This document shows positions 1-64,000 of a DNA stretch of 64,000 nucleotides, piece after piece. The DNA comes from Escherichia phage vB_Eco_mar004NP2. The notes under the pieces are model-generated. The model was not told the DNA's origin. It saw nothing but the letters and a program-made list of their open reading frames with translations, and did not search any database. The stretch lies in the sequence record OR896837.1. The stretch is one strand, 5' to 3'. Positions within the stretch are counted from its first letter, which is position 1; each line of letters begins with the position of its first letter. Both the position numbers and the translations under genes were made by a program.

Positions 1-408
1 ATGATCGCCGATGGCCCATTTCATACCATCAGCTATTGGCTCTAACCAAGGCTCTAGCTTTTCCGCCAGATCACCAGGAAGCATACCAAGAGACTTACCT
101 AGAGGTTCATTAGGACGTACGAGAATCACTTGCTCAATATCTGAGTGAATGTCTACGAGTTCCTGAGCTGCAAGAACGGACGGAATAAAGGTTTTACCAG
201 TACCTGGCTCACCGATACCCACAGTCACTGTGTTGTTCTTGATCATATTGATATATGATTTTTGCTCGCGGTTTTTACCTACTAGGGATTTAGCAACTGG
301 GTTAGCGTAATCATTAGAAAAATTAGTCTGAATTACGTTATTCTCATATTTGTTGCCACGCTTTCTTGAACCATTGCGGTTCTCTCTTTTTTGACGTGCT
401 TTTCCCAT
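1..408 (-). CDS. phoH: PhoH-like ATPase, N-terminal 136 aa only (gene runs off the window start)
   Basis: Own minus-strand translation from ATG at 408-406: MGKARQKRENRNG...; Walker A GIGEPGTGKT and LGMLPGDLAEK motif. Absent from ORF track because truncated by window edge. Confidence 0.65.
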   Translation of the reverse strand, partial: MGKARQKRENRNGSRKRGNKYENNVIQTNFSNDYANPVAKSLVGKNREQKSYINMIKNNTVTVGIGEPGTGKTFIPSVLAAQELVDIHSDIEQVILVRPNEPLGKSLGMLPGDLAEKLEPWLEPIADGMKWAIGDH

Positions 409-702
409 AAATAACACTCCTATAGTGTACTTCGCTAACAGAGGATCAACAAAAAGATCTTGTTTATCAACTTACAAATATATTATACCAATATATACAG
501 TAAAAAGCAACTACAATTTTAAATAAGCCTATGATATTGCATTTAAATAAAAAATTTGCTTGCTTTTAACGTGAGATGTGTGATACTAGATAATCATTTT
601 ATATCGCGTGTACGAGTGCGTGATTATACAATTTTTAATAGAGATTGGCAAATAAAATTTTTTGACTCAGATCATGTTACAGAACTTTATAGTAAAATAT
701 TG

Positions 703-731
703 TTGACATCTGCCCTCGAATGAGTTATAAT
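703..731 (+). promoter_or_regulatory. sigma70-type promoter upstream of nrdD
   Basis: TTGACA 703-708, 17-nt spacer, TATAAT 726-731, about 30 nt before the nrdD SD/ATG. Confidence 0.45.
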
Positions 732-760
732 AGTAGTCTTAGTTATAGAAGGAGAGTATA

Positions 761-2635
761 ATGAATCGCAATGAAGAACTAAAGTATAAAGAAATGCAGG
801 CGTTAATTAGAAACTGCAAAGAGATTATCGAAGGGTCAGCAGATGAAGAGCTGCTGTTTAATAATGCCAATAAACCCTCAGAACGTTTCCCTACACAAAG
901 GGATATGCTTGCAGGTGAATTGAGTAAGTATCTGATTCTAGAAGAAATGCCAATTCAGATTCGAAATGCTCATATGATTGGGGATATTCATTTCCATGAT
1001 GCTGATTATGCTGCATTAGGCATGACTAACTGTTGCCTGGTAGCTCTGGAAGATATGTTGAAGAATGGTATGAAGGTTGGTAATGCTGAAATTAGCACTC
1101 CAAACTCTATCACTACTGCGGCGGCTATCACTGCTCAGATTATCACTCAAGTTAGCTCCCATCAGTATGGTGGTACTTCTGTAGATCGCCTTGATGAAGT
1201 ATTAGCACCTTATGTTCGTAAATCCTATGACAAAAATCATGCGTTTGCAAAACGTTGGACTAAGGATGAAGCCAAAGCATCCGTAATGGCTACGGAGATG
1301 ACTGAAAAAGAAGTCTATGACGCTTGTCAGGGTTTAGAATATGAAATCAATACCATGTTCAACTCTAATGGTCAGAGTCCGTTTATTACCTTTGGTTTTG
1401 GTCTAGGAACTTCTTGGGAAGCACGTCTAGTACAGAAAGCAATACTGAAAGTACGCATGGATGGTTTAGGTATCAATAAGCGTACAGCTATCTTCCCGAA
1501 ACTGGTATTTGTACTCCGTGATGGCGTTAACATGAAACCAGGAGATGTTAATTATGACATCAAGAAGTTAGCTATGAAATGTACTGCTGAACGTATGTAT
1601 CCAGATTATATCAGCTATGATAAGGTTGTGGAAGTTACTGGAGACTATAAAGTTTCTATGGGCTGCCGTTCATTCCTAGCTGCTACAGAAGATGGTGAAA
1701 CTGCCGGTCGTAATAACTTAGGTGTTGTTTCTGTAAACTTGCCTAGAATTGCTATCGAAGCTGAAGGAAATATTGACCTATTCTTTGATTTGCTTGAGCT
1801 ACGTGTGGATACAGCGTTAAAAGCATTGGAGTGGAGAGTTGATCGCTTAAAATACATCCAAGCTAAAGCTGCGCCCATCCTCTATATGTCAGGAGCCTTT
1901 GGACTGCGCTTGGAGCCTGATGAATATGTATTCGATCATTTCTATAACCGTGCTTCTGTATCTCTAGGGTATATTGGTTGCCATGAAATGCTACAGTTCA
2001 TGTTTGGCAAAGATGTAGACACAATGTCCGAGACCTGCATCAAGTTTGTTCAGCGTGTATTGCAGTACATGCGGGATAGAGTCGATCAGAAGAAGGAAGA
2101 AACTAAGTTAGGTTATAGCCTGTATGCTACACCATCAGAATCCCTATGTGACCGTTTTTGTCGTCTAGACCGCGAATATTTCCCGGAGCATGAAGATATT
2201 CTGTCTAAAGGATACTACACTAACTCGCACCACCTTGATGTAGAACGTAAGGTTGCTCCCAATGTGAAATTTGATTATGAATCTAACTTTACGCCTATTG
2301 CTTCTGGTGGGTGCATTTCCTATGTAGAACTACCAGATATGAAACGATTCCCAGATGCACTGGAATGGGTTATTAATTATGCTGCTAGTAAAGTTCATTA
2401 CTTCGGTATTAATACTCCAGTGGATTCTTGCGGTAAATGTGGATTCTTAGGTGAAACAGTAGCATCCGAAGATGGGTTTAAGTGCCCTATCTGTGGTAAT
2501 CATGATCCCGAAACTCTTGAAGTAACTCGCCGAGTTTGTGGGTATCTTGGAAATCCAGGTGCTCGTCCATTTAACCCTGGTAAACAGCACGAGGTTATGG
2601 GCAGGGTGAAACATCAGGATATTCGAGCTAAATAA
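761..2635 (+). CDS. nrdD: Anaerobic ribonucleoside-triphosphate reductase (class III RNR)
   Basis: 624 aa ORF; C-terminal glycyl-radical motif TRRVCGYLGNP and CGKCG...CPICG zinc ribbon; SD ggagag before ATG. Confidence 0.9.
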   Translation: MNRNEELKYKEMQALIRNCKEIIEGSADEELLFNNANKPSERFPTQRDMLAGELSKYLILEEMPIQIRNAHMIGDIHFHDADYAALGMTNCCLVALEDMLKNGMKVGNAEISTPNSITTAAAITAQIITQVSSHQYGGTSVDRLDEVLAPYVRKSYDKNHAFAKRWTKDEAKASVMATEMTEKEVYDACQGLEYEINTMFNSNGQSPFITFGFGLGTSWEARLVQKAILKVRMDGLGINKRTAIFPKLVFVLRDGVNMKPGDVNYDIKKLAMKCTAERMYPDYISYDKVVEVTGDYKVSMGCRSFLAATEDGETAGRNNLGVVSVNLPRIAIEAEGNIDLFFDLLELRVDTALKALEWRVDRLKYIQAKAAPILYMSGAFGLRLEPDEYVFDHFYNRASVSLGYIGCHEMLQFMFGKDVDTMSETCIKFVQRVLQYMRDRVDQKKEETKLGYSLYATPSESLCDRFCRLDREYFPEHEDILSKGYYTNSHHLDVERKVAPNVKFDYESNFTPIASGGCISYVELPDMKRFPDALEWVINYAASKVHYFGINTPVDSCGKCGFLGETVASEDGFKCPICGNHDPETLEVTRRVCGYLGNPGARPFNPGKQHEVMGRVKHQDIRAK

Positions 2636-2677
2636 GCTAATCAGCCGGGTTGCTAGTCGACCTGGCTTTTATTTTAT

Positions 2678-2706
2678 TTGCTTTCAGCCAAAAATTTATG
2701 TATAAT
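2678..2706 (+). promoter_or_regulatory. sigma70-type early promoter with conserved leader (ATAAATTTGAGAGGAG)
   Basis: TTGCTT 2678-2683, 17-nt spacer, TATAAT 2701-2706; leader tgatttataaatttgagaggag precedes ATG 2735. Confidence 0.5.
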
Positions 2707-2734
2707 TGATTTATAAATTTGAGAGGAGAAAGCT

Positions 2735-2947
2735 ATGAGAGTTCACAAGGTAGATAAAGAACGTATCTATTTTATTATGGATTCTGGGGCGTATGGTTCC
2801 ATTCTCCGTGGGGATATAGCTAAATTATGTTTAGTAAATACTTGGATGGACGAAGGGAAGATTGATCCTAGGGTGGGATTGTGCTTATCTGGGCCCGCCC
2901 TTTATATTGCTAGTGCAGAAATTGAAATGTTTGAGGAACAAGAATGA
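2735..2947 (+). CDS. Hypothetical protein (70 aa)
   Basis: ORF track; SD gagaggag upstream; first gene of a translationally coupled run. Confidence 0.5.
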   Translation: MRVHKVDKERIYFIMDSGAYGSILRGDIAKLCLVNTWMDEGKIDPRVGLCLSGPALYIASAEIEMFEEQE

Positions 2948-3147
2948 AGAACGTAAAACATCTTAAATATCGCTTAATTTACAACGGACGTATGGAAACA
3001 GAAGACCTGGCCCAGTTAGCTATTAATTCTAATGAGGTTACAGTGCGTGCGCTGGCAATTGAAAAGTTGCGTGCTTCTTATGAAAATCGTGTTATGGAAC
3101 TAGAGGAGAAACTTTATGGCATTCTCGAAGCCGATGCTACCAGATAA
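2944..3147 (+). CDS. Hypothetical protein (67 aa)
   Basis: ORF track; ATGA overlap with upstream stop; SD gagga 6 nt upstream. Confidence 0.5.
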   Translation: MKNVKHLKYRLIYNGRMETEDLAQLAINSNEVTVRALAIEKLRASYENRVMELEEKLYGILEADATR

Positions 3148-3337
3148 GGGTTTAAATGCCGCTTTGGAAAACGCATTAATGCAGCATTGGGAAACTGGCT
3201 ATAAGGATGGTGTTGAATCCTGCGCTAATATGCTAGAAGTTATTGCTAATACCTTAATGGAGAAAGGCAATAAAGAATTAGCTGAGCTATTAGACAGTAT
3301 TGGGCAAAACTTCAGAGAACAGGTGGAAAATGCGTAG
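3116..3337 (+). CDS. Hypothetical protein (73 aa)
   Basis: ORF track; ggag 8 nt upstream of ATG; overlaps neighbours by a few codons. Confidence 0.45.
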   Translation: MAFSKPMLPDKGLNAALENALMQHWETGYKDGVESCANMLEVIANTLMEKGNKELAELLDSIGQNFREQVENA

Positions 3338-4148
3338 ATTAATTATTATTAGCGGTGCGGGTTTGAGTGTTGAAAGTGGTGTACGAGCTTTTCGTACTGA
3401 TACTGCTAGTGGTAAAGCACTGTGGGATGATTATGATCTAGAAGAAGTATGTAATATTCATGCCTTTCGTAGTAATTTTTACCATAAAACCCATATGTTT
3501 TACAACAAACGTCGTGAAGAGCTAAAAACTGTTGAACCCAATCTTGCACATTTGCGTATTGGTGAATGGTATAAACAATATCCAGGTCAGGTAGTAAACT
3601 TGACTACCAACGTTGATGACCTTATTGAGCGTGCTGGCGTTCCACATAGTGACATTCTGCACATTCACGGATATTTAAAAGAGGTTATTGTAGCTGATAG
3701 CTACAATAGTAGCAATAAACGGATTATTGATGTAGGGTACAATTCTATTGATCCAGATGATTATAAATGGGTTAAACCTAATGTAATCTTCTTTGGGGAG
3801 CATGCTCCAGCGTATGCAGAAATGTACAATATTTTTGATGGTATTACCAGTCAAGATATGATCATTGTGGTTGGTTGCTCTAACCAAGTAATTAACTTCT
3901 ACTGGGAATTATTTCCTGTTCTTAATTTGACTGCTGCGAAACTTATGGTTGTTAACTACTATGATAGTGCCCTCGCAGCGGAACCGGGCTATCAAGGTAT
4001 GACTCGTAGTGAGATGTACCAGCTGGAAGAACGTGGTATCCCTTACTGGAGTAAAGGTGCGGTAGATGCTTTCAACGACCCTGATTTTATTGCTCGTGTA
4101 GAAGCCCATTTAGAGGGTAGACCTTATGTGTCGAGAAGCAAGAAATAA
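3330..4148 (+). CDS. Sir2-family (sirtuin-like) NAD-dependent enzyme
   Basis: Start taken at ATG 3330 (MRRLIIISGAG) preceded by aggtgga; Sir2 motifs GAGLSVESGVRAFR, TTNVDDLIERAG, HIHGYL, KPNVIFFGE, VVGCSNQV read in translation; no CxxC zinc ribbon seen. Confidence 0.65.
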   Translation: MRRLIIISGAGLSVESGVRAFRTDTASGKALWDDYDLEEVCNIHAFRSNFYHKTHMFYNKRREELKTVEPNLAHLRIGEWYKQYPGQVVNLTTNVDDLIERAGVPHSDILHIHGYLKEVIVADSYNSSNKRIIDVGYNSIDPDDYKWVKPNVIFFGEHAPAYAEMYNIFDGITSQDMIIVVGCSNQVINFYWELFPVLNLTAAKLMVVNYYDSALAAEPGYQGMTRSEMYQLEERGIPYWSKGAVDAFNDPDFIARVEAHLEGRPYVSRSKK

Positions 4149-4240
4149 TGAATGGGATATTTTTATAGCTTAGTCTGGCACTTGGTGTTATATATATGTT
4201 GATACGGTTGAGTATGATACGTTCTTAGAAAGGAACAAAA

Positions 4241-4747
4241 ATGGAAATAAGTAATACTCCAATTATTTTTCTAGACATTGATGGGGTGCTCAATTCGAGC
4301 ATCTCCCATCATCATGCACCTGATAATGAAAAGATTTTCTTTGGAAGTGACTGGGTTTTCAAACCGCTTCTCAAGGCTTTTCAGGATTTTATTCGTCCTT
4401 CTCCGATAATGATTGTTGGAGTATCCTCATGGTTCTCTGTTAGGAATGAGATGGAGAACGTTCAGATTATGACCGGATTAGGTCTTATCGATCGTTTTCT
4501 TGGTACAACTGATTTTACTGGGGGTGGGCTATCTAGAGGTAATTCTGTTCTCCGTTTCGTTGAAAAGCATAAGCTCAAACATTGGTGTGTGCTTGATGAT
4601 GCTGGTGCTACGATGTATCAGTATCCAACGGTTATAGTCAACGGTAGGACTGGGATAAATCTTCAAGATTTAAAAGCTGTTAGCTATATGCTAGAATTTA
4701 GCCCAGATATTGAAATGTGTAAATCCTTACAACAATTTAAGGTGTAA
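4241..4747 (+). CDS. HAD-superfamily hydrolase-like protein (possible nucleotidase/phosphatase)
   Basis: N-terminal FLDIDGVLN (DxDGxL HAD motif I); SD aggaac upstream. Confidence 0.55.
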   Translation: MEISNTPIIFLDIDGVLNSSISHHHAPDNEKIFFGSDWVFKPLLKAFQDFIRPSPIMIVGVSSWFSVRNEMENVQIMTGLGLIDRFLGTTDFTGGGLSRGNSVLRFVEKHKLKHWCVLDDAGATMYQYPTVIVNGRTGINLQDLKAVSYMLEFSPDIEMCKSLQQFKV

Positions 4748-4749
4748 AT

Positions 4750-5178
4750 ATGTTCAATAATGTATTCTCTAAAGAAGCTAACCCAATTTTGGTTAACTTT
4801 TGGCGTACTCTCCCAGCTAGCCTGTATAATGAGGCTATTAACTCTTTGAAAATATGGTGTGAGAATAACGAAATCTCCTTTGCTTTTAAGGATGATATTG
4901 ATGAGGCCCCCTGTATTGGTTTAATTGTGCAGGTAGAGGATGGTCTTGAAGAGATTGTGGGCTGGAAAGAGTTAGACGAAATGGGCTTAGTTTTTGCGTT
5001 AAACTATAAGCTGTTTATGCCTGCTAAGCATCGCCTAGTTGTTAACTATAAAACTAGTGAATCTCCTGGTTTTCAGGTTAATGAACGTTATGGTTGGTCT
5101 TACTCACCGGAAGAAGTGAATGAGGGGATTCAGAAACTTCGCCGTTTCGGGTATATGATCCCAGGTTTAACTGCTTAA
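4750..5178 (+). CDS. Hypothetical protein, paralog A of a tandem pair
   Basis: ORF track; shares a C-terminal block with the next ORF (EL-x-EMGLV-x-LN-x-LF-P...GY-x-IPGL). Confidence 0.55.
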   Translation: MFNNVFSKEANPILVNFWRTLPASLYNEAINSLKIWCENNEISFAFKDDIDEAPCIGLIVQVEDGLEEIVGWKELDEMGLVFALNYKLFMPAKHRLVVNYKTSESPGFQVNERYGWSYSPEEVNEGIQKLRRFGYMIPGLTA

Positions 5179-5187
5179 GGAGGCAGA

Positions 5188-5580
5188 ATGGAACAAGTAT
5201 ATTGGCGTCAGATTGATCCTAGTTTGGTGAAGCGTGCTGAGAAGCTGCTACAACGTTGGTTGGGGGTAAAGCAAGCCTCCTTCACTTTTCCAGAGCAGCA
5301 AATAGATGATCCCTGCACTGGCGTTTTCCTGTCTGGATATGCCGGGGAATGGGAGATGGACTGGAATGAATTGTCCTCTATGGGTTTAATTGTTTCCCTA
5401 AATTTCTCTTTGTTCCATCCACGTGGTTTTGCCATATGTCGTGTGCCTGATGACGGTTGTTCGCCCCATCTTTTACAGGTGAAAGATGATATTTGGGAGT
5501 ACACTCCAGATATTCTCAAAGAAGCTAAAGAACAATTAAACCGTGTTGGGATTTATGTTCCAGGCCTAAATGATGAATGA
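5188..5580 (+). CDS. Hypothetical protein, paralog B of a tandem pair
   Basis: ORF track; strong SD taaggagg; paralogous to 4750-5178. Confidence 0.55.
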   Translation: MEQVYWRQIDPSLVKRAEKLLQRWLGVKQASFTFPEQQIDDPCTGVFLSGYAGEWEMDWNELSSMGLIVSLNFSLFHPRGFAICRVPDDGCSPHLLQVKDDIWEYTPDILKEAKEQLNRVGIYVPGLNDE

Positions 5581-5671
5581 TTTTTACTAGCTGAACTCTG
5601 ATTACCGAGTCATTTTGGCTCGGTTTTCTCTGTACTCAAAGACACTGATAGCACCTTTGGGAAAAATTTAC

Positions 5672-5700
5672 TTGCACGGTGCTCAAAATCTTGATATAAT
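5672..5700 (+). promoter_or_regulatory. sigma70-type promoter reading into a ~0.45 kb region without a convincing ORF
   Basis: TTGCAC 5672-5677, 17-nt spacer, TATAAT 5695-5700, followed by the conserved leader-like atttatattgaattgagaga. Confidence 0.45.
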
Positions 5701-6199
5701 ATTTATATTGAATTGAGAGACATTAGTAAAAATTGATTTTGCTAATTTTTCTTGTTTACAATCCGCGATACGGAACAGTTAGGCTGCCCCATTAAGGGTT
5801 GTTTTAACTGTTACGTGTTAGTTTTTAAACAAATAGTTAATAGAATACTTAGCGATCTGCGTCCCGTAGGAACCCTGGTAAGGCCTCGAAGCAACCTAGA
5901 TAGAGGTGGTTGTGAAGTGAGACGGGAGGAGTGAAAAACTCCGAGACGTGATTCTGTAAGTTATATTGCATCTAGTATGAGCTAGTATATGAAGCATTAG
6001 GTGAGCAAATCTGGCTTAGCGGCCATCCTCAAGGATTTGTGCGGTATAGCAAAGCAGCAGCGCAGCGTGAAAGTGGAAGTTGCCACCCCACTTCAGTATT
6101 TGCGATTAATTTGTTGAGAAATTGACAGTAACAGTTGTTCTATTCTTTCTGAATAGTCCTAAAGAAAACTTATTTCATTTCCAACACAGGAGTATTGTT

Positions 6200-8989
6200 G
6201 TGTTTTCAATCCTACAAGGTCATGCAGGATTTCATCGCGATTTAGCCACAGGCAATTGGCGAGAAGTTAAAGCAGAAGATTATCTTTTTGCTAAAAGATT
6301 TTCCTCAAAGCATCCTGAAGGTAAACCAGCTTCAATGCCCTTCAAGTTTGATGTAATTGACGAAGTTGATCCTCAAACCCTAGTAGAAATGCTTCCTCTT
6401 ATGAGACGTTTAACGTCTGACCCTCATATCGTTGCGGTACGAGGTCGATGTCTTGCACCTAAAAATAATGTGCGGCGTAAGAATGGCAACTTTAATGTAT
6501 CTAACCCAAGTCATATAATTGCAATGGATGTGGATGGTATTGTAGATACAGGTGGTTGTAACAAGTTTGATCTTGTTGGCATGGCTCGACATATTATTAG
6601 AATGTTAAATAGTATTAGTGAGGATATGTTTCCTCTTGATGCAGGGTTTATCGCTCATGCATCGTCTTCGGCTGGGCTAAAACCAGGTATCCGAATGCAC
6701 TTAATACTAGAATCTAATGTTAAAGTAACTCAGGGTCAAATCAAATTCTTATTTACATCTATCAACGAAAGTAGTAGACAAAAGTATGGCTTTGATATTG
6801 CCGACTTAGCTTATTACTCTTCCGTACAGCTCCATTATTTTGCAGATCCGTTATTTACCGATGGTATAGTAGATCCGTTTAAAGAGGAGGGTGCTTCACG
6901 TCTGGTATTTGTTAAGGGTTCTAAAGTAAATTTACCCAATAATCTGGTTGACTATGAAACAACTAGAGGTGAGTTTAAAGAAGAGTTCTACTCTTTACTA
7001 GACCAAATTAAGGGTAAAAAAGCTGCCTCTGATAAAGTAGAAGAAACCATCAGCGAACTAGAAGAAGCTGAGGATGGAGTGTATCTACGTATTATTCCTA
7101 AACTCTATCACAGGGCTTTAGAGGATGGTGTTGATTTTGCATGGCTAGAAAAAGAAATCCGTCCAGCCTTATCAGAATATATTGCAACTAAAGATAATAG
7201 TCGTAATATTCAAGACTACTTTAATAATGGTCGTAAACAGGCTCTAAAAGCATTTGTTAATAATTCTAAACGTTATATACCGGATGTTTTAAAAGGTATT
7301 CCACTCAAAAAGCTAGAAACTAACTCTTTAGAGACTGATAACTTCTTGAAATTAAATACTGTGCCACCAGAAGGTTATATGACTTTTGTAAAAGCGAGTC
7401 TAGGTACAGGTAAAACTACAGCGGTTGTGCGTTGGTTAGATTCAGGAGTTATTAAAGGTAATTTCTTAGCAATTACCAATACTCGAGCACTGGTATCTTC
7501 CAATGCTAAGAAATTTAGTGCAGGACAATATGATAAGTCTGTAGATATGCTTAATTTTAAGCGTGGTGCTATTGACCGTATGTCCACAACTATTCACTCT
7601 TTGCATAAGTTCAAGAGTTTTATTGGTCAAATTGATGCAATCTTTATCGATGAATGTGATGCAGTAATGAACGACCTATTATTCGCCCCGGTTGTTAAAC
7701 AACGTCGTGAATGTATTCAGGTTCTTCGGGATATTCTTGCAACTGCAAAAATCATTATATTATCAGATGGTGATATTAGTGCAGAAACAATTGAAGCATA
7801 TGGTTCTTTGATCGAGTTTGATAAACCGGTTGCATTTTATAATCATCACCGTAAAATGCTGTCAAAAGCTCATGCTTATGAGTTTCCTGATGAATCCAGT
7901 ATTTGGGTTGCACTTCAGACTTCTCTAGAGATGGGTGAGAAATCTATTCTGGTATCTGATTGTGGCCCTGATGAGCTGAATGAGAAGGGTATGGCATTAC
8001 GTCGTAATACGGGTGCGTTAGTTAAGGAAATCCACTCAAATTCTACGTCTGATGTGGATATTAGACGTATTCTGGATTACACAACTAATGAGCTGATTGA
8101 TCAACAAATTGATTGCTTATTATGTAGTCCATCCGTAACGAGTGGAGTTGACTTCAACTATTTTGATAACGTATTCGTTATTACTAGAACCAGTAACCAA
8201 GCGCCAAACATGCGTTTTCAAGCAATCAGGCGCGACCGTGGTGCTCAGAATATCTATTATTTTATTGATAAATCTACGAGTGGATTCTCTGCAGGTTCTG
8301 AACAATATAATATTGATGAGGGCTGGCTGGAGTTAGCACAGCAATTATATGCACGTCGTAGAGAGCTGGAATCTAGAAATTATACTAGTACTTTACGTTA
8401 TTACTTGCTTGATCAGGGTGCAACTATTGATATTTTCAGCGAAAGCTGGGGAACTATTGAAGGTGCAGGGAAAGAATATATGGAAGAGCGAATCAAAGCT
8501 ATTCTACATTCAACTCCTGATTATTGTGCTCCACGTCATGCGGATGCGTATGAAGCTAAACTACTTCTTGTTCGCTATTATCATCTTGAGTCTATTAAAG
8601 ATGTAACAGTTGAGCATGTTGAACAATATATCAAGGATAAACCTAATGATCGAGCGGCATTCTTCCATAAAATGCACGAGATGTTTTGGGAAGATATTAA
8701 GAAGTGTTCAAACGTCACTATCAAACCATTCATAGAAGCTCTGAAAGGTAAGAAGAAGGACTTCTTCCTTAAAACAGGTCAGAGTGCTAACCCAAAATAT
8801 GCTAGAATGTATCTTGGTATGATGGGTATTGGTAAGGATATGAACACTGAAAATATTGTAGACTGGTACAGAACCTATTGTAAAATCGAGTGTATGCCAA
8901 TTCCTTATAAGTTTATGACTGATGAGGAGAAACATATGCATGATGAAGCAATGGCAGAGCTAGGTGCTAGAAATGACAGTGAAGAATAA
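6200..8989 (+). CDS. Large SF2 helicase-like protein (possibly replication-origin-binding / primase-helicase-like)
   Basis: ORF track 6122-8989 (TTG); start placed at GTG 6200 after aggag with 7-nt spacing (uncertain); Walker A SLGTGKTT, Walker B FIDECD; N-terminal IIAMDVDG acidic motif. Confidence 0.65.
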   Translation: MFSILQGHAGFHRDLATGNWREVKAEDYLFAKRFSSKHPEGKPASMPFKFDVIDEVDPQTLVEMLPLMRRLTSDPHIVAVRGRCLAPKNNVRRKNGNFNVSNPSHIIAMDVDGIVDTGGCNKFDLVGMARHIIRMLNSISEDMFPLDAGFIAHASSSAGLKPGIRMHLILESNVKVTQGQIKFLFTSINESSRQKYGFDIADLAYYSSVQLHYFADPLFTDGIVDPFKEEGASRLVFVKGSKVNLPNNLVDYETTRGEFKEEFYSLLDQIKGKKAASDKVEETISELEEAEDGVYLRIIPKLYHRALEDGVDFAWLEKEIRPALSEYIATKDNSRNIQDYFNNGRKQALKAFVNNSKRYIPDVLKGIPLKKLETNSLETDNFLKLNTVPPEGYMTFVKASLGTGKTTAVVRWLDSGVIKGNFLAITNTRALVSSNAKKFSAGQYDKSVDMLNFKRGAIDRMSTTIHSLHKFKSFIGQIDAIFIDECDAVMNDLLFAPVVKQRRECIQVLRDILATAKIIILSDGDISAETIEAYGSLIEFDKPVAFYNHHRKMLSKAHAYEFPDESSIWVALQTSLEMGEKSILVSDCGPDELNEKGMALRRNTGALVKEIHSNSTSDVDIRRILDYTTNELIDQQIDCLLCSPSVTSGVDFNYFDNVFVITRTSNQAPNMRFQAIRRDRGAQNIYYFIDKSTSGFSAGSEQYNIDEGWLELAQQLYARRRELESRNYTSTLRYYLLDQGATIDIFSESWGTIEGAGKEYMEERIKAILHSTPDYCAPRHADAYEAKLLLVRYYHLESIKDVTVEHVEQYIKDKPNDRAAFFHKMHEMFWEDIKKCSNVTIKPFIEALKGKKKDFFLKTGQSANPKYARMYLGMMGIGKDMNTENIVDWYRTYCKIECMPIPYKFMTDEEKHMHDEAMAELGARNDSEE

Positions 8990-9206
8990 AAAATGGGAAA
9001 CAAGGAAGTTCCCAGTAAAAGAGCGTAAAGTTCCTGTTTACGATACTTCGGAAAAGCTATGTAGGGTGGTTCCTGCTAGATTAGCTGGCATCCCTAACAT
9101 ATCCGAGTGGTTACTTAAACAACGGAAAACAAACGTGTCTCTTCGCATCGGCTTTGAATTAGATAAAGTCTATGCTGAACTTGCTTCTTTGCTCAAGGAA
9201 TCGTAA
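8973..9206 (+). CDS. Hypothetical small protein
   Basis: ORF track 8964-9206; ATG 8973 overlaps the end of the upstream gene; weak support. Confidence 0.3.
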   Translation: MTVKNKKWETRKFPVKERKVPVYDTSEKLCRVVPARLAGIPNISEWLLKQRKTNVSLRIGFELDKVYAELASLLKES

Positions 9207-9214
9207 AAATTTAT

Positions 9215-9243
9215 TTGCATAGTGCAAAAAATTTCTGTATAAT
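9215..9243 (+). promoter_or_regulatory. Strong T5-type (PN25-like) sigma70 promoter
   Basis: TTGCAT 9215-9220, 17-nt spacer, TATAAT 9238-9243, AT-rich upstream block, leader tagattcataaatttgagagaggag closely resembling the classic T5 PN25 promoter (from memory). Confidence 0.6.
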
Positions 9244-9274
9244 AGATTCATAAATTTGAGAGAGGAGTTTAAAT

Positions 9275-9979
9275 ATGGCTGGTTCTCGTAGAAAGAAACA
9301 TATCCATGAAATCCCGGATGAAGTCTTTAAAAAGGTTATAGAGCATCTGGAGAACGGTGGTACTAAGAAAGCAGCATGTGAAATGCTCGGCGTATCATCT
9401 AATCCAACTATGGAAAGAATGATTGAAGAATGGCAAGACCGCCAGATTCAAGTTGCCGAAATGAAGAAAAAGAAACGTGGCACACTCATTGAAGGCATTG
9501 AGTTAGCTAACGTTATTGAGCAGTATTTATCTGGTGATTCTTTTGAAGAAATTGCCGATCGTAATTACCGCTCTGTAGCAATGGTTAAATCTGTTCTGGA
9601 ACGATATGGTGCTCTACTTCGTTTGAACGATATTGTAGATCCATTGAATCCTCCAATTATTCCTGATGATGCTGTAGCAGAAGAATTTGCAGTTGGTGAG
9701 CTTGTTTGGGTTCCTGGATACCAGTGTATCGGTGAAATCAAAAAAGCAATGGATAATCCTGTTGGTTGTTACCGTGTATGGCTTCTATCGGAAGGCAAAC
9801 AACAGAACGTCCATTATATGAATTACGAGTTGGCCTCTGTTAAGCATCTAGAAAAGTTAGGGGTTGACGTAAAATCTCTAGGGTACAAGTGGACTCGTGA
9901 AGAAATTATTACGTTGATTAACGAAGCTGTTAAGGCCGCCCTGAAGCTTGATAAAGAAAAAGGAAAACGCCGTGAGTAA
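9275..9979 (+). CDS. Putative DNA-binding protein (N-terminal HTH-like)
   Basis: ORF track; strong SD gagaggag; N-terminal GGTKKAACEMLGVSSNPTMERMIEEW resembles an HTH. Confidence 0.55.
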   Translation: MAGSRRKKHIHEIPDEVFKKVIEHLENGGTKKAACEMLGVSSNPTMERMIEEWQDRQIQVAEMKKKKRGTLIEGIELANVIEQYLSGDSFEEIADRNYRSVAMVKSVLERYGALLRLNDIVDPLNPPIIPDDAVAEEFAVGELVWVPGYQCIGEIKKAMDNPVGCYRVWLLSEGKQQNVHYMNYELASVKHLEKLGVDVKSLGYKWTREEIITLINEAVKAALKLDKEKGKRRE

Positions 9980-10235
9980 GCTAACAGATTTGCTTAAAGA
10001 TGGAGATGTAAAATATCTCCAGCGGGATAGCTGGGGTAATTGGGACGCTCGTACTTATTACTCTACTATTATAAAAGTAGATGTTGATAATAATGATATT
10101 GTCGAGTTTACCTGGTGGCTCAATGAAGGTGGGTATACCAAGTTCGATATAAAAGACGCAACATGGAAAACCTCCTCCCTAACCCTAGAAGAAGCTCTGG
10201 CGGATGATTGGGAGATCGTTGAGCTAGATGTGTAG
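9972..10235 (+). CDS. Hypothetical protein
   Basis: ORF track 9948-10235 (TTG); GTG 9972 preceded by aaggaaaa is the preferred start; uncertain. Confidence 0.4.
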   Translation: MSKLTDLLKDGDVKYLQRDSWGNWDARTYYSTIIKVDVDNNDIVEFTWWLNEGGYTKFDIKDATWKTSSLTLEEALADDWEIVELDV

Positions 10236-10256
10236 CAATTACAGAAAAAATTTCAG

Positions 10257-10285
10257 TTGCTTAATCCTATAATTCTTGATATAAT
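10257..10285 (+). promoter_or_regulatory. sigma70-type early promoter
   Basis: TTGCTT 10257-10262, 17-nt spacer, TATAAT 10280-10285. Confidence 0.45.
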
Positions 10286-10342
10286 ATTCTCATAGTTTGA
10301 AAGAACTATTCTGTTTAATTATTAATTAAGGAAATATAAAAT

Positions 10343-10753
10343 ATGACTACTCCAACTCAGTGGACTGATGAACTGTTCGAAAAAATGTCTTCCGAATACG
10401 TTGCTCGTATGGAGCAATTCCCAGAGGATGAACGTCCGGGTGTTAGCATGGAAATTGTTAGCGAAATTGCCCAGGAAAATGGTGTAACTCCGAACGGTTT
10501 TCGTATGAAGCTAACTAAAGCAGGTGTGTATATCAAGAAAGCTGCTGGCTCTGCTTCTAAATCTAGCGCATCTACTGGAGAAAAAGCTTCTGGTGGTTCT
10601 CGTACTTCCAAAGCCCAAGCTCATGCCGATCTTCGTTCAGCATTCTCTGATGCTGGCTTAGCACCAGATTTTCTGGATGATGCAATTATCGACAAACTGA
10701 CCGGTAAAGCGGCTGCTCATCTGGCAGAAGCAATCCGAGCTATCACTAAGTAA
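10343..10753 (+). CDS. Hypothetical protein (136 aa)
   Basis: ORF track; SD aagga upstream; Ser/Ala-rich central linker. Confidence 0.55.
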   Translation: MTTPTQWTDELFEKMSSEYVARMEQFPEDERPGVSMEIVSEIAQENGVTPNGFRMKLTKAGVYIKKAAGSASKSSASTGEKASGGSRTSKAQAHADLRSAFSDAGLAPDFLDDAIIDKLTGKAAAHLAEAIRAITK

Positions 10754-10789
10754 TTTCTAGATAAATCCACCAACAAAAGGAACACAGTT

Positions 10790-11083
10790 ATGACCAAAGC
10801 TGAAATTATCGCACAATGTGAAAAATTTGGTGAGTTTTATCTTCATTACGAGAAACTTCGTCAGAAAGGAACCACGTACCTTCAGGGTACGATGGAATTT
10901 GATCCAGCCCAAGATAAATATCTGGCTGAGCGTATTAAACGTGAACGTATTCGTAAAGCGAAAGATGATGAGATCCTTGTCTTCTCTCGTACTAATGATA
11001 GCTTCCGTTTTATTCCTGTCGAGAAAGTCCGTCGTGTGACTAGCCTCCAATCAGAGTTAGATCGTGCTTCTCCAGTAGGCTGA
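10790..11083 (+). CDS. Hypothetical protein (97 aa)
   Basis: ORF track; SD aaagga upstream; followed by a terminator. Confidence 0.55.
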   Translation: MTKAEIIAQCEKFGEFYLHYEKLRQKGTTYLQGTMEFDPAQDKYLAERIKRERIRKAKDDEILVFSRTNDSFRFIPVEKVRRVTSLQSELDRASPVG

Positions 11084-11096
11084 TAAGAAACCAATT

Positions 11097-11117
11097 AGCC
11101 CCTATATGGGGCTTTTT
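11097..11117 (+). terminator. Rho-independent terminator
   Basis: Hairpin agcccc-tatat-ggggct followed by TTTT. Confidence 0.6.
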
Positions 11118-11136
11118 GTGTATTTGGGATATGTAA

Positions 11137-11445
11137 ATGAGCGAACAGGTAAATCAAAACTATGAAGGACACGTTGATGACCAGTCCATCATACTCTGGG
11201 AGAAGGAGGGAGAACAAGTAAGATTAACAGTATCTGAATTTCGTGGGAATCTATACATGGGTATTCGTTACTGGCTTCTTGATATTAATGATGAATGGTT
11301 TCCAACGAAATCTGGCTTCTCTTTTCCTTACACCCTAGAAACAACATCGCAGCTTTTCTATGCGTTTACACAGATTCTTAGCGAATCTGAGGTTTTACAT
11401 GAAGTACAGAAACGAGCTGAAGAACTCAAAGCCAAGAATGCCTAG
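11137..11445 (+). CDS. Hypothetical protein (102 aa)
   Basis: ORF track; weak SD. Confidence 0.45.
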   Translation: MSEQVNQNYEGHVDDQSIILWEKEGEQVRLTVSEFRGNLYMGIRYWLLDINDEWFPTKSGFSFPYTLETTSQLFYAFTQILSESEVLHEVQKRAEELKAKNA

Positions 11446-11472
11446 TTCTTGGCTTTTTCTTTATAAATGTAT

Positions 11473-11501
11473 TTGCTTTCAACTCAGTTTTGTTATATAA
11501 T
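11473..11501 (+). promoter_or_regulatory. sigma70-type early promoter upstream of ligase subunit A
   Basis: TTGCTT 11473-11478, 17-nt spacer, TATAAT 11496-11501, leader tatttatataaattaatgagag. Confidence 0.5.
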
Positions 11502-11532
11502 ATTTATATAAATTAATGAGAGATACAAATAA

Positions 11533-12504
11533 ATGACTAATGTAAAAGACTTTATTAAACGTTGCCAAGAAGCATATTACCAGGGAATGTCTTTAATCTC
11601 TGACGAAGAATATGATCGTCTGATTAAAAGATTTCCGTTAGAAGAAGAGATCGGGCCTAAGGGCGATATTCCACATCTGTATCGTATGTATTCTTTACAG
11701 AAAGTTTATTATAATCGTGGAGATAAACCTCCGTTTAACCCATTAGGTCAGGTAGAAACTGATAAGTTAGATGGTTGTGCGATTTCTCTGTTATATATTA
11801 ATGGCGAATTTGTTCAAGCATTAACTCGTGGTAATGGCATTCTAGGGAATGATGTCACAAGCAACGTAAGATTGCTGAACATCCCTAAAAAGATTTCCCA
11901 AAAAGTACCTACTCAAATCACTGGTGAAGTTCTAATTACAAAAGAAGTAGAAAATAAACGTAACTTTGCCTCTGGTGCTATTAACCTCAAGGATAGAGAT
12001 GATTTCGTACAACGTATCGGGGAAGGTGGTTTAATCTTCGTTGCATATGGTATCCAGTGTTCTGCTGAATCTGTAGGTATTACAGAAGCGTATTTAAAAG
12101 ATATGCTTTGGCTGGAGAATGAGAACTTCTTAACAGTTGTTAATGTGCGTTCCTTCTTTAAATGGATTCCGACGGACGGTAAAGTTGTTCGTATCAATGA
12201 CAATAACAAATTCTTCCGAGAAGGCTGGACTAATAAATTCCCTCGTGGAGCATTCGCTATTAAAGAGGATGAAGAAGGCGAAATTACAACTCTTACTAAA
12301 GTTGAATGGCAGGTAGGGGCTTCTGGTAAAGTAACTCCAGTTGGTTATTTTGAACCGGTAATTATTGATGATGCTACAATTGTTAAAGCGACTCTTAATA
12401 ACGTTGATTATATTAACTCTCTCGATCTAGAGATCGGTTGCCAGATTCGAGTGATTCGTGCTGGTGGTGTAATCCCGTGTATAGTAGAGCGAGTATACGA
12501 TTAA
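11533..12504 (+). CDS. NAD-dependent DNA ligase, adenylation-domain subunit (split ligase, part A)
   Basis: KxDG adenylation motif (ETDKLDGCAIS) and LigA-like N-terminus; ends before the Zn-finger/HhH/BRCT portion, which is encoded by the next gene. Confidence 0.8.
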   Translation: MTNVKDFIKRCQEAYYQGMSLISDEEYDRLIKRFPLEEEIGPKGDIPHLYRMYSLQKVYYNRGDKPPFNPLGQVETDKLDGCAISLLYINGEFVQALTRGNGILGNDVTSNVRLLNIPKKISQKVPTQITGEVLITKEVENKRNFASGAINLKDRDDFVQRIGEGGLIFVAYGIQCSAESVGITEAYLKDMLWLENENFLTVVNVRSFFKWIPTDGKVVRINDNNKFFREGWTNKFPRGAFAIKEDEEGEITTLTKVEWQVGASGKVTPVGYFEPVIIDDATIVKATLNNVDYINSLDLEIGCQIRVIRAGGVIPCIVERVYD

Positions 12505-12554
12505 TACATAACCCTTTGCTACCCATCTACCATATCGGAATTATAAAGTGGTTA

Positions 12555-12583
12555 TTGACATTTTCGCCGCTTAGGTATATACT
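12555..12583 (+). promoter_or_regulatory. sigma70-type promoter in the ligase A/B intergenic region
   Basis: TTGACA 12555-12560, 17-nt spacer, TATACT 12578-12583. Confidence 0.4.
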
Positions 12584-12647
12584 ATTATCATTCAGTTGAG
12601 GGATAGAAAGTTATGGCGAGGGTAAGCAAAGTTAGTTAAAATTGTAG

Positions 12648-12676
12648 TTGCTAAATGCTTAAATACTTGCTATAAT
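12648..12676 (+). promoter_or_regulatory. sigma70-type promoter immediately upstream of ligase subunit B
   Basis: TTGCTA 12648-12653, 17-nt spacer, TATAAT 12671-12676, leader atttatataaattgataaggaag. Confidence 0.45.
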
Positions 12677-12706
12677 ATTTATATAAATTGATAAGGAAGA
12701 AATTTG

Positions 12707-13486
12707 ATGAAAATCGAAATTCCAACACAATGTCCCTCTTGTGGTTCTAAGCTAGATCTTGTCAACGGACAATTATTCTGTCGGAATAAGTCCAACTGTC
12801 CAGCGCAATCAAGTAAGTTAATTGAGAACTTCTGTTCAAAAATGAAGTTAAAGGGCTTTGGCCCAAAAACTATTGAGAAGCTGGAGCTGACGAAGATTTC
12901 AGAACTATTTTACCTAACCGAAGAAGATTTGGTTAGAGCCGTGGGTAGCAAGGTTGCCGCTAAGTTAATTAGCGAATTAAATACTAAAGTTCGCGGAGAC
13001 ATTGACTTTGGTTCAGTTCTCGGTTCTTTAGGAATCCCTCTAATTGGAGAGGTTGCAGCAAAGAAATTATCCCAAAATTACACTAGCTTCCATGATGTGA
13101 AGGCTGACGGCAAGGCTGGAGAAAATTACAAAGCCTGGCTAAATTCCCCACAAGGCAAGGATGTTATCGAACTACCGTGGAAATTTTCAACTGGTATTAA
13201 GGGCACTAAAGCTGACGTCATCATTACAGATGAATTAGTTGCCCAGCCAAATGGAATCGCGGTATGTATTACCGGATCTTTGCAAGATTTTGCAAATCGA
13301 ACGGATGCAACAAACTATTTAGAAGGTCTAGGGTATACGGTTAAGAAATCCGTTACTAAAGACGTCAAATACCTAATCTGTGAGGATGAATCAAAACGTT
13401 CTTCCTCATCTTATAAGAAAGCCGAAACGAATGGGATAGAAATCCTGTCGATTAAAGAACTATTGGAGAAAAATAATAATGTCTAA
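12707..13486 (+). CDS. NAD-dependent DNA ligase, C-terminal subunit (Zn finger, HhH, BRCT; split ligase, part B)
   Basis: ORF track 12704 (TTG); ATG 12707 preferred; CPSCGSKL...CRNKSNC zinc finger then helix-hairpin-helix-like and BRCT-like C-terminus. Confidence 0.8.
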   Translation: MKIEIPTQCPSCGSKLDLVNGQLFCRNKSNCPAQSSKLIENFCSKMKLKGFGPKTIEKLELTKISELFYLTEEDLVRAVGSKVAAKLISELNTKVRGDIDFGSVLGSLGIPLIGEVAAKKLSQNYTSFHDVKADGKAGENYKAWLNSPQGKDVIELPWKFSTGIKGTKADVIITDELVAQPNGIAVCITGSLQDFANRTDATNYLEGLGYTVKKSVTKDVKYLICEDESKRSSSSYKKAETNGIEILSIKELLEKNNNV

Positions 13487-14246
13487 ACTGAACTGGAACG
13501 TAGAAGGTGTAACCGAGTCTCTGAAAGCAAAAGCCACTGCTCTGGGTGTTGCTGTAATCTCTCAAGAACAAGTAGCTGCTATCGCTGCTGAACTGGCTGC
13601 TGAAACTGGCAAAGACGTTACCGCTCGCTCTGTTGGCTCTAAGCTGCGTAAAGAAGGTTTTGAAGTACAAAAAGCTAACGAAGTACAGAAATCCCCGTGG
13701 ACTCCTGAGCAGGAAGCTGAACTGGTTGATTTCCTGAACGCTCATGCTGGTCAGTATACCTATGCTGAAATCGCTGCTGCTGTAGCTGGTGGTCAATTTG
13801 GTGCTAAGCAGGTACAGGGTAAGATCCTGAGTCTGGAAATGACCGCCTCTGTTAAACCAACTGAAAAAGCTGCTGCTGTTCGTTCCTTCACTCCTGATGA
13901 AGAAACCGATTTTGTTAATCAGGTTGTTGCTGGGGCTACTATTGAAGCTATCGCTGCTCACTTCGGTCGTAATATCAAGCAGATCCGTGGTAAAGCTCTG
14001 AGCCTGCTTCGTGAAGGTCGTATCGCTGCTATGCCGGTACAGGAAACTTCAAGTGCTAAAACTCGTGAAGATCTGTTAGAAGGTCTGGATCTGGCTAACA
14101 TGACTGTTGCTGAGATCGCTGAGAAAACTGGTAAATCTGAGCGCGGTGTTAAATCTATGCTGTCTCGTCGTGGTCTAGTTGCTAAGGACTATGATGGTGC
14201 TGCTAAGCGTGCTAAACTGGATGCAAAAGCTGCGGCTGCTGAATAA
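13479..14246 (+). CDS. Highly expressed protein with three internal ~50-aa repeats (function unknown, possibly DNA-binding)
   Basis: ORF track; strongly biased codon use (GCT/CTG/GGT/CGT); repeats built on TPEQEAELVDFL / TPDEETDFVNQV / TREDLLEGLDL; followed by a strong terminator. Confidence 0.6.
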   Translation: MSKLNWNVEGVTESLKAKATALGVAVISQEQVAAIAAELAAETGKDVTARSVGSKLRKEGFEVQKANEVQKSPWTPEQEAELVDFLNAHAGQYTYAEIAAAVAGGQFGAKQVQGKILSLEMTASVKPTEKAAAVRSFTPDEETDFVNQVVAGATIEAIAAHFGRNIKQIRGKALSLLREGRIAAMPVQETSSAKTREDLLEGLDLANMTVAEIAEKTGKSERGVKSMLSRRGLVAKDYDGAAKRAKLDAKAAAAE

Positions 14247-14263
14247 TCTGGTAAATTAAACCT

Positions 14264-14296
14264 AAGGGGAGGGGGCTATGCTCCTTCCCCTTTTTT
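14264..14296 (+). terminator. Rho-independent terminator
   Basis: 12-bp GC-rich stem (aaggggaggggg / ctccttcccctt) with 5-nt loop then TTTTTT. Confidence 0.65.
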
Positions 14297-14317
14297 GCAT
14301 TTAGAAGGCACGAAAGC

Positions 14318-15802
14318 GTGCAAAGGAGAATGACCTTGTTTAACGTGCAAGCTGTAGTGTTGAAGATGCTTCTTGCTTCTGAACAGAAGCAAATAGCATT
14401 GGAAACATTCTCAAAACTGCATAAAGATCATTTTAATGACGCTTTCTCCTCAATTTACCAAGCCGTCCAGAATTATTATAAAAAATATAACACAATGCCG
14501 TCCATTGACGCACTTATGCTTGAAGCTAATAGGAACGCCCGCCTTTCTCAAGCTCTAGTCGTCTTAGCTAACACTCAAATTCCAGAAGTGAGCATGGAAC
14601 AGGCACTTGAAGTCCTAGAGGCCGAATATACACAAGATTTATTCCTAAAGCTTCTAGAAACAGATGTGCTTCAAGATTTAACAATGCTGGATCAGGGAGA
14701 AATTCTCAACCGAGTTGCCTCCCTTCACTTAAAATTAGAAGAGAAAGTAACGAATACTGGAAAAGTATTCAACGCAGATAACATGCGTATTTTCCAGAGA
14801 GAAGAAGATACCAAACTGAACTTAATCGCTCTTGGTATTTGTAATGAGTTCGACGCTCAAATTGGTTTAGCTCGCACAGAAACGTTACTGCTTGGTGGTT
14901 GGCGTGGTACTGGTAAATCCATTATCTGTTCAAACATACAGGTTCAGCAATATTTGAATGGAGATATTGCTCCATACTTCTCAATTGAGATGAAAGAACA
15001 TGAAGTATTTAGACGTAATCTAGCCATGTTAGCTGGTGTATCAGCATTAGCAATGCGTAATAATACTCTAGAAGGTGCAGCTCTGTTGAGATTGGCCAGA
15101 ACTAGAGCTAGGATGTTCAACGGGGGTGAGGAGCTTTTCGATAACTTCGTTAAACAGTATACAATGGCTAAGATGAGTGATTTCTACGATATGGAGAGTA
15201 AGCTAATAGAAGGATATGAGCTACATACTCCTATGATTATTGTTTATGACCCTGAGCTGTCCATTACAACAGTTGACGTAGAATTAAATAAATTAGTTGC
15301 TAGATACGGAGATAAAGTTACAGTAGCTTTACTGGACTATATTAACCAAACCCGACTTCCAGACTCTAAAACCATTGATATGTATGACTGGAAAGAACAG
15401 ATGGTTGTCAGCTCGTCTTTCAAATCTATCTGCCAGAAACATAACGTGGCTGGTGTAGCTCCTTACCAGATTGATCAAGATGGTAGAACACGTATGTCAA
15501 AGGGGATTCTTGATTCCGCAGACATGGCTGCTAATCTTAATGCTGCAAAAGCTGATAATGGTCAAGGTGCTATTATGTTTGACTTCGTTAAGACCCGTTC
15601 TTCTGATAGCGTGAAGTTTATGCCTAAAATGAACTGGGAAACCCTGCGGATGGATAACACTATCAACCTAGCAATGGAAGATATATCTCAAATGGAAGCT
15701 GAGTTCGTTATCCCTATTGAGAAGGATAAGCCGGCTCAATCTAAACGTGCTAAGAAAGACAAAGCTGAAAATTCAACAGGTGAACAGGCCAGCGATATAT
15801 GA
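14318..15802 (+). CDS. DnaB-like replicative DNA helicase
   Basis: P-loop LLGGWRGTGKS and DnaB-like ALLDYINQ block; start GTG 14318 or ATG 14330 uncertain. Confidence 0.7.
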   Translation: MQRRMTLFNVQAVVLKMLLASEQKQIALETFSKLHKDHFNDAFSSIYQAVQNYYKKYNTMPSIDALMLEANRNARLSQALVVLANTQIPEVSMEQALEVLEAEYTQDLFLKLLETDVLQDLTMLDQGEILNRVASLHLKLEEKVTNTGKVFNADNMRIFQREEDTKLNLIALGICNEFDAQIGLARTETLLLGGWRGTGKSIICSNIQVQQYLNGDIAPYFSIEMKEHEVFRRNLAMLAGVSALAMRNNTLEGAALLRLARTRARMFNGGEELFDNFVKQYTMAKMSDFYDMESKLIEGYELHTPMIIVYDPELSITTVDVELNKLVARYGDKVTVALLDYINQTRLPDSKTIDMYDWKEQMVVSSSFKSICQKHNVAGVAPYQIDQDGRTRMSKGILDSADMAANLNAAKADNGQGAIMFDFVKTRSSDSVKFMPKMNWETLRMDNTINLAMEDISQMEAEFVIPIEKDKPAQSKRAKKDKAENSTGEQASDI

Positions 15803-16689
15803 GTAGAATAACAGAACTACTTGATCTGAAAGGCATTGAGTATAAAGACACAGGTGGGGACATCCTCATCTGTTGTCTCAATCCAGATCATGACGATAAA
15901 CATCCAAGTTTGCGTATTGATCCTGAAACAGGTATTATGCACTGCTTGAGTTGTGGCTTCGGTAAAGGTATACCGAGCATTTACCATTATTTTAATGAGA
16001 CTCAGTACCGACAGTCTCCAAGACTATCGCAGGTACGTAAAAAGATTTCAGAGATTAGGAATGGATCTACGAATCTTGCAATTCCTGAATCTGCTTACCT
16101 TTTCGAAGGTGATTTCCGAGGTATAAGTTCTAAGACCTTGAAGAAATATTTTGCTTTCCAACACCAAGCAGATTGGGAGGGCAGAATTGTATTCCCAATC
16201 ACAGATGCTGTTGGACGCAATATCCTATTTTTGGGTCGTTCTATAAACAGTTCTGCCCCTCCTAAATACTTAGTAAAACCAAAACAAGTTTCACCACCGA
16301 TTTTCCCTGTACGATATAATACTCCAGTTCTTATTCTAGTTGAAGGTATCTTTGATATGCTGAACCTAGAGGATAATGGTATAGACTATGCTTCTTGCTG
16401 CTTTGGTACACATCAGTTTACTTCGGATAACATTGCAGATAAGTTCAGTCCTTATATTATTGCTGGTGTAAAAGTTGTTGTTATCTTACTAGATAATGAT
16501 GCTTCTGGTAATAAAACTGCACAAGCATTGGCTAAGCTAATTCGTACAAAAACGCGTTTAACACCTGTAGTTGCTAACTTTCTCCTACCTGAAGGCAAAG
16601 ATCCAGGTGATTTAAACAAAGATGAAATTGATATGTTAGCAAAACGTATTGAAATTTTAGTTGCTGAATCGCTTAAAGATTTGGTATAA
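15799..16689 (+). CDS. DnaG-like DNA primase
   Basis: CHC2 zinc finger (CCLNPDHDDKHPSL...CLSCGFGKG), TOPRIM-like LVEGIFDMLNL and LLDNDASG; ATGA overlap with helicase stop. Confidence 0.8.
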   Translation: MSRITELLDLKGIEYKDTGGDILICCLNPDHDDKHPSLRIDPETGIMHCLSCGFGKGIPSIYHYFNETQYRQSPRLSQVRKKISEIRNGSTNLAIPESAYLFEGDFRGISSKTLKKYFAFQHQADWEGRIVFPITDAVGRNILFLGRSINSSAPPKYLVKPKQVSPPIFPVRYNTPVLILVEGIFDMLNLEDNGIDYASCCFGTHQFTSDNIADKFSPYIIAGVKVVVILLDNDASGNKTAQALAKLIRTKTRLTPVVANFLLPEGKDPGDLNKDEIDMLAKRIEILVAESLKDLV

Positions 16690-16715
16690 TAGTCCTAAAT
16701 AACTGAGGAGCTACT

Positions 16716-17045
16716 ATGGAATATGTATATATTTATGCGGATGTTCCAGTGTATGATAGTGTAACACACAAAGAGGTTAAACTAGAGCGGTTTACAACAC
16801 TGGAGTCCCTTAATAAACGAAAGAATTTCCATTTATTTGGTGATCCTAAATTACCTGCATCTTATATTTACTTTAAAGTAAAAGATACAGGTCAAGAGGT
16901 ATACCTAACATATGATTGGGCTGTTGTAGAAAATACTGAGCAATCTATGAAAGCGCTAGATGCTTTTCTGCGTATAGATGAAGAATTTCGGGTACTAGAA
17001 AAGCAGCGCAATGAAATGCGTAAATTACTTCACACCTATAAATAG
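16716..17045 (+). CDS. Hypothetical protein (109 aa)
   Basis: ORF track; SD gaggag upstream. Confidence 0.55.
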   Translation: MEYVYIYADVPVYDSVTHKEVKLERFTTLESLNKRKNFHLFGDPKLPASYIYFKVKDTGQEVYLTYDWAVVENTEQSMKALDAFLRIDEEFRVLEKQRNEMRKLLHTYK

Positions 17046-17048
17046 TAT

Positions 17049-17077
17049 TTGCTATTATCCCAATATTTTGATATAAT
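17049..17077 (+). promoter_or_regulatory. sigma70-type promoter upstream of DNA polymerase, followed by a leader hairpin
   Basis: TTGCTA 17049-17054, 17-nt spacer, TATAAT 17072-17077; 9-bp stem ttggtaagt (17081-17089) / acttaccaa (17117-17125) just upstream of the SD. Confidence 0.45.
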
Positions 17078-17138
17078 ATATTGGTAAGTTAGAGAAGAAA
17101 CACTGAAGTTATACTTACTTACCAAGAGGAGATTAAAT

Positions 17139-19706
17139 TTGAAAATCGCAGTAGTTGATAAAGCTCTAAATAACACTCGTTATGATAAACATTTCCAGCT
17201 ATACGGCGAGGAAGTTGATGTATTCCATATGTGTAACGAGAAGTTATCCGGTCGTTTGCTCAAAAAGCATATTACTATCGGGACTCCGGAAAACCCATTT
17301 GACCCGAATGATTATGATTTTGTTATACTGGTAGGTGCCGAGCCTTTCCTGTACTTTGCAGGTAAGAAAGGCATTGGTGACTATACTGGTAAACGTGTAG
17401 AGTATAATGGATATGCTAACTGGATTGCGAGTATCAGCCCCGCCCAGTTACACTTTAAGCCTGAAATGAAACCAGTTTTCGATGCAACAGTAGAGAATAT
17501 CCACGATATTATCAATGGTCGTGAGAAGATTGCAAAAGCTGGTGATTACCGTCCTATTACTGACCCTGACGAGGCGGAAGAATATATCAAGATGGTGTAT
17601 AATATGGTTATCGGACCTGTCGCATTCGACTCCGAAACCTCAGCACTATACTGTCGAGATGGTTATCTGCTTGGTGTTTCTATGTCTCACCAAGAGTATC
17701 AGGGTGTATATATCGATTCTGATTGTCTCACAGAGGTTGCAGTATATTATCTCCAGAAAATTCTGGATAGTGAAAACCACACTATTGTTTTTCACAACTT
17801 GAAGTTTGATATGCACTTTTATAAGTACCATCTGGGACTTACTTTTGATAAAGCACATAAAGAACGCAGGCTCCATGATACCATGTTGCAGCATTATGTT
17901 CTAGATGAGCGTCGTGGTACTCATGGCTTGAAATCTCTAGCAATGAAGTATACCGATATGGGCGACTATGACTTTGAACTAGATAAGTTCAAGGAGGATT
18001 ACTGCAAAGCACATAAAATCAAGAAAGAAGATTTCACCTATGATTTAATTCCGTTTGATATTATGTGGCCTTACGCTGCAAAAGATACCGATGCCACCAT
18101 ACGTTTGCACAACTTCTTCTTATCAAAAATTGAGAAGAATGAAAAACTTTGCAGTCTGTATTATGATGTCCTAATGCCTGGTTGTGTATTTCTCCAGCGT
18201 GTTGAGGATCGTGGTGTACCTATTTCTATTGATCGTTTAAAAGAAGCTCAGTACCAGTTAACCCATAATCTGAATAAGGCTCGTGAGAAACTGTATACTT
18301 ATCCAGAAGTCGTTCAGCTAGAAAAAGACCAGAACGAGGCGTTTAACCCAAACTCTGTTAAGCAACTGCGTGTTCTTCTGTTTGATTATGTTGGCTTAAC
18401 TCCAACAGGTAAATTGACGGATACTGGGGCAGACTCTACAGATGCAGAAGCTCTGAATGAACTGGCTACGCAGCATCCAATTGCTAAGACTCTACTAGAG
18501 ATTCGTAAGCTGACTAAGCTGATCTCTACTTATGTTGAGAAGATTCTTCTGAGTATTGATGCAGATGGTTGCATTCGTACTGGTTTCCATGAACATATGA
18601 CTACTTCTGGTCGTCTGAGTTCTTCTGGTAAACTGAACCTGCAACAGTTACCTCGTGATGAATCTATTATCAAGGGTTGTGTAGTAGCTCCTCCCGGGTA
18701 TCGTGTAATTGCATGGGACTTAACAACTGCGGAAGTTTATTATGCTGCTGTTCTATCTGGTGATAGAAATATGCAACAAGTATTTATCAACATGAGAAAT
18801 GAACCTGATAAATACCCTGACTTCCACTCTAACATCGCACACATGGTATTTAAACTCCAATGCGAGCCTCGTGATGTTAAAAAGTTATTCCCAGCTCTGC
18901 GTCAGGCTGCTAAAGCAATCACCTTTGGTATTCTGTATGGTTCTGGCCCGGCTAAAGTAGCTCATTCTGTTAACGAAGCTCTTCTGGAACAGGCTGCTAA
19001 GACAGGTGAACCGTTTGTAGAGTGTACTGTTGCGGATGCGAAGGACTATATCGAAACTTACTTCGGTCAGTTCCCGCAGCTTAAGCGTTGGATTGATAAG
19101 TGTCACGACCAGATCAAGAATCATGGATTTATCTATAGTCACTTTGGTCGTAAACGTCGTCTGCATAATATCCATTCCGAAGACCGTGGTGTTCAGGGTG
19201 AAGAAATCCGTTCTGGATTTAACGCAATCATTCAGTCTGCTTCTTCCGACAGTCTCCTTTTAGGTGCTGTAGATGCAGATAATGAGATCATTTCTCTTGG
19301 CCTAGAACAAGAGATGAAGATTGTTATGCTAGTTCATGACTCCGTAGTTGCTATTGTTCGTGAAGACTTGATCGACCAATACAATGAAATCCTGATTCGT
19401 AATATTCAGAAAGACCGTGGTATTAGTATTCCTGGCTGTCCGATTGGTATTGATTCAGATTCTGAAGCAGGAGGTTCTCGTGACTATTCTTGTGGTAAGA
19501 TGAAGAAACAGCACCCATCAATCGCTTGTATTGATGATGATGAATATACTCGTTATGTCAAGGGTGTATTACTTGATGCAGAGTTCGAGTATAAGAAACT
19601 AGCTGCAATGGATAAAGAGCATCCAGATCATAGCAAGTACAAGGATGATAAGTTTATTGCTATATGTAAAGATTTGGATAACGTGAGAAGGATTCTCGGT
19701 GCTTAA
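17139..19706 (+). CDS. Family A DNA polymerase with 3'-5' exonuclease domain (T5-type)
   Basis: 855 aa; exo motif FDSETSAL, pol motifs KAITFGILYGSG and VHDSVV; TTG start after SD gaggag; N-terminus and length match my recollection of T5 DNA polymerase. Confidence 0.95.
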   Translation: MKIAVVDKALNNTRYDKHFQLYGEEVDVFHMCNEKLSGRLLKKHITIGTPENPFDPNDYDFVILVGAEPFLYFAGKKGIGDYTGKRVEYNGYANWIASISPAQLHFKPEMKPVFDATVENIHDIINGREKIAKAGDYRPITDPDEAEEYIKMVYNMVIGPVAFDSETSALYCRDGYLLGVSMSHQEYQGVYIDSDCLTEVAVYYLQKILDSENHTIVFHNLKFDMHFYKYHLGLTFDKAHKERRLHDTMLQHYVLDERRGTHGLKSLAMKYTDMGDYDFELDKFKEDYCKAHKIKKEDFTYDLIPFDIMWPYAAKDTDATIRLHNFFLSKIEKNEKLCSLYYDVLMPGCVFLQRVEDRGVPISIDRLKEAQYQLTHNLNKAREKLYTYPEVVQLEKDQNEAFNPNSVKQLRVLLFDYVGLTPTGKLTDTGADSTDAEALNELATQHPIAKTLLEIRKLTKLISTYVEKILLSIDADGCIRTGFHEHMTTSGRLSSSGKLNLQQLPRDESIIKGCVVAPPGYRVIAWDLTTAEVYYAAVLSGDRNMQQVFINMRNEPDKYPDFHSNIAHMVFKLQCEPRDVKKLFPALRQAAKAITFGILYGSGPAKVAHSVNEALLEQAAKTGEPFVECTVADAKDYIETYFGQFPQLKRWIDKCHDQIKNHGFIYSHFGRKRRLHNIHSEDRGVQGEEIRSGFNAIIQSASSDSLLLGAVDADNEIISLGLEQEMKIVMLVHDSVVAIVREDLIDQYNEILIRNIQKDRGISIPGCPIGIDSDSEAGGSRDYSCGKMKKQHPSIACIDDDEYTRYVKGVLLDAEFEYKKLAAMDKEHPDHSKYKDDKFIAICKDLDNVRRILGA

Positions 19707-20196
19707 TTTCAAATTGCCCGTATATGCTTTACGGGCGTTTGTATCAATTGAGCAAGAAGGTGATTATTCCGTAATTACAACAAGATATAATAAATATGTG
19801 CTAGATAACAGGAAGTTGCCTGGCACGTTTTCTCAACGTAGACTTATTCTATTTGAGAAACGGAAAGAATTACCATACAAGCTCTACCCTATTAGAGGTA
19901 GAATATCAATGTTGTCTCAATTAGTTGGGTCAAAGCGTAGCCAATTTATAGATTCTGATGGAAATCTTATTAACTGGAAGAAAACTACGTTCTATGATGT
20001 TGTCACCTCTAAAGTTTTGCATTCAGCTAGAATTTATAATGGAAAATACCAATGCTATGTGGCTAAAGTTCCTTATCCATTTGTATTATCCTATGTTCCA
20101 GCTTATATAAGCTATATTCTGGTAAATAATAGCCCTGTTATTTATCAAGTCCATCAAGAGGAGCCTGAAATTCCTAGACTTAGAATAAAATTATGA
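19699..20196 (+). CDS. Hypothetical protein (165 aa)
   Basis: ORF track; GTG start overlapping the polymerase stop, gaagga upstream; coupled to the next gene (ATGA overlap). Confidence 0.5.
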   Translation: MLNFKLPVYALRAFVSIEQEGDYSVITTRYNKYVLDNRKLPGTFSQRRLILFEKRKELPYKLYPIRGRISMLSQLVGSKRSQFIDSDGNLINWKKTTFYDVVTSKVLHSARIYNGKYQCYVAKVPYPFVLSYVPAYISYILVNNSPVIYQVHQEEPEIPRLRIKL

Positions 20197-21545
20197 AGGT
20201 TGTTATATCTAATAAAGCCTATTTCAAGCCCGATGATGAACTTTGGGATTATTGTAGTAAGCAAACCACTTATCACATTGAGACAATGACTAGTAAATAC
20301 CCTATTATGTATAAGAATAGTGGTGTTGTTGCCAAAGAGATTAAGTGGATTCCTATTACGCGTCTGGACTTACTAGATGCTAAAGGAGTAAAATACGAAT
20401 TAGTCGATAAACGCACATTAGCTCCGGTAGATATACCAAAACCTAAGTTCAAGCTGCGTGAAGAAGACCAGCTCCCAATATATGAAGAGTGTGATGATAC
20501 CTGTATTATTAATGGTAAGCCTGGATTTGGCAAAACTATCCTAGCCCTTGCACTTGCGTATAAATTTGGCCAGAAAACTCTGGTAATTTGTACTAACACA
20601 TCTATTCGTGAGATGTGGGCAGCAGAAGTTCGTAAATGGTTTGGATTTGAGCCAGGTATTATAGGTTCTGGGAAATACAATATTGATCCACCAATTGTAG
20701 TCAGTAATATTCAAACAGTGAATAAACATGCGAATAATCTTTCTAAAGTATTCGGTACTGTTATAGTTGATGAAGTTCACCATTGTGTGGCTACAACTTT
20801 CATTAACTTCCTAGAAATATCATGTGCTCGCTATAAGATTGGGCTATCTGGAACATTAAAACGTAAAGATGGTCTACAAGTTATGCTCAAAGATTTCTTT
20901 GGATATAAGATCTTTAGCCCACCGGTTAATAATACTGTTGCACCTACAATCCACAGGTACTCCGTACCAGTTGAGTTGTCTGGAAACCAAAACGTACCGT
21001 GGGCATTACGTGCTAATGATGTGTATAATCATCCTGAATATCGAGAAACTATTATAAACCTAGCACATTTATATGTGAATATGGGACATAAAGTACTCAT
21101 TGTAAGTGATAGAACAGAGTTAATCCAAACAGTACTAGAAGCTCTTGCACAACGTGGTGTTACAACATATGAAATTATAGGGTCAACTCACTTGGATGAC
21201 CGATTAAAAATTCAGGAAGATATAGCAAAAGGTGGGCCTTGTGTACTTGCAGCAGCTCAAAGTATCTTCTCTGAAGGTATTTCCCTTAATGAGCTGTCTT
21301 GTTTAATAATGGGAAGCCTCATTAATAATGAATCTCTCATTGAACAGCTTGCAGGACGTGTTCAACGTATTGTCGATGGTAAACTCGACCCTATTGTTGT
21401 AGATCTAATTATGAAAGGTGGCACTGGACTAAGGCAGGCTTCTGGACGTATGGCAGTATATCATAACAATGGGTGGAAAACTATTACCATGACTCCTGAG
21501 AAAGCAGTTCAATTAGCTAAAATTGCATTTGGCAACAGCTCATAA
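20193..21545 (+). CDS. SF2 DNA helicase (DEAH-type)
   Basis: Walker A NGKPGFGKT, DEVHH box, helicase C-like region later. Confidence 0.8.
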   Translation: MKVVISNKAYFKPDDELWDYCSKQTTYHIETMTSKYPIMYKNSGVVAKEIKWIPITRLDLLDAKGVKYELVDKRTLAPVDIPKPKFKLREEDQLPIYEECDDTCIINGKPGFGKTILALALAYKFGQKTLVICTNTSIREMWAAEVRKWFGFEPGIIGSGKYNIDPPIVVSNIQTVNKHANNLSKVFGTVIVDEVHHCVATTFINFLEISCARYKIGLSGTLKRKDGLQVMLKDFFGYKIFSPPVNNTVAPTIHRYSVPVELSGNQNVPWALRANDVYNHPEYRETIINLAHLYVNMGHKVLIVSDRTELIQTVLEALAQRGVTTYEIIGSTHLDDRLKIQEDIAKGGPCVLAAAQSIFSEGISLNELSCLIMGSLINNESLIEQLAGRVQRIVDGKLDPIVVDLIMKGGTGLRQASGRMAVYHNNGWKTITMTPEKAVQLAKIAFGNSS

Positions 21546-21629
21546 ATGATGTATAATAATATACATAAATTTGAGAGAGAAAGTTTCGGATTGATAAGAA
21601 AGTCCGAAGCAGAAAAATAAAAATTTTAG

Positions 21630-21659
21630 TTGCTAAATTCTCTCGAAATCTAGTATAAT
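21630..21659 (+). promoter_or_regulatory. sigma70-type promoter (second of two promoter-like elements in this gap)
   Basis: TTGCTA 21630-21635, 18-nt spacer, TATAAT 21654-21659, leader atatacataaattcgaggag; a similar TATAAT plus leader sits at 21552-21590. Confidence 0.4.
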
Positions 21660-21766
21660 ATATACATAAATTCGAGGAGAAAACAAAAATTAAATTCTTC
21701 GATTATGAAAAGCTATACTTACTAGCTAGAGGAAATTCCGACCTAATTATTAAGTTATTCAAAAGA

Positions 21767-22051
21767 ATGCTCATAGAGCCTGATGCTCACCAATTATTGG
21801 TCGGTTCCTCATTCATTTTGAATGAGTCAACAATAGTTGATAATCCAAATAAATTGTCTAATAGACAACTGGCAGAATATCTAGGAATTTTAAGTCTACG
21901 AAATTATGCCGAATACAAGTTTACAAACGATCCTAGTTTGAACATACAATATGTTCCAGTATGGATACCACGTTTAGTAATCGACACTAACCCACTAATC
22001 GCAATTAACAAATCGAAATTAATCTTTAAAGAGGAAATAAAATATGGCTAA
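21767..22051 (+). CDS. Hypothetical protein (doubtful)
   Basis: ORF track only; no clear SD. Confidence 0.25.
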   Translation: MLIEPDAHQLLVGSSFILNESTIVDNPNKLSNRQLAEYLGILSLRNYAEYKFTNDPSLNIQYVPVWIPRLVIDTNPLIAINKSKLIFKEEIKYG

Positions 22052-22817
22052 GTCTTGGGGCGAAACTACTGGCGGTTCTAACGATAAAATCGAATTCCTG
22101 AAGTTCAACAACGGTATCACTCGTGTCCGTATCGTTTCTGGTGTTCTTCCACGTTATGTCTATTGGCTGACTAATAAAGAGGGTAACGTAGCTCCTTTTG
22201 AATGTCTCCGTTTTAACCGTGACAAAGAGAGCTTTGTTCGTGGTAAAGCTGATCCGGTTCATGAGATGGGCTTCTTCGAGAAAGAGCTGGATAAAGACGG
22301 TAATCGTGTTCCGCTGAAACCGAAGAAAAACTATATCGCTTTTGTTATCGACCGTTCTGATAACAAACTGAAAGTAATGGAAGTCAAGGCTACTATTCTG
22401 AAAGGCATCCAGTCTATCATGAAGCAGTTGAATCTGGCAACTCCGTTTGATATTGATATTTCTATCGAGAAAAAAGGTAAAGGTTTCGATACTGAGTATG
22501 ATGTACAGCAGATTGCTGCTATGCAGTTCCAGATTAAGCTGCAAGATCCTAACAGTGCAGAATCTAAGCAATATGCTGCAGATGTAGATCTGATCGGTGA
22601 AGCTATGTGTGATGAAGATGGCGACATCATTAAGTTCGAAAAAGTTCCTTCTCTGGAACAAACCTATCCGGTTCCTACCTATGAAGAGCAGAAAGAAGCA
22701 ATTCAAGCCTTCATGGAGGGTCGTGAGAATAAAGATGATGATGCCAAATCTGGTAATAGCAATGCAGGCTCCCAGAAAGGTATTGACACAGAAGCTGCAA
22801 GCGATCTGGACGACTAA
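22044..22817 (+). CDS. Putative single-stranded DNA-binding protein
   Basis: Strong SD aaagaggaaat; highly biased codon use; acidic C-terminal tail (DTEAASDLDD) typical of SSBs; assignment is inference. Confidence 0.5.
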   Translation: MAKSWGETTGGSNDKIEFLKFNNGITRVRIVSGVLPRYVYWLTNKEGNVAPFECLRFNRDKESFVRGKADPVHEMGFFEKELDKDGNRVPLKPKKNYIAFVIDRSDNKLKVMEVKATILKGIQSIMKQLNLATPFDIDISIEKKGKGFDTEYDVQQIAAMQFQIKLQDPNSAESKQYAADVDLIGEAMCDEDGDIIKFEKVPSLEQTYPVPTYEEQKEAIQAFMEGRENKDDDAKSGNSNAGSQKGIDTEAASDLDD

Positions 22818-22824
22818 TAAATAG

Positions 22825-22848
22825 AGGGGCTTCGGCCCCTTTCTTTTT
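22825..22848 (+). terminator. Rho-independent terminator
   Basis: aggggc-ttcg-gcccct hairpin followed by TTCTTTTT. Confidence 0.65.
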
Positions 22849-22853
22849 AACTT

Positions 22854-23831
22854 ATGAGAATATTATTTAGTGCTGATCATCATATTAAGCTGGGCCAAGA
22901 TAAGATACCCAAAGAATGGCAGAAGCGTCGCTTCCTGATGCTAGGAGAACGGTTAAATGATATATTCCATAATCATAACTGTGATTTGCATATTATTGGT
23001 GGTGATTTATTTGATCATTCCGACCCGTCGTCGGAAGAAGTAGAACTTCTAGAAAAATTTATGTCTAGGCTAGATCATATAGGAATGGTATTTACAGGTA
23101 ATCATGAATTAATAACTAAGACTATTTCATGCCTATATCATTATGCAGGAGTTATTAATAAAGTAACGAGTGGTAAGTGGGAAGTAATTACCAAACCATA
23201 TCGTTCCCCTGAATTTGATATTGTTCCATATGACGAAATCCATAAATCTAAGTGGAAACCTCCTGTATCAAAACTATGTTTCACGCATGTTCGTGGTGAA
23301 ATCCCTCCACATGTAAAACCAGAAATTGATCTAACTAAGTACAACTGTTATGATACTGTAATTGCTGGCGATTTACATTCTTATACTAATAGCCAGACTA
23401 TCGGATCTACTAGACTTCTCTACCCAGGATCTCCATTAACTACATCGTTCCATAGAGAACGCACAAAAGGTACAAATGGTTGCTTTATCATTGATACCGA
23501 CACATTAAAAGTAGAATGGATTGAACTAGGTGATTTACCACAACTGATTCGTAAAACAATCGGAGCAGGTGAAGAGATGGAACCTAGTGATTATGATCGT
23601 GTAGTCTATGAAGTTACTGGTGACGTTGTTCAATTAAAGTCTATTAAAGACTCTGATTTGTTAGATAAGAAGATTAACCATCGAGTTACTAAAGACGCTA
23701 AGTTAAATCTTGTTGATCTTGATATGTTAGGGGAACTTGAACTTTACTTCCGTGAAGTCGAGAAGCTGTCTCAAGGCGACATTGATAGAATCTTGGCTAG
23801 AGCTGCGAAATATGTCAAAGATTACAATTAA
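22854..23831 (+). CDS. SbcD/Mre11-like nuclease subunit
   Basis: Calcineurin-like phosphoesterase motifs: SADHH, GGDLFDH, FTGNHE. Confidence 0.8.
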   Translation: MRILFSADHHIKLGQDKIPKEWQKRRFLMLGERLNDIFHNHNCDLHIIGGDLFDHSDPSSEEVELLEKFMSRLDHIGMVFTGNHELITKTISCLYHYAGVINKVTSGKWEVITKPYRSPEFDIVPYDEIHKSKWKPPVSKLCFTHVRGEIPPHVKPEIDLTKYNCYDTVIAGDLHSYTNSQTIGSTRLLYPGSPLTTSFHRERTKGTNGCFIIDTDTLKVEWIELGDLPQLIRKTIGAGEEMEPSDYDRVVYEVTGDVVQLKSIKDSDLLDKKINHRVTKDAKLNLVDLDMLGELELYFREVEKLSQGDIDRILARAAKYVKDYN

Positions 23832-25650
23832 GACACTAAAATTTAGTAACGTTATGTCTTACGGTAGGGACATCGTAATTCATTTCGATAAGAATCCAGT
23901 TACTCAGTTAATCGGAGGAAACGGTCTAGGGAAGTCCACTATTGCTACTGTTATTGAGGAATTGTTTTATAGCAAGAACTCACGTGGTATCAAGAAGGAC
24001 GCCCTATTCTCTTGGGGTTCTCCGAAGAAAGAGTATGATATGCATGCTTACTTCTCGAAAGATGAAGATGAGTATGAATTGCATAAAGTAGTTAAATCAA
24101 CTGCTAAGGTTACACTGATTAAGAATGGAGAAGATATCAGTGGACACACAGCAACTCAAACGTACAAGATGATTGAAGAGATTATGGGTGGTGACTTCCA
24201 AACATTCACTAAACTAATCTATCAATCTGTTGGTTCCAATCTAGACTTCCTCAAAGCAACAGATGCAACACGTAAGGCTTTTCTTGTTAACTTGTTCAAT
24301 CAAGAACAGTATAAAGAAATGTCAGAAACTATTAAGGCTGACCGTAAAGAAATAGCAAATACCTTAAATAATTTGCAGGGCCAAATGGCTGTAATTACAA
24401 AAATCCTTAATGGAAAGAATAACTTGGGAACCTTACAAGAACCAGTCGAAGTACCAGAATTTGATGAAGAACCATTAGCACAAGAACTTACAGAATCGAA
24501 AATTAAGGCGGCATTAGCCAAGTCTCAAGAGGCTAATATTACTAAATTGCGTAATTTGGACAAAGCTGTACAAGTTGCCGAACAATCTTTCGAGCCTTTC
24601 AAAAATTTGCCTGCGCCCACCGACCAAAATGAAGAGATCTCGAGTGTTACGCGTGACCTAACGATTGTGACCTCACGTGCGGGCGAAGTCAAGAAACGTT
24701 ATCAGAAGTTCAAGCAAGAGGCTTCAAATACTGAATGTCCTACTTGTGGTACTCACCTGGATACAACTGCTGCTCAAAAAGCAATGGATATGGCTAGAAC
24801 AGAATATGATCCTCTGTTCAAAGAGAAGCAATCTCTTGAAACCAAGCTAGAACAGCTGAAGAAAGAACAACTTGAGTACACTACGTATATTAGAGCAAAG
24901 GATGCTTTGGATAAAGCAGTAGCAGCTAGAGACGAGTTCAAAAATTCAATGAGTGATGCTTCTTTTGAAGAACTCAATGTGCAAAACCTACAGGTGCAAA
25001 TACGACAATTAGAACAGGAAATTGCTGATGGACGTTCTAAGGTTGCAATTGCCAAAGAGCATAATGCAAATGTTGAATTAGCCAATGCAAAATATAAAGC
25101 GAAACTAGAACAGATTGAGAAAGCTGAGGCAGAAATGTCTGAGATTACTTCCAAACTGGATGAAGTATCAGAAGCTGTTGCTGATCTCGATATTCTGATC
25201 GCCGCATTGAAAAATCTGGTAGGGTATAAGCTAGAGCATAGTGTGAAAGTATTTGAAGAACTAATTAATAAATACCTTTCCATTATGACTGGTGGTAAGT
25301 TCGCACTTGGATTTGAACTTGATGAAACAAAATTACAAGTAGTAATCTTCAATGATGGAAACCGTACCAGTATGGAGAACTGCTCTACTGGTCAGCAAAG
25401 TCGAATCAACCTAGCAACTCTGTTAGCTATTCGAATGCTACTAACATCTATTAGTAAAGTTAATATTAATCTTCTATTCCTTGATGAAGTAATTAGCTTT
25501 ATTGATACGAAAGGACTTGACACCCTTGTTGAATTATTAAATGAGGAAGAAAGTCTAAACTCTATCATTGTTTCTCATGGGCATACGCATCCATTGGCCC
25601 ATAAGATTACTGTCAAAAAAGATGCAGAAGGATTTTCCTACTTAGAATAA
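23812..25650 (+). CDS. SbcC/Rad50-like ATPase subunit
   Basis: ATG 23812 (MSKITIK) preferred over ORF-track 23737; P-loop GNGLGKST, zinc-hook CPTCG within coiled coil, Walker B LLFLDEV. Confidence 0.8.
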   Translation: MSKITIKTLKFSNVMSYGRDIVIHFDKNPVTQLIGGNGLGKSTIATVIEELFYSKNSRGIKKDALFSWGSPKKEYDMHAYFSKDEDEYELHKVVKSTAKVTLIKNGEDISGHTATQTYKMIEEIMGGDFQTFTKLIYQSVGSNLDFLKATDATRKAFLVNLFNQEQYKEMSETIKADRKEIANTLNNLQGQMAVITKILNGKNNLGTLQEPVEVPEFDEEPLAQELTESKIKAALAKSQEANITKLRNLDKAVQVAEQSFEPFKNLPAPTDQNEEISSVTRDLTIVTSRAGEVKKRYQKFKQEASNTECPTCGTHLDTTAAQKAMDMARTEYDPLFKEKQSLETKLEQLKKEQLEYTTYIRAKDALDKAVAARDEFKNSMSDASFEELNVQNLQVQIRQLEQEIADGRSKVAIAKEHNANVELANAKYKAKLEQIEKAEAEMSEITSKLDEVSEAVADLDILIAALKNLVGYKLEHSVKVFEELINKYLSIMTGGKFALGFELDETKLQVVIFNDGNRTSMENCSTGQQSRINLATLLAIRMLLTSISKVNINLLFLDEVISFIDTKGLDTLVELLNEEESLNSIIVSHGHTHPLAHKITVKKDAEGFSYLE

Positions 25651-25653
25651 AAC

Positions 25654-26136
25654 ATGGCTGTAGATAGTAGAGAGAAAGGTAAACGTGGTGAATATCAGGT
25701 AAGAGATATTCTACGCGAGCGTACAGGTCTTGAGTGGGAACGTGTTCCTGGCTCTGGTGCTTTTGGCCAGAGCCACGGACTGAAAGGTGACATCTACCTT
25801 CCACCACAAAGCGGACACATTAGTAAATACTGCTTCGAAGTTAAGTGGTATAAAGATGATAATATATCAAGTAATTTATTTAATGTCGGTGAATCCACTC
25901 TAGAGAAGTGGTGGCAGCAATGCTCACGTGAAGGTGAGCAGATGAACTCCAAGTCTGCATTAATATTCAAAAAAGACAGAGGACAGTGGTTAATAGCTTT
26001 GGATAGCGCAGACCCGATGGTTGACAACTTAATGAGTCGTACCCATATGGTGTTAAATAAGAAAGACATGGAAATCGTAATTGGTTTATTTGAACCGTGG
26101 CTACATCATGCATCTGTTGAGGACTTAATTAAATAA
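25654..26136 (+). CDS. Putative PD-(D/E)xK-type nuclease
   Basis: GDIYLP ... CFEVKWYKD arrangement resembles a D...ExK active site; weak. Confidence 0.45.
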   Translation: MAVDSREKGKRGEYQVRDILRERTGLEWERVPGSGAFGQSHGLKGDIYLPPQSGHISKYCFEVKWYKDDNISSNLFNVGESTLEKWWQQCSREGEQMNSKSALIFKKDRGQWLIALDSADPMVDNLMSRTHMVLNKKDMEIVIGLFEPWLHHASVEDLIK

Positions 26137-27011
26137 TGAGTAAATCCTGGGGAAAATTTATTGAAGAAGAGGAAGCTGAAATGGCTTCCCGTCGTAACCT
26201 AATGATTGTTGATGGAACTAACTTAGGCTTCCGCTTCAAACATAACAATAGTAAAAAACCATTTGCCTCAAGTTATGTTTCCACTATTCAGTCTCTAGCA
26301 AAATCTTATTCTGCTAGAACTACAATAGTTTTAGGGGATAAAGGAAAGTCTGCATTCCGCCTAGAGCATCTTCCAGAGTATAAAGGGAATCGAGATGAGA
26401 AATACTCTCAGCGTACGGAAGAGGAAAAAGCGTTAGATGAGCAGTTTTTCGAGTATTTGAAAGATGCTTTCGAACTATGTGAAACTACATTCCCAACCTT
26501 CACTATTCGTGGTGTAGAAGCAGATGATATGGCAGCTTATATTGTTAAGCTGATTGGGCATCTATATGATCATGTTTGGCTAATTTCTACCGATGGTGAC
26601 TGGGATACTTTATTAACTGATAAAGTTTCTCGCTTCTCTTTTACAACACGTCGTGAATATCATCTTCGTGATATGTATGAGCACCATAATGTTGACGATG
26701 TAGAGCAGTTTATCTCTCTGAAAGCAATTATGGGTGATTTAGGGGATAATATCCGTGGTGTTGAAGGTATTGGGGCAAAACGCGGGTATAATATTATTCG
26801 TGAATTTGGTAACGTTCTGGATATTATTGATCAGCTTCCACTACCTGGAAAACAGAAATATATACAGAATTTAAATGCTTCGGAAGAATTGCTTTATCGA
26901 AACCTAATTTTAGTTGATTTACCTACCTACTGTGTGGACGCTATTGCTGCTGTAGGTCAAGATGTATTAGATAAGTTTACAAAAGATATTTTGGAGATTG
27001 CAGAACAATGA
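26136..27011 (+). CDS. D15: 5'-3' exonuclease / flap endonuclease (T5 D15 type)
   Basis: 291 aa; N-terminus and length match my recollection of T5 D15 exonuclease; FEN acidic clusters (DGTNL, EADD, DGDWD, GDLGDN). Confidence 0.95.
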   Translation: MSKSWGKFIEEEEAEMASRRNLMIVDGTNLGFRFKHNNSKKPFASSYVSTIQSLAKSYSARTTIVLGDKGKSAFRLEHLPEYKGNRDEKYSQRTEEEKALDEQFFEYLKDAFELCETTFPTFTIRGVEADDMAAYIVKLIGHLYDHVWLISTDGDWDTLLTDKVSRFSFTTRREYHLRDMYEHHNVDDVEQFISLKAIMGDLGDNIRGVEGIGAKRGYNIIREFGNVLDIIDQLPLPGKQKYIQNLNASEELLYRNLILVDLPTYCVDAIAAVGQDVLDKFTKDILEIAEQ

Positions 27012-27454
27012 TTAAAATTAAATTAACTCATCCAGATTGTATGCCTAAGATTGGTTCCGAAGATGCCGCAGGTATGGATCTGCGAGCATTCTTTGGTACA
27101 AACCCTGCTGCAGATTTACGTGCTATTGCGCCAGGCAAATCCCTAATGATTGACACCGGTGTCGCGGTAGAAATTCCGCGAGGTTGGTTCGGTTTGGTGG
27201 TTCCTCGTAGCTCTTTAGGTAAGCGCTATTTGATGATTGCAAACACCGCAGGGGTGATCGACTCAGACTATCGTGGTACTATTAAGATGAACCTCTATAA
27301 TTACGGTTCTGAAATGCAAACTCTGGAGAATTTCGAGAGACTTTGTCAGCTAGTGGTATTGCCACATTACTCAACTCATAATTTTGAAATCGTTGATGAG
27401 TTAGAAGAGACTGTACGTGGAGAAGGAGGATTTGGAAGTTCAGGAAGTAAGTAA
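27008..27454 (+). CDS. dut: dUTP diphosphatase (dUTPase)
   Basis: 148 aa; dUTPase motifs AAGMDLRA, PRSSLG, GVIDSDYRG. Confidence 0.9.
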   Translation: MIKIKLTHPDCMPKIGSEDAAGMDLRAFFGTNPAADLRAIAPGKSLMIDTGVAVEIPRGWFGLVVPRSSLGKRYLMIANTAGVIDSDYRGTIKMNLYNYGSEMQTLENFERLCQLVVLPHYSTHNFEIVDELEETVRGEGGFGSSGSK

Positions 27455-27478
27455 TCTACATATAAAATAAATAATAAA

Positions 27479-27513
27479 CCCCAGTGGATTTTGTCCACTG
27501 GGATTTTCTTTTA
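27479..27513. terminator. Bidirectional rho-independent terminator at the early/late boundary
   Basis: 9-bp stem cccagtgga / tccactggg with ttttg loop, T-runs on both strands, between convergent dut and tail-fibre genes. Confidence 0.65.
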
Positions 27514-28158
27514 TTGTGATACTAATTGTACCTTTAATTGCTCAAGCTCTTTCTCTAGATCTTCAATCCGTTTAATAAGATCTTGCACAACATGCATAGT
27601 GTCAAGAAGCATTGGAGTTGTATCTAATTCCTTTTGCTCCTGCTCTATTCCGTCATCATTATAAAATTTTCTAGTTTTTACATAAAGTGGTTCTATAGTC
27701 TCTACTTGCTGAGCAATAACCCCACGTCGGACACGAGATTTTTCATCGTTATTATATACAAAGGATTGGAATTCTAATCCTTTTAATACCTCGATGGACT
27801 TAGTTGCGTCTATAGCCTTAATATCATGCTTTAAGCGAGAATCAGATACAGCATTTAATTGCAAAGTATAGGTTGCTGAAGCACCTGGCCACCAAGAATA
27901 AAAATAAATACTATTATTATTCGGCTGAATTTTTAAACGCACACCAAATTTATTATCATCATCTCCCGCTACCTGCCAACAAGAATCTGCAAATGAGCCT
28001 AAGTCATTATGAATTAATCCAAAATGTGCAGATGTCTTATACCCTGCGGAAGAAGACTGGGAACCGCTCAATATACTATTAAAGTTAAATGTACTACCTA
28101 TATTGACCTCGTTCTGAGAAAGAGTACCTTGTACCCAGCCAGTCTGAGACCACGCCAT
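27511..28158 (-). CDS. Tail-fibre C-terminal segment with intramolecular-chaperone (S74-type) domain; likely 3' part of a frameshift-split fibre gene
   Basis: SDSRLKHDIKAI autocleavage-type motif then coiled-coil C-terminus; 17 open in-frame codons upstream of the ATG. Confidence 0.6.
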   Translation of the reverse strand: MAWSQTGWVQGTLSQNEVNIGSTFNFNSILSGSQSSSAGYKTSAHFGLIHNDLGSFADSCWQVAGDDDNKFGVRLKIQPNNNSIYFYSWWPGASATYTLQLNAVSDSRLKHDIKAIDATKSIEVLKGLEFQSFVYNNDEKSRVRRGVIAQQVETIEPLYVKTRKFYNDDGIEQEQKELDTTPMLLDTMHVVQDLIKRIEDLEKELEQLKVQLVSQ

Positions 28159-28177
28159 GCCAGTAACTAATCTAGCT

Positions 28178-28927
28178 TTAAAACGATCCGTTACAAAATC
28201 CCCATTTATCTACAAGCTGGGCGGAATTCGATTTACCGGTAGATTTATTGTCTATTAGTAGTTCAGTAGAGTAGGTGCCACCAATAGTAGCTTTAGCTCG
28301 TAGTGTACTTACAGCCTCACTACTAGTACCTACTTTATACTCAGATAGTACACTCCCGCCATAAACAGTAGTACCAGTATTAGGTTTGACAGCATCACCA
28401 CTAATAACACTCCACGAAGTCTTTGCAGCCACGAACCCACCAGAAGCACGGATTACCCAGACACCTATAAAGCTGTTTGGAATAATAGTACCTTTTATTC
28501 CATAACGCCCATAAACAGGGTCCGCTAAGTTTGCATCAAAACTAAATCCGTATTGGTTATCAGGATTAACTACGGCGAATGATTTAGATGCACCTCCAGG
28601 AGCGGCACCTAAGCCGTTTTCACCACCAATCGCCCCAATAAGACCAAATCTAGATGAATATCTATTAAGCGCTTCTTCATATGCACCAGCAATAGCGCCA
28701 GGAAAACTACCAGTAATATTGGGTGCTGCAGCTTCTGATATTGAACCAGCTTGACCAGCATCCCCCCCCCCCCCACCGTCACCACGAGCGAATAACCCTT
28801 TGATTGAATTTAGTTGCACACCATTACGATCTGGGACGCGGAAAGTAGTGGTACCATCTCCCGTAGAATATTTCCCACGTTGTCCTACATCTGCTAACCA
28901 AACTGAATCATCTATAGCTCCAACCAT
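28178..28927 (-). CDS. Tail-fibre middle segment with phage tail-collar-type domain and poly-Gly tract
   Basis: Frame is open a further 53 codons upstream of its first ATG with no start codon; the collar motif SDGQLLNRADWPELW lies upstream of the Met, TTFRVPDRNG downstream. Confidence 0.55.
   Translation of the reverse strand: MVGAIDDSVWLADVGQRGKYSTGDGTTTFRVPDRNGVQLNSIKGLFARGDGGGGGDAGQAGSISEAAAPNITGSFPGAIAGAYEEALNRYSSRFGLIGAIGGENGLGAAPGGASKSFAVVNPDNQYGFSFDANLADPVYGRYGIKGTIIPNSFIGVWVIRASGGFVAAKTSWSVISGDAVKPNTGTTVYGGSVLSEYKVGTSSEAVSTLRAKATIGGTYSTELLIDNKSTGKSNSAQLVDKWGFCNGSF
28762..28774. repeat. 13-nt C/G homopolymer inside the tail-fibre coding sequence
   Basis: Plus-strand C13 (G13 on coding strand) encoding GDGGGGGD in frame. 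Confidence 0.9.
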
Positions 28928-28986
28928 TTGTGCATACGCCCAAAGTTCAGGCCAGTCAGCCCTGTTAAGAAGCTGCCCATCAGAAA

Positions 28987-29283
28987 CTACCTCATAAGGT
29001 TGAATATACGCACGGCTATCTCGAAGATGAAAATCCCCACCCCGTAGTTCATAACACCATTCATTGTGGGTCCTACTGTGCCAGTATTAAGTTTGTTCTC
29101 CACCCAACGCTTAGTTGCGGCATCATAGTCACTAACAGGATCTCCAGCAAGAGGGGTAGATCCAATAGGACGCACATTTAGCCATGCTGCACGGTCTGCT
29201 AAGTCACTCAGGTTATTATTTTTATTAAGTGACTCATTTTTAAGTTTTGTAATATCCGTAGGAATTACTGTTTTAGTTACCAT
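28987..29283 (-). CDS. Tail-fibre N-terminal segment (frameshifted relative to the downstream collar-domain frame)
   Basis: Fibre-like N-terminus (DYDAATKRWVENKL); last ~15 residues look like out-of-frame read-through. Confidence 0.5.
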   Translation of the reverse strand: MVTKTVIPTDITKLKNESLNKNNNLSDLADRAAWLNVRPIGSTPLAGDPVSDYDAATKRWVENKLNTGTVGPTMNGVMNYGVGIFIFEIAVRIFNLMR

Positions 29284-29292
29284 TATAAAACC

Positions 29293-29571
29293 TTATGCCC
29301 ATACTCTAAGAGGCTGTTCTAGCTGAACTATAAAAGGCTCGAAGGATTCGTAAGTAAAGGATTCATCAAGAATCCTTACATTAATATAATACCCTTCATT
29401 ACGGATGCATCTAGGTTCCTCATCACCTAGCGGAGAGATTTCAGTATAAGTATATCCAATTTCGTCAAGCATTATTTGGTTTTGCAAATTTTCATTAGTA
29501 TCCCACTCTATTTTTAAGAGAAAATCTTTATATGCTGATTTATCCGTGAATTTTAGGATTATATCTCTCAT
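29293..29571 (-). CDS. Hypothetical protein between the two tail-fibre genes
   Basis: ORF track; ATGA overlap with upstream gene. Confidence 0.5.
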   Translation of the reverse strand: MRDIILKFTDKSAYKDFLLKIEWDTNENLQNQIMLDEIGYTYTEISPLGDEEPRCIRNEGYYINVRILDESFTYESFEPFIVQLEQPLRVWA

Positions 29572-31625
29572 ACATACTCCTTCATTTGTCTATCAGTTAG
29601 TTCCTTATGCCAGATTCTAAAGTTTCTAACGTGCCCGAAAAGATGACGTTCGCCCCTAGTTGTTTGTCCTCCAATCCTTATAGTAGCCGTTGATTGTATG
29701 TATCTCCATTCCGTTTTTGTTTCGCTTGATATTCTGGCATTACTTACACAGCAAGTATTGTAATCACTCTTTACTCTCATTCCCATGATCATCTTTTTTA
29801 GTTTTGCATTCTCGTAAACCCTTCTGTTTGATTTACCTATATCGCAATAAGGGAAACCATCATTATCGCCTTCGGCAGATCCGAAAGCAAGAATAATAGC
29901 CGCTTCGGTTTGATGACCTCTGGTATCAAAAACACGTGGCGCTGCACTTGGCGTTATACTCCAGTTTTTATGAGCTTCCACAAGTACTGTAAACGGCAAA
30001 TTGTAAAGGTTGTTTTTTATTGGTAATGTGACCATATCGCTTGCCCGTGTTACTGGAGTCTCTTCTGTAATAATAAACGATGAAGCGCACGCCCCGCCTT
30101 CAACTTGAGGGGTAGCTACCTGTAAGTACTCTCCACCAGAATAAGTGCCAGGTGAAACAGGTGGAGCAATTTGGATCTGAGAGCTAACCATATTATCAAT
30201 AGCTTCAGATTGATATGTAACCTCGAAATAAATCCATCCATTAGATTCTTTCTCCGCTCGGGCGGTTATTCTTGCAGCCCCTACTTCCGTTTTTCTAATG
30301 GACATATCTGTTATATTAAGATATGCATCTGCTAGATAAAAATATGCGGATCCGTCATATCTTTCAAATCTTATACGACATTGTATATTAGCACTATCGC
30401 TTTTTACACGACATGATGTTGTAACATACTTTTCAGTTCCGGTAACATCGACACCTCTTCCTCCTGAAATCGCAGCGATATTCATTGCCGTATTTGTCCC
30501 AATTTTTTCGTCCTTTATTTGAAACCGCCCATAAGTAAATCCAAACTCATCAACACCACTTTCTGTTATAGTTACACTTGTTGTAGCTTCCCACTTAGAT
30601 GGCGTAAGTGAGTTAAGATGATAGTTAGTTCTTTGCCCCTCAATGAGCAAACCATCCTTTTCAAATCTAGGTTCATTAATCCCCGCAACAGTTAATACAC
30701 CTGATTTATTAATATATGTCGCAGTTGATGCACGTGTAAAGCTAACAATCTTGTCACTGGGCAGTGTTATTTCCTCATCACCGACTGTTATTTTTTTTTT
30801 ATAGTCTGGCGCAAAGCCGGTGATCATATCTAGAGAATCGTTAAACGGTATCCATACATCTGGAAGAGGTTGAATGTCGGGGGTAGAATTAGCAGCAGCT
30901 TCTGATCTATCAGCCTCAGTTTTTGAACGATCGGCTTCAGTTTTAGCAGTATTAGCACTATTAGCAGCATTAGTAGCTTGTTTTCCTGCTTCAGTAGCAG
31001 AATTAGCAGCACTAGTTGCAGAATTAGCAGCTTGGTTTTTTAGCGTGGTAGTTTCTGTTATCGCGCTATTCTTAATGCCTTGTGTGTCTGTTTTTAACTG
31101 CGCAACATCTGCCTTTATAGCTGTTGTCTCTGTTACAGCACTGTTTTTAATGGCCTGAGTATCTGATTTTAGCTGCTCAACATCTGATTTTAAGCCTTGA
31201 ATAGTAGTTACTGACTGACTAGCTGAAGTTGCGGAACTAGCTGCGTTATTCTCACTAGCTTTGGCTTTAGTCTCACTAGCTTTGGCTTTAGTCTCACTAG
31301 CTTTTGCATTAGTCTCGGATACTTTAGCAGCGGATGCAGATGTTGCAGCTTGTCTAGCGAATGTTTCTGCTTCATCCCTAAAACCTTTAGAATTGGCAGC
31401 AGACGCAGCAGCATTAGTCTCACTAATTTTAGCGTTAGTTTCGCTAATTTTTGCAGCCGCAGCAGATTTAGCAGCAGCCTCTATAGAAGATACTAACTCA
31501 TTAGCAGTAATAGAGCTAATAGAATTTCCAAGAGTTACTGTGTATCTAGGAAATTTACTAGCAGTAGCTTTAGTATCATCAATATTTAATATTTGTTGTA
31601 CAATAATCTTAGTAGTTATTGCCAT
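29568..31625 (-). CDS. L-shaped tail fibre protein (T5 pb1-like N-terminus, Ala/Ser/Thr-rich repeat shaft, distinct C-terminal domain)
   Basis: N-terminus resembles T5 pb1 as remembered; repeat shaft SETNAKASETKAKASETKAKASE; 685 aa, far shorter than T5 pb1. Confidence 0.7.
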   Translation of the reverse strand: MAITTKIIVQQILNIDDTKATASKFPRYTVTLGNSISSITANELVSSIEAAAKSAAAAKISETNAKISETNAAASAANSKGFRDEAETFARQAATSASAAKVSETNAKASETKAKASETKAKASENNAASSATSASQSVTTIQGLKSDVEQLKSDTQAIKNSAVTETTAIKADVAQLKTDTQGIKNSAITETTTLKNQAANSATSAANSATEAGKQATNAANSANTAKTEADRSKTEADRSEAAANSTPDIQPLPDVWIPFNDSLDMITGFAPDYKKKITVGDEEITLPSDKIVSFTRASTATYINKSGVLTVAGINEPRFEKDGLLIEGQRTNYHLNSLTPSKWEATTSVTITESGVDEFGFTYGRFQIKDEKIGTNTAMNIAAISGGRGVDVTGTEKYVTTSCRVKSDSANIQCRIRFERYDGSAYFYLADAYLNITDMSIRKTEVGAARITARAEKESNGWIYFEVTYQSEAIDNMVSSQIQIAPPVSPGTYSGGEYLQVATPQVEGGACASSFIITEETPVTRASDMVTLPIKNNLYNLPFTVLVEAHKNWSITPSAAPRVFDTRGHQTEAAIILAFGSAEGDNDGFPYCDIGKSNRRVYENAKLKKMIMGMRVKSDYNTCCVSNARISSETKTEWRYIQSTATIRIGGQTTRGERHLFGHVRNFRIWHKELTDRQMKEYV
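31251..31313. repeat. Three tandem 21-bp repeats inside the tail-fibre gene
   Basis: ctcactagctttggctttagt x2 plus a degenerate third copy; encodes the KASETKA heptad-like repeats. Confidence 0.7.
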
Positions 31626-32047
31626 TATCTAGTTACCCCATCACTGATAAATACTTTACCCTCCATTATACGAAAAGAGCTAATAGCTGATCCTATGACA
31701 TCTCGTGTCATAATTATATCATAGTATCCTGCAAAACGTTGGCGAGGGTTATACTTATCTCTCTCTTTGGTAGCTTTTTCACCAATATTATCTACCGCCT
31801 CTACAGGTAAACTTATAGCTATAGCACCTTGAGCAGCATCAATAATTTTAGTAGTAAAAGATGCCAAAGTTTCCGCGTTCTCATCAAGCCCCGCCTTTAT
31901 AGTACCCCTTAGGGAATACCCTGTTAAGTTAACAGGGGTATTTGTAGGTGGATAAGTACTATCATCAACATCTAAGAATTGCATCATTAGACCATAAGGT
32001 ACTTTTTCATCTATTACTAAGTCTATAACTCTATTTTCAGTACTCAT
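31625..32047 (-). CDS. Tail collar protein (T5 p132-like by size and position)
   Basis: 140 aa, immediately upstream of the L-shaped fibre gene. Confidence 0.55.
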
Positions 32048-32053
32048 TATTTA

Positions 32054-34126
32054 TTACCTTATATGGATATACCCACTATTTAGGTCTATCTTCATCTTGT
32101 AGTATGCCTCAGGGTTTACCGATAATGCAGCATTCTTATCATAAATGATGTTAACACCGATCTGAGATAAGAAAGCATTTCCTGCTACAATTTTATCTGC
32201 CGTCACCGTCCCATTAACAATCATGTTTCCATGGAGAACCATTGCAGGGTTAACCCAACCAGACCCGTTCCATTGCCTTGTAAATGCTGATTGGGGGGCA
32301 TTACTATTAAATTCAGTTAATACATCGTATTTAACTGGTGGAGAACCGAAGTTACTTTGAAAGAAGGAATTAGCTTGTCCATCATCCCAACCACCTAAAC
32401 CTGCTATACCTACAGAATACATCCCAGGACCACGTTGTCCATCATGCCCTATAGTACCTTCAGTACCACTCCACTGAACTACATCCGACCAGCTAGTACC
32501 CTCTAATAACCTATTAGTAACTGGATCAAGCGTACCTGTAGTGGTATAGATATTTTGTGTCATATCTGTACGGTTAGGTGGAGTTTTTGACCAACCAGGA
32601 GGCGGATAATCTTGTTCTAGTGGTTTAGCAGGTAGAGATGTTGCTAACTTATAAACAAATACTGTTTGCTTACCTTGCATACCAGTACCCAGATCTACAT
32701 CGCCATTAGGAGTTCCAATAACTACTCCACTAGAAATACGTAGCACATCACCATCATAACGTATCCATTGTGTGGCGTTACCAATGTCTAGTTTAGCTTT
32801 GGCAGAAGTATTATCCATACCCATCCAAATACCGGAGTTATTATCACCCCAAGATTTACCTTGAGTGTAAATTGCTGGATTATCCTTACCAGATAAGTTA
32901 GTCATGATAAAGTTCGCAGCATTAATATCTCTAGTAATTACTTTACCATCAACGTTAACAACACGGTTTATAGGGTCAAAAGAAATAGGTGCTTTTCCTT
33001 CTTCATCTAGCAGACCAATGTTAATAGCACCAGTAGCTGCGTCGATTAAGAATGTCTGTCTCCAGATTTCTCCATCTTTCATGCTGCCCTTAATAAAGGC
33101 ATAGTTAACATCAATACCAGTCTCATTGACAAAGCTGTTGTCTAGAGGAGTATCTTCATTAAGTATAAACGTTACAGGAGCTGATTCTGCTATATCTTGC
33201 TTATTTGGTCCCCAGGCAATTGATGATACCTTAAAAGTATGCTCAACTTTCCATGGGAATGATATAATCGTTGCGGCTCTGGCAGCACCAACGTTTATCT
33301 TTTGAGCTTTAGCCCAGCCAGTCTTAGAATATTCTTCAGAGTTTATATAAGTAACCAGAAATTCACGGACATTAGCACCAGCACCACGTTCCCAGTCCCA
33401 CTCTATTCTAACATCATATCGTTCCTTACCGTCTGCGATTCGTGCAGCTTTAAAGTCAATGTTAGTAGGTGCAGTAGGTGGTACGAAATTATAAGCTACA
33501 GTGAAAACGCTAGGATATTCATAATAGCCAGATGAGTCAACTGTAACACCATCTGGCATAGTAACTTGACCAGATATTCTGATCTTATAGTTGCCAACAG
33601 GAACACCACCAAATTTGATAGTAGGTCCCAGTGCTCCTATGTAATATTTAACCCATTCACTATCTTCTGATGCAGTACTTTTTAATTCAATAGTGCAGTA
33701 ACTAGCCTCACCAGCAGTCTCTACAACAACTATTGGAGCACCAACACCAACGTCAACGGGTTCTGATTCAGATCTTGCTGCAGTAATTATTGGCTTTTCC
33801 TTTGTTCTAAAGTTAGTTTCATTAGAGAGGTTGATACCAATCTTAGCTTCTAGTAACTCTGAGTCAATAATTGAGTCATAGAAAGCCCCCTGAATCTCAT
33901 AGGAGGTAGAGGGGGTTAAATTATTAATCATTACGAAGAAAGTATCTATACCGGTGTAATCACGTCTATCTATACTTTCTCCTATTTTTAACCAAAAAGA
34001 TCTACCAATAACATCATAATCAGTATAAATGGAGTGCTGGACATAAGCCAAAGTATATCCAGTCATTATACTATTTAAGACCATTTTGGCTGGTGCATTA
34101 TTTGAAATCATTAAATGGATGCCCAC
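32054..34126 (-). CDS. Central straight-fibre / tail-tip protein (T5 pb4-like)
   Basis: 690 aa, position between pb3-like and collar genes. Confidence 0.65.
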   Translation of the reverse strand: MGIHLMISNNAPAKMVLNSIMTGYTLAYVQHSIYTDYDVIGRSFWLKIGESIDRRDYTGIDTFFVMINNLTPSTSYEIQGAFYDSIIDSELLEAKIGINLSNETNFRTKEKPIITAARSESEPVDVGVGAPIVVVETAGEASYCTIELKSTASEDSEWVKYYIGALGPTIKFGGVPVGNYKIRISGQVTMPDGVTVDSSGYYEYPSVFTVAYNFVPPTAPTNIDFKAARIADGKERYDVRIEWDWERGAGANVREFLVTYINSEEYSKTGWAKAQKINVGAARAATIISFPWKVEHTFKVSSIAWGPNKQDIAESAPVTFILNEDTPLDNSFVNETGIDVNYAFIKGSMKDGEIWRQTFLIDAATGAINIGLLDEEGKAPISFDPINRVVNVDGKVITRDINAANFIMTNLSGKDNPAIYTQGKSWGDNNSGIWMGMDNTSAKAKLDIGNATQWIRYDGDVLRISSGVVIGTPNGDVDLGTGMQGKQTVFVYKLATSLPAKPLEQDYPPPGWSKTPPNRTDMTQNIYTTTGTLDPVTNRLLEGTSWSDVVQWSGTEGTIGHDGQRGPGMYSVGIAGLGGWDDGQANSFFQSNFGSPPVKYDVLTEFNSNAPQSAFTRQWNGSGWVNPAMVLHGNMIVNGTVTADKIVAGNAFLSQIGVNIIYDKNAALSVNPEAYYKMKIDLNSGYIHIR

Positions 34127-36963
34127 TCCACAGACTGTTCTCCATCATCCCCTTCAGCCCTAATACGAAAATACAATTTTCTATTTATACCTAGAGCACC
34201 GCTGTTCTGGAGAGCAAAGTCTGCCTTATTATATGTTAATAAATAGTCATAAGTATACTGATTTTCAATACGTACACTTCTTAACATCCTATTTTGCGAA
34301 TCGTGTATTTCAAGTGTATAAAATATACTCTCTATTATATCTTCTTCAGGTATTTTATCCCAAGCTAGTTTTACATCTGGGCCAACAAACTCAGTTACAT
34401 CTCCAGAAGCAGTATTAGTTACCATAAAATTAGATACTACACTAAGGTTTTTAGCAGAGTTAAGTTCTATAGACAGAGTCACCGGGGAACTTCTTCTACC
34501 ATTAATATCTACTGCTCTTATCTCAAATATAGCCAGACCTGCTGGTTCCCCAATTATTTCTTGGATCATACGTTCGTTAGGATTGGTCTCTAACTGTTGT
34601 ACTATGTAAGGTTCGGCATGGCCTGAGTGCACAATAGAGTAATAAACTACATTATTGGTTAGACTCGGAAGCCAGGATAACTCACCATTTTTACCTATAG
34701 AACCAACTAAGCCATCAGGTGGCTTAGGAGTATACTTAAAATCTCTAGGAGGAAGAACGTTGTTACTAATATCTGGTATATCATTACCACTATTATCTAT
34801 TTGATCAGAGTTGATGAATACATCTTTTCCATACTCCTGTAGAGTAACATTTATCTTTCCTTCCCTAGAGTTTTCGACTTCATCTACTAAAAAGTACTTC
34901 TTATCCCATCCGTAACGGTCGTATGTAAATGCAATAGCATCATTAGGCTCAATACCAATGAATTGATATGGTAAAGAAAATGAGAGGGTTCTAGAATACC
35001 TAGATTTCTTAAGTTCTCTGTCTGCAAAACTTCTAGCAGTATAGTAGTTAGTTATATTTGCAAAAGATAATTGTAATTTTTTGTCTAGGTTCTTGTCCTG
35101 TTCCTTATACTTGGAGTTATAGAATGTAATGGAATTAGTTTTCCAGCTAAGGGCTGGATCTACGATAGATGCTTGAACTGAGTTGAATTTATTTCTACCA
35201 GTAGTATCTGATAGCTCCAAATCACCGTAAGTATCTAGAAAATTAATCTCTAATGGAGTATTAGAGTATTTTTCTACAGTAATCCTGTACTGGCCAGATA
35301 AGTTGTTAATAGCCCCACCGTAGGACTCTAATAAACCTTGCACATTTTTAAATACTGATTCAGATGTATCCAGAATAGTATTCATTTGTACTATTTGTCT
35401 ATTTTCTGCTAGTGGATCAGTCCACCCAACGTATCTCCAATATGGCTGCCAAGATACCTGATAGGATTCATCTATAATATCTAAAATAGCTGCTTCCTGT
35501 ATTAATTGCTGAAGAGGGAACTGATCAATGGTAATATTAGCACCGTATCTATCGGAGGTTAAGTAGTCAAGTGTTTGCCAAATACCATTTAAACTAGTAC
35601 TATTAGCAGTTACTCTACCATCAGAATGATAGACTTTTACTTTTTTACCTTGAATTTCAGCACTAACTTCAGGAATCTCAGTCCTATTTTCATTAATAGT
35701 GAAGCGCACCACTGCGTATGCAGTATCTAGTAGTTTATACCTAGCATCCCAGTACTCCGGTCCATTGCCATTCATATTCTGAAGGTAGAACCCACGTTCT
35801 TTCGCTATGTCTACTAATACTTCAGAAGCCGTTTGATCAGCTTTTCCATGATAAGTCCAAATCCTTATATCACCATTACCATCATTATACTTATATTCCT
35901 GACCATGCACAGAAGGACTACTAGAAGATATTCCTGATGCTATTCTTTGCATGGTGTCTCCTGCTACTTTTTTAACACCGAAACAGGTTCTAGCAGAGCT
36001 ATCATTAGAGTCCATACAAATCATAGGGTTATCCCCGAAGGAAAAGTCAAGAAAACCGTCTATCTCCCCTTCAGCAAAGGCGTATACTACATAAACTATA
36101 TTAGGATTGTGTAGTTCCGTATCCGCAAAAATAGGTATTCCTGGTATTTTCTGTACACCATAAACTACTGGTATATACTTAGCAGCAAGGTTAAAATCTA
36201 TATCTACTTCTTTAGTAACAGTCTCATAATACTTTTTAAGACTATAGCTTCTAGATAGGCCAAATAGCTTTTTCTTAGACTTTAGCTTGTATCTCTCTTC
36301 CTGTACCTGATATTTTGCTAAAATAGAGATACTTTTATTAGCATGAAAGAACCCATAATCTTCTTGGTACTCAAGTCTTTTAGCCCCGTTAGATGGAACT
36401 AATTGCCCTGCTACAACCTCAAGCCCTCTATGAGAAGCATCATCAGTAAATCTACCGTTAACCCTATCAAAGTCATAGAATTGGTTAGAACAATTCCAAG
36501 TAATTGTGGAGGTTCCAACCCCAGAAGTACTAATGTTGTCCTTAATACCCCCACCGGTAATTCTCCCTCTAAAGTATAATAAAGGGCCATTTGTGTCTGG
36601 GTCTACAGGTAAAATAGAACCATCCTCTGTAATAATTGCTTGGTGGATTGTTACTATTCTATCTAAAAAGGACACACCATTCTGCACTAATTTCAGTACT
36701 TCATCCTGCGCTGTACCCGTAATAGTAAAAGATAGACTGCCAATAGATAAATCTCTATTTTGTTTATGTGTGCTAATGGACTTAACCTTACCGGCCTGGT
36801 ACAAAATACCATTATATAGTACATCTCTAAAATAATCAGTTAAATAAATAAAAGCAGTACTAGTACCAGTAGAGCCAGGTAATTCTAGGGAAATTAGACT
36901 AGCAGTTTTTATTCTGCTATTATTTTTTAAGTAGTTTCTAGCACTATCTAGTATTTTCTTCAT
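34111..36963 (-). CDS. Baseplate hub protein (T5 pb3-like)
   Basis: 950 aa, downstream of the Dit-like gene. Confidence 0.65.
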   Translation of the reverse strand: MKKILDSARNYLKNNSRIKTASLISLELPGSTGTSTAFIYLTDYFRDVLYNGILYQAGKVKSISTHKQNRDLSIGSLSFTITGTAQDEVLKLVQNGVSFLDRIVTIHQAIITEDGSILPVDPDTNGPLLYFRGRITGGGIKDNISTSGVGTSTITWNCSNQFYDFDRVNGRFTDDASHRGLEVVAGQLVPSNGAKRLEYQEDYGFFHANKSISILAKYQVQEERYKLKSKKKLFGLSRSYSLKKYYETVTKEVDIDFNLAAKYIPVVYGVQKIPGIPIFADTELHNPNIVYVVYAFAEGEIDGFLDFSFGDNPMICMDSNDSSARTCFGVKKVAGDTMQRIASGISSSSPSVHGQEYKYNDGNGDIRIWTYHGKADQTASEVLVDIAKERGFYLQNMNGNGPEYWDARYKLLDTAYAVVRFTINENRTEIPEVSAEIQGKKVKVYHSDGRVTANSTSLNGIWQTLDYLTSDRYGANITIDQFPLQQLIQEAAILDIIDESYQVSWQPYWRYVGWTDPLAENRQIVQMNTILDTSESVFKNVQGLLESYGGAINNLSGQYRITVEKYSNTPLEINFLDTYGDLELSDTTGRNKFNSVQASIVDPALSWKTNSITFYNSKYKEQDKNLDKKLQLSFANITNYYTARSFADRELKKSRYSRTLSFSLPYQFIGIEPNDAIAFTYDRYGWDKKYFLVDEVENSREGKINVTLQEYGKDVFINSDQIDNSGNDIPDISNNVLPPRDFKYTPKPPDGLVGSIGKNGELSWLPSLTNNVVYYSIVHSGHAEPYIVQQLETNPNERMIQEIIGEPAGLAIFEIRAVDINGRRSSPVTLSIELNSAKNLSVVSNFMVTNTASGDVTEFVGPDVKLAWDKIPEEDIIESIFYTLEIHDSQNRMLRSVRIENQYTYDYLLTYNKADFALQNSGALGINRKLYFRIRAEGDDGEQSVEWASI

Positions 36964-37574
36964 AAACTTTCCCGTAAATTTAATGAGATGCCGGAATATG
37001 TTCCGTTATTATTTAATGTAGATCCGAAAGCATCACCATTCATGAGTTTTGTTCTAAATAGTATTCCGTTAAACACTGGTTTCTCAGCCCCAGTAGTAGT
37101 TATAAATAAATCAGGGTATAAGTTTATAGACCACGTATTGCCTGATTTATTGAATGATGTTATTTTATATACTTTTGGATGGTTAGATAGCTTAAATAGA
37201 TCCCCTGGTTTTGGAATACCTGTGAGAAGTCCTTTTGTATCCATAGTTATATTAGAACTCTTCTGTCCAGCAGGTATATTTACTAGGCTAGTATTACCTC
37301 TAACTCTAAAAGCTTCGTATTGTGGTAATATAACATCTATATAACCACCAGTACTTTTGTATTCTAGAATAAATGCATCTAGAACACTATATTCATCTGG
37401 AAATAATTCTGGATAAGAAATATTTATACCCCAGTATTGAGCAGATACCTTAACTTCGTTAACTTTACCATTTGGTAACTCATCACGAATTACTGGGTCA
37501 TTATCAATCAGGTTAACACTTTCGAATCCTAAGCCTGAAAGTTCTGGATTCGTGTATGGGTCTGGTAATCTCAT
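36960..37574 (-). CDS. Distal tail protein Dit (T5 pb9-like)
   Basis: 204 aa, immediately after the tape measure gene; strong SD aaagaggagaaattaact-ATG. Confidence 0.65.
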   Translation of the reverse strand: MRLPDPYTNPELSGLGFESVNLIDNDPVIRDELPNGKVNEVKVSAQYWGINISYPELFPDEYSVLDAFILEYKSTGGYIDVILPQYEAFRVRGNTSLVNIPAGQKSSNITMDTKGLLTGIPKPGDLFKLSNHPKVYKITSFNKSGNTWSINLYPDLFITTTGAEKPVFNGILFRTKLMNGDAFGSTLNNNGTYSGISLNLRESL

Positions 37575-37601
37575 AGTTAATTTCTCCTCTTTAATAACAA
37601 T

Positions 37602-37630
37602 ATTATAATAGTATTAGAAAATTTTATCAA
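37602..37630 (-). promoter_or_regulatory. sigma70-like promoter on the minus strand upstream of the Dit-like gene
   Basis: Minus strand TTGATA (plus 37625-37630), 17-nt spacer, TATAAT (plus 37602-37607). Confidence 0.35.
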
Positions 37631-37639
37631 GAAATTTTT

Positions 37640-37677
37640 ATTTTTCCATAAAGAAAAGGAGGACTTTGAGTCCTCCT
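37640..37677 (-). terminator. Rho-independent terminator after the tape measure gene
   Basis: 9-bp stem aggaggact / agtcctcct then a T-rich run on the minus strand. Confidence 0.5.
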
Positions 37678-37683
37678 CCAGTT

Positions 37684-40600
37684 TTAAGAATTTCCTAATG
37701 TTTTCAGACTAGTACCGTTCTCATTCAGAGCTAATTCCACTGCGTCTCTTAGAGCACTACTATTACTAGAAGCAAACTCTCTAAAACTTGCAGCATCCAT
37801 AGCACTAATATTCAGGATGATAGGTCTTCCTGAAGTTGAGTTAGATGAGGTTTTTAGCTCATCATTAGGCGTAGCTTTCATAGGAACCATAGGGGTAACT
37901 ACTTCTGTACCATGCTCACCCATTTGATAGCTAACCCCAGGGTACATATTACCACCTTCGGCACGCGGCACAAATGAATTAGCATTACCAATACCTTGAT
38001 CACCACGTACATAAGATAGTTCTCCAGCATTAGCAGACATAGATACATCAATGTTCTTCTGACGCTCTCCAAGAGTTAAATAACTAGTGGTATCAGCTCC
38101 AGAATCTGCAATACTTGACATACTAGAGGCAGAGGATGCCTGCGCTAATGCCAGAGCACCTGCTAATCCTGCCGCTACCATCAGAGGGATAGAGAACGGG
38201 TATGGTACAGCTGTTGCTGCCTGCATAACTGCTACTGCAGTTTGGATGATAATCCGCTTCTTAGCTGCATCTTGTTGAATCTTCAGCTTTTCAGCTTCTA
38301 GCTTCTTCAATTTAGCTTTAGATGCTTCTGATTTACCATCACGTTTCTGCTCCGCTGCGATAGCTGCATCAATAGCACTAACCTGTTGACTAGTACTATA
38401 CTGAATCATAGAAGATACAGTTTGCATGCCAGAAGCAATCAAGGAGGTAGTATCTAGGGATCCCTGAGAGAACTGAATCATAGCGTTAGTTAAGTTACCC
38501 ATACTTTGAGCCACAGCGGTTGCTTCAGAATTTAATTCAGATAGCTTAGAGATTGCTTGGTCATAAGAAGCCATTCTATTTTGCATATCAGCAAAATCTT
38601 TATCTTCTCCAGATAATCCCGTTGTAGGAGTGTACACAGCACCTACAGAGGATCCTACCTGTTGTTGCATTTGAGCATTACGTTGCGCCGTTAAAGCAGA
38701 CATTTGAGCCCTTGTCTTAGCTATTTCAGCATTCCAGCGCATTTGCTCGTTAGCATTACCTTTGGTAAGTTCCTTCATCTGAGTATAAAAATCTAACTGC
38801 ATTTCCATTTTTTGCATTTCCCCTGCCAGAGGGAACATGGAAGTTAGAGTATTTTCAAAGGCTTCTTGCCTTTTACTGGTCATTTCAGCTTGCTGATCCT
38901 GACGGAATTTCCATATTTCACGTTCAATTTGAGCTTGAGAACGTCTAGACTGTTCAGCCTCTTTCTGTTTATCAGCCTGTTTTGTATACCATTCGTACTT
39001 CTCTTTTTCAATGGTCAATTCAAGATTTAACTGTGCTAGACGATACTGAGTATCTGTCATAGTACGGTTATTTAAGAGAGCTATCTCACGATCTACGCCA
39101 AGAATTTTATCTGTGTAATCCTTGACCTTCTTCTGAGCTTCCATACCCTGATTAGTAAGTTTAAGTTTCTCCAGCTGAATTTTTTCAATTTCTTTCTCAA
39201 CAGCTTTATTTCCCTGGTTTGTTTGAAGAACACGGCGTAAAGCAGCTTCTTGCTCTTCTAACTGTTGGAGTTCTAAACGTCTACCAGCTTCCTGAGCCTT
39301 TTCCTTATCCTTAGTTTGATTATACACATCAGCTATTTTCTGTTGAACTGCTAACTGATTTTTAGTTTCATTACCAGTTAGTTTAACATACTCAGATAGA
39401 GCCTGAGATGCAGTTTTCATTTCAGACAGGGTGTTATAACCCAGGTTAAGGTTTTTAACATATTCATCGGCACTCTTACCGGTACCTAAGGATAGAGATT
39501 CTATATTTTTTATAGCATCTGCCAAAGTAGCACTAGTTTTAGCAGCAGTATCTGTATTCTGAGCAACGTTCTGTATATCATTAGCTAAGTCACTAGCCGT
39601 TTTCTTAGTCTGATTGTACGCTTTCTGCTGCTCAGTTAGTCCTTTTAATACAGTAGAGTTAAAATCGTATACAGCATCAGGATCAGTAGTATCTCTCTGT
39701 AGATTAATTTGCTTCTGAAACTCTGGACTAGCCTTTGCAGCAGCGGCACCAGCAGCTTGATACGCTGATTTCCAAGCATTGAGATTCTCTGTAGAATCCT
39801 CTACTTCCTTACCAAGTCTAGTTACTTGTAGACCCATAGCTGCAGTTTCTGCTACAAATTGCTTATTGGCCTCCGAAGCACCTGCTGCTACAAGACCAAC
39901 AGGAATACCTTCACCAACTTGACGTATAGCTAATTTTGTATAGAAATCTGCTTGTTCCATTCGTTTATCAAACTCAGATTTTAGCTTATTACGCTTATCA
40001 AGAGATTCCTTATACATATCTAGAGCTTTATTATAGCCTTCTTCAGAAGCAGCTAAACTTAAAGCAACAGCACCAACGTTGGTAGGGTCTATCTGTCTAT
40101 TAGTTTTTTCTTGGGCCCTAGCTGCTTCAGCAGATATAGAAGCCTGAGATGTATAAAATACTGTGTTGATAGCATCAATTACTGGCCCTAAATACTTAGC
40201 AGCAGCTTGTTGTATTTTTCTTAGTGCAGCATCTGCATTAGCAGCAAATTGCTCCCACGGAGTTGCACGTAGTACTTCATCTAGGTAGCCAAAACGCTTA
40301 GTAGATTCAGCAATTACCGCGTTAGCGTATGCTTGTTGCTTCTGGAAAGTGGTAAGACTATTAACATTATATGTTATACCTGTGTTTGCAGCATTTAACT
40401 GTTTAGCATAATCAGCGTATGCATCATTAAGACGGATGGTGACACCCAGCTCATCCAGAAGTTCGATTTCTTGTTTAGATACGCCCTTAATTACACGGTT
40501 AAGTGCATCAGTCATATCAATGCCAAGAACAGCAGCCGCACGACGAGCTACTAAACCAAATTTATTAAGTTGTTCGGCATCAAATCCATAAGCAGATGCT

Positions 40601-41367
40601 GAAGATGCCTGTCTCATTGCTTCCTCAAAAGAAATAGCATATCCAGCAGCTTCTTGTAGTGATCTAGCAAGGGTCTGAACAGGAGTACCTGTCTGAGTAC
40701 CTACTATAACACCAAATTTTTCTAGACGATTTAGCTGATCACCTAGTTTAAGTTGTTCAAATGCTGATTGCAAAACGAAGATGTTGGAAGCAAGAGCTGC
40801 GTACATAATAGGTAGACTACCACCGATCTTAGCCATTGCCGCAAAATCACGAGTTGCACCACGTGCTGAACCAGAAGTATTACCAATAGCTCTAGAAGCT
40901 CTACCAGCGGCACCAGCAGTATCATTAAAACCCCTAGCTGTGCCACCTAATGCTCTATTAGTATCATATAATCTATCCTGGACTTTTTCTGTTGCAGCTG
41001 CAACATCATTACCTATTGTTTTAACAGATCTAGAAACTCCATCGAATCCAATTTCTAGTTTATCTGTCACTTCAATAAGCTGGATAGCTAGGTAATCTAG
41101 TTTATCACCAATATCATTAATAGATTTGGTGATACCAGCCATACCCCTACTAGCTTGCATTTTAGTAAGACTTTTTGCTGCTCTGTCTGCTGCCCTCTCA
41201 ATGGAATAAAGAGTTCTGGGCATTTTACCTAACTGCTCATTTGTCAGTTCGGAAGCAGCAGCAGCATTTTCCAACGCATCAGATACGTTTTCAATAGACT
41301 TTGCAGTACGAGTTGCTCCCTTCTGTTTAACGTCTATTAGTAATTCTCGTATTAGCTTATCAGTCAT
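37684..41367 (-). CDS. Tail tape measure protein (T5 pb2-like)
   Basis: 1227 aa, long coiled-coil-rich protein with hydrophobic segment near the C-terminus. Confidence 0.85.
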   Translation of the reverse strand: MTDKLIRELLIDVKQKGATRTAKSIENVSDALENAAAASELTNEQLGKMPRTLYSIERAADRAAKSLTKMQASRGMAGITKSINDIGDKLDYLAIQLIEVTDKLEIGFDGVSRSVKTIGNDVAAATEKVQDRLYDTNRALGGTARGFNDTAGAAGRASRAIGNTSGSARGATRDFAAMAKIGGSLPIMYAALASNIFVLQSAFEQLKLGDQLNRLEKFGVIVGTQTGTPVQTLARSLQEAAGYAISFEEAMRQASSASAYGFDAEQLNKFGLVARRAAAVLGIDMTDALNRVIKGVSKQEIELLDELGVTIRLNDAYADYAKQLNAANTGITYNVNSLTTFQKQQAYANAVIAESTKRFGYLDEVLRATPWEQFAANADAALRKIQQAAAKYLGPVIDAINTVFYTSQASISAEAARAQEKTNRQIDPTNVGAVALSLAASEEGYNKALDMYKESLDKRNKLKSEFDKRMEQADFYTKLAIRQVGEGIPVGLVAAGASEANKQFVAETAAMGLQVTRLGKEVEDSTENLNAWKSAYQAAGAAAAKASPEFQKQINLQRDTTDPDAVYDFNSTVLKGLTEQQKAYNQTKKTASDLANDIQNVAQNTDTAAKTSATLADAIKNIESLSLGTGKSADEYVKNLNLGYNTLSEMKTASQALSEYVKLTGNETKNQLAVQQKIADVYNQTKDKEKAQEAGRRLELQQLEEQEAALRRVLQTNQGNKAVEKEIEKIQLEKLKLTNQGMEAQKKVKDYTDKILGVDREIALLNNRTMTDTQYRLAQLNLELTIEKEKYEWYTKQADKQKEAEQSRRSQAQIEREIWKFRQDQQAEMTSKRQEAFENTLTSMFPLAGEMQKMEMQLDFYTQMKELTKGNANEQMRWNAEIAKTRAQMSALTAQRNAQMQQQVGSSVGAVYTPTTGLSGEDKDFADMQNRMASYDQAISKLSELNSEATAVAQSMGNLTNAMIQFSQGSLDTTSLIASGMQTVSSMIQYSTSQQVSAIDAAIAAEQKRDGKSEASKAKLKKLEAEKLKIQQDAAKKRIIIQTAVAVMQAATAVPYPFSIPLMVAAGLAGALALAQASSASSMSSIADSGADTTSYLTLGERQKNIDVSMSANAGELSYVRGDQGIGNANSFVPRAEGGNMYPGVSYQMGEHGTEVVTPMVPMKATPNDELKTSSNSTSGRPIILNISAMDAASFREFASSNSSALRDAVELALNENGTSLKTLGNS

Positions 41368-41380
41368 GTTTTATTTTTCC

Positions 41381-41415
41381 CAATAAAAAAGGCTCTGGGC
41401 AAATCACCCAGAGCC
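41381..41415 (-). terminator. Rho-independent terminator/attenuator immediately upstream of the tape measure gene
   Basis: Stem ggctctggg / cccagagcc then TTTTTTATT on the minus strand; shares the sequence TTTTTTATTGGGAAAAATAAA with the element at 46361-46388. Confidence 0.55.
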
Positions 41416-41450
41416 AAGCCTCATCGTGGAACGCCCATTGGAGGAAACTT

Positions 41451-41819
41451 TTACCGTGCACGAGATCTAGCATGTGGCTTAACGTTAGGAATCCTTCCGT
41501 TTTGCGGTTTATGCTTCTCAGCACGTTTACGTGCAGCATCTACAGCTTTAGCATCAAATATATTGATAATGTGTAGAACAAATTCTTTCTCTATAGGATC
41601 AGTAATCCCATAAATATCAAATAAAACACCTAGAGCAGCCTTATCTTTACCTATAAAGATAGGAAAGTCACCTGGTATGAAGCAGTCAATTAGACTGTTA
41701 TAAATATTCATACTAGTAGCCACAATAGGTGGAAAGTCTTCAAGTTCAACAGGCATGGCCTTAGGATCAGGCTCTATACCCATTGATTCACAAAGTATTA
41801 AATATTGTTGTTTAGTCAT
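41451..41819 (-). CDS. Hypothetical protein (possible tail assembly chaperone)
   Basis: Position between tail tube and tape measure genes; no motif evidence. Confidence 0.45.
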   Translation of the reverse strand: MTKQQYLILCESMGIEPDPKAMPVELEDFPPIVATSMNIYNSLIDCFIPGDFPIFIGKDKAALGVLFDIYGITDPIEKEFVLHIINIFDAKAVDAARKRAEKHKPQNGRIPNVKPHARSRAR

Positions 41820-41880
41820 TTTAGATGCTGAGCTTTTAATACACTTATCTGCAAAATCAGCAACAGCATCTAGGAGTTCT

Positions 41881-42300
41881 TTACGCTTTTGGGCTACGAA
41901 AAGTGTCTAAGTGGAACACTGTCTGGTTGATCCAAGAATCAAACGCAGCAGAGTTCTGCATGAGCATTACAGCATTATCGCGGCTAAAAGGAACTTCAGT
42001 AGCAGGATCAGCATCTGTTTCAATCAGCATCAGTTTTTCAACGTCACCTACAGTCAAACCGGTCCAACCTTTAATAGCTGCGTCAACGAAGGCTTCAATG
42101 AACTTATCATCATCCTGTACCTGAATCAAAGTACCATTAACCCATTCATCGCGTTTAGCAGAAGAAATAACACGTTTAGAGGTAGCACGAGACATATAGT
42201 TAAGTTCTAATTTAAAGTTCGGCATACCTGGGTAGGAAAGAGTAATAGTACGAGTATCAAGAGTAATATCTTTTAAATTAATCATTTTTAATTTCTCCAA
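41881..42300 (-). CDS. Hypothetical protein (possible tail assembly chaperone)
   Basis: Position only. Confidence 0.45.
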   Translation of the reverse strand: MEKLKMINLKDITLDTRTITLSYPGMPNFKLELNYMSRATSKRVISSAKRDEWVNGTLIQVQDDDKFIEAFVDAAIKGWTGLTVGDVEKLMLIETDADPATEVPFSRDNAVMLMQNSAAFDSWINQTVFHLDTFRSPKA

Positions 42301-43180
42301 AGAAATCTATTCTCACTGGGTCTGAAGAAGCAGTAGGTATAATATCCCACTCAACTCTATACACATCTGAGAAATCTAGGCGTTTTGTAATACGTGCTGA
42401 AGGAAAATCTATAGAAATATTATTATTTCTTATATTTAAAGGTACATCTGTCTCCGGTTCGATATTGTAAACCATATCTCCTGCAAAACGTTTTAAGTAA
42501 TATAGAGAAATGGTTGCCGAAGCATTCATTTCAGTTACATAGGCTCTTTTATTATTATAAATTTTATTTATATCAAAAACACTCTTATCCTCTCTCCAAG
42601 AGCACTGCTGCTGGAAAGATAAAGAGGCAGAAATAAGACCGGGTAAGATGCTGCCATTAGTAGAAGCTATTACTGGGCTGTAAGACATTACTTCACCCTG
42701 TATAATAGAAGCTGCTTCTCTATAGGTAGATACTTCTGAGAATTTCCCAGACTCAATACCAACATTAAGAATTGGTATGTTCTTATCTAAAGAAAAATCT
42801 ACCGTAGATACATAACAGTTTTCAAAATATACACAGTTATTATCTTTATTTACTATATAGATATTGAACATAATAGGTTCAATATTACTACTATATAGTG
42901 GGAGTAAGAAAGTATTACCTTTTCTATCAAAACCTAACCATTCAAAGAAGTTAGCTTCAGTAAGAGTATTACTGAAATTTACTGCTAGAGAGATAGAAGA
43001 GGGGGTTTGAGCATTTATAATAGAGTCTGCATAGTTAGTTCTATGATGAACAGTCCTACGAAGAGTCTTGAATTCCTCGTAGGAAGTCTGTATATCATAG
43101 TTTGATAGGGCATCAAAATGAAATGCCCTACCATCATACTCAACTATAACTTTTGACTCTCTCATTAGAGAGTAGTACAT
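42278..43180 (-). CDS. Tail protein (possibly collar p140-like)
   Basis: 300 aa directly downstream of the tail tube gene; assignment by position. Confidence 0.45.
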   Translation of the reverse strand: MYYSLMRESKVIVEYDGRAFHFDALSNYDIQTSYEEFKTLRRTVHHRTNYADSIINAQTPSSISLAVNFSNTLTEANFFEWLGFDRKGNTFLLPLYSSNIEPIMFNIYIVNKDNNCVYFENCYVSTVDFSLDKNIPILNVGIESGKFSEVSTYREAASIIQGEVMSYSPVIASTNGSILPGLISASLSFQQQCSWREDKSVFDINKIYNNKRAYVTEMNASATISLYYLKRFAGDMVYNIEPETDVPLNIRNNNISIDFPSARITKRLDFSDVYRVEWDIIPTASSDPVRIDFFGEIKND

Positions 43181-43184
43181 TTAA

Positions 43185-44555
43185 TTAGCCACCAGAACCG
43201 TCTTTAGCTACAGCTTTCACAGTAACTTCTCCAGTCTTAGTAGTATCCGCAGTTAATAGACCAGATTCTGGATCAATTGTAGCTGCATCACCGCTAGAAA
43301 TAGACCAAGTTACAGCACTATTAGTAGCATCTGACGGAGTTACTTCAACAGACATCTGTAGAGTATTGCTATTCTCCACTGAAGTGACATTACCAGCTGA
43401 TTTAACTGTGATTGATTCAACTAGTTTTGGTGGAGTTTTAGCGCCATCTCCTGTAGCAATCAGATTAGCCACAGTGGTTTTAGTATACTTGTTAGAAAAA
43501 CCAAGATAACCTTCATCACCAGTATCCAGATCTGTAGGGATAGCTTTAAACTCTACTGAAGTACCAAGTACATCAACAGTCTCAATATTAGGAATATTAA
43601 CATGCGCCTGTTTAGCAACTAACACAGCTGCCGGACGTTCATCATCATATTCACCACCAAGGATAAGTGCAACTTCAAACTTGTTAACTACCTTAAGAGT
43701 TTTAATTAGATCTTTATATAGCTCCATAGATCCTAGAGCTTTATCATTAAGGTAAGCTGTCAGAGAACCAGTTAGTTCAAACGCACCAGTAAATGAACCG
43801 ATCGGAATATTTACACGGGACATAATATTGGGGGTTAGGTACGTAATATTGTTATTAATGGTGAAAGTACCTCCAGTAATAGGGATATCATATGCCTTAT
43901 CAGAATCCATATCCTTAATTTTCAGGATAGTCAATTTGTTCTTGATATAAGAACTCTGAATAGTCATATAAGTTTCATCATCAACACCTACAGTATCAGG
44001 ATCAAATGGTTGCTCATCCAAAGGAATAAGCTGGTTACCATTACCTGACCAAGTTACACGACCAATATCCTCAATATCAACGTTAACTTCTGCCTGGTTG
44101 ATCTGGCAAGAGTCGATGTAACTCCATGCTTTGTCAGTCAGGATGTAGATATGCAGCATTGCCAGTTCGTGGTACGCGTTATCTTTAAAGTTAACCATAA
44201 AATTGGTTTCGTTATTATGTGCTCCTGTATCACCTTTTAGGTTAAGAGCTTTACCGCTAGAAATAGCATGCCATAACATATAGTCAGGGACAATCTGTTT
44301 GTTAGTAGTTTTATCTATATATGGCAGGATATAAGTAGAGAAACTCCACTCAGCCGCGTTTAAAGAGTCATTAAAACGTTTAGAACCACGAGTTGGACGC
44401 GGACCAGCTTCATTAACAGTAATATCTGTTAAGTTACTGTCCTGACCCCAAGAAATATCATCCTGAACTAGAATCTCTTGCGTGTTGGTCTTATTATGAC
44501 CAGTCTTAACCGTAGACACGAAGATTCGAGTATTACGTAATAGTTGTAAAGACAT
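43185..44555 (-). CDS. Major tail tube protein (T5 pb6-like) with C-terminal Ig-like domain
   Basis: 456 aa; C-terminal Ig-like block (NSAVTWSISSGDAATIDPESGLLTA). Confidence 0.8.
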   Translation of the reverse strand: MSLQLLRNTRIFVSTVKTGHNKTNTQEILVQDDISWGQDSNLTDITVNEAGPRPTRGSKRFNDSLNAAEWSFSTYILPYIDKTTNKQIVPDYMLWHAISSGKALNLKGDTGAHNNETNFMVNFKDNAYHELAMLHIYILTDKAWSYIDSCQINQAEVNVDIEDIGRVTWSGNGNQLIPLDEQPFDPDTVGVDDETYMTIQSSYIKNKLTILKIKDMDSDKAYDIPITGGTFTINNNITYLTPNIMSRVNIPIGSFTGAFELTGSLTAYLNDKALGSMELYKDLIKTLKVVNKFEVALILGGEYDDERPAAVLVAKQAHVNIPNIETVDVLGTSVEFKAIPTDLDTGDEGYLGFSNKYTKTTVANLIATGDGAKTPPKLVESITVKSAGNVTSVENSNTLQMSVEVTPSDATNSAVTWSISSGDAATIDPESGLLTADTTKTGEVTVKAVAKDGSGG

Positions 44556-44581
44556 TTAATTATTTTCTCCTAATCTGTAAC

Positions 44582-45067
44582 TTATCTGCGAAGTGACCTA
44601 CGTGGAGGCTGATACCTCACTGTTACATTTATTTCTGCTAAACCATATGGGGCCAGTAGACCCTCATCTGTACTAACTGATGTAATGATCATATCAGTTG
44701 CCTCACATGGGAAGGTCGATCCATTAGGTTTACTAACAGTATATTCTAAATTTCCACCTGTGTCAATAACGGTTTTTATATCCACTACGAGTTTTTCAAG
44801 TTGCTCTTGAATGTCTGTTTTCTCTTTATCATACACCAGGATTGGAAGTTCTAAAAACATCCACTGTTGGCCTGAAGGAAGATACTGCCCAGTTTCAGTT
44901 CCGATATGAACTGCCACATAAGGAAACTCTCGTATTTCCTCAAATTTATAAGTTTGACGAGAAACGTTTCCATATAGGTTATTAAAATATTCGTCAGGTT
45001 GAGAACCGTCCAACTGTTTAGATATACGGTCAACCAGAGCTTGTGCAATACTTGTTCTATGGTCCAT
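44582..45067 (-). CDS. Tail terminator-like protein
   Basis: 161 aa immediately upstream of the tail tube gene. Confidence 0.5.
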   Translation of the reverse strand: MDHRTSIAQALVDRISKQLDGSQPDEYFNNLYGNVSRQTYKFEEIREFPYVAVHIGTETGQYLPSGQQWMFLELPILVYDKEKTDIQEQLEKLVVDIKTVIDTGGNLEYTVSKPNGSTFPCEATDMIITSVSTDEGLLAPYGLAEINVTVRYQPPRRSLRR

Positions 45068-45070
45068 TTA

Positions 45071-45838
45071 TTAGGTTCCTTGATTAACCTTGATTTTATA
45101 TCTAGAGTGAATCAGGTCTCTTGCAGCTTTTGCTATAGCCTCACCAATAAGTTTTTGTGGATTTCTAGCGCCAGGATAAGGTCTTAGAGATAATCTTCTA
45201 TACGTAGATACTGCAGGGTTGAATACAGAATATGGACGAGTCATATAATTATATGTTACGTTCAATTCAGGAGAGCCTTTACTAGTCTCTGCATCTCTAA
45301 GTATAACATCCTTAATTTTCAGAGAATTTGCAAAGCGACCGGTTCTAAATTTTAATGGCGCTCCTGTCTTTTTCATATCCTTTATTAAGTACTCTTTAGC
45401 AACTATCTCTAATATAACCTTCATATTGCTATTTGATACAAAACGTCCGGAAGCACCTGTTATTGCACCTGAGTATCCATCCTCTACGTCTCTAGGATCC
45501 CCAAAGTTTACCTGTACTCTGCCTGTAGAACGTTTTTTACCTACAGCAGATTTTTTACCAGCGGTTGCTTGTATTAAATTCTCTAAAGCACCTAAATCTC
45601 CCGAAAGATCTAAACTAGAGGATACAGCTTTTAGTATAGAGGCTGTTCTAACATCAAGAAGATCTTGGGATACAGGCTTTGAAAACTTAAAAGATACTTG
45701 AGCAACAGTACCATCTCTGGTAGGATCTTTTAGCCCTGTTTCAACAGAGTATACAACAGTATTCTTATTATTTTCAGATCGTCCTGCAGTATCTAGCTGC
45801 TCTTTAATAATTTGTTTAGCTAGATCGGAAAGAGACAT
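45071..45838 (-). CDS. Head-tail connector / neck protein
   Basis: Position between capsid and tail genes. Confidence 0.45.
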   Translation of the reverse strand: MSLSDLAKQIIKEQLDTAGRSENNKNTVVYSVETGLKDPTRDGTVAQVSFKFSKPVSQDLLDVRTASILKAVSSSLDLSGDLGALENLIQATAGKKSAVGKKRSTGRVQVNFGDPRDVEDGYSGAITGASGRFVSNSNMKVILEIVAKEYLIKDMKKTGAPLKFRTGRFANSLKIKDVILRDAETSKGSPELNVTYNYMTRPYSVFNPAVSTYRRLSLRPYPGARNPQKLIGEAIAKAARDLIHSRYKIKVNQGT

Positions 45839-46350
45839 TATACTCTCCTATATACTTCAATAATAGTACGAATATGCTCTGGAATACCAGACTTAGTGCT
45901 ATTGAAGGTTACTGTTTCACCACCAATTGTTTTAGCTTGGCGATAATCTTGTTTGTGCCAATGATCTACTAACATACATGCTGCAAGTTTGAGATCTTCA
46001 GGTATTGGATTGAATCCACCTTGTGTATATGCTACATCCATATAACCTTCTGGAGGATTAAATTTGAGAAGGATAATACCGTCAGAGTATAGCCTATACT
46101 GCTCTGGGTCAATCTCATTATCGTTAATCGTCACTTTAGTTACGGAGGTAGCAGATGGTGAGCTCAGAAAATATTTCCTACGTGTAGGTTTTGTATTGAT
46201 TAACTGGTCTACCGCATCAGCGTCATCCATGCCTAGAAGGCTTGTGATCAGCGCATTGGCAGCAGTAATCATCATTTCTACACCAGATTCTAATTCAGGT
46301 CGTTTTAAACCACCATATAATCTATAATCTTCGTCTGTGATGATTTGCAT
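45838..46350 (-). CDS. Head completion / adaptor protein
   Basis: Position; ATG overlap with downstream gene. Confidence 0.45.
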   Translation of the reverse strand: MQIITDEDYRLYGGLKRPELESGVEMMITAANALITSLLGMDDADAVDQLINTKPTRRKYFLSSPSATSVTKVTINDNEIDPEQYRLYSDGIILLKFNPPEGYMDVAYTQGGFNPIPEDLKLAACMLVDHWHKQDYRQAKTIGGETVTFNSTKSGIPEHIRTIIEVYRRV

Positions 46351-46360
46351 TTATTTTTCC

Positions 46361-46388
46361 CAATAAAAAAGGAGAGCCGAAGCTCTCC
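46361..46388 (-). terminator. Rho-independent terminator after the major capsid gene
   Basis: Stem ggagagc / gctctcc with cgaa loop then TTTTTTATT on the minus strand. Confidence 0.6.
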
Positions 46389-46409
46389 TTATCGGCTGAA
46401 AAGCCTGTA

Positions 46410-47786
46410 TTAAGATGCAGCGTAAGCACCAGATACAACGCCGTTTTTGAAGTAACGTTGCAGGTTAACACGCTGAGTAACGTAGTACGCATCACGCTGT
46501 TTACCAGCTTGGCGCTCACGTTCAACAGTAACAGCACGCTGACGCGGCATTACGAAGTTATCTTTATAAACAATAACTGCGAACTCTTTACCTACTGCTT
46601 TATCTGGGAAGTATTCAGAAACTACAACCGGAAGACCATAGATACGACCAACCTGACCTTGCAGTTTAACAGCATCGTTACCAACCTGTGCAACATCCTG
46701 CCATTCTTCGTCTTCCAGCAGATCGTAGTAAGCATCCATAGATACTATCAGTACCAGTTTGCTCAGTTTCAGACCATGACGACCCAGTTTACGACGCAGT
46801 TTAGAGATAGTTTTAGCAGTTACCAGAACAGTACCATCAGCTTTAGCTTCAGTAGTAACTTTAGCTTTATCATCTTCAGCCAGTTTCAACAGACCTTTCG
46901 GCTTACCAGTACCATCACCAGTCATAAAAGCTTCTTCGATAGAAACAGCATGTGCTTCAATCAGACGCTTACGCAGCAGCGGCAGCAGGGAGAAGATTGC
47001 ATCTTCTTCAGTTTCATCAGTAATGAAGGACTTAGCAGCCAGTTTGTAGGTTTTAAAACTAATTTCAGTCAGAGTACCTTGAACTTCGTTACCAACAGTA
47101 TCATCAGTACCGTAGGAACCAGCATCTACCCAAGTAGCTTTTCCAGCTTCAGGCTCAACCAGCATAGTAAGAATTTTGCTGGACATTGGCAGTTCATCGA
47201 ACAGTGCACCAACTACTAACTCTTTCTGCAGGTCACGAAGGATACGGGTAGAGAAAATAGTTTCGTAGTTTTCACTGAAAACCTGTACAGAGGAAGAAGT
47301 ATTAACAGCGTTAATGTGGGCTTTACCATGTTCAGTTTCAAATACGTCCTTCTCCATCATATAAGACAGGAGAACTAGTTTTTCAACTTCATCTTCAAAA
47401 GCTTCCTGAGTACCATACAGTGCTTTAGCTACGCTATCACCGACGAAGGAACGACCTTCACGAGCTGCTAGCAGAGATTTAATTTCATCCTGAAGACCAA
47501 CAATGGTTTCCTGCTGCTTTTCTACAGTCTGTGCGAACAGTTCTGCGCTCTTCTTAGATTTTTCATCCAGAGACTTAACCAGTTCCAGAGCTTGTTCCAG
47601 TTTCTGACGATCTTCGCCAACTGCTTTAGAAACCAGGTCATTCATACGAGCCAGTTCTTTTTCTTCCTGCTCTTTACGCATACGTTCAGCTTCCTGGGCT
47701 TTCTGAGCAGCGGTCAGACCTTCCAGAGATTTAGCCAGATCACCCAGACCAAGTTCTTCTTTCAGCTTATTAATATCAATAGTCAT
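46410..47786 (-). CDS. Major capsid protein precursor (HK97 fold, T5 pb8-like)
   Basis: 458 aa with long coiled-coil N-terminal delta-like domain; strong SD; followed by a terminator. Confidence 0.85.
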   Translation of the reverse strand: MTIDINKLKEELGLGDLAKSLEGLTAAQKAQEAERMRKEQEEKELARMNDLVSKAVGEDRQKLEQALELVKSLDEKSKKSAELFAQTVEKQQETIVGLQDEIKSLLAAREGRSFVGDSVAKALYGTQEAFEDEVEKLVLLSYMMEKDVFETEHGKAHINAVNTSSSVQVFSENYETIFSTRILRDLQKELVVGALFDELPMSSKILTMLVEPEAGKATWVDAGSYGTDDTVGNEVQGTLTEISFKTYKLAAKSFITDETEEDAIFSLLPLLRKRLIEAHAVSIEEAFMTGDGTGKPKGLLKLAEDDKAKVTTEAKADGTVLVTAKTISKLRRKLGRHGLKLSKLVLIVSMDAYYDLLEDEEWQDVAQVGNDAVKLQGQVGRIYGLPVVVSEYFPDKAVGKEFAVIVYKDNFVMPRQRAVTVERERQAGKQRDAYYVTQRVNLQRYFKNGVVSGAYAAS

Positions 47787-47803
47787 TTTTAAATAATTCT
47801 CCG

Positions 47804-48436
47804 TTATTCTTTAACGTAGCCTAAAGCTATCGCAAGTTTTTCTAGTTCAGAAAGATTACGTTCTTGAGCTGGGACAGCTTTAGAACTTATTGCAGTAAAA
47901 GATTTACGCCATTCAGTATAATCATGACCATTCATGCTCTTAGCGAGATTGAATGTTGAGTCCTGATTACAAGGTACAGAAACTACCGAAACTTCGTATA
48001 GTTCTAAATCTTTAATAATAAATATATCAGTAGCTTCATCCCACTCTGCATCTAGGCAGTGGAATCCGATACTAAAAGTTTTCAGTACACCGTTTTTAAT
48101 TAGTGAAAAGATAGCCGGGTCAGAACTTTCATAGATCTCGCATTCGATTTCGAGACCCATTTCAGTGGGGTTAAGATCAATACACTTACCGATTGGACGA
48201 CGATGATCGTGTCCGAAAAGAATAATCGGGTTTTTCATGTAGTTAGTAAGTGCATTAGATGTTTTCCATGCAGAAGCAGGAATTACATCACCAGCGCGAT
48301 CTTTACTAATTGTATTAGCGAATCCACGTATTTTTACAACACCCTCTTTGGATTCGCTATCAATAGATTTAATATAAGCATCTAAATGAACCGGTGCTGA
48401 TTTTAACTTGTTATAGTCAATAGCAGCTTGTGTCAT
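47804..48436 (-). CDS. Prohead maturation protease (T5 pb11-like)
   Basis: 210 aa, between decoration and capsid genes; size matches T5 pb11 from memory. Confidence 0.75.
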   Translation of the reverse strand: MTQAAIDYNKLKSAPVHLDAYIKSIDSESKEGVVKIRGFANTISKDRAGDVIPASAWKTSNALTNYMKNPIILFGHDHRRPIGKCIDLNPTEMGLEIECEIYESSDPAIFSLIKNGVLKTFSIGFHCLDAEWDEATDIFIIKDLELYEVSVVSVPCNQDSTFNLAKSMNGHDYTEWRKSFTAISSKAVPAQERNLSELEKLAIALGYVKE

Positions 48437-48439
48437 TTA

Positions 48440-48922
48440 TTAGCCTCCAGAAACAGTAGGATTAACTGTTACAGCACATGCAGTAGAATCCTTACTTACT
48501 TGCTTACTATCTGTTACAGTTACTTTATAAGAGCCGGCATCCTTAGCTGCTGTAGGCTTAGTATAGGTAGCTCCTGAAGCACCAGGAATAGGAGAACCAT
48601 CTTTAGTCCATGCATAAGTATATGGACCAGTACCCCCAGTTGCAGTAACAGAAAGTGTTAATGCTGCTCCCTCTTCAACTGACATGCTCGCAATTAAATC
48701 TTTAGAAAGAGTTAATGGTGGAGCCGGAGGAATTGCTTTACCATAAGCCTCTACAAATTTCTTCCATACTTTACGATTAGTATGCGCAGATGAAAGCCCT
48801 AGTTCTCTACGCAGAAAAGCATAGCTAGGAACATATTTATGCGCAGCAACCGTAGCAAAGAAGATATGAGATTCTGGCAGTTTTTCACCAAAAATGGTCC
48901 TCAGACCACTATAATCAATCAT
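48440..48922 (-). CDS. Capsid decoration protein with Ig-like domain (T5 pb10-like)
   Basis: C-terminal Ig-like segment LTLSVTATGGTGPYTYAWTKDGSPIPGASGATY. Confidence 0.65.
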   Translation of the reverse strand: MIDYSGLRTIFGEKLPESHIFFATVAAHKYVPSYAFLRRELGLSSAHTNRKVWKKFVEAYGKAIPPAPPLTLSKDLIASMSVEEGAALTLSVTATGGTGPYTYAWTKDGSPIPGASGATYTKPTAAKDAGSYKVTVTDSKQVSKDSTACAVTVNPTVSGG

Positions 48923-48924
48923 TC

Positions 48925-50136
48925 TTAATCTCCCTCGGTGGAACTCTTGGGTCTACCACCTTCTTGACCAGATACACCTGTTGCAGAACCAGCGACGTTA
49001 GCAGGAATACGGATCTTATTCATCTGCTCATCATCTAAAGGTTCAAGGTTCAGCTCTGAACGAGCTTCGTTACCGGTTATAATACCATTATTAACCAATG
49101 AGGTTAAATGTTTAGCCTCTGCTTCTTTATCTGGTGTTAATGCTGCGACTTCCTTAGTATTCGGAGTGATCTTATAACCAAAAAAGAAAGTAAGAGAACT
49201 AGTCAGTTTGCTCAGCATAGGAATGACAGTCATATAATAGAACAGTTCGATGTTTGGTCGAATGTTCGCATTATTACCCCCACCAAGCAACACTTGCGGA
49301 ACACCAAAGGCTAGACAGATAGATTTATTAAATCCTTCAATGTCTTCCTTAAAGTCTAGATCTTTAAAGGAGGATATTTGGGAGTACGGTTTAGCTTTCA
49401 TACCACCATCTAGAATCAGGACAGAAGACTGACCAGTACTAGGATTATAATCGAGTTGTAATTCTTCTTGTTTACGCTCACGCAATTTCTTGTTCAGGAT
49501 TTCATCCGTCTCAAGAATAAGACCAATCACGGTTCCGTTATCTAGGAATTTCTCTTTAAAGTTAAGCATCTTAGAACGCTTTTCAAGAGAATCAATAACA
49601 GTAGCAACACGAGATTGTCCAGAAATTTGAGAATTTGTGCCACACACGTAACTGTTATCCTTTATGAAGATAATCTCATCTACGCGATAGTCTATCTGAT
49701 TATTAAATGTAAATTTTTTGATAAACTTATTGGCATCTGCCTCGACCTGCATAAGAGCAGCCGGGACATGGTAAAGCGATGTGCCATCCCAATAGATGTA
49801 TGCACAACCTTCAAAAAGTAGGTCAGTGACTACAAGTCTACGGAATGTGCTTATATCCATGAATGGATTAGGTCGTACATTTAAGAGAGTGTCTAGAGTC
49901 TTTGTTTTGACGCCATTAGCGTACGTAACAATATTATATTTATCTCCGACAGTATAAGAACACTCCGCCGCACTATCTATAACCATATTGGCAGTTCGAT
50001 TGAGAATCTCAATCTTGCTATAGGCTTGTCCAGTGGTAAAAGGCTTACGGTTAGTGCGATGACTAACTGGTTCCATGTCTCTTATAATACGTTGACCCGG
50101 ATTTAGCTTTTCAGTAATCCAGCTTTTAAAACCCAT
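48925..50136 (-). CDS. Portal protein (T5 pb7-like)
   Basis: 403 aa, upstream of the protease/capsid genes; size matches T5 portal from memory. Confidence 0.8.
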   Translation of the reverse strand: MGFKSWITEKLNPGQRIIRDMEPVSHRTNRKPFTTGQAYSKIEILNRTANMVIDSAAECSYTVGDKYNIVTYANGVKTKTLDTLLNVRPNPFMDISTFRRLVVTDLLFEGCAYIYWDGTSLYHVPAALMQVEADANKFIKKFTFNNQIDYRVDEIIFIKDNSYVCGTNSQISGQSRVATVIDSLEKRSKMLNFKEKFLDNGTVIGLILETDEILNKKLRERKQEELQLDYNPSTGQSSVLILDGGMKAKPYSQISSFKDLDFKEDIEGFNKSICLAFGVPQVLLGGGNNANIRPNIELFYYMTVIPMLSKLTSSLTFFFGYKITPNTKEVAALTPDKEAEAKHLTSLVNNGIITGNEARSELNLEPLDDEQMNKIRIPANVAGSATGVSGQEGGRPKSSTEGD

Positions 50137-50588
50137 TATAAGAACCTTGCGAATCCTGATTTTGTTTCAGTCTTGACTTGTGTCTTTTCTTGAGGATTCT
50201 GTAATTTGTCTTTCTGCTTTTGAACCCACGCTTTTTGCTTATTAGCAGAAAATAAAGGAGGTTCTTTTGTGTAAACCTTATGTAATAATTGGTGATGGTG
50301 CTGGCACAATGTTACCACGTCCCTAACTAACTCATGCTCATATTTCTTGTAGAATGCTTCCCTATTTGAAAGGACGATATTCTCATCAGTGAAATCCAGC
50401 TGGAGTTCTTTAGCAAATTTTTTTATTAGCTGAGATATAGTATGATAATGGTGAAGTTCTAGGTCTTCACTACTACCACATATAGCACAGCAACCATCCT
50501 TACTATACCTAGATTTTATACCATCCCTCATTATGGAAATGGCATCACGTTTGTACTTAGTATTAGTGGCCATAATCCTCCAATCCAA
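50136..50588 (-). CDS. HNH endonuclease (free-standing, homing-type)
   Basis: CCAICGSSEDLELHHYH ... CQHHHQLLH: HNH signature with zinc-binding Cys pairs. Confidence 0.7.
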   Translation of the reverse strand: MDWRIMATNTKYKRDAISIMRDGIKSRYSKDGCCAICGSSEDLELHHYHTISQLIKKFAKELQLDFTDENIVLSNREAFYKKYEHELVRDVVTLCQHHHQLLHKVYTKEPPLFSANKQKAWVQKQKDKLQNPQEKTQVKTETKSGFARFL

Positions 50589-51237
50589 AGCTACTTAGAA
50601 AGATTACTATATCCTCAGGAGCAACATTAAAAAATTCCGTGCTTCCTGTAAAATTAGAAAACCCACAGTTTTTATTATAATATTCTCTGTGAACTTCCTT
50701 TTCTAAATCTAAAGCAGTCTCTCTATCTGGCAGATGATACATGGTGAACAAGTATAGGTCAGAAAATCCAGATTCTCTTTTAACTTCATTCAGCCGTTTC
50801 TCAGGGTATAAGCTTATGCCTACTTTAGTACCACTAGAGGAGGACATGATATAGAGGAATCCGCCATTCTCCCACTTAAGAGAACAATAAGGACATCTCT
50901 TACCTTGAGTCAATCCATCTAAGGTAATTAAACAGTCATGCCCATTATTGCAGCGTAGATGTAGTTTTGTTTTAGCATTAGTATAGCTGCTTAACAGAGT
51001 ATACCCTATATTAGATATTCTGTTATTAACTTCATCTAACGATATTGTATTATTGGAGCAGTGTGGACAACCTCTCCCCATATGGAGTATAGAATGTGGT
51101 GTTGCTTCCCAAACATGTGCTCTCTGGCATTTAAATACTGTTTTTGTACGTTGGTTTACATACTCACCGACAATTTGGATTCCACGATCAGCTAATCTAA
51201 TATTTATATCTTTTATTGTTAGCTTTTGTCGACCCAT
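50563..51237 (-). CDS. Putative zinc-finger endonuclease (homing-endonuclease-like, possible GIY-YIG-type C-terminal half)
   Basis: Two CPxC pairs; C-terminal GGFLYIM...GTKVGIS...R...E block reminiscent of GIY-YIG; weak. Confidence 0.45.
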   Translation of the reverse strand: MGRQKLTIKDINIRLADRGIQIVGEYVNQRTKTVFKCQRAHVWEATPHSILHMGRGCPHCSNNTISLDEVNNRISNIGYTLLSSYTNAKTKLHLRCNNGHDCLITLDGLTQGKRCPYCSLKWENGGFLYIMSSSSGTKVGISLYPEKRLNEVKRESGFSDLYLFTMYHLPDRETALDLEKEVHREYYNKNCGFSNFTGSTEFFNVAPEDIVIFLSSFGLEDYGH

Positions 51238-51408
51238 AGAATCTCCTACACCCCATGTAGAGCATTAATTTTTCTTGTTTACGTTCTATTATGGGAGAAG
51301 TTCTCCCGATCAATGAATATAGTATACATAATCGTATCGAATTTGTAAAGGGGATTTTAAAATGCAGGAATGGGATACCAACTGAGTAGTATCCCTTCCT
51401 ATACTTAT

Positions 51409-52725
51409 TTATTTACCACGGGAAATAGAGTAAATTCCATAGCGCAGTGCATCACAAAGGTGAGAGTTAGCATCATGACGTGGTTTTTCACGTGATAATT
51501 TTTCTTCACCTTCTTGGAAATCCCATTTATAGTTCTGCAACGCATGGATTAATGAGGAACATGAAACATCTACAATAATCTTGCCTTGTTGGAATAGCGC
51601 TTGCAAGCATGCTAGGCCATCTAGGACAGATTTTTTAGCAGGGGCTGATGCAATTTCATGTTCATAAGCTAAGTCCTGGCGGAACTGAGCTGCCGCGGAG
51701 TCAACAAAAATACGATCAACTTTATAACGATCTATACAGTGCTGAATGTAAGCAGCATGCTGAGCTGTAGTTTTCTCCGCCTGCTGATACTCTTCTAATA
51801 CATAGTAAGTATCCGTATCGTAATGATACTTAATAGTAAGAACTGCTGTAGGATCACGATAACCAACGTCGATACCAAGCAACGTTTCGAATGCTTCATC
51901 ATCTTTAAAGAAATGACGCATACCCTTAAGGTCTTTAACATGGTCAATAGCATTGAAAGTATCAAAAATCTGACCTTCAAATACAGAGAAGTCAGCTTCA
52001 TATTCCTGGCGGAAGTAGTTTTTACTAACCGTACGACGTGCTTCTTCTATATCATTCAGGTCAGCACGAGGGTTATCACGATATGTACCATGAATAGATA
52101 CCCAGTTAGGCAACGTATCATCAAATCCGTAGGCGTAAAACTCTTTAAACCAGTTACCTCCACGAGGTGTGGAAATAAATAGAGCCTTAGAATTAGGTTT
52201 ATCTAGAGTAGGACGCAGCTGAACCCTGAAGGCATCACCACCCACATCGGAAATTGCCGCCTCGTCAAAGATGATAAAATCATATGAACGTCCAACCGCG
52301 GAGTCAGCCTGAGCAGCGGAAGCTAGTTTAAACAGAGAACCATTAGCTAACTCAATTTCCTTATCTTTAGCGTTCTCACGTTCAGTTTGTAGGCCATATT
52401 TTTTAATAAGACCACGAATCTGAGACCATCCGATGTTGGCCAGTGAATAGTTAGGAGCAACTACTAACACCTTCACATTAGGTTCCAGCAATTTTAGGAA
52501 CCCAAGAGTATATGCGATGAAGGATTTACCTACACGGCGTGATACACACGCCGTTACAAAACGATGTCTAGGATCCTCTAGAGCATTAATAATCGCTATT
52601 TGAGGACCATTAGGTGTAATACCTTCTTGTGCTAGTATTCCCGAAACAGGTAGACGAAAGAAACGTTTATCTATTCCGAAATCAATAACATCTACTGTAT
52701 TAACGTAAGGTCTTGATACTTCCAT
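51409..52725 (-). CDS. Terminase large subunit
   Basis: 438 aa; ATPase Walker A (ACVSRRVGKS) and nuclease half. Confidence 0.85.
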   Translation of the reverse strand: MEVSRPYVNTVDVIDFGIDKRFFRLPVSGILAQEGITPNGPQIAIINALEDPRHRFVTACVSRRVGKSFIAYTLGFLKLLEPNVKVLVVAPNYSLANIGWSQIRGLIKKYGLQTERENAKDKEIELANGSLFKLASAAQADSAVGRSYDFIIFDEAAISDVGGDAFRVQLRPTLDKPNSKALFISTPRGGNWFKEFYAYGFDDTLPNWVSIHGTYRDNPRADLNDIEEARRTVSKNYFRQEYEADFSVFEGQIFDTFNAIDHVKDLKGMRHFFKDDEAFETLLGIDVGYRDPTAVLTIKYHYDTDTYYVLEEYQQAEKTTAQHAAYIQHCIDRYKVDRIFVDSAAAQFRQDLAYEHEIASAPAKKSVLDGLACLQALFQQGKIIVDVSCSSLIHALQNYKWDFQEGEEKLSREKPRHDANSHLCDALRYGIYSISRGK

Positions 52726-53207
52726 TACTTCTTACCTCCAGTAGCTAGGGAAGTAATTAAGTCCATGTAGTTTTGATCCCCAGCTCCAGCAATAATATTA
52801 TTCTGGATGTTGGTCTGGTTAGCTGGAGTACGGGCTGCTGCCTTCACTTTCTCCAGTTCTACCATCATTTTCATTTCTTCCATTTTCATTTTATGTGCTT
52901 TCCAGAGAATATCCATAATATCTTGGTCAGAACCCATGCCAGTTTCTTCTAGTTCCTCTAGTTTACGCTTGATAACTTCATCCAGAACACCAAATAAACG
53001 ATCTCTGTTACGGAAACCACTCTCCATAAAAATATCATTTAAGTAGTTCTTAACTTCACTACGATTCATAATATCTCGAAAAGCAATTTCGGACATCCCA
53101 AGACTACGTGCGGCAGAAGGCACATCGCTGCCACACTGTAAATATGCTTCAATTACATCCATCCCTTCAGGGGACATAAGATCTGGTACTAATACATCAT
53201 TTGCCAT
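52725..53207 (-). CDS. Terminase small subunit (putative)
   Basis: 160 aa with N-terminal HTH-like segment, immediately upstream of the large subunit with overlapping stop/start. Confidence 0.55.
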
Positions 53208-53217
53208 ATTTCCTCCT

Positions 53218-54975
53218 TTAGGTAAGGCGTTGAACTGTTACTCTTAATCTCGGTAGGAAAACTGCACTACCTAAACTTACGTGCATAACTACCCCTAACT
53301 CTACATTTCCATTCCCCAGATTTTTAGCAGTATATATAAAACTATTTCTACTTAGGGCATTGTTAGGTGTGTACCTAAAAGCAGATGTAGTATGAAAAGG
53401 TACTAAATACCCTACTGGTAATGTTAAAATCTGGTGGAATATTGCATCTCCATTACTATAGCTATATGCTCTTCTTCCTTGCACTTGAAACACACCGTTA
53501 TTCCATGTATTAGCAGGAACACCTGCACAGTTAAGGTTACCTGATATAACTTCAGTGGTAAGAATTACTGTAGCATTGCCACCCGGTATACCTAGCCCAA
53601 TAGTTGATAAACCAACGTATCTATCCCCTGTTCCCGGGTAGCTGGGAGTAATATCATCCCCCATGTAAGAGCTACCTACATTTCCACCAAAAAGTCGTAA
53701 TGGAACTGCTGATGGTCCCCAAACAACCCCGTGTTCATTACCGATAGTATTATCCCTAGAGTTTACATACCATTGCTTACCCGCTCCGAATTTGTAAATG
53801 CTAATTTGGGATTTAGCTCCACCATAGTCTACAGGAGACCATAATCCTCCATTACTAGACCCTACAAGTTCACACCTTGCCGTGGTATCCCCAAAAACCC
53901 CGGTATACGCTGCGTTATTTCCTATATACTCCATATCAGGACGGTAACCTAGGTTACCAAAAGCATTCTGATTTATAAATTTATACCCGGTATTAGGGAG
54001 ACTTACCCCTTTAATTATGAAATTAGAAGGAGATATAAGAATATCAGAACCAGTAAAGGGGTTGCCTGAAATACTCATTCCACCATTAGAGTACCTTAAA
54101 TTAAGAACATACCAAATAACCTTAGTAGGGGTTATATTATACCAATCCTGTAGTATTGTAGAGTCACCCGACTGGTTAGCTAAATTAGTAGTAGATCCCC
54201 TACAAACAAATCTGTTCCCACCGTCGTGGTACATAGTATTTACATTACCTGGGAGCCCTTGTCTAACCCCACCGTATCCACGTATATTAGAGTTGCAAAC
54301 ATAAAACCAATCATGCCCTCTATGTGCTGCTCCTAGAGGCGACATCCATCCAGGATCCCAATAGTACGGGTTATTCCCATCTACAGGTACTGTGCTACTA
54401 TTAGTAGGAAAACCTAATTGTGCAAAGGCTTCTGCAACAGTAACACCTACAGGAGCTCCCGCACCAGGCCTAACTATCCCATGGTAGGTACTATGTAACG
54501 TAGTACCACCTGTACCACTCCTAGAGATAGATTCTTCGTGCCATATCGATGGGTTATAATTATAAGTTCCAGATGCTAGACTATTACCAAATGCAAATCC
54601 ACTGGTTTGAGAAACACTAGCAAAAGATCTAAAGGGGTCTGCTTGAGTGGCAACTATAGTTTGACCAACTTTACTCTGAGTACCATTAAGAAAAGCTCTG
54701 TGAGTACCATTAATCTCAATAGCAGTTAGTATAACTCTACCAGGATCATTAGATTTAATATTTACTATATCAGGAGGCATCTGACATACGAAAAACCCAT
54801 TCCCGGCATCACCTAATCCTGCCTCATAAGTACCCTCAACTAGAACAAATGGCATATCACTATGAAAAATACTATTATTACTTGGACTATAGTGACGATT
54901 AATGTCACCCCCAGATTCAGTATTTAAAGATAGTACGGTCTTACCATCGCTATACTTTCCAGCGAAAAAACCCAT
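53218..54975 (-). CDS. Receptor-binding tail protein (T5 pb5/Oad-like)
   Basis: 585 aa, divergent from the adjacent lipoprotein gene as oad/llp are in T5. Confidence 0.6.
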
Positions 54976-55000
54976 ATAATCTCCTATTATAAAAATGTAT

Positions 55001-55029
55001 TTGCTTTCATCCCTCTATTTTGCTATAAT
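55001..55029 (+). promoter_or_regulatory. sigma70-type promoter for the llp-like gene
   Basis: TTGCTT 55001-55006, 17-nt spacer, TATAAT 55024-55029, conserved leader aattcataaattagaaatggagag. Confidence 0.5.
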
Positions 55030-55060
55030 AAATTCATAAATTAGAAATGGAGAGATAAAT

Positions 55061-55327
55061 ATGAAAAAGTTTGTAATTGCACTAGTTGCCACAGTTATAT
55101 TATCTGGTTGTGTACCTGCTCCCAAACCATTTTGTACGGGATTTGTAAAATCTTTTGGTGGTGCGGGAGAAGAATATTACGGTCTCAAGGTTCAAAAAGT
55201 TCGTATTAAGGGAGATCGCTTTCCAGTAGTACAGCTCCGTACTAAATTTGGGTGGTGGGATCTCAGTCAGTTTGACCTTAAATATGGTGATTGTAAATTT
55301 AAACTAGAGCAATCTAATTACCTGTAA
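55061..55327 (+). CDS. llp: Lipoprotein, Llp-like (receptor-blocking superinfection-exclusion protein)
   Basis: Signal peptide with lipobox ILSGC; 88 aa; divergent from the receptor-binding protein gene. Confidence 0.65.
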   Translation: MKKFVIALVATVILSGCVPAPKPFCTGFVKSFGGAGEEYYGLKVQKVRIKGDRFPVVQLRTKFGWWDLSQFDLKYGDCKFKLEQSNYL

Positions 55328-55494
55328 TTAGTATAAAACAAAAAGACATCCAAGTAAACTAAATTTTTTATTTCTTGGATGGTATATTGGCAGAAACCAC
55401 TATGTAAGAAAAGTAGAAGTCCTTCTAGGAGTCCACAAGCACGGTTGGTTATGCACATATTTTAAAATATCACATTTATGGGAGCACGAAAGAT

Positions 55495-55623
55495 ATGTCA
55501 AACAAAAGAAATAATAGACGCGGAGAGGTGTATGAGAGTTGGATAAATAGTTTTGGGTTCGGAACTCTCCTATTCTTTATTTTCGTAGGTTTTTGGTTAG
55601 CAGCTATGGCGGGGTGGATTTAA
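55495..55623 (+). CDS. Small membrane protein (42 aa), first of four overlapping tiny genes
   Basis: Own translation MSNKRNNRRGEVYESWINSFGFGTLLFFIFVGFWLAAMAGWI; ggag 10 nt upstream; below ORF-track size cut-off. Confidence 0.3.
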   Translation: MSNKRNNRRGEVYESWINSFGFGTLLFFIFVGFWLAAMAGWI

Positions 55624-55730
55624 TGGAATGGGTAATTATTGCACTATTAGGGATTGTGATTATTGGGCAATGTATTTTAGATAATCACTTAGCTAGAATT
55701 GAAACTTTATTGCTGGAGAAACGTAAATGA
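55623..55730 (+). CDS. Small membrane protein (35 aa)
   Basis: Own translation MEWVIIALLGIVIIGQCILDNHLARIETLLLEKRK; TAATG overlap with upstream stop. Confidence 0.25.
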   Translation: MEWVIIALLGIVIIGQCILDNHLARIETLLLEKRK

Positions 55731-55921
55731 TGGAAGTGGCAGCTACATTAATAGTAATATTAATCTGGGCAATTTTCATTGTTTCTTATACCGCGTATGT
55801 TCGCCTAAAAACTCTAGAGGCCCAGGTAAAGCAGCAACAATTTGCACTAGAAAAATTAGTAGAGCTTCAACGCTGTGATAGTACCCGTATTCTGCAAATT
55901 GAGAGGGAATTAGATGTTTAG
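55727..55921 (+). CDS. Small single-pass membrane protein (64 aa)
   Basis: ORF track; N-terminal TM helix then coiled-coil-like tail; ATGA overlap with upstream gene. Confidence 0.45.
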   Translation: MMEVAATLIVILIWAIFIVSYTAYVRLKTLEAQVKQQQFALEKLVELQRCDSTRILQIERELDV

Positions 55922-56159
55922 TATTGTAATTGCTTTTATTATCGGGATACTCGCGGGAGTTTTCGGGACGACTGCGGCAATCAATAAGCATCGTAAATAT
56001 ATTGCGGGAGTGACGCGGGAGATTGCGGAAAGGGAGCGGAAGTTTGACGAGAAACGTGCGGAGTTTGAGCGGGAGTGGTCGGATGGATCTCGGGCGTCGC
56101 GGAAGAGATTCCGTGAGTTCAGACCAGAATACAGGTTTGATGACCCTTCTATGCGCTAA
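55914..56159 (+). CDS. Small single-pass membrane protein (81 aa) with Arg/Glu-rich tail
   Basis: ORF track; N-terminal TM helix; 3' end lies in the first copy of the 76-bp tandem repeat. Confidence 0.45.
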   Translation: MFSIVIAFIIGILAGVFGTTAAINKHRKYIAGVTREIAERERKFDEKRAEFEREWSDGSRASRKRFREFRPEYRFDDPSMR

Positions 56160-56264
56160 TTTGACTTTTGCCAATTTCTTTGGATTACGTGAGTTCAGAC
56201 CAGAATACAGGTTTGATGACCCTTCTATGCGCTAATTTGACTTTTGCCAATTTCTTTGGATTAC
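56113..56264. repeat. Perfect 76-bp tandem duplication (2 copies)
   Basis: 56113-56188 is identical to 56189-56264. Confidence 0.95.
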
Positions 56265-56336
56265 GTACGCGTGGGTGTGTCCAGTGGCCCCCCAGATGAG
56301 AATGAGTCTCATTACCGCCCGGTACTTAGCAGGCTA

Positions 56337-56373
56337 ATAGTCACGGCATGGTATCATTACACACCGTGACTAT
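56337..56373. terminator. Hairpin between convergent genes (possible terminator)
   Basis: 10-bp stem atagtcacgg / ccgtgactat with 17-nt loop; flanking U-tract weak. Confidence 0.3.
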
Positions 56374-56387
56374 TTCAACTTTAATTG

Positions 56388-57122
56388 TTAGGCAACTTTT
56401 AATTTCTCAATATATTGTTGAGGACTGCAACTATATTCTGCGCGTTCTTCCTCGGTCATACCTTCCCAGCATAATTTTAAACGGTCAGCTAGGAATTGAT
56501 AATCATTATCATCGTCGAGAGATTCATCAATAAAGGTTTCACCTATCAATGCCACGCCGATTGATAGAATATCATTAACGGCTTGTGCGTCCAGCGTTTT
56601 AAATCCGTATGACGCTGCCGCTGATAGCACGCCTTTATGATCATCAATCATTGTAAAATCAGCGTTAGGATATAACTGTTTAAATAATTCAAAATAATAA
56701 GATTTATATACTGCGTCTTTGCTGTGGTATATTTCGCTAACCTTATCAGCTTTAAAATATTTGTGTAGTGTATCGCGGGAAAATACGCGGATATTACTAT
56801 TACCACGACCGCGCAACCCTTGTTTACGCAAGAAATAATAGTCCGACTTACTCATCAGTCGAGCGGTGCAAATAATGTTTAAAGTATTTGCGTCATTCAT
56901 GCACTGGCGCATATATTCAACCAATGGCAATAAAGTATCTTGCATTATTAAATGGTGTTTACACGCTTCATTTTTATACTTATTTAAATCTAAATTGCCC
57001 TCGCTATCAAAGCAGGGTGCTATACGATGGAAAGAATTAATGATAGTGCCGTCTAAATCCCAAATCATGACGCGGGAAATATGCGGGAAGCTGCGGGAAA
57101 GATTCATGATAGCTTTATTCAT
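56388..57122 (-). CDS. dmp: HAD-family 5'-deoxyribonucleotidase (T5 Dmp-like)
   Basis: 244 aa; HAD motif I WDLDGTI near N-terminus; sits in a pre-early-type module with A1/A2-like genes. Confidence 0.7.
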   Translation of the reverse strand: MNKAIMNLSRSFPHISRVMIWDLDGTIINSFHRIAPCFDSEGNLDLNKYKNEACKHHLIMQDTLLPLVEYMRQCMNDANTLNIICTARLMSKSDYYFLRKQGLRGRGNSNIRVFSRDTLHKYFKADKVSEIYHSKDAVYKSYYFELFKQLYPNADFTMIDDHKGVLSAAASYGFKTLDAQAVNDILSIGVALIGETFIDESLDDDNDYQFLADRLKLCWEGMTEEERAEYSCSPQQYIEKLKVA

Positions 57123-57201
57123 TTGTTACGTTCTCCATTTAAGGGATTAGATTAATTCAGCATTACCCGCTATTTATAAGCGGGTAATAATAAATTAACT
57201 A

Positions 57202-57594
57202 TTAAAGACCATAAGCCAACGCATCGGCGATAAAACTAACATCCTCACCTGATACATGGGAACGAATCCCCGCACAAGTATATACTTTTGCAGAAATCAA
57301 TTGATCATCAAGGCAAGCGGGGCAAGGCGCGACAACTGCAAAGGCTAGACCGGATTTTACTGCGTCGATGATAATCGTTTCTTGTTTCGCCGTGTCAACA
57401 TAAACGCCTTTTGCTTTAATATGGCTAGTTAGTTTGCCTTGCATATATGCAAATGTTGTAACCTGCAAAGCGTCATTGAAATCTAGCAATTCATCAATAA
57501 CGTGCCCCGCCTCGACGTGGTAACGCTCACCATTAGAATAAACCAGAACAATTGAGGATTGAGCGCGGTCAAATGGAATATTTTGCTTTTTCAT
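57202..57594 (-). CDS. Hypothetical pre-early-module protein (130 aa)
   Basis: ORF track; PCPAC motif; conserved leader upstream. Confidence 0.5.
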   Translation of the reverse strand: MKKQNIPFDRAQSSIVLVYSNGERYHVEAGHVIDELLDFNDALQVTTFAYMQGKLTSHIKAKGVYVDTAKQETIIIDAVKSGLAFAVVAPCPACLDDQLISAKVYTCAGIRSHVSGEDVSFIADALAYGL

Positions 57595-57632
57595 GTTTAT
57601 AAAACTCCAATTAGTTTAATAATGGATTTAAT

Positions 57633-57890
57633 TTATTTGATAATAATCTGCATCTGGTACGGTGTTAATTCACCGTTTACGGGTAAATTATTATCGCTTA
57701 GCCACTCATAAAAAGCACCATCATCGTCAAAGGGTACAATATCATTATCACTATAATCGACCGTAATAATCCCATCAGTATTAGTTTTGGCGGCTAGAAT
57801 AGGCCCGAAGCTGTAAACTTTATCGGATTCCATTTCATCCGGTGAAATAAATGCTTTTTCGTCTAGCGTTTTGGGTAATGTAACTTTCAT
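57633..57890 (-). CDS. Small acidic protein (85 aa; candidate DNA-mimic / host-takeover factor)
   Basis: 16 Asp/Glu versus 6 Lys and no Arg by my count; location in the pre-early-type module. Confidence 0.5.
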   Translation of the reverse strand: MKVTLPKTLDEKAFISPDEMESDKVYSFGPILAAKTNTDGIITVDYSDNDIVPFDDDGAFYEWLSDNNLPVNGELTPYQMQIIIK

Positions 57891-57946
57891 TCTAATTTAG
57901 CTCCTGTAATAGCGGCTATATTTCAAGCCGCTAGGGGATTAATTAT

Positions 57947-59611
57947 TTACGCAAAGAATTTACCGTTTTTAAAGTCAATCAAAGTGCGCTGACCGTTTGC
58001 ATAGGTAATTAAATGCGTTTGCGTCCAGCTTGACGCGCCAACGTTGTAACCCATGTCCAGACTACCAGCTACGCCAGCGGTATACACGCCGCCATAAATG
58101 CTGGCGGTGTGAGTGTGTCCGGTGTTTAATTTGCCCAATTTCTTAAATTGTTTAGGATTGCCACGGCTGCCGTTAATGCCGTTGTGACCGTGTACGCCGC
58201 ATTCAATGCCTACAATCTTGAAAGATTGGTCAGTAGTTAGAAAAATGGCGTTAAACTCACAACCTGCAACCTTGCGCAGCGCATAATCTAGCACGTTGAA
58301 AGTATCGTCTTTTTCTGCAATAGCTCCATAAATCGCGGCATTTAGGCGGTGATATAGTTCCGCGTTTGCTGGATCGTCTTTAATGTTAGCATTACGATCA
58401 TCAAGCCAACGGGATAGCGCCAAATCGTGATTAGATTCAACAATGATTGTTTGCGAGAAATCACGTTCCATTGATTCCAGCACGCGCCCCGTATCGATAA
58501 GATCATCTAATACCTTATCACGTCCGGCGGCGTATTGTTTTGCTAGGAATACACCGGATGCGCGGTTGTGATGGTTGCGTGATGTAAAATCATGCACGTC
58601 ATGGATAAACTGATATTTAGGCTTGAGAATATCAAGCAAGCTATTTTCGCCAGCCCATGACGCAACGGCACAATCATCATCTAGTTTTTCTGCGTGAATA
58701 TCGCCGTATTGCAAGCCTAAAACATGCCCCGATGTCTCATAGCATCCGGCAGGAGTAGCGCACACATTCAGATCATAAAATACCCCGCTTTCGTCCATCG
58801 TTTCGAGCTGGCGTACAAAAAATTCCCCGTCCTCGTCGAACTCGACAATTAGCGCACCGAAGTTATGCAGCGCCTCGGCCTTTTGTCCTGCTTTCTGCTG
58901 AATGTAGTTTTTGAGCGTTGCCGTTCCGGTTGAGTACATACGGCGCACTACTTCACCTTTTAAAGCTGGCACGCTTTCAGCGGTAATTTTAGCGTGACCA
59001 ATTGCCAGACCTTCCAGATTAAGCGCCGTTGCAGTTTCAGCGAATCCAGAAAGCGGATAATCTGCGGTTGGCAAAACGTTAATTTCAGCCATGAAAGCAA
59101 AACGGCGGTTATTTAAAAACACGTTTTTATTGCAGATATATTTGTCAAATGCGGAATCATATTTTATTCCTTCTGCACCCTCGCCATTTTGAAAACCGTT
59201 TTTGTTATAAATAAACTTGCTAACCAGCAAATCAGCGCCGATATATTTAGCAAATTGCTCCAATGAGGCTAAAAAGTTTTTATGCGGGAAAGTATTATTC
59301 TGAATCGACGTAATAATAAAGCGTTTACCCTGCTTTACTTCCCATTGCTCAACCGTGCTAGAAACAATCCCCGCCGCTTCTGGACGCTCATCGTTTTTAA
59401 TGGCTTTTGCTACTTTCGCCGCTTTCGGTTTAGCTGGTTTATTTGCTTCCAACCAGTCGCAGATAGCGGTCGAGTGTTTTGTTGTATCGTAGACCGCTTT
59501 TGATATATCGTCGCAGACCTCCAGTTTAGTAGCGCGCAGACGTTTACCATAGAAATTAAAGTCAGCGGCCATTTTCAGGATAACGGTTTGTTTTTCTGTG
59601 GAAATAATCAT
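57947..59611 (-). CDS. A1: A1-like pre-early protein (metallophosphoesterase-type nuclease-like)
   Basis: 554 aa; calcineurin-like motifs GDIHAEKLDD, VESNHD, GHTHTA; size close to T5 A1 from memory. Confidence 0.7.
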   Translation of the reverse strand: MIISTEKQTVILKMAADFNFYGKRLRATKLEVCDDISKAVYDTTKHSTAICDWLEANKPAKPKAAKVAKAIKNDERPEAAGIVSSTVEQWEVKQGKRFIITSIQNNTFPHKNFLASLEQFAKYIGADLLVSKFIYNKNGFQNGEGAEGIKYDSAFDKYICNKNVFLNNRRFAFMAEINVLPTADYPLSGFAETATALNLEGLAIGHAKITAESVPALKGEVVRRMYSTGTATLKNYIQQKAGQKAEALHNFGALIVEFDEDGEFFVRQLETMDESGVFYDLNVCATPAGCYETSGHVLGLQYGDIHAEKLDDDCAVASWAGENSLLDILKPKYQFIHDVHDFTSRNHHNRASGVFLAKQYAAGRDKVLDDLIDTGRVLESMERDFSQTIIVESNHDLALSRWLDDRNANIKDDPANAELYHRLNAAIYGAIAEKDDTFNVLDYALRKVAGCEFNAIFLTTDQSFKIVGIECGVHGHNGINGSRGNPKQFKKLGKLNTGHTHTASIYGGVYTAGVAGSLDMGYNVGASSWTQTHLITYANGQRTLIDFKNGKFFA

Positions 59612-59708
59612 ATTAATAAAACTCCATTAAAGGGATTAAAAAACGTTTGTTATTGGCAAATATTGCCAAATATAACGCCTTGAATAATAGGCGTTATAAT
59701 TTGCAACA

Positions 59709-59906
59709 TTAATTTAAAGGCATAAGGCTAGAACTAACACCACAAGCAATGGCGGCAATAAAACAAATCAGACCTAAACGCTTTGCCAATTTAGACTTAC
59801 GTTTAAAATAATATGAGTCTAAATCATTTTGAAAATAAGCGAATAATAACGAGGCCGCCATAATAAATAAGCCTAGAATTAACGATTCAGTGGGGTAAAA
59901 GATCAT
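59709..59906 (-). CDS. Small two-TM membrane protein
   Basis: ORF track; two hydrophobic helices separated by a basic loop (KRKSKLAKR). Confidence 0.45.
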   Translation of the reverse strand: MIFYPTESLILGLFIMAASLLFAYFQNDLDSYYFKRKSKLAKRLGLICFIAAIACGVSSSLMPLN

Positions 59907-59962
59907 TTTAAAACTCCAGTCAAAGAGAAATTATAGTGGGGAATATTCCCCGCTAATTAAAT

Positions 59963-60370
59963 TTATTCACCTGCGGCCTGTTTTACTTCATCGGCAACGC
60001 CTAACAGTTGCGCTACGGCGTCCAGCGTTTCAAGTTTTGCACTTTCCAGACTTGCCAGACCGTCGGCGTCTTTAATAATGCCGGAATCAATAGCATGTTT
60101 AGCGATAACGCGTACATAGTGAGCTTTGCGGATTGAGCTACCGCCGCCAACTTTGCGAGGCTTATCGCTTTTCTGATACGCTTTTGCGCTGGTCAATTTT
60201 GATCGAACAGACACGGGAGAAGACGCGCCCACTGCTTTTGCAATCTCTTTTAAACCGTCGCTATTTGCGAAATCTAAACCGTTTTCATTAATTAACTGCT
60301 GGTACATAGAAACAGCTTTTTGAGTGTTTTCTTCATTCCAAGCAAATTTTGCGGTTTTAACGTTAGTCAT
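59963..60370 (-). CDS. A2: A2-like pre-early DNA-binding protein (tentative)
   Basis: 135 aa following the A1-like gene; size and position only. Confidence 0.45.
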   Translation of the reverse strand: MTNVKTAKFAWNEENTQKAVSMYQQLINENGLDFANSDGLKEIAKAVGASSPVSVRSKLTSAKAYQKSDKPRKVGGGSSIRKAHYVRVIAKHAIDSGIIKDADGLASLESAKLETLDAVAQLLGVADEVKQAAGE

Positions 60371-60466
60371 GGTAAAAACTCCTATTAGTTTAATTTAAGG
60401 GATAAGATTAACATAATGTTAATCGTTATATCCCCCGAACTACTGGGGGATATAAAAGTAACACTA

Positions 60467-60718
60467 TTACGCTACAGCTTCCCATTTTTCGTTACGCTGT
60501 ACAACCTTTACAACGTCGCCGGATTTAACGCGAACGCTAAAAACGGTTTTGCCGTTGTTACTACGTTCATTTTCAGCGTATACCGCGTCGATTGTATCAA
60601 ACGGCATAAGCGCCGCACCTTTAATACGTTCGGCTTTTCCGGTTAGTTCATCCGTTTTAGTAACGAAAGGAATAAAAACGGATTGACCAATTTTAGGCGC
60701 GGTAATAACGTTTTGCAT
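60467..60718 (-). CDS. Hypothetical protein (83 aa)
   Basis: ORF track; conserved leader upstream. Confidence 0.45.
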   Translation of the reverse strand: MQNVITAPKIGQSVFIPFVTKTDELTGKAERIKGAALMPFDTIDAVYAENERSNNGKTVFSVRVKSGDVVKVVQRNEKWEAVA

Positions 60719-60754
60719 AGTATAAACTCCAAGTTATTTAGGGGATTGTTCCGC

Positions 60755-60781
60755 ATTACCTGCTAGAAAGTAGCAGGTAAT
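60755..60781. repeat. Perfect 11-bp-arm palindrome with 5-nt centre
   Basis: attacctgcta-gaaag-tagcaggtaat, about 35 nt upstream of the 60718 start codon. Confidence 0.8.
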
Positions 60782-60917
60782 AAGCAACAATCCGCTCACC
60801 GCTATAATCAATTTAAGGAACTCCACGCAGGCTGCTATATCCCAGTTAGGGGGCAGGATGATTTATGGGGAATCACCTAACCGTCAAATTGTATCAAGTT
60901 ATCGCTCTCATCGAACT

Positions 60918-61206
60918 GGGTACATCTTAAAGCCTATCGGCTAGGGTGTCAAACTGTTTTTTGCAGTTTTTTATGATTTTCTTTCAGGTCGATCATAATA
61001 TTACGCCAGATCATTTCTAAACCCTGCTGGCGGCCTTTCTTGTACTGAGCAAATCGGTATTTTACGGATTGCTGGGCTATTGTCAACAATTTTTTAGTAG
61101 TACCATCTAATTTTTTAGCTGGTTTACCAGTGATCAATAAAGTTTGTTTCATATCTGCGATTCCTTATAATATAAGTTTACCGCCGATAGACTTTAAGAT
61201 GTACCC
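60918..61206. repeat. 24-bp inverted repeat pair (23/24 match) bracketing a small basic-protein gene
   Basis: gggtacatcttaaagcctatcggc (60918-60941) versus reverse complement of gccgatagactttaagatgtaccc (61183-61206). Confidence 0.85.
60949..61152 (-). CDS. Small basic protein (67 aa, Lys-rich)
   Basis: ORF track; 16 Lys/Arg versus 4 Asp/Glu by my count; SD aagga 9 nt upstream; enclosed by the inverted repeats. Confidence 0.45.
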   Translation of the reverse strand: MKQTLLITGKPAKKLDGTTKKLLTIAQQSVKYRFAQYKKGRQQGLEMIWRNIMIDLKENHKKLQKTV

Positions 61207-61575
61207 AATTTTTAAAGAGCGCGGCGGTAAACTTCCCGCCGTGTAGTTCGTCATTGCCGCCCTACGAGATAAATAATAGCAAATAGTAAAAATGGCGCAA
61301 CCTTATTTTTGTAAAGAAACGTAAAGACAAAATGCCACCGGACACCGTGCGGCGACCTGGGCGCGGCGCACTAAAATTAAAGGAAACGGGCGCGCGAATA
61401 CCATAAAACCCAGCAGGTTGGCAAGTAATTTTTTCATTTATATTTGCCTTGCCCTACTTGACAAAAACTAAAAAGCTCGTGGTAGCGATAAACGAGGGTA
61501 GGCAATGCAATGGCATGGCTAAAAACTTCATCGCGTTATAGGGCGTTTTAGGCGCATTCTAGCCTTGTTGATAAC

Positions 61576-62017
61576 TTATCCCCAAAAGCAAAAATGAAAT
61601 TTTCCTAGTTATCCACTTGACTTTTATTTTCCAGTGGATAACTACTTATTTTATGAAATAAATTAATTGACTTTTATTTGTTAGTATGCATCGGAAAGAT
61701 AGCAGACTAATAGTTGCTAGGATGATAATCATGCTGGTGGATTGTAATAGCCGGAACTGTTAGCAGACTATTAATCACGGAAAATCTCATTAGCCAACTA
61801 ACTATTTCATGATATATAATATACTTATAAATTAATGAGAAATAATAATTATAAGAAATCGTAACCGATAGAAATAATAACTATAAGAAACTATCGTCCT
61901 AAGTGAGAACCACTATCGTTTAAGTTATCCACAAGTTTATTAACAGCACAAAATGATTTGACACGATAGGCGACGATATAAGGACTTATCCACAGACTTA
62001 TCCACATGTTATCCTAC
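61576..62017. promoter_or_regulatory. DnaA-box cluster in a 1.1-kb non-coding region (origin / injection-stop-like region)
   Basis: TTATCCACA-type boxes at 61609-61617 (+), 61633-61641 (-, palindromic pair with 15-bp spacer), 61925-61933, 61986-61994, 61998-62006, plus weaker 61576-61584 and 62009-62017. Confidence 0.6.
61839..61890. repeat. Two 20-bp direct repeats (iteron-like)
   Basis: gaaataataattataagaaa (61839-61858) and gaaataataactataagaaa (61871-61890), 19/20 identical. Confidence 0.8.
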
Positions 62018-62298
62018 TGTATAAATATACAGGGTAAAAAGGTAGTGTTAACAACTGCAATCAATTTTAGGCGGCCTAAAACGCTTTCTAACGAGCTAAA
62101 TGCGGTGGGGTAATATTAAAGTGAAGCCTTCACCCGTCGCCCTGGTGGCTTCACCGTGTTTTGCTCTTTACTGTACCGCTGCGCGGTTAGCATAAAACTA
62201 GGCGCTAGGCAAGGAAAATAAAAAGGTAAAATAATATTTGCCTATGCTAGAAAATTGCCTTTATCATTCACTCACCGATTAACGAGGGAGGCCAACAA

Positions 62299-63060
62299 AT
62301 GAGGCTATATAAACCAGGTAACGCAACCGTCTTAAAAGGTGCGCTGCGTAACCTGCTGGACGGTAGCAGAACAACCAGCATTAAACATTTTATTAACAAG
62401 GCTGAAACTATTCACCAAAACTTTTTTGGTGATTTCGATGCCTATGATATGAATAGTTTTCTACCGTTATATAAACAAGGGGCAACGCTTGTTTTATATA
62501 ATCAAGATTATCAATTGCTCACTAGTCGAGGGCCGGATACTGATTTCATAATCGTAAAAGGTAGCACAGTAAAAGCCTATGATACTGGGGCAGGCTTAGA
62601 AGTTTTTTCAATAGAAAATTATGAAGCCAACCCCAATGATCTTTATGATATTGAAAATTTTCTTGATTCATTTTGGCGTTATTTATCAGTTGGCTGGAAT
62701 CGGTCGGATTGTGACGGGTATCGTTTCGCGGCTGTAATGGCCTTTGATGATAACGGTAATTTTTTGTTACCGTCGGAAGTGTACCCTTATGTATATGAGG
62801 GGGATATTGAAAGCGCGGGCTTTTCTTTCTGGAAGGAGGAAGATCAGCCTATTGACAACACGGAAAAACATGCTGTAAATTCTAACACTCAAAGCGTTAA
62901 CACTCAAACTACTGAAAACAAAGGAAATAATACCATGACCAAGATCGCTAATATCGTTGCCGCTAATAAATCCGCTGTTGTAAATGCTGCAAAACTGGAA
63001 GCTGGCAAAATTGCATTGACTCAAATCACGAAAGTAGCGGCTAAAAACCGCCGTTTATGA
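62299..63060 (+). CDS. Hypothetical protein (253 aa)
   Basis: ORF track; SD gggagg upstream. Confidence 0.55.
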   Translation: MRLYKPGNATVLKGALRNLLDGSRTTSIKHFINKAETIHQNFFGDFDAYDMNSFLPLYKQGATLVLYNQDYQLLTSRGPDTDFIIVKGSTVKAYDTGAGLEVFSIENYEANPNDLYDIENFLDSFWRYLSVGWNRSDCDGYRFAAVMAFDDNGNFLLPSEVYPYVYEGDIESAGFSFWKEEDQPIDNTEKHAVNSNTQSVNTQTTENKGNNTMTKIANIVAANKSAVVNAAKLEAGKIALTQITKVAAKNRRL

Positions 63061-63290
63061 TTAAAGGTTATATTGATACGCCGATTGGTCGGGTAGTTAT
63101 TGCTAACCTGCTGAGCGTAGCGGTTGACCAGTACGCCCCGAATAACCAGAAAGCGAAAGCGGTAGCAGGCGCAGCTATGGAAGCGGCAATGCTAGAAATG
63201 GTGCAAAGTTTTAACATCGCTGAAATGATTGATGAAATGGTGAAAGGTATCGATATTTCTACTTTTACCACTAGCACCGAAAGCGAGTAA
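63057..63290 (+). CDS. Hypothetical protein (77 aa)
   Basis: ORF track; ATGA overlap with upstream gene. Confidence 0.45.
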   Translation: MIKGYIDTPIGRVVIANLLSVAVDQYAPNNQKAKAVAGAAMEAAMLEMVQSFNIAEMIDEMVKGIDISTFTTSTESE

Positions 63291-63355
63291 TAATATTTAG
63301 TGGGGATTGTTTCCCCGCTTTACTATTCCCTTATTAATTAATAGGAGGCTAATAA

Positions 63356-63850
63356 ATGGCTGAGGAAAAATATGGGTTTTCGCTAGGGGAAGTGAGCAAG
63401 GCTAAACATGATATGATCATTTTGGTCGATTGTCATACTGGCTATTGCGGTGAAGGGAATACTGAGGAATATTTTGTTCCTGCTGGTACGGATCTCGACG
63501 CTTTCGCTCATGAAATGGCTGTTGATAATGCTTCTCGTTTTGGTAGCGATGGCTATGAAGATGAGGAAACGGGCGAATGGTATGAGAATGATAATGTATA
63601 TGCAAGCCTTTATCATTATCAATTAAGTAAATCCGGCACATATGTAAACGGCGGCGATCCTATTAATTCCGTCATGAAATTAATTATTAAATATGGTGGC
63701 GCTGAAATAATCGGAAATAAAGCGGTAATATACGCAAACCGACTAAAACAGCTTGTTTATATCCCTGATAGTACCCGATGGGATGAATACGCTGTTTTGC
63801 ATGACGAATTGAAACGATGTTTCAATATTGAAACATTACAAGTAGTTTAA
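63356..63850 (+). CDS. Hypothetical protein (164 aa)
   Basis: ORF track; strong SD taggagg; followed by a terminator-like hairpin. Confidence 0.55.
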   Translation: MAEEKYGFSLGEVSKAKHDMIILVDCHTGYCGEGNTEEYFVPAGTDLDAFAHEMAVDNASRFGSDGYEDEETGEWYENDNVYASLYHYQLSKSGTYVNGGDPINSVMKLIIKYGGAEIIGNKAVIYANRLKQLVYIPDSTRWDEYAVLHDELKRCFNIETLQVV

Positions 63851-63863
63851 TGTAAAGTTTTGT

Positions 63864-63892
63864 AAAGGTCGCCATAATTGGTGGCCTTTTTT
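63864..63892 (+). terminator. Rho-independent terminator (stem includes G-U pairs)
   Basis: aaaggtcgcc / ggtggccttt stem followed by TTTTTT. Confidence 0.45.
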
Positions 63893-63956
63893 GTTATAAT
63901 GCCTTTACACCGTTTAAGGACGGTTGAAAATTTTCCCAAAAATTTGGAGGCTTAAA

Positions 63957-64000
63957 ATGGTTGCTTATTCTTCTGCTAGTCATCTGTTTACCGCGCAAGG
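63957..64000 (+). CDS. Hypothetical protein, N-terminal fragment (continues beyond window end)
   Basis: ATG 63957 preceded by ggagg at 6-nt spacing; only 14 codons in window. Confidence 0.35.
   Translation, partial: MVAYSSASHLFTAQ

Follow-up and report, generated by a model that had tools for sequence, protein, structure and literature searches.

What do the inverted repeats between the genes of a T5-type pre-early operon do, and do they act as DNA or as RNA? A sequence-only reading of this locus had proposed that every gap of the module holds a perfect palindrome together with a shared leader motif, and that one regulator or RNase acts on the whole module. The window (the whole 64-kb stretch of DNA analysed) belongs to a T5-like phage with 99.8% identity to Salmonella phage PMBT29 and E. 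coli phage mar004NP2; A1, A2 and dmp were named from the annotation of records at this identity. The leftward pre-early operon lies on the minus strand in the gene order T5.007-like, A2, T5.005-like, A1, T5.003-like, T5.002-like, dmp, and runs toward the genome end. In the T5 record, promoters P-D/E20 and P-H22 are annotated upstream of the operon and no terminator is annotated inside it; A2 is given as a DNA-binding protein and A1 as required for pre-early shut-off. Gaps were compared in 29 distinct relatives (195 gaps, hairpin cut-off -8 kcal/mol or better) and stem covariation was counted over 25 distinct sequences (e.g. for 60740-60796 and 59659-59710); the relatives share descent, so these counts are not independent events.

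Hairpins of the pre-early gaps

The five hairpins that had been listed all exist, those at 57910-57933 (8 bp), 60406-60424 and 60755-60781 as described, and two stems proved longer, at 10 bp instead of 9 (57162-57188) and 11 bp instead of 10 (60426-60455). Four further elements had been missed: 59671-59698, the palindrome 59653-59669, 59934-59955 and 56336-56374 (Table 1). Most gaps have such an element, but not every one as proposed: gap 57595-57632 (fold z = -0.56) is always hairpin-free, and hairpins are not obligatory. Counting perfect stems of 8 bp or more, the 534 nt of gaps hold 6 hairpins where shuffled sequence would give 0.106 (P ~2e-9), and of the 7 in the window with a stem of 10 bp or more, 4 are in operon gaps. 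Fold z-scores of the gaps other than 57595-57632 were -2.7 to -6.2.

Table 1. Hairpins, leader motifs and boxA elements of the pre-early region
Feature	Position	Strand	Details
Long leader stem-loop 5' of T5.007-like gene	60740..60796	-	centroid -29.7 kcal/mol, z -3.8
Inner perfect 11-bp hairpin of 60740..60796	60755-60781	-	GAAAG centre on + strand
11-bp hairpin, 11 nt past T5.007-like stop	60426..60455	-	
Palindrome GATTAACAT-A-ATGTTAATC, second hairpin of the gap	60406..60424	-	9-bp arms, 1-nt centre
Hairpin UAGCGGGGAAUAUUCCCCACUA, 7 nt past A2 stop	59934..59955	-	one C.A mismatch in window; perfect in relatives
Long stem-loop beginning at T5.005-like stop codon	59659..59710	-	z -3.4
Inner perfect 10-bp hairpin of 59659..59710	59671-59698	-	
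Palindrome TTGGCAAATATTGCCAA, gap before A1	59653..59669	-	unique in window
8-bp hairpin, conserved loop UUGAAAUAU	57910..57933	-	z -2.9
Stem-loop after T5.002-like gene	57152..57198	-	-25.7 kcal/mol, z -6.2
Inner perfect 10-bp hairpin of 57152..57198	57162-57188	-	
Hairpin 3' of dmp stop	56336..56374	-	11-nt perfect arms, z -3.9
Leader motif AATCCCTTAAAT before dmp (sole exact copy)	57137..57148	-	GGAG 57133-57136, ATG 57120-57122
Leader motif AATCCCTTTAAT before A1	59626..59637	-	GGAG 59622-59625, ATG 59609-59611
Leader motif TATCCCTTAAAT before A2	60393..60404	-	GGAG 60379-60382, ATG 60368-60370
Leader motif AATCCCCTAAAT before T5.007-like gene	60736..60747	-	GGAG 60727-60730, ATG 60716-60718
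Degenerate leader TTTCTCTTTGACT 3' of A2 hairpin	~59918-59930	-	GGAG 59914-59917, ATG 59904-59906
Degenerate motif AAATCCATTATTAAAC, hairpin-free gap	57609..57632	-	GGAG 57605-57608; relatives ATCCCTTATTAAAC
Canonical boxA CGCTCTTTAAAAA / CGCTCTTTAAAAATT	61209..61221 / 61221-61207	-	matches consensus
Degenerate boxA-like GGAGTTCCTTAAATTGA	60810..60826	-	between P-D/E20-type promoters and leader stem-loop
boxA-like TGCTCTTTACTGT / TGCTCTTTAC	62162..62174 / 62162-62171	+	leader of rightward pre-early operon

Among the relatives, 174 of the 195 gaps carry a hairpin. Most cistrons end in a stable stem-loop without a U-tract that begins 0-13 nt past the stop codon. A U-tract (6 or more U within 8 nt past the stem) follows 0 of these 174 hairpins in the 29 operons, and canonical terminators occur elsewhere in the window, which bears out the earlier view that the elements are not simple terminators. 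A search with the covariance models of Rfam 15 over 54000-64000 returned no match (best 16-26 bits against gathering thresholds of 40-298, all E > 0.2).

Imperfect arms of 20-26 nt extend three of the hairpins (57152-57198, 59659-59710 and 60740-60796). The leader motif contributes its AAUCC to the outer stem of the last, GGAUUGUU/AACAAUCC. Palindrome 59653-59669, 5' of A1, shares sequence with the 3' arm of stem-loop 59659-59710, so that the two are mutually exclusive alternatives; in the same gap a U6 run lies 15 nt after a second small hairpin. The A2/T5.005 gap carries a second, unrelated hairpin allele in other relatives. In T5 (AY587007), the site equivalent to the hairpin past dmp (69-105) is listed as a putative terminator, and two misc_features, 'palindrome A' and 'palindrome B', are the orthologues of 57162-57188 and 59934-59955, annotated without function; none of the three T5 records marks the remaining hairpins, the covariation or the leader motif. 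No report of a control layer made of these hairpins and the leader motif was found in the literature, where the sole RNA-seq paper found (PMC13250531) gives abundance per gene only.

Evolution of the stems

Stem pairs were canonical in 96.5-100% of cases, against 29-54% in slid-partner controls, with double changes in 3-6 pairs per hairpin. The leader stem-loop of the T5.007-like gene (19 pairs) was 98.9% canonical over 25 distinct sequences with compensatory change in 5-6 pairs, and the long stem-loop after the T5.005-like gene (20 pairs) was 99.4% canonical with 3 compensatory pairs, its sense strand folding more stably than the antisense in 24 of 25 sequences. The 11-bp hairpin past the T5.007-like stop was 100% canonical with 4 compensatory pairs, one of which shows all four Watson-Crick types, and 6 of 10 pairs have compensatory change in the stem-loop after the T5.002-like gene, the outer stem of which was left out by RNAalifold. 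On the sense strand, G.U outnumbered A.C by 67 to 5 cells, or 14 to 4 positions. The sense fold was the more stable in three of six hairpins and marginally so in a fourth, the difference being absent in two.

Relatives from Klebsiella, Pectobacterium and Proteus carry unrelated hairpins at the same gap positions. No half-site common to the gaps, or repeated elsewhere in the 64-kb window, was found; each palindrome is unique there, and only the arm ATTACCYGCT is common to two hairpins. Compensatory change, the strand bias of G·U and the lack of common half-sites thus point to RNA structures and not to operators or simple terminators, and by these sequence comparisons the elements behave as RNA structures, not as protein half-sites. 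The proposal that they are operators of one regulator is not supported, given palindromes that differ from gap to gap, compensatory change and unrelated hairpins in distant relatives.

Two palindromes, 60406-60424 and 59653-59669, never vary and are exceptions: their sequence is kept and no covariation is seen, which a protein site would fit too. The former has an invariant stem and a single occurrence in the window, and is partly kept in a Pectobacterium phage as GATTAACATTAACGTTAGTC.

Leader motif and boxA

The minus-strand leaders share the motif (W)ATCCCTT(W)AAT followed by GGAG, conserved family-wide. The proposed common leader was upheld in that GGAG lies 7-10 nt 5' of the ATG in all seven genes and close variants of AATCCCTTAAAT precede A1, A2 and the T5.007-like gene; the exact sequence occurs only before dmp. 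The other three genes have degenerate forms, namely AAATCCATTATT, AATCCCCT followed by a hairpin, and TTTCTCTTTGAC (TTTCCCTTTGAC in relatives). The parts do not always come in one order, since in the T5.003-like leader the hairpin 57910..57933 stands between the motif AATCCCCT (57933-57940) and GGAG (57901-57904). The motif is single-stranded in predicted folds, and phages with A1 proteins 73%, 67% and 44% identical keep it as ATCCCATTAA, ACCCTTAAAT and TTCCCTTTAA. Motif, GGAG and start were found together 6 times in the 64 kb, 4 times in the leftward pre-early operon, once in the rightward pre-early operon and once elsewhere; hairpins and motif form an arrangement specific to the module, as had been noticed, and within the 64 kb the motif is all but confined to it.

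The motif resembles boxA but is not boxA. It shares C-x-CUUUAA(U) with the boxA of rrn and lambda nut (UGCUCUUUAACAA / CGCUCUUA; PMC2724277) and often has a hairpin before it, as boxB stands before boxA in rrn leaders. In the form (A/U)AUCCCUU(U/A)A it does not fit (U/C)GCUCUU(U)A, the consensus of boxA (consensus and mutants boxA5 (G2->U) and boxA16, PMC2724277), as other bases stand in place of G at position 2 and of U at position 4 (AUCCCUUUAA), and unlike boxA it occurs as one copy per cistron, directly 5' of the SD. True boxA copies are present in the same module. One, on the leftward pre-early transcript 5' of the T5.008-like gene (61209..61221), is preceded by the hairpin CGGCGG-GAAGTTTA-CCGCCG and agrees with the boxA sequences of rrn and lambda (PMC2724277); its GCTCTTTAAAAA is invariant in 29 relatives. 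The promoter homologous to that before the degenerate element GGAGTTCCTTAAATTGA is followed by a canonical boxA in relatives L020, L031 and L033 and in a Klebsiella phage, and UGCUCUUUAACAAUUU lies directly 3' of promoters in L020, L031, L033, L053 and L058. The rightward element, preceded by the hairpin GGTGGCTTCACC, is also found in T5 and L017. Canonical boxA follows pre-early promoters in six lineages.

Gene 10 of phage T7 is preceded by 'epsilon' (UUAACUUUAA), an A/U-rich S1-dependent translational enhancer. The rrnB boxA upstream of an SD is likewise an established S1-binding translational enhancer (PMC2176067), and the leader motif is like both in lying immediately 5' of the SD and in its similar CUUUAA / CUUAAA. 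The CCC that never varies in the motif is not known from such enhancers.

Function of the hairpins and the motif

Together, the hairpins and the leader motif look like a previously undescribed layer of post-transcriptional control, as judged from the DNA and its relatives. The reading preferred here, at a probability of roughly 0.45, is that the hairpins are intercistronic elements of mRNA stabilisation or processing, the motif an S1-type translational enhancer and the promoter-proximal boxA a signal for antitermination. The site of action would be the polycistronic leftward pre-early mRNA and not the DNA. The stem-loops would block 3'->5' exonucleases, set the boundaries of endonucleolytic processing and insulate each translation start from upstream sequence, with the three longest (20-26 bp) as the best candidates for RNase III cleavage. 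Such elements suit this operon because it has no terminator and runs toward the genome end. REP elements, e.g. in the E. coli malE-malF operon, are intercistronic hairpins of this kind that stabilise mRNA. The T5-type stem-loops are like them in being stable, free of a U-tract and placed just past the upstream cistron within an operon, and by analogy would presumably stop 3' exonucleases and make segments of the message differ in stability; unlike REP, a family with a repeat consensus, they are mutually unrelated in sequence and only the pairing is conserved.

Each cistron would then restart translation from a cassette of its own, which begins with the single-stranded element (W)AUCCCUU(W)AAU, rich in pyrimidines and A/U, and continues with 0-10 nt of A/U-rich spacer, GGAG, 7-10 nt and AUG; in the T5.003-like cassette a hairpin takes the place of the spacer. 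The rrn-type boxA 3' of the pre-early promoters probably renders RNA polymerase resistant to termination, by what would be Nus-dependent antitermination, and the internal hairpins would then not attenuate transcription.

The description of the hairpins as processing sites or attenuators is compatible with the data. As weak terminators without a U-tract, pause sites or attenuators, they would leave promoter-proximal genes expressed above distal ones, with boxA modulating read-through. Like intrinsic terminators they are G+C-containing hairpins directly past a stop codon; the A2 hairpin, followed by UAUAAUUUCUCUUU, is weakly terminator-like and alone was flagged as such in the window scan, and the U6 run and mutually exclusive structures of the A1 gap and the upstream boxA elements would also agree. 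Unlike them, however, they lack the U-tract (174 of 174), and the textbook terminators used elsewhere in the same genome have U-runs; rrn-type boxA complexes counter chiefly Rho-dependent, not hairpin-dependent, termination (PMC2724277, and as generally known). Strong polarity would be costly because the essential, late-acting A1 and dmp are distal. This account by weak terminators, pause sites or attenuators is considered unlikely.

Processing sites for RNase III (R0.3-R1.3) lie between the early genes of phage T7, and cutting of this type would reduce the polycistronic RNA to monocistronic messages, each keeping a protective 3' hairpin. The two phages agree in setting, as nearly every gap of a first-expressed operon transcribed by host polymerase has a hairpin. 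RNase III needs mostly paired RNA of roughly 20 bp or more, about two turns of the helix. The three long hairpins reach this length with internal loops, but the remaining stems, of 8-11 bp, are below that of a canonical substrate, and the T5-type hairpins have no sequence relationship to the T7 sites. The long hairpins' outer stems also show little independent covariation, as in the one dropped by RNAalifold, and no matching record was found in Rfam or the literature. RNase III cutting as the explanation is held to be rather improbable.

Promoter-stem-loop (PeSL) units of T4-type phages have been proposed as joints for cassette swapping, and the hairpin-plus-leader units could be mainly recombination joints whose short shared homologies let T5-like phages exchange gene cassettes. 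Several relatives lack the T5.003-like gene or have another in its place, with breakpoints within the flanking gaps, the A2/T5.005 spacer has two alleles, a 127-bp tandem duplication in relative L005 starts at a hairpin 3' arm, and some relatives have inverted hairpin loops. Mosaic joints at gene borders are, however, general in phages without dedicated elements, and recombination leaves the compensatory upkeep of stems and a motif beside every SD unexplained; exchange is more probably a by-product than what selection has acted on, and this account is very unlikely. It is hardly probable that the palindromes are DNA operators or cruciforms for a pre-early protein such as A2, in module shut-off or DNA transfer, for although the annotated roles of A2 and A1, the sequence conservation of GATTAACAT-A-ATGTTAATC and TTGGCAA-N3-TTGCCAA and the arm ATTACCYGCT in two hairpins would agree with it, half-sites are neither common to the gaps nor found elsewhere in the window, stems change by compensatory substitution, whole hairpins are swapped for unrelated ones, G.U is tolerated on the transcribed strand only, and the sites lie between genes within the operon and not at promoters.

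The motif is read as a class-specific enhancer or standby site of the S1 type, because it is boxA-like and the rrnB boxA is an S1 enhancer 5' of the SD. Another partner may recognise it, since a generic A/U-rich S1 site does not need the strictly conserved CCC. If a single factor acts on the whole module, as first proposed, only the leader motif could be its handle, and for the motif the ribosome-associated S1 is no worse an explanation than a regulator or RNase dedicated to the module.

A broader idea, doubtful as it stands, is that the pre-early module is built around the host's rrn antitermination and ribosome-loading machinery, with a canonical boxA past each promoter recruiting NusB-S10 and the boxA-derived AUCCCUUWAAU before each SD forming a dedicated site for S1, S10, NusB or a pre-early phage factor. 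If so, the whole class could be translated preferentially through the AUCCCUUWAAU site and then switched off together, and this joint switch-off would be what underlies the A1-dependent shut-off of pre-early synthesis, long without an explanation.

Hairpins in the gaps of the pre-early operon

The window belongs to a T5-like phage, and its leftward pre-early operon, which is the first-step-transfer operon, lies on the minus strand. Bases 56300-61200 match Escherichia phage mar004NP2 and the Salmonella phages PMBT29 and SPLA5b at 99.8% identity; the genes annotated beneath the match are A1, for a DNA transfer protein, A2, for a DNA-binding protein, and dmp, for deoxynucleoside-5'-monophosphatase. 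The T5 reference record places promoters P-D/E20 and P-H22 upstream of the operon and annotates no terminator inside it. A promoter is proposed by T5 record AY692264 in the gap before A1; no acceptable -10 hexamer was found there in the window by eye. Record AY587007 carries a "palindrome A" and a "palindrome B" without assigned function, the orthologues of the hairpins at 57162-57188 and 59934-59955, respectively, and no other annotation of these elements was found in the T5 records.

All five hairpins listed by the sequence-only reading were recovered, two of them one pair longer than described, and elements that it had overlooked were added (see table). Its statement that every gap carries a palindrome held for most gaps and failed for 57595-57632, which has no hairpin (fold z = -0.56). 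The pre-early gaps sum to 534 nt and contain six perfect hairpins with stems of 8 bp or more, where shuffling gives an expectation of 0.106; they also hold 4 of the window's 7 hairpins of at least 10 bp. Sense-strand RNA folds of the gaps, 57595-57632 apart, gave z-scores of -2.7 to -6.2. With these small corrections, the hairpin observation stands and is statistically strong. The stems begin 0-13 nt past the upstream stop codon, and the spacing to the next Shine-Dalgarno (SD) sequence ranges from about 5 to 60 nt, which assigns the hairpins to the 3' side of the preceding cistron. The leader of the T5.003-like gene departs from this rule: there the hairpin is placed between the leader motif and its GGAG.

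Features of the pre-early region and related elements in the window
Feature	Position	Strand	Remark
T5.007-like gene	60467-60718	-	
A2	59963-60370	-	
T5.005-like gene	59709-59906	-	
A1	57947-59611	-	
T5.003-like gene	57633-57890	-	
T5.002-like gene	57202-57594	-	
dmp	56388-57122	-	
Hairpin	59671-59698		10 bp; overlooked earlier
Palindrome	59653-59669		overlaps the 3' arm of the long stem 59659-59710; overlooked earlier
Hairpin	59934-59955		3' of A2; overlooked earlier
Hairpin	56336-56374		3' of dmp; overlooked earlier
boxA, leftward	61207-61221	-	CGCTCTTTAAAAATT; sense strand, hairpin just before
boxA, rightward	62162-62174	+	TGCTCTTTAC at 62162-62171; sense strand, hairpin just before
Decayed boxA copy	60810-60826	-	GGAGTTCCTTAAATTGA
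DnaA boxes	61925-61933, 61987-61995, 61998-62006		
DnaA boxes, inverted pair	61606-61644		
T5 early promoters	2700-2735, 9240-9275, 11500-11533, 12670-12704, 55030-55061		
T5 early promoter	36960-37010	-	
Loose antisense motif copies	26329-26340, 26379-26390, 26737-26748	-	within plus-strand gene 26136-27011
Textbook terminators, other modules (examples)	gaps 2636-2734, 14247-14317, 41368-41450, 46351-46409; 63864-63889		

Conservation of pairing among relatives

Loci encoding A1 relatives (51) were taken from IMG/VR, and 28 distinct T5-like operons of 79-93% DNA identity were aligned with the window (29 operons). Distant A1 homologues from IMG/VR (L039-L052, 36-47% amino acid identity) were rejected as comparators, having a different gene context without hairpins or motif. 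Hairpins at least as stable as -8 kcal/mol were present in 174 of the 195 gaps of the 29 operons, and a U-rich tract followed none of these 174, so the earlier view that these are not simple terminators holds; textbook terminators occur in other modules of the window. That the hairpins serve as weak attenuators is accordingly an unlikely reading.

In the 29 aligned operons the stems showed 96.5-100% canonical pairing, with three to six pairs per hairpin changed on both sides and one pair of hairpin 60426-60455 represented by all four Watson-Crick types, whereas a control with the 3' partners shifted by 1-3 columns left only 29-54% pairing. Depending on the relative, the gap after A2 holds one or the other of two unrelated hairpin "alleles", and the phages of Klebsiella, Pectobacterium and Proteus, with A1 identities of 73%, 67% and 44%, respectively, have hairpins of unrelated sequence in the corresponding gaps. 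Stems kept by paired changes, together with unrelated hairpins at the same gaps, indicate selection on pairing and not on sequence. Three of the hairpins continue as imperfect arms of 20-26 nt; T7-like RNase III sites in all gaps are somewhat less probable than attenuation.

Rearrangements were seen at several of these sites. In two relatives (L023 and L026) the loop of the leader hairpin orthologous to 60755-60781 is inverted, with RNA GAAAG instead of CUUUC and the stem retained, which suggests inversion through the inverted repeat; the loop sequence is therefore not recognised. Another relative (L005) has a 127-bp tandem duplication, at the orthologue of about 57790-57920, that covers the leader and initial 100 nt of the T5.003-like gene and begins at the 3' arm of the hairpin preceding it. 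Several relatives lack the T5.003-like gene or carry a replacement, and the breakpoints fall within the flanking gaps. It is nevertheless improbable that the hairpin-leader units exist as recombination joints, given the selection on pairing.

Non-Watson-Crick cells in the stems were G.U on the transcribed strand in 67 cases vs A.C in 5 (14 vs 4 by position), an A.C cell being a G.U pair if the opposite strand folds, and the sense strand was the more stably folded in three of six hairpins and marginally in a fourth; as the compared sequences are related, neither these cells nor the stability comparisons are independent events. The direction of the strand bias fits folding at the mRNA level. Palindromes 60406-60424 and 59653-59669 were invariant across the comparison, so that for both an RNA or DNA role is ambiguous. 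The sequence-only reading had also considered operators for one regulator, which the hairpins do not fit. None of the palindromes recurs within the 64 kb, only an ATTACCYGCT arm is shared, between two hairpins, and a genome-wide half-site search with three palindromes returned their own sites or chance-level matches only. This is evidence against an operator set for one DNA-binding protein, and DNA operators are the least probable of the alternatives, marginally below recombination joints. An Rfam scan of 54000-64000 gave nothing close to any gathering score.

Leader motif and boxA elements

The leader cassette consists of the motif (W)ATCCCTT(W)AAT, an A/U-rich spacer of 0-10 nt (interrupted by the hairpin before the T5.003-like gene), GGAG, and ATG 7-10 nt further. 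Four genes (dmp, A1, A2 and the T5.007-like gene) have an exact or near-exact motif; ahead of the remaining three the window shows degenerate forms and relatives show clear ones. Motif, GGAG and start occur together six times in 64 kb: four times in this operon, once at 63327 in the rightward pre-early operon and once elsewhere. Klebsiella, Pectobacterium and Proteus phages have the forms ATCCCATTAA, ACCCTTAAAT or TTCCCTTTAA. Loose antisense copies were also found; their number matches a rough composition-based estimate of about 2 chance matches and they were rejected as real sites, odd as their clustering is. A single unit of the same design lies in the rightward pre-early operon at 63299-63356 (+), with hairpin AGTGGGGATTGTTTCCCCGCT, ATTCCCTTATTAATTAATAGGAGG and ATG at 63356, and a true U-run terminator (63864-63889) lies downstream of the gene starting there. 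Early genes have their own shared leader after their promoters, CATAAATTTGAGAGGAG, unlike the pre-early motif; the classical strong T5 early promoters read TATAAT and then ..CATAAATTTGAGAGGAG...

In predicted folds the motif is unpaired, except before the T5.007-like gene, where its AAUCC makes up the 3' strand of a conserved outer stem. Two pairings of the motif were rejected: with the SD, as a sequestering structure, it yields only a 3-bp UCC/GGA helix, and pairing with the G-rich 3' arm of 60426-60455, possible in the window, is lost where that arm covaries in relatives. A 30-codon ORF at 60734-60826 (-), with a GTG start or a TTG after GGAG, crosses the leader hairpin and ends at a TAA within the motif; its frame is broken by 2- and 7-nt indels in relatives, and it is thus probably not a leader peptide.

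In a Proteus phage, CGCTCTTTAACAA was noticed about 20 nt downstream of each pre-early promoter, which prompted a scan for boxA. Canonical rrn/lambda-type elements of consensus YGCTCTTTAA[A/C]AATTT were found on the sense strand shortly past the pre-early promoters of both divergent operons, and also in T5, in Klebsiella, Pectobacterium, Proteus and Vibrio phages and in IMG/VR relatives; besides the window, the loci with such elements are L001, L020, L031, L033, L053, L054, L055 and L058. Some relatives have UGCUCUUUAACAAUUU directly after the P-D/E20 homologue, a copy that has decayed in the window's lineage. The leftward element (61209-61221) is invariant from GCTCTTTAAAAA onward in 29/29 sequences. 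These sequences agree with the rrn boxA-spacer, CAC UGCUCUUUAACAAUUUA, and lambda nutL, CGCUCUUAAAAAUUAA (PMC2724277), which suggests that Nus-factor antitermination is used in pre-early transcription. No mention of boxA together with phage T5 was found in the searchable literature. At 61170-61245 (-), AAGTTTACCGCCG can form a small hairpin with upstream CGGCGG or, mutually exclusively, a 13-bp stem with downstream CGGCGGTAAACTT that holds boxA within its loop; two relatives, L012 and L015, carry the small hairpin's loop in inverted orientation. Between the divergent operons, the untranslated region 61560-62010 holds a cluster of DnaA boxes (TTATCCACA), in agreement with the DnaA-box arrays that Davison described from T5-like phages at the injection stop, the iss region (bioRxiv 10.1101/866236).

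The leader motif resembles boxA in C-x-CUUUAA, but boxA G2, the base altered in the lambda boxA5 mutant (PMC2724277), and U4 are replaced, so by sequence it is not a boxA. As rrnB boxA 5' of an SD is an established S1-binding "A/U-rich translational enhancer" (PMC2176067, citing Komarova 2002 and Mogridge and Greenblatt 1998), an S1-binding enhancer is, by analogy, the mechanism that at present best fits a boxA-like, single-stranded element right next to every SD. This model leaves the invariant CCC unexplained, which may mark a more specific partner; a single factor may work via the shared motif.

Proposed function and significance

In an operon without a terminator that is transcribed toward the genome end, the hairpins would, on the most likely reading, be intercistronic RNA elements that shield upstream cistrons from 3' exonucleases and set processing boundaries, three long stems being possible RNase III targets. 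The motif-SD cassette would give strong, independent initiation at each cistron, and the promoter-proximal boxA a processive polymerase. Neither hairpins nor motif are mentioned in the searchable literature, a scope outside which Davison's 2015 review lies (Bacteriophage 5:e1086500); a search on T5 transcript mapping and the motif sequence gave nothing relevant, and a Tequintavirus RNA-seq study gives per-gene abundance only (PMC13250531). Hairpins and motif would be forms of intercistronic stabiliser or processing hairpin and of pre-SD enhancer, respectively, apparently not described before.

T5 is a classical model phage, and the question is how its pre-early genes are so strongly expressed and then shut off within minutes. 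A family-wide cis set is defined here: RNA hairpins between cistrons that covary, a pre-SD motif specific to this gene class, and boxA of the rrn type past the promoters. These elements offer concrete sites to mutate when studying how the first minutes of infection depend on Nus factors, on translational control and on the processing and stability of mRNA, and the leader cassette may serve as a compact translation-initiation part.

What the first reader, a model, noticed from the sequence alone, without database searches (positions are those of the whole stretch)
57633..57890. Small, strongly acidic protein in the pre-early module: candidate DNA mimic
The 85-aa product has 16 Asp/Glu against 6 Lys and no Arg by my count, including a DDDG cluster, and is encoded between the A1-like gene and dmp. 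Small acidic pre-early proteins in other phages (Ocr-type, Ugi-type) act as DNA mimics that inhibit restriction enzymes or DNA glycosylases. This is an inference from composition and location only.
Basis: inference. Interest (0 to 1): 0.5.

Follow-up and report, generated by a model that had tools for sequence, protein, structure and literature searches.

The report
Swappable acidic pre-early phage protein
This is a real, very acidic 85-residue protein made in the first minutes of infection by a T5-like phage; it sits in a swappable gene slot next to the host-DNA-destroying nuclease A1, its function is unknown, and acting as a DNA-like decoy is plausible but unproven.

Summary
Window 57633-57890 (-) encodes an 85-aa protein with 16 D/E, 6 K and no R (pI 4.05), the most acidic of 70 ORFs in the window. 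It has a good RBS and lies between A1 and a 130-aa gene upstream of dmp, in the leftward pre-early operon of a Tequintavirus. It is a real gene: dN/dS is 0.06 within its clade.

The new finding is the slot itself. The position after A1 is an exchangeable cassette holding zero to two small proteins, all acidic but hypervariable in sequence. One contig has 98%-identical A1 and a 26%-identical slot protein.

An Ugi-type role is unlikely, because the lineage keeps an Ung-dependent nickase. A role as the general T5 restriction-insensitivity factor is also unlikely, because slot type does not track that phenotype. A narrower acidic-decoy or anti-defence role remains the best guess (about 0.35).

The parts
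57633..57890 (-). 85-aa acidic protein gene (phrog_8297; positional equivalent and remote relative of T5 gene T5.003)
   Evidence: ORF and composition. phrog_8297 full length, E 2.9e-49. dN/dS 0.059. AlphaFold pLDDT 87.7: strands 25-28, 31-35, 41-45, 50-54, helix 57-66, strand 73-75.
57901..57905 (-). Ribosome-binding site AGGAG, 10 nt upstream of the ATG
   Evidence: Read directly from the sequence.
57910..57933 (-). 8-bp stem-loop (UAGCGGCU/AGCCGCUA) in the A1-ORF spacer, with no U-tract; function unknown
   Evidence: RNA fold of 57880-57960(-): -18.2 kcal/mol, z = -2.44. Not called as a terminator. The spacer is conserved even where the coding sequence is replaced.
57630..57941 (-). Approximate extent of the insertion/deletion unit (spacer plus ORF) that is absent in 'empty-slot' relatives. 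Where a different small acidic gene is present, only about 57638-57886 is replaced.
   Evidence: blastn breakpoints against L017 and L022 (empty), L039 (T5), L058 (TrudiGerster), L064 and L009 (HNH).
57947..59611 (-). A1 (DNA transfer / host-DNA degradation protein), immediately upstream in the same operon; context
   Evidence: phrog_1745, E 3e-244. 95% identical to T5 A1.
57202..57594 (-). 130-aa T5.002-like gene, immediately downstream; context
   Evidence: phrog_4576, E 1.5e-81. 94% identical to T5.002.
60924..61086 (-). Two strong sigma-70-like promoter matches (61086-61059 at 11/12 and 60952-60924 at 10/12), likely driving the leftward pre-early operon that includes the ORF
   Evidence: Consensus scan. 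Their position corresponds to T5 promoters P-H22 and P-D/E20 annotated in NC_005859. No terminator-like site lies between A1 and the ORF.

Best explanation
The gene encodes an accessory pre-early protein. It is made within minutes of first-step DNA transfer, as part of the A2-A1-dmp operon. It is one occupant of an exchangeable cassette slot directly downstream of A1. In different T5-like phages that slot holds none, one or two small (80-96 aa) proteins. These are very divergent in sequence, but every one examined is strongly acidic.

The most likely mode of action is that of a stoichiometric acidic decoy. The compact beta-meander/helix domain would present a conserved negative surface made of the beta3-beta4 hairpin (D45, D48, D50), the loop at residues 55-57, and one face of the helix (D/E59, E62, D66). 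That surface would occupy the nucleic-acid-binding site of a host protein, most plausibly a strain-specific defence or DNA-processing factor. This would neutralise the factor before the rest of the phage genome enters. Different cassette variants would be tuned to different host targets.

Shown: gene reality, timing and operon context, conserved charge, new fold, cassette behaviour, and lack of co-evolution with A1.

Inferred: that it binds a host protein, that binding is electrostatic or DNA-mimic-like, and that the outcome is anti-defence. The target is unknown.
For: 1. Charge is conserved while sequence is not. All 27 family members have net -7 to -10.5. Remote relatives and unrelated co-occupants of the slot in T5, TrudiGerster, Klebsiella Sugarlandvirus, My1, Eos, Vibrio phi3, L063 and L064 all have pI 4.05-4.7.
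2. Ten acidic columns are 59-100% acidic across the family. They fall in the beta3-beta4 hairpin, the pre-helix loop and the helix.
3. Pre-early operon position with no intervening terminator. The equivalent slot gene of Bas33 is transcribed with the pre-early set at 1143 TPM (supplement of PMC13250531).
4. Accessory, cassette-like behaviour. The family is in 182 of roughly 440 close A1-bearing records. Replacement or deletion is precise, with conserved flanks. Tandem paralogs occur in Eos, My1 and KookSpook.
5. It evolves about 7 times faster than A1 between clades (dN 0.37 against 0.05) yet is under strong purifying selection within a clade.
6. The T5.003 equivalent is non-toxic and dispensable in laboratory E. 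coli (PMC8201957; bioRxiv 10.64898/2026.04.02.716235). That is expected of a conditional anti-defence factor.
7. Its size and charge density equal those of T5 Ptr1 and Ptr2 (-0.135, -0.120). These are acidic proteins that trigger PARIS, the defence that senses Ocr (PMC11464382).
Against: There is no direct evidence of any binding partner.

The fold matches no solved DNA mimic or any other solved structure, so the mimicry idea rests on composition alone.

An 85-aa compact domain is small compared with Ocr or ArdA dimers, which mimic over 20 bp.

In T5, PARIS escape mutations mapped only to Ptr1 and Ptr2, not to ORF003 (PMC11464382). OLD escapers of Bas34, which carries an 88%-identical copy, mapped to a1 and a homing nuclease (bioRxiv 10.64898/2026.07.10.737580).

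T5 is sensitive to PUA-Cal-HAD unless a heterologous DNA mimic is supplied (PMC12871103). That argues against a promiscuous mimic in T5 itself.

Acidity is common among small phage proteins and may simply aid solubility.
Confidence: 0.35

Rival explanations
1. It is a host-takeover or regulatory protein that works by a specific protein-protein contact unrelated to nucleic-acid mimicry. For example, it might bind a host enzyme, RNA polymerase subunit, protease or membrane component. The negative charge would be incidental or serve solubility.
For: Strong purifying selection on many non-acidic positions: V25, Y26, F54, W63, L64, G73 and T76 are invariant or nearly so. The fold is compact and globular rather than elongated. 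There is no resemblance to known mimics. Many small acidic phage early proteins act this way (established knowledge, for example T4 AsiA and T7 Gp0.4).
Against: It does not explain why every occupant of the slot, including ones with no detectable sequence relation, keeps the same high negative charge. The invariant hydrophobic residues are most simply core residues of the fold.
Confidence: 0.3
2. It is a partner or modulator of a phage pre-early protein. The obvious candidate is an immunity-like inhibitor or regulator of the toxic A1 nuclease encoded immediately upstream, as in colicin-Im or barnase-barstar pairs. It would help spare phage DNA.
For: A small acidic gene follows A1 in Markadamsvirinae, Sugarlandvirus, Myunavirus and a Vibrio T5-like phage. 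A1 is toxic and sufficient for chromosome degradation, and how T5 DNA escapes it is an open question (bioRxiv 10.64898/2026.04.02.716235). The size and pI resemble Im proteins and barstar (own knowledge).
Against: The slot is empty in many phages whose A1 is 93-95% identical. A T5 mutant keeping only A1, A2, hdi and 009 is viable, and A1 alone accounts for DNA degradation (abstract). There is no co-evolution: A1 is 92-93% identical where the slot protein is 43-55%, and A1 is 98% identical where the slot protein is 26%. No fold match to Im proteins or barstar. Conserved gene order is normal for phage operons and need not mean interaction.
Confidence: 0.12
3. It is the long-sought pre-early factor that makes T5-type phages insensitive to type I, II and III restriction, acting as an Ocr-type general anti-restriction protein.
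For: Such a pre-early factor is inferred but unidentified (PMC10644984; bioRxiv 10.1101/866236). The protein is acidic and pre-early.
Against: The family is absent from more than half of close relatives. T5 itself has only a 19%-identical remote relative. T5 (resistant) and TrudiGerster (sensitive) share the T5.003 type, and Epseptimaviruses (the sensitive genus) carry 54-55% variants of the 85-aa type (PMC10644984). Ocr-type mimics do not block type II enzymes (established knowledge). Davison argued that the factor should be conserved in all T5-like phages. There is no Ocr or ArdA homology or fold.
Confidence: 0.05
4. It is a Ugi-type inhibitor of uracil-DNA glycosylase.
For: Its size (85 aa) and pI resemble Ugi (84 aa; own knowledge).
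Against: There is no fold match to Ugi, p56 or SAUGI complexes in the PDB. The strand and helix order differs from Ugi (own knowledge of the Ugi fold). The 99.8%-identical phage keeps the T5.014/T5.015-type genes in the same pre-early region. T5.015 needs active Ung, and Ugi abolishes its effect (PMC8201957). T5 DNA contains no uracil, and the phage encodes a dUTPase (same paper).
Confidence: 0.03
5. It is a functionless or purely selfish cassette with no benefit to the phage.
For: It is dispensable and often absent. The same slot can hold a homing endonuclease gene.
Against: dN/dS is 0.06, with hundreds of synonymous changes. Fold and charge are conserved down to about 25% identity. It has a good RBS and sits in an expressed operon.
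Confidence: 0.05

Closest known systems
T5 gene T5.003 / ORF003 (hypothetical pre-early protein, 92 aa)
   Same: Same slot directly after A1. Similar size and acidity (pI 4.7). Shared N-terminal K-[IV]-x-L-P, G-x-V-Y and [DE]-N-[DN]-[IL]-P motifs. hhalign probability 82-89%. T5.003-type proteins of EPS7 and Klebsiella phage Anoxic match the model in BFVD (TM 0.60-0.80).
   Different: Only 19% identical. The two types can co-occur in tandem (KookSpook), so they are paralogous cassette variants and not orthologs. The experimental data (non-toxic, dispensable) were obtained on T5.003, not on this family.
Ocr (T7 gp0.3) and ArdA, DNA-mimic anti-restriction proteins
   Same: Very acidic, among the first phage proteins made, non-enzymatic and accessory.
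   Different: No sequence match and no fold match. Ocr and ArdA are elongated dimers mimicking over 20 bp of bent B-DNA (own knowledge), whereas this is a compact 85-aa beta-meander plus helix. The distribution does not fit the T5 restriction phenotype (see the rival explanations).
Ugi (PBS1/PBS2) and p56 (phi29), Ung-inhibiting DNA mimics
   Same: Size (84 aa for Ugi) and acidity; small single-domain proteins.
   Different: Different topology and no structural hit. The biological context argues the other way, because the lineage exploits active Ung through T5.015.
T5 Ptr1 (ORF094) and Ptr2 (ORF103), acidic triggers of the PARIS defence
   Same: Small proteins from the same phage group with the same charge density (-0.135 and -0.120, against -0.118) and unknown primary function (PMC11464382).
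   Different: No sequence relation (hmmsearch E above 0.1, hhalign probability below 1%). They are early genes, not pre-early. PARIS escape mutations did not map to ORF003.
T4 Arn (92-aa DNA mimic that inhibits McrBC and binds H-NS)
   Same: Size, acidity and accessory status. Natural variants differ in potency against a given defence (PMC12871103), much like the cassette variation seen here.
   Different: No sequence or fold similarity detected. Arn is not linked to a nuclease operon.

Membership tests
phrog_8297 (PHROGs family, unknown function) | Full-length match to the family profile | tested here: met
   E 2.9e-49, residues 1-85 on profile positions 1-85 of 85.
T5.003-type pre-early proteins | Detectable homology to T5.003 and the same genomic slot | tested here: inconclusive
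   Same slot. 19% identity. hhalign probability 82-94% and hmmsearch E 1e-7 to 1e-8 in a tiny database. BFVD fold hits to T5.003-type proteins at TM 0.60-0.80. This supports a superfamily-level relation only.
Ocr (T7 gp0.3) family | Sequence homology to Ocr (Pfam model) | tested here: not met
   No Pfam family at E up to 1. No PDB sequence hit below E 0.1.
Ocr (T7 gp0.3) family | Elongated, mainly helical dimer whose carboxylates trace the phosphate backbone of bent B-DNA | tested here: not met
Ocr (T7 gp0.3) family | Inhibits type I R-M / BREX by binding the methyltransferase core | not testable with these tools
   Needs binding or plating assays.
ArdA anti-restriction family | Sequence homology and a three-domain elongated fold | tested here: not met
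   No Pfam or NCBIfam hit. No structural hit. At 85 aa it is about half the length of ArdA.
Ugi-type Ung inhibitors | Ugi fold (five-stranded antiparallel sheet with two helices) docking into the Ung DNA groove | tested here: not met
Ugi-type Ung inhibitors | The phage benefits from Ung inhibition (uracil-containing DNA or an equivalent need) | tested here: not met
   The lineage carries the Ung-dependent AP nickase genes, and Ugi cancels T5.015 activity.
DNA-mimic proteins (functional class with no common fold) | High density of surface carboxylates, conserved in relatives | tested here: met
   Net -10.5 over 85 aa. Conserved in 27 of 27 members, and ten acidic columns are at least 59% acidic.
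DNA-mimic proteins (functional class with no common fold) | Carboxylate spacing that reproduces DNA phosphate geometry, and competition with DNA for a target | not testable with these tools
   The model coordinates are not exposed and no binding assay is possible.
Nuclease immunity/inhibitor proteins (colicin Im, barstar) | Co-occurrence and co-evolution with the cognate nuclease | tested here: not met
   The slot is empty next to 93-95%-identical A1. A 98%-identical A1 sits next to a 26%-identical slot protein. Between genera, A1 is 92-93% identical and the slot protein 43-55%.
Nuclease immunity/inhibitor proteins (colicin Im, barstar) | Im four-helix fold or barstar alpha/beta fold | tested here: not met
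PARIS triggers Ptr1/Ptr2 of T5 | Sequence homology to Ptr1 or Ptr2 | tested here: not met
   hmmsearch E 0.13-0.21 and hhalign probability below 1%.

The most novel reading that the evidence does not exclude
The position immediately downstream of A1 is the T5 family's anti-defence hot-spot. It would be a recombination-exchangeable cassette carrying a private superfamily of small acidic decoy proteins with a previously unseen beta-meander/helix fold. Each variant would be tuned to a different host DNA-binding defence or repair factor and deployed before the bulk of the genome enters the cell. This 85-aa protein would then be a new structural class of DNA or nucleic-acid mimic with a yet-unknown target.
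Probability: 0.2. Interest if true: 0.65.

Novelty: new member of a known kind. Interest (0 to 1): 0.35.

Why it matters
T5-type phages are unusually resistant to nuclease-based defences. They are used as therapeutic and biocontrol agents, yet most of their 17 pre-early genes have no known function.

This analysis shows that the gene is real and that its fold is private to the family. It also shows that the gene sits in a precisely exchangeable slot filled with always-acidic but sequence-hypervariable proteins. That makes the slot a concrete, cheap target for anti-defence screens: swap or delete the cassette and plate on wild hosts. If a target is found, it would add a new fold to the set of acidic decoy or DNA-mimic inhibitors.

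It matters equally that the analysis steers effort away from two tempting but poorly supported ideas: Ung inhibition, and the general T5 restriction-insensitivity factor.

Tried and rejected
**Sequence and profile searches**
- Pfam, NCBIfam and PADLOC scans, and a PDB profile search, found nothing meaningful. The best PDB hits (E 0.14-6) were NHL repeats of TRIM proteins and asparaginase beta-chains.
- The exhaustive profile search returned three long proteins with several matched stretches (P0034, P0039, P0040). The two whose sequences I read (P0034, P0039) are acid-rich repeat proteins, and I judged them compositional matches.

**Fold searches**
- The NHL and beta-propeller-blade resemblance of residues 34-60 also appears as weak Foldseek hits (BamB, WD40, Lis1; E above 1). 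I treated it as generic four-strand-meander similarity, not homology.
- Model coordinates are not exposed, so the DNA-like surface-charge pattern could not be checked.
- I did not attempt co-folding with A1 or host proteins, or a homodimer test.

**Literature leads that proved irrelevant**
- Rad, the retron anti-defence of T5-like phages, is a 189-aa TOPRIM protein in the tRNA region.
- JSS1_004 is a T7 gp0.7-type kinase.
- The OLD and French Phage Network papers say nothing about this gene.
- Davison's 2015 review is not held.
- The main text of the CRISPRi-ART paper gives no data on this gene.

**Other**
- I could not confirm that Bas33's slot gene (96 aa) belongs to the same family. Its RNA-seq signal is cited only as evidence that the slot is transcribed.

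Full report
**1. What is there**

Window 57633-57890 on the - strand is an 85-codon ORF with an ATG start and an AGGAG ribosome-binding site 10 nt upstream. A DDDG cluster sits at residues 55-58.

The neighbourhood is the leftward pre-early (first-step-transfer) operon of a T5-like phage:
- A2 at 59963-60370.
- A 65-aa ORF at 59709-59906, matching T5.005 (annotated as a membrane protein).
- A1 at 57947-59611.
- The ORF under study.
- A 130-aa T5.002-like gene at 57202-57594.
- dmp at 56388-57122.

Over this region the window is 99.8% identical to Tequintavirus mar004NP2 and Salmonella phage SPLA5b. Strong sigma-70-type promoter matches lie upstream of the operon at 61086 and 60952. No terminator-like site separates A1 from the ORF. 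Only an 8-bp hairpin without a U-tract lies in the 56-nt spacer.

**2. Is it real and more than chance?**

Yes. Among 11 phages of its clade the gene shows 170 non-synonymous against 606 synonymous pairwise differences. That gives dN/dS = 0.059, comparable to A1 (0.048) and dmp (0.068). It is the most acidic of 70 non-overlapping ORFs in the window (net charge per residue -0.118, z = -2.4).

The acidity is a family property. All 27 members collected have net charge -7 to -10.5 and pI 4.05-4.72. The DDDG cluster is not conserved. The conserved acidic columns are 19, 21, 45, 48, 50, 56, 59, 62, 66 and 74.

**3. Family and relatives**

The protein matches phrog_8297 (unknown function) over its full length. 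It matches nothing in Pfam, NCBIfam, PADLOC or PDB sequences.

A word-indexed search of 5.8 billion proteins, seeded with divergent copies, found 26 clusters. An exhaustive HMM search of 1.84 billion representatives found only 18 hits. Three of those are long proteins with several matched stretches. The two I read (P0034, P0039) are acid-rich repeat proteins that look like compositional matches. The family is therefore tiny and, as far as context could be checked, confined to T5-like phages.

T5's own gene in this slot, T5.003, is not an ortholog. It is 92 aa and 19% identical. Profile comparison gives 82-89% probability. T5.003-type proteins from EPS7 and Klebsiella phage Anoxic match the predicted structure in BFVD at TM 0.60-0.80. 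I treat them as one superfamily with deeply diverged cassette variants. The published data on T5.003 therefore transfer to this protein only loosely. Those data are that it is not toxic in E. coli (PMC8201957), dispensable in the laboratory, and present in under 15% of Demerecviridae (bioRxiv 10.64898/2026.04.02.716235).

**4. Structure**

AlphaFold2 with the 27-sequence alignment gives a confident model (mean pLDDT 87.7, pTM 0.75). The N-terminal arm (residues 1-13) has no regular secondary structure, and confidence is low for about the first ten residues. A four-stranded meander follows (25-28, 31-35, 41-45, 50-54), then a helix (57-66) and a fifth strand (73-75).

From the sequence and predicted secondary structure, the conserved carboxylates sit in three places: the beta3-beta4 hairpin (D45, D48, D50), the pre-helix loop (55-57), and positions 59, 62 and 66 of the helix, which share one helical face. 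This last point is an inference. I could not map the surface because the coordinates are not exposed.

**5. The slot is an exchangeable cassette**

This was the main new finding. In 51 A1-containing viral contigs and several GenBank phages, the position after A1 takes one of these forms:
- the 85-aa family;
- the 92-aa T5.003 type;
- two small acidic genes in tandem (Eos, My1, KookSpook, L063, L064);
- a 169-aa HNH_3 homing endonuclease;
- nothing at all.

Every small occupant is acidic (pI 4.05-4.7), including ones with no detectable sequence relation.

Nucleotide similarity between phages with different occupants runs from A1 through the spacer to the start codon and resumes at the stop codon. 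In empty-slot phages the unit at about 57630-57941 is cleanly absent.

The family occurs in 182 phage records and the T5.003 type in 33, of which 12 are Klebsiella Sugarlandviruses. About 440 records have A1 at 90% identity or more. So more than half of close relatives have neither type.

Between the window phage and Epseptimaviruses, A1 is 92-93% identical, dmp 80-91% and A2 75-85%, but this protein only 43-55%. Its dN is 0.37 against 0.05 for A1. One metagenomic contig has an A1 C-terminus 98% identical to the window's, next to a slot protein only 26% identical.

**6. What this says about function**

*Ugi-type Ung inhibitor.* This is unlikely. There is no fold match. The 99.8%-identical phage keeps the T5.014/T5.015-type genes in the same pre-early region. 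T5.015 needs active Ung to nick host DNA, and Ugi abolishes its effect.

*General restriction-insensitivity factor of T5.* This has been an open question since 1979 (PMC10644984; bioRxiv 10.1101/866236). This gene is an unlikely answer, for four reasons:
- It is absent from most relatives.
- T5 (resistant) and TrudiGerster (a sensitive Epseptimavirus) share the T5.003 type.
- Bas34 (resistant) and, from its match, IrisVonRoten carry the 85-aa type, while Epseptimaviruses carry a 54-55% variant.
- Ocr-type mimics do not block type II enzymes (own knowledge), and Davison expected the factor to be conserved in all T5-like phages.

*A1 immunity or modulator.* The position next to a toxic nuclease is suggestive, and how T5 DNA escapes A1 is unknown. 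Three things argue against an essential partnership:
- empty slots next to near-identical A1;
- the viability of a T5 mutant keeping only A1, A2, hdi and 009;
- the complete lack of co-evolution.

*What remains.* It is an accessory, conditionally useful pre-early protein whose one invariant property across extreme sequence divergence is a dense negative charge on a small stable fold. That pattern is what one expects of an electrostatic decoy for a nucleic-acid-binding host protein, with cassette variants matched to different targets. T5's Ptr1 and Ptr2 have the same charge density and are sensed by PARIS, the defence that detects Ocr (PMC11464382).

Weak negatives against a broad-spectrum mimic:
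- PARIS escapers did not map to ORF003 (PMC11464382).
- OLD escapers of Bas34 did not map to this gene.
- T5 needs a heterologous mimic to overcome PUA-Cal-HAD.

I put the decoy/anti-defence reading at about 0.35. A specific protein-protein function without mimicry gets about 0.30, and the other rivals are lower.

**7. Novelty and score**

The gene is already annotated as 'hypothetical protein' in hundreds of phage records, and no paper in the library assigns it a function. If the decoy reading is right, it is a new member, with a new fold, of a well-known functional kind. The cassette behaviour and the always-acidic rule for the slot are worth a targeted experiment. Nothing here is strongly surprising to a phage biologist, though, and the link to the long-standing T5 restriction question is weakened rather than strengthened. 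Interest: 0.35.

Noticed in passing
L009:5739-6248 (also L025, L026/L027, L029): In some close relatives (A1 93-98% identical) the slot after A1 holds a 169-aa basic protein with an HNH_3 domain (Pfam E 7.5e-6). That is a homing-endonuclease gene sitting where the acidic gene would be.
   Followed up: partly
L064:973-1528; L063:346-893; L002:3501-4003; L059:4165-5176; KookSpook PP925842.1 1267-1811: Tandem pairs of small acidic genes follow A1 in several phages. In L064, A1 is 98% identical to the window's but the slot protein is only 26% identical, and a second 96-aa acidic ORF follows it. KookSpook carries the 85-aa type and the T5.003 type side by side.
   Followed up: partly
window 9972-10229 (+): tblastn finds a stretch 37% identical to T5 Ptr2 (ORF103 = T5.112), one of the two acidic proteins that trigger the PARIS defence. 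No Ptr1 homologue was found in the window.
   Followed up: no
window 29293-29571 (-) and 63356-63850 (+): Two other strongly acidic ORFs: 92 aa at pI 4.31, and 164 aa at pI 4.54. The second lies in the rightward pre-early arm after the T5.011/T5.012-like genes. It corresponds to gp090 of mar004NP2. T5's annotated right arm shows no gene of this size at the corresponding position.
   Followed up: no
window 57910-57933 (-): An 8-bp GC-rich hairpin without a U-tract lies between the A1 stop and the RBS of the ORF (z = -2.4). The spacer that contains it stays conserved even when the downstream coding sequence is swapped, so it could be a processing or stability element or a recombination landmark.
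   Followed up: partly
window 53218-54975 (-) next to 56388-57122: A 585-aa ORF, which I take without testing to be a receptor-binding (pb5/Hrs-like) gene, lies about 1.4 kb from dmp. If so, the window would span the junction of the right genome end and the left terminal repeat. The near-identical GenBank records (about 107 kb) are shorter than T5 (121.7 kb), consistent with a collapsed repeat or a permuted assembly.
   Followed up: no
L001 (NC_005859) 8086-8644; L062 3034-3246: RefSeq places the product name 'endonuclease nicking abasic sites generated by host Ung' on the 213-nt gene T5.014, whereas the paper names T5.015 (345 nt). Gene numbering also differs between T5 records: ORF094 of AY587007 is T5.100 of NC_005859, and ORF103 is T5.112.
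   Followed up: partly
residues 34-60 of the protein (window about 57711-57791): The central segment (TNTDGIITVDYSDNDIVPFDDDG) gives weak matches to NHL repeats of TRIM2/3 (PDB profile search, E 0.14-6). The model gives weak Foldseek hits to single beta-propeller blades (BamB, WD40, Lis1). This is probably generic four-strand-meander similarity. A homo-oligomeric ring was not tested.
   Followed up: no
L058 (NC_105114.1, TrudiGerster): The locus tags read bas27_, while PMC10644984 calls TrudiGerster Bas26. This is a labelling inconsistency to keep in mind when matching phenotypes to genomes.
   Followed up: no

Follow-up and report, generated by a model that had tools for sequence, protein, structure and literature searches.

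The window, by which we mean the whole stretch of 64,000 nucleotides analysed here (sequence record OR896837.1), comes from a T5-like phage. The 701 bases around the locus under study are 100% identical to Escherichia phage vB_Eco_mar004NP2 and to Salmonella phage SPLA5b, and the same region is 89–95% identical to T5 and many Tequintavirus phages; the matching T5 stretch, at about 4.1–5.5 kb, lies inside the left terminal repeat, that is, in the first-step-transfer DNA (pre-early region). The genes of this region are all on the minus strand (Table 1), and one of them, encoding 67 amino acids, stands between two 24-bp inverted repeats that lie 241 nt apart. A first-pass annotation made from the letters alone had singled out these repeats as bracketing a small Lys-rich protein gene together with its Shine-Dalgarno (SD) sequence, and each part of that description is borne out: the left arm, GGGTACATCTTAAAGCCTATCGGC, matches the reverse complement of the right arm at 23 of 24 positions, the open reading frame and its SD both lie between the arms, and dinucleotide-shuffled sequence (n = 100) yields 0.00 arm matches. 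The right arm reads GGGTACATCTTAAAGTCTATCGGC on the minus (sense) strand, where the sole mismatch between the arms is a G.U, the corresponding plus-strand opposition being C-A. The repeat extends imperfectly to 39 nt (60903–60941 with 61183–61221, 82% complementary), and the pair ranks best among the long-range inverted repeats of the whole 64-kb window. The annotation had also allowed that the arms might be copies of a common dispersed motif, an objection that finds no footing: within the 64 kb no third copy is found even when three mismatches are allowed, and a 36-mer spanning the arm is found at 920 places in 435 phage records, exclusively in T5-like phages, or about two places per terminal-repeat copy, so the arm is not a dispersed motif.

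The first-pass annotation missed that the gene is hdi, that the repeat is IRA/IRA', and that the downstream arm is the core of the promoter P-D/E20; the repeat, the gene, and the promoters of the locus are each already known. In T5, AY587007 (Wang et al. 2005) annotates IRA at 4682–4706 and IRA' at 4950–4974, and the T5 arms (4669–4707 and 4951–4989) are identical in sequence to those of the window, which, judged by that identity, are homologues of IRA/IRA' and thus a repeat already catalogued. IRA/IRA' is listed as an untranslated repeat, Repeat Region 1 of the left terminal repeat, with no function given (AY587007; bioRxiv 10.1101/866236), and Davison notes that the region lies too far left for the injection stop signal (bioRxiv 10.1101/866236). 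The "small Lys-rich protein" is the product of a real, characterised pre-early gene, T5.008, renamed Hdi, which destabilises FtsZ rings, blocks host division, and gives T5 a competitive advantage (PMC10714956). The Hangzhou T5 record leaves the gene between the arms unannotated. A further open reading frame, T5.009 (35 aa in T5, about 29 aa here), which spans the G+C-rich hairpin, the 5' arm, and the SD, is probably spurious, since its end shifts with indels in the variable spacer and several phages have other sequence in its place.

Table 1. Features of the IRA/IRA' locus and its surroundings (window coordinates)
Feature	Position	Strand	Remarks
A1	57947–59611	minus	
Small membrane protein	59709–59906	minus	
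A2	59963–60370	minus	
T5.007 homologue	60467–60718	minus	
Outer 3' extension, AGTTCGATGAGAGCG	60903–60917	minus	Pairs imperfectly with 61207–61221; about the first 15 nt of P-D/E20-initiated transcripts
3' arm of the predicted helix	60918–60941	minus	T5 inverted repeat A (IRA); also P-D/E20 spacer, −10 TAAGAT, and discriminator
P-D/E20-type sigma-70 promoter	60924–60952	minus	TTGACA (60952–60947)-17-TAAGAT (60929–60924); 10/12 match
hdi (T5.008 homologue, 67 aa)	60949–61152	minus	PHROG 4718; between the arms
P-H22-type promoter inside the hdi ORF	61059–61086	minus	TTGACA-16-TAAAAT; 11/12 match; T5 annotation
hdi Shine-Dalgarno, AAGGA	61162–61166	minus	Outside the predicted helix, 15 nt 3' of the 5' arm; conserved as TAAGGAATCG
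5' arm of the predicted long-range helix	61183–61206	minus	In the hdi 5' UTR; T5 inverted repeat A' (IRA')
Outer 5' extension, CGCTCTTTAAAAATT	61207–61221	minus	Carries the conserved GCTCTTTAAAAA motif
G+C-rich hairpin	61222–61241	minus	CGGCGG, 8-nt loop, CCGCCG; just 5' of the predicted helix
Candidate upstream promoter	61273–61300	minus	TTGCGC-16-TATTAT; 8/12 match, under the scan threshold; read from sequence

Promoters and transcripts at the locus

The 3' arm provides the core of P-D/E20, a strong T5 promoter, whose identity is taken from GenBank annotation and whose activity from the literature and annotation: AY692264 places promoter P-D/E 20 at complement(4664–4738), and AY587007 places a pre-early promoter, T5P1, at 4663–4737, both of them overlapping IRA. 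The RefSeq coordinates for P-D/E 20, 4338–4664, look like a typing error for 4664–4738. The predicted start, at about 60917, falls immediately past the 3' arm, and the hdi stop codon, a TGA that ends 7 nt before this arm, sits within the −35 hexamer of the promoter; the hexamer is kept in Epseptimavirus despite a different Hdi C-terminus, that is, independently of coding. Both arms lie on the sense strand of one operon. As P-D/E20 starts beyond the 3' arm, its transcripts contain neither arm, and as P-H22 lies inside hdi, its transcripts contain the 3' arm alone, so that neither promoter gives an RNA in which the helix could form, and both arms occur together only in RNA begun upstream of 61206. 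A conserved initial sequence comes after a candidate promoter for such RNA, which lies about 65 nt 5' of the 5' arm; Epseptimavirus, Sugarlandvirus, My1, and KEY all keep this element at identical spacing. The wild type was counter-selected with a Cas13a spacer against hdi when an hdi deletion mutant was made, from which it follows that hdi RNA is made during infection; for the pre-early RNA of T5 we found in the literature no mapped transcripts or transcript starts, no data on RNase III, and no structure probing in vivo.

Several other roles for the arms and their surroundings were considered and set aside. An intrinsic (rho-independent) terminator would require a local, G+C-rich hairpin with a U run directly behind it, whereas the arms stand 241 nt apart and the sequence 3' of the 3' arm is not rich in U, and a scan of 60300–62400 on the minus strand found no terminator-like site. 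A promoter in or just after the 5' arm, which would exclude that arm from the hdi mRNA, is not seen either by reading or by scan, there being no usable −35/−10 spacing. Nor does the inverted copy look like a rightward promoter: its −35 position matches at 2 of 6 bases, the sole −35-like hexamer is 13 nt from the −10, and the −10 itself is damaged in two of the distant relatives introduced below, in Shiner by a one-base deletion that leaves only a bulge in the RNA and in My1 by a change that is a G.U in the RNA. The 5' arm is not maintained as a promoter in its own right. The G+C-rich hairpin just upstream is a poor intrinsic terminator, flipped in some phages and replaced in others, and an alternative 13-bp hairpin overlapping the 5' arm (61174–61186 with 61222–61234) was rejected as a conserved switch because its upstream half lies in the G+C-rich hairpin and is reverse-complemented or replaced among phages.

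Complementarity of the arms among relatives

In a sense RNA of 381 nt the minimum free energy is −110.4 kcal/mol (z = −5.96), and the predicted fold contains an uninterrupted 31-bp helix (61180–61210 with 60914–60944) and an outer 7-bp segment; barring the 5' arm from pairing is predicted to cost about 39 kcal/mol. The helix dominates the predicted ensembles of nine lineages, with an arm–arm pairing probability of 0.87–1.00, and is present in the minimum-free-energy structures. The outer extension is perfect in some Epseptimavirus phages, in which the helix reaches 39 bp, the relatives overall having 24–39 bp. The hdi SD and start codon lie in the loop, outside the helix, and the SD of the next gene, about 190 nt downstream, is likewise not sequestered. 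A scan of 60300–62400 against Rfam 15 returned sub-threshold chance hits only, none of them at the arms.

Loci of T5-like and Epseptimavirus phages, drawn from IMG/VR, metagenomes, and GenBank phages, yielded 19 distinct arm-pair haplotypes, and distinct haplotypes rather than loci were counted because many loci are redundant (a second IMG/VR scan gave mostly the same contigs); the pair counts come from an arms-only alignment, a flanked MAFFT alignment having misplaced the TrudiGerster arm. In the 18 haplotypes of equal length, standard pairs occupy 98.8% of cells when the sense strand is read and 94.0% when the antisense strand is read. Double-sided changes occur at five of the 24 pairs (positions 1, 3, 4, 6, and 9), including U-A to A-U in Epseptimavirus, one pair for which all three states (C-G, U.G, and U-A) are seen, and three double changes in TrudiGerster. 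The observed covariation was reached by 0 of 500 shuffles, and sliding the partner strand by 1–3 columns reduces pairing to at most 45%. In one phage an A added in the 5' arm is answered by a T added in the 3' arm, giving 25 bp. Counting against the helix, a few phages have unpaired positions (two A.C in Gostya9, U.U in CitS1, and C.A in KEY). The compensatory change across relatives by which a conserved structured RNA is recognised is, on the evidence of these alignments, evident here. Gene conversion between DNA repeats, or two sites co-evolving with one protein, would also yield compensatory change.

The kind of mismatch that is tolerated bears on the molecule in which the arms pair. On the sense strand G.U is found in 26 cells at 8 positions, several of these being fixed across whole clades, whereas A.C is found in 4 cells at 4 positions, all singletons. 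This asymmetry favours RNA (or a same-sense single strand) over duplex DNA, without being decisive: counted by position, the difference is modest (8 vs 4, or about 12 vs 6 with the other lineages added), and four-fold sites on the sense strand carry T 139 times and A 89 times, so that a C-to-T bias could account for part of the G.U excess.

The same layout recurs with unrelated but complementary arms in Yersinia phage phiR2-01, Klebsiella phages Shiner and SEL21, Pectobacterium phage My1, and Erwinia phage KEY. In phiR2-01 each arm has one additional base at the same place, and the helix stays in register. Shiner and SEL21 (Sugarlandvirus) have the arms TTGGGATTCTATAAAAAGCGTTATCGGC and GCCGATAACGCTTTATTATAGAATCTCAA, enclosing two genes of which the second encodes a distant Hdi homologue, with a promoter (TTGACA-17-TATTAT) sitting in the 3' arm. 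In My1, arms of 28 nt and different sequence surround My1_014; the 3' arm holds TTGCAA-18-TACTAT, and the Hdi homologue lies outside the bracket, downstream of the 3'-arm promoter. In KEY, arms of 25 nt (24/25) and yet another sequence enclose two other genes, the promoter being TTGCAA-17-CATAAT. The 3' arm of each phage thus holds its own −10 (TAAGAT, TAATAT, TATTAT, TACTAT, or CATAAT) and the 5' arm is complementary to it, and since the layout is kept with unrelated arm sequences, the 5' arm tracks the local promoter sequence. In all lineages examined the 5' arm is preceded by the conserved GCTCTTTAAAAA and stands about 15–20 nt before the ribosome-binding site, and the 3' arm comes after the last stop codon. 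A second copy of GCTCTTTAAAAA lies 3' of the 3' arm, in direct orientation in Shiner, My1, KEY, and part of Epseptimavirus, and inverted in other lineages, where the helix thereby reaches 39 bp; the inverted copy is partly decayed in T5 and the window.

What the arms enclose is far from constant. T5 and the window have hdi only (241–245 nt between the arms); chee24-like phages, Seafire, Ob_P, and TrudiGerster have an extra small gene between the ribosome-binding site and hdi (398–438 nt); Gostya9 has only a gene of that extra type and lacks hdi (217 nt); and KEY and My1 have other genes between the arms. Across this range, one or two genes in 217–438 nt, the arms stay beside the SD and the stop codon. 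They persist, therefore, where hdi is accompanied, replaced, or outside the bracket, and the variable content argues that they belong to a slot between the upstream leader and P-D/E20 and not to hdi; the variable spacing argues against a fixed-geometry pair of protein sites.

A proposed long-range duplex in read-through RNA and its alternatives

We regard it as very probable that the complementarity of the arms is under selection, and there is good, if lesser, reason to think that it acts in RNA. How the pairing is used is a narrower judgement, in which we lean somewhat towards a long-range RNA duplex in read-through transcripts that is processed by RNase III. Leftward pre-early transcripts begun upstream of hdi would carry both arms and could form a duplex of 24–31 bp, of which the 3' strand would be the RNA copy of the P-D/E20 spacer, −10, and discriminator. 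A near-perfect duplex of 24–39 bp in E. coli is expected to be cleaved by RNase III on both strands, and the predicted helix has the length of an RNase III substrate (at least 20 bp, with few interruptions). Cleavage of both strands by the host enzyme would excise the small host-takeover cassette, hdi here and other genes in relatives, as an mRNA with base-paired ends, possibly affecting its stability, and would uncouple it from the downstream A2/A1 genes, which are served by their own promoter at that boundary. A point against this model is that a ribosome stopping at the hdi stop codon, 7 nt short of the 3' arm, has to open the inner end of that arm for a moment. A wider generalisation can be offered only tentatively, and we hold it to be rather doubtful: the 5' arm may be an "anti-promoter" leader that has evolved to match, as its complement, the RNA transcribed from the next promoter. 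In an operon with tandem promoters, read-through RNA would thereby be told apart from promoter-initiated RNA and be cut, or handled in some other way, exactly at the promoter boundary, so that whatever occupies the slot becomes an autonomous, stem-closed mRNA; this would be a general rule for pre-early operons of the Demerecviridae, kept in at least five lineages although the arm sequence has turned over completely.

The first-pass annotation had proposed that an mRNA spanning both arms could pair its 5' and 3' ends. The pairing itself is supported by covariation, by the compensatory insertion, by the turnover of arm sequences in relatives, and by folding. The partners, however, would not be the physical ends of the message, since what is joined is the 5' UTR and the RNA copy of the next promoter; nor is the pairing specific to the Lys-rich gene, the arms persisting without hdi in the bracket.

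Pairing in read-through RNA could also have an outcome other than RNase III processing, which we consider unlikely even though identical covariation and folding evidence applies to it. The closed stem might stabilise the hdi message by shielding it from exonucleases and RNase E, it might favour ribosome recycling by bringing the stop codon beside the start codon, or it might hold the mRNA of a toxic gene in a controlled state, as in hok. That the SD keeps its distance from the 5' arm, and the 3' arm its distance from the stop codon, would suit such outcomes, and a long-lived message would be sensible for Hdi, which is toxic and transcribed early only, yet needed during infection (PMC10714956). 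Against them, the SD and start codon are outside the helix, so that direct translational masking is not evident, and it would be surprising, from what textbooks say of RNase III, for so long a near-perfect duplex to go uncut in E. coli. That the arms act as DNA, in the form of an inverted pair of sites recognised by RNA polymerase or by a regulator of phage or host origin, is improbable in our estimate. The regulator might, for example, be a factor in the A1-dependent pre-early shut-off that controls P-D/E20 and the hdi leader, perhaps by looping. One arm is a genuine RNA polymerase site, the arms change together, as they would under co-evolution with one protein, and protein-binding repeats, DnaA boxes for instance, are abundant in the region; but a spacing that ranges over 217–438 bp does not preserve helical phase, arm sequences are unrelated across genera with complementarity kept, no −35 accompanies the inverted copy, whose −10 is damaged in two lineages, and the sense-strand G.U bias is not expected of a duplex-DNA site. 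The binding-site pair that the first-pass annotation had suggested at the DNA level is accordingly disfavoured.

We give equally little credence to the arms having no function of their own, whether as the relic of an inverted promoter duplication or as a linker for swapping small pre-early genes by homologous recombination between co-infecting phages, as with the promoter-stem-loop cassettes of T4-type phages. Such an origin would account for the differing content between the arms (hdi, another gene with hdi, that other gene only, or other genes altogether), for homology breaks that often fall at the outer GCTCTTTAAAAA motif, for the recombinant-like CitS1 with arms of two types, and for the arm similarity that in T5-like phages runs inward across the −35 region with a 6-nt deletion. 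A copy without function would be expected to decay, though, and the 5' arm is as conserved as the promoter and tracks its changes; arms are maintained with new sequences in four to five lineages, and linkers for recombination need be neither inverted nor complementary. The remaining reading takes the arms to be terminal inverted repeats bounding a small MITE- or IS-like mobile element that carries hdi; it corresponds to the miniature inverted-repeat cassette of the first-pass annotation and is essentially excluded. Terminal inverted repeats of 24–39 nt around a small gene, and a 17-nt direct repeat outside both arms in some lineages, recall such an element; the locus, however, is single per terminal repeat and constant in its place in the pre-early operon (435 phage records), only two arm copies exist in the window, there is no transposase, and one arm is an essential-looking promoter. 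The direct repeat is moreover no adjacent target-site duplication, standing 5–10 nt from the 3' arm without abutting it (Shiner, My1, and KEY) and being inverted in the window and T5.

Known systems and possible consequences for the pre-early operon

In the literature and annotation, as far as accessible, we did not find it stated that the arms form an RNA helix, that they evolve by compensation, that the 3' arm is the P-D/E20 core, or that the cassette is variable. Four points appear to be undescribed there: the complementarity of IRA' to the P-D/E20 core, the evolution of the two arms as a helix, the conservation of the design across Demerecviridae with turnover of sequence, and the swappable gene slot between the arms.

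The pre-early expression of T5 is a classic and poorly understood host-takeover programme, and its promoters, P-D/E20 included, are textbook strong promoters used in expression vectors. If the repeat is indeed a processing signal specific to read-through RNA, this would explain why it is one of the best-conserved non-coding features in the terminal repeat, and how the toxic, FtsZ-inhibiting hdi, transcribed in the first minutes only, is expressed separately from the essential A2 and A1. The promoter sequence would then be constrained doubly, in the DNA and in an RNA helix of which it forms one strand, and the bracket would mark a conserved slot at which T5-like phages exchange small early genes.

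By analogy, the arms can be placed as a variant of known long-range processing or fold-back stems. Stems cleaved by RNase III flank the 16S and 23S rRNA, and the T7 early operon has intercistronic RNase III sites. As in those systems, flanking sequences would pair over at least 20 bp with the product looped out, cutting of both strands would free that product from a polycistronic precursor, and a phage early operon is transcribed by the host polymerase; the differences are that a small mRNA of 217–438 nt would be looped out here, where T7 has local hairpins, that the 3' strand doubles as a promoter, and that cleavage would be the expected rather than the demonstrated outcome. In the fold-back of IS10 and IS50, a local hairpin hides the transposase ribosome-binding site in read-through RNA. 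The likeness is that transcripts from an internal promoter lack one half of the repeat, so that only RNA initiated upstream folds, as is the case here; the differences are that no ribosome-binding site lies in the present helix and that its arms are hundreds of nucleotides apart. The hok mRNA (hok/sok, with its fold-back elements tac and fbi) likewise encodes a small toxic protein and is closed by long-range pairing. There, however, it is the genuine 5' terminus that folds back onto the 3' end, which governs translation as well as the binding of the antisense RNA; the arms considered here would pair inside a longer transcript, for which no antisense partner is seen. The PeSL cassettes of T4-type phages, which Arbiol et al. 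in 2010 are said to have described, are reportedly direct repeats at many loci, each with a local stem-loop. They resemble the present arrangement in that conserved sequences bearing early promoters flank small variable early genes and coincide with module exchange, and differ in that here there is one locus with inverted, mutually complementary arms.

The same operon carries further long conserved intergenic hairpins of 20–26 bp, at 60740–60796, 59659–59710, and 57152–57198, which fit a theme of processing comparable to that of RNase III-processed phage early operons. The inner stem of the first of these, at 60740–60796, occurs among relatives in three versions that differ from one another and are nevertheless each paired.

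Structures flanking and downstream of the proposed hdi helix

The inverted repeats proposed to form an RNA helix around hdi, the T5.008 homologue, are accompanied by further structured elements, which, together with neighboring small open reading frames (ORFs), are collected in the table. Of these, the hairpin between the promoter P-D/E20 and the T5.007 homologue lies ~20 nt 5' of the T5.007 ribosome-binding site; relatives retain its outer stem (GGATT.../...AATCC), and its inner stem occurs in three differing versions, found in the T5-like phages, Epseptimavirus, and TrudiGerster, each of which is self-complementary. Retention of the outer stem alongside three self-complementary inner stems thus identifies this hairpin as a second conserved structure, and it is possibly another RNase III site. 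The two local hairpins on either side of A1, a leftward pre-early gene, have arms of 22 nt and 20 nt.

Features of the pre-early region and of related loci (window coordinates unless a T5 or locus position is stated; L numbers denote loci in T5-like phages and relatives)
Feature	Position	Strand	Location
Hairpin, 26 bp with internal mismatch	60740-60796	minus	P-D/E20 to T5.007-homologue interval
Local hairpin, long arms	59659-59710		intergenic, same leftward pre-early operon, just 5' of A1
Local hairpin, long arms	57152-57198		intergenic, same leftward pre-early operon, 3' of A1
G+C hairpin, CGGCGGGAAGTTTACCGCCG	61222-61241; L013, L024	sense strand given	upstream of helix
Motif GCTCTTTAA(A/C)AAnTTGG	61207-61221; L035 942-958, 1427-1445; L096 ~7050, ~6745; L099 790-806, 1198-1214		outside arms
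Small hydrophobic ORF, 44 aa, MKKLLANLLGFMVF...	61303-61437	minus	
T5.009 annotated ORF	T5 4915-5022; window ~61167-61256	minus	
Slot small-protein genes	L008 1046-1204; L034 606-776; L040 410-601; L035 1011-1178		between arms
DnaA-box-like sequences, paired (TTATCCACA)	61606-61644, 61921-61935, 61985-62005		non-coding, between divergent pre-early units

Immediately outside the arms, the GCTCTTTAA(A/C)AAnTTGG motif is found 5' of the 5' arm in all lineages examined. A second copy, 3' of the 3' arm, has the direct orientation in Shiner, My1, KEY, phiR2-01, and some Epseptimavirus phages and the inverted orientation in other Epseptimavirus phages, where the helix is lengthened to 39 bp; in T5 and in the window this copy is decayed. 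The G+C hairpin is also variable: it is present as the exact reverse complement in some phages, an arrangement that amounts to a loop inversion, and bobsandoy, SE24, and TrudiGerster have unrelated sequence in its place. The Klebsiella phages carry the hairpin together with 57 surrounding nucleotides at 98% identity, despite having different arms.

Doubtful ORFs and alternative occupants of the slot

The 44-aa hydrophobic ORF is probably not a gene. Approximately 17 N-terminal residues are kept in many relatives, its length ranges from 17 to 44 aa across phages owing to indels, no ATG is present for it in T5, and its start is overlapped by a promoter-like TTGTCA-16-TATAAA; conservation across it may be regulatory. 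The T5.009 ORF is a likely annotation artefact: it takes in the 5' arm as well as the G+C hairpin and the hdi ribosome-binding site, and its end, which overlaps the hdi start codon, is moved by indels from phage to phage. Were it translated, the 5' arm would be opened by ribosomes.

The slot between the arms accommodates other small proteins (52-63 aa), encoded alongside hdi or in place of it, with Gostya9 lacking hdi entirely. These proteins belong to differing PHROGs, or to none, and a T-V-E/A-x-A-E motif common to those of Gostya9, TrudiGerster, and Shiner was recognized by eye.

Repeats, assembly, and sequence records

The paired DnaA-box-like sequences are the counterparts of the IRC/IRD repeats, which have been discussed in relation to the injection stop signal (Davison, bioRxiv 10.1101/866236). 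The pre-early terminal-repeat region (~56500-64000) lies in the interior of the window, and the source assembly is therefore circularly permuted and carries the terminal repeat as a single, collapsed copy.

Among the public records, the "promoter P-D/E 20" feature of the T5 RefSeq entry NC_005859 is placed at 4338-4664, a 327-bp interval that does not contain the promoter, and the same feature is placed at 4664-4738 in AY692264; the NC_005859 range appears to have been mistyped. The T5-like sequence of this region also occurs, at 89-100% identity, in "Listeria phage LM 4-14-1", "Listeria phage LM 4-11-1", and two "Campylobacter" phage records, which are probably contaminants or mislabelled contigs.

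Follow-up and report, generated by a model that had tools for sequence, protein, structure and literature searches.

The closest described systems are the repeat regions in the terminal repeat of phage T5 and its relatives. In the T5 record AY587007, annotated by Wang et al., the IRC-spacer-IRD of Repeat Region 2 occupies 6022-6152 with a 52-bp spacer, and the IRD'-spacer-IRC' of Repeat Region 3 occupies 9332-9462. Davison (bioRxiv 10.1101/866236) described this arrangement for 25 T5-like phages, with each repeat holding eight boxes of the DnaA or DnaA-variant type, pairs of boxes 3 bp apart and a constant spacer in Repeat Regions 2 and 3. The DnaA boxes of Region 3 had been reported first in 1987. 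According to Davison's proposal, the Region 3 copy, possibly aided by the Region 2 copy, stops the entry of the DNA via membrane-associated DnaA. In the classical model the injection pause occurs without phage protein synthesis. The phage protein A2 binds DNA and is needed for second-step transfer. A 2026 preprint (10.64898/2026.04.02.716235) reports a viable T5 mutant with a deletion from hegG to gene 017, which formed small plaques.

Position of the locus in the terminal repeat

The analysed DNA, termed the window in the following, is a stretch of 64 kb from Escherichia phage vB_Eco_mar004NP2 (OR896837.1). The 1.5 kb around the box cluster had 99.9% identity to Salmonella phage SPLA5b and matched 456 records of T5-like phages; by this similarity the window is identified as T5-like phage DNA. 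The flanking genes were homologs of dmp, A1, A2 and hdi on the minus strand and of gene 011 on the plus strand, in a gene order syntenic with BF23, SIA3lw and T5. The region represents the central non-coding stretch of a terminal repeat of about 9.8 kb, flanked by the leftward genes hdi/A2/A1/dmp on one side and by the gene-011 operon, which runs rightward, on the other. The repeat starts at about position 56280 of the window and has the receptor-binding and receptor-blocking genes to its left, thus the window shows it either as it stands at the right end or in collapsed form. Since the terminal repeat measures 9.7-9.9 kb in close relatives, its right-hand 2 kb lie beyond the end of the window.

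The hdi homolog (host division inhibitor; PHROG 4718, E 1e-38) forms the left border of the non-coding region. It had 93.6% DNA identity to T5 AY587007 4714-4917, and T5.008 is annotated at 4715-4918 in NC_005859. The right border is the gene-011 homolog. A non-coding region of 1.1 kb had been noted in the first-pass annotation; it spans 61153-62298 (1146 bp) and contains small open reading frames called by other annotators. A 44-codon open reading frame at 61303-61437 matched a PHROG of unknown function, but was rejected as a coding sequence because an 11-bp indel breaks the frame in four relatives; it was treated as non-coding. An Rfam scan of 60600-62500 yielded sub-threshold chance matches only and no known RNA family. 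The GC skew shifted only at changes of the transcription direction. The features of the region are collected in Table 1.

Table 1. Features in and beside the non-coding region, in window positions
Feature	Position	Strand	Remarks
hdi (host division inhibitor) homolog, T5.008	60949-61152	-	67-aa ORF; last gene of the leftward pre-early block
Counterpart of T5 inverted repeat B (IRB)	61527-61553	+	partner IRB' at 62074-62100
Back-to-back one-mismatch DnaA-like boxes	61566-61584		TTATCAACA, minus strand, 61566-61574; TTATCCCCA, plus strand, 61576-61584
Palindrome with two convergent TTATCCACT boxes	61606-61644		61609-61617, plus strand; 61633-61641, minus strand
Promoter-like TAGCCA-18-TATAAT	61791-61820	+	conserved among relatives
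Two AT-rich 21-bp direct repeats, AGAAATAATAAYTATAAGAAA	61838-61890	+	61838-61858 and 61870-61890
Core module, with AGTGAGAA..TTTAAG	61908-62032	+	corresponds to T5 Repeat Region 2
Core box 1, TTATCCACA	61925-61933	+	followed by 3 bp
Core box 2, TTATTAACA	61937-61945	+	
Conserved TTGACA of the core	61958-61963		
Core box 3, TTATCCACA	61986-61994	+	followed by GAC
Core box 4, TTATCCACA	61998-62006	+	followed by 2 bp
Degenerate core box 5, TTATCCTAC	62009-62017		followed by the terminal palindrome
TACTGTATAAATATACAGGG, T5 'palindrome D'	62015-62034		LexA (SOS) box form CTGT-N8-ACAG
Promoter-like TTGCCT-18-TATCAT	62238-62267	+	just 5' of the gene-011 homolog
T5.011 homolog	62299-63060	+	first gene of the rightward pre-early operon; PHROG 4263, E 2e-109

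DnaA-type boxes and the core module

Six exact copies of TTATCCAC were present in the 64-kb window, where 2.1 are expected, and five of the six were located within 61609-62005 (plus strand at 61609, 61925, 61986 and 61998; minus strand at 61634-61641). An earlier count of at least five consensus boxes thus held. The exact sequence TTATCCACA occurred three times in the whole window, each time in the cluster (61925, 61986, 61998); the expectation is about 0.013 exact sites per 400 bp. This clustering is far beyond chance. Boxes of the strict consensus TTWTNCACA were not enriched across the whole window (nine found versus eight expected); the signal is a local clustering of boxes, not a window-wide enrichment. 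Additional boxes with one or two mismatches, TTATCAACA, TTATCCCCA and TTATTAACA, had been missed before. Of the three boxes that had been read as a tandem at 12-bp spacing, two are consensus boxes 12 bp apart, but the third, TTATCCTAC, follows 11 bp further on and is degenerate, with three mismatches to TTATCCACA.

The region was mapped onto T5 by BLAST of the window against AY587007, a record with detailed repeat annotation. Window 60702-61494 matched T5 4464-5241, which is Repeat Region 1 with IRA and IRA'. Just past this match lies T5 IRB (5285-5310), which corresponds to the window sequence given in Table 1 via the IRB/IRB' pair; in the window the pair comprises 27 nt with 78% complementarity, and 62074-62101 mapped to T5 5300-5273 on the minus strand. 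Window 61902-62400 matched T5 6022-6518 with 86.4% identity over 509 nt, a segment annotated in the order IRC, spacer, IRD, IRB' and gene-011 promoter. A further match with 75% identity connected 61901-62032 with the reverse complement of T5 9332-9463, the IRD'-spacer-IRC' of Repeat Region 3. On the basis of these alignments, the core 61908-62032 is the already described IRC-spacer-IRD module of T5-like phages, and the locus as a whole is assigned to T5 Repeat Regions 1 and 2.

The core is composed of two like-oriented box pairs, with 12 bp from start to start within a pair and the pairs 61 bp apart. With T5 Repeat Region 2 it shares the position in the terminal repeat, the two pairs of DnaA-type boxes 3 bp apart, the length, the terminal palindrome and the IRB' just downstream. 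In T5, however, box 2 is lost (TTATACATT), whereas the four main boxes are intact or near-intact here, and the homing-endonuclease gene hegG splits Repeat Regions 1 and 2, which are contiguous in the window. T5 Repeat Region 3 contains the module of 125-131 bp as an inverted copy of 75-80% identity, in which the boxes occupy the same positions and the palindrome recurs. It differs in its location at the border between first-step and second-step DNA and in the subsequent repeat families of 66-67 bp and 15-31 bp, which are absent here.

Well known arrays of DnaA boxes in Escherichia coli are oriC, datA and DARS. They resemble the module in the like-oriented TTWTNCACA 9-mers 2-3 bp apart, a spacing that favours cooperative DnaA oligomers, and in the mixture of high-affinity and weaker boxes. 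In contrast to the E. coli arrays, the phage module lacks a GATC cluster and a 13-mer unwinding element, is arranged as a mirror-image pair, and shows no sign of initiation or of DnaA-ATP hydrolysis or regeneration.

A second group of boxes is located to the left of the core. The palindromic pair gttatccact-N15-agtggataac, already recognized in the first-pass annotation, was found at 61608-61642 and was also detected as 15-nt arms with 93% complementarity. A -35-like TTGACT (61617-61622) lies between the two convergent boxes. Folded as RNA, the palindrome yielded -16.4 kcal/mol (z -5.2), with a potential 12-bp hairpin followed by a U-rich tract. A conserved terminator was considered for this palindrome and rejected: T5 has a different, weaker sequence at this place, and a terminator scan gave no call. 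Of the 28 genomes scanned, 14 had the palindromic pair; 13 of these have a short spacer (718-915 bp), which lacks the hegG insertion, and one (L036) has a spacer of 1114 bp. The remaining long-spacer genomes, among them T5 with its hegG insertion, and two short-spacer genomes (L024, L039) did not have it. The exact pattern was detected in IMG/VR in T5-like contigs only, and the segment 61555-61660 was found in 121 phage records. The adjacent back-to-back pair was kept in 11 of 12 relatives without hegG insertion and is absent from T5. By this distribution, 61566-61641 is classified as an extra, lineage-specific group of four DnaA-type boxes, which as such cannot be essential to the phage family. 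In the accessible literature on T5-like phages we found no discussion of this four-box cluster.

Between the left cluster and the core, the direct repeats described before were recovered, with a length of 21 nt rather than 20. They were 95% identical and 32 bp apart from start to start; one to three copies were present among the close relatives aligned, and none in T5. The promoter-like TATAAT of the first-pass annotation is located at 61815-61820, with a weak -35 element TAGCCA 18 bp upstream, and agrees with the consensus at 10 of 12 positions. Window 61760-61834 is homologous to T5 5943-6018, and at the corresponding site the T5 RefSeq record annotates a promoter that reads in the opposite direction (5938-6012, minus), upstream of hegG. 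The promoter-like site just 5' of the gene-011 homolog corresponds to the T5 gene-011 promoter (6411-6489, plus), which is said to be experimentally characterised. Promoter-like sites were enriched in the region, with 12 found versus 4.8 expected.

The palindrome at the end of the core matched the LexA consensus TACTGTATATATATACAGTA at 17 of 20 positions. A LexA matrix built from E. coli SOS boxes ranked it first in the window, with a score of 22.6 that exceeds the median of the genuine sites. The LexA-type palindrome was present in both copies of the module and was kept in Klebsiella and Vibrio T5-like phages; the far-copy palindromes of relatives, TACTGTATAAATATACAGTA or TACTGTATATTTATACAGTA, agreed with the consensus at 19 of 20 positions. 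A consensus-level promoter match overlaps the palindrome; it is on the minus strand (62051-62024) and has its -10 element inside, at 62024-62029. LexA is not mentioned in the preprint of Davison (10.1101/866236), and a literature search, including the exact sequence string, revealed no link of LexA to T5-like phages. The palindrome may possibly bind LexA.

Conservation of the two copies

The comparison set consisted of 40 loci fetched through the A2 protein and four annotated records, in each of which both copies of the module were to be located. Thirty distinct genomes provided 60 copies for the alignment, with the window as the 61st. An inverted partner 1.8-4.2 kb to the right was present in 38 of the 44 loci, representing every distinct genome of the close T5/Tequintavirus group; among the other loci, three from Klebsiella phages had fragmentary matches and one had none. 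In SIA3lw, which is 98.7% identical, the inverted partner is located at 11148-11323 of the locus (L003). In the source phage, judged from the positions in relatives, the partner is expected about 3.5 kb to the right of the module, some 1.5 kb past the end of the window. In the relatives, the far copy is found in mirror image at the distal end of the rightward pre-early operon, where first-step DNA meets second-step DNA. Conservation is higher than in the near copy (mean pairwise identity 0.93 versus 0.87), and the palindrome of the far copy deviates less from the LexA consensus.

Across the 61 aligned copies the 125-bp core had no indels, and 47 of the 125 columns were invariant. The logo over 240 boxes read T, T, A/T, T, any, C>A, A, C, A. 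Positions 1, 2, 4, 7, 8 and 9 were nearly fixed and position 3 was A or T. Position 5 varied most, with all four bases and C in 171 of the 240 boxes, and at position 6 an A replaced the consensus C in 27% of the boxes. TTWTNCACA was fitted by 149 boxes, and 126 were exactly TTATCCACA. DnaA tolerates such variation at positions 3 and 5, but not an A at position 6.

The identity between near and far copy was 0.758 within a genome and 0.755 between genomes, and 415 of 5000 permutations reached the observed value. The two copies do not co-evolve, which argues against base pairing between them and in favour of two arrays of protein sites, each maintained independently. The core was kept in Klebsiella T5-like phages and, with an unchanged motif, in a Vibrio T5-like phage of another genus whose A2 protein is only 39% identical. 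Overall, the module was found at 1211 places in 542 phage records of GenBank and is specific to T5-like phages.

Possible roles of the module

An equivalence to the T5 injection-stop element had been suggested for this locus. The assignment stands in so far as the terminal repeat is of the T5 type and the module is a known one. The locus is not the stop region itself: counted from the left end of the repeat, the module lies at about 5.6-5.8 kb and the T5 first-step-transfer shear point at about 9.6 kb (about 7.9% of the genome). Its alignments identify it as the internal inverted twin of the candidate stop signal, the IRD'-spacer-IRC' of Repeat Region 3. The deletion primers of the 2026 preprint map to AY587007 5360-5392 and 9082-9107, so that about 5393-9081 was removed. 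From these primer positions we infer that the deletion takes out all of Repeat Region 2 and keeps Region 3, a point on which the authors do not comment. By this primer mapping, the internal copy is dispensable for plaque formation of T5 in laboratory conditions. A mutant that is viable after loss of the whole element indicates that the element is neither an essential origin nor the sole stop signal, and that any role of the internal copy would be accessory or redundant.

The position of the module, its homology, the conservation of its motifs and its fixed length are established by the alignments. With regard to function, we consider it probable that the region is the central intergenic control region of the first-step-transfer DNA and that the module binds host DnaA, with an accessory role in DNA entry. 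Each copy would most likely nucleate a short cooperative oligomer of host DnaA once the DNA enters the cell, and the palindrome would possibly be bound by LexA. Acting together, the two copies would give shape or anchorage to the first-step DNA while entry is paused and the remainder of the genome is still outside the cell; the main part would fall to the far copy and an accessory one to the internal copy. The left cluster would probably act in the same way as the core module, or on a nearby promoter.

Several other explanations have to be weighed against this DnaA-binding accessory role. Operators for a phage protein, A2 or an A1-A2 pair, with the likeness to DnaA boxes being incidental or a mimic, are a clearly less likely explanation. 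A2 has the matching properties of DNA binding and a requirement in second-step transfer, its gene is only 1.5 kb away from the module, the module is specific to T5-like phages, and the A at position 6 in 27% of the boxes breaks an invariant C of the DnaA consensus. On the other hand, DnaA is known for just this degeneracy, with W at position 3 and free choice of base at position 5, and the motif stayed unchanged in the Vibrio phage with its strongly diverged A2. Moreover, if the pause occurs without phage protein synthesis, as in the classical model, the stop signal must be read by something already present in the cell. Somewhat more doubtful is a role of the boxes and the LexA-like palindrome as ordinary operators, through which host DnaA and LexA tune or block pre-early transcription and take no part in DNA entry. 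They could serve, for example, as roadblocks at both ends of the operon or as repressor sites for the promoter-like sequences 61791-61820 and 62024-62051 (minus). DnaA-box complexes can block RNA polymerase in E. coli. The enrichment of promoter-like sites, the -35-like TTGACT between the palindromic boxes, the minus-strand -10 element inside the LexA-type palindrome and the two copies that bracket the operon in mirror symmetry are compatible with such operators. Experimentally characterised promoters are, however, located elsewhere, P-H22 and P-D/E20 to the left and one directly 5' of gene 011; the far copy lies downstream of annotated terminators, and the strict conservation of a 125-bp length exceeds the need of a simple operator.

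Three further explanations received little credence. The module itself could be the injection stop signal, or a second pause point of the entering DNA; the whole module is common to the candidate stop region, and Davison (10.1101/866236) mentions that a second first-step band of about 5.8 kb, near T5 IRC at 6022, was reported long ago. This is unlikely in view of its place in the repeat (about 5.7 kb, counted from the left end, versus about 9.6 kb for the shear point), and of the T5 mutant of the 2026 preprint, viable without the homologous element but with the far copy kept. Even less probable is a replication origin, as proposed in the first-pass annotation, that recruits host DnaA beside an AT-rich unwinding region with iteron-like repeats. 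The DnaA-box cluster does adjoin a segment of 80% A+T (61800-61900) that holds the two 21-bp direct repeats, but GATC is missing from the 1146 bp of 61153-62298, compared with about 3 per kb in the window, and the repeats are unstable in copy number among close relatives and absent from T5. The neighbours are hdi and gene 011, and no initiator gene is adjacent. T5 origins have been reported to lie close to the centre of the genome, and first-step DNA does not express replication genes (Davison, 10.1101/866236). By the primer mapping, the homologous element can be deleted from T5, and an origin does not need a duplicate of the array in inverted orientation 3.5 kb away. The description of the repeats as iteron-like was not sustained, with two copies here, one to three in close relatives and no neighbouring initiator gene; an iteron-type origin was rejected on the same grounds. 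Very improbable to the same degree is an action of the long inverted repeats by base pairing, as an RNA duplex of the ends of the rightward-operon transcript or as a DNA stem or cruciform. Two inverted 131-bp copies do flank one operon, and the upstream promoter-like site could transcribe the near copy, but the copies are only about 76% identical, the identity is no higher within than between genomes, so that compensatory changes are not indicated, and the conserved part consists of motifs that resemble protein sites.

A more elaborate form of the DnaA-binding reading is a composite landing pad, which we regard as improbable at present. In this reading, the paired boxes would carry a DnaA oligomer and the adjoining SOS-type box a LexA dimer; the module, mirror-placed around the variable pre-early operon, would tie the entry pause and its resumption, or the shut-off of pre-early transcription, to the replication and SOS state of the host, with the left cluster as a lineage-specific reinforcement. 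If this were true, the loss of LexA after the A1-driven breakdown of the host DNA could, for example, serve as a cue.

The window brings no new kind of element, it contains a known T5-type module. The comparison sharpens the picture of this module in that each copy independently keeps the DnaA-like logo, the fixed 125-bp geometry and the LexA-type palindrome. Small additions to the published description are the LexA-type box at 62015-62034 and the extra cluster at 61566-61641, which is absent from T5. For T5, the box arrays represent the main sequence clue to the stop and restart of DNA entry, a question more than 50 years old.

The LexA-type palindrome

The palindrome TACTGTATAAATATACAGGG, known in T5 as palindrome D, lies in the conserved core with paired DnaA-type boxes that corresponds to the T5 IRC-spacer-IRD element. 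To judge from its sequence it looks like a strong putative LexA/SOS box. It is kept in the near, internal copy of this module and in the inverted far copy (30 genomes), and is also present in Klebsiella and Vibrio relatives. The far-copy palindromes agree with the LexA consensus at 19 of 20 positions, and the centre switches between AAA and TTT from genome to genome. No mention of LexA was found in the accessible T5 literature. The runner-up of the LexA matrix in the window, AACTGTATACTTATCCAGAA, scored 17.5 with a matrix built from E. coli SOS boxes and overlaps a one-mismatch DnaA-like box.

Positions of the features in the window
Feature	Window position	Description
hdi inverted repeat	60903-60941, 61183-61221	39 nt, 82% complementary
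Promoter-leader, upstream copy	61440-61505	direct orientation
Five-codon ORF	61505-61522	follows the upstream copy
Additional DnaA-type boxes	61566-61641	four boxes: back-to-back pair, palindromic pair flanking TTGACT
Predicted RNA hairpin	61606-61660	DnaA-box palindrome
LexA-type palindrome	62015-62034	core 62017-62032; resembles LexA/SOS box
Promoter-leader, gene-011 copy	62234-62295	direct orientation
Gene-011 homolog, first ORF	62299-63060	253 aa
Gene-011 homolog, second ORF	63057-63290	77 aa
Second LexA-matrix match	18289-18308
DnaA-like box	18299-18307	one mismatch

Additional DnaA-type boxes and flanking repeats

The additional DnaA-type boxes were present in 14 of 28 genomes and in 121 GenBank records, mostly from short-spacer T5-like phages without the insertion of the homing-endonuclease gene hegG; T5 lacks the cluster. 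As RNA, their palindrome is predicted to form a 12-bp hairpin (-16.4 kcal/mol, z -5.2) with a U-rich tract after it, an arrangement that appears terminator-like; a terminator scan made no call at this hairpin.

On the left border, the hdi homolog is flanked by an inverted repeat whose T5 counterparts are the inverted repeats A and A'. Promoter and leader of the gene-011 homolog are partly duplicated, both copies sharing ATATTTGCCT ... CGATWAACGAGGG..GGC. Only a five-codon ORF follows the upstream copy, which resembles a decayed or decoy promoter-leader. The gene-011 homolog itself is apparently contained in two ORFs, where relatives have a single one of about 336 aa; a frameshift or premature stop could account for the split, as could an error in sequencing.

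A T5 deletion covering the element

A published, viable T5 mutant carries a hegG-017 deletion (10.64898/2026.04.02.716235). Primer mapping placed this deletion at about 5393-9081 of AY587007, homologous to the window from roughly 61650 rightward and beyond its end; on this mapping the entire IRC-spacer-IRD element is gone, a loss on which the authors do not remark.
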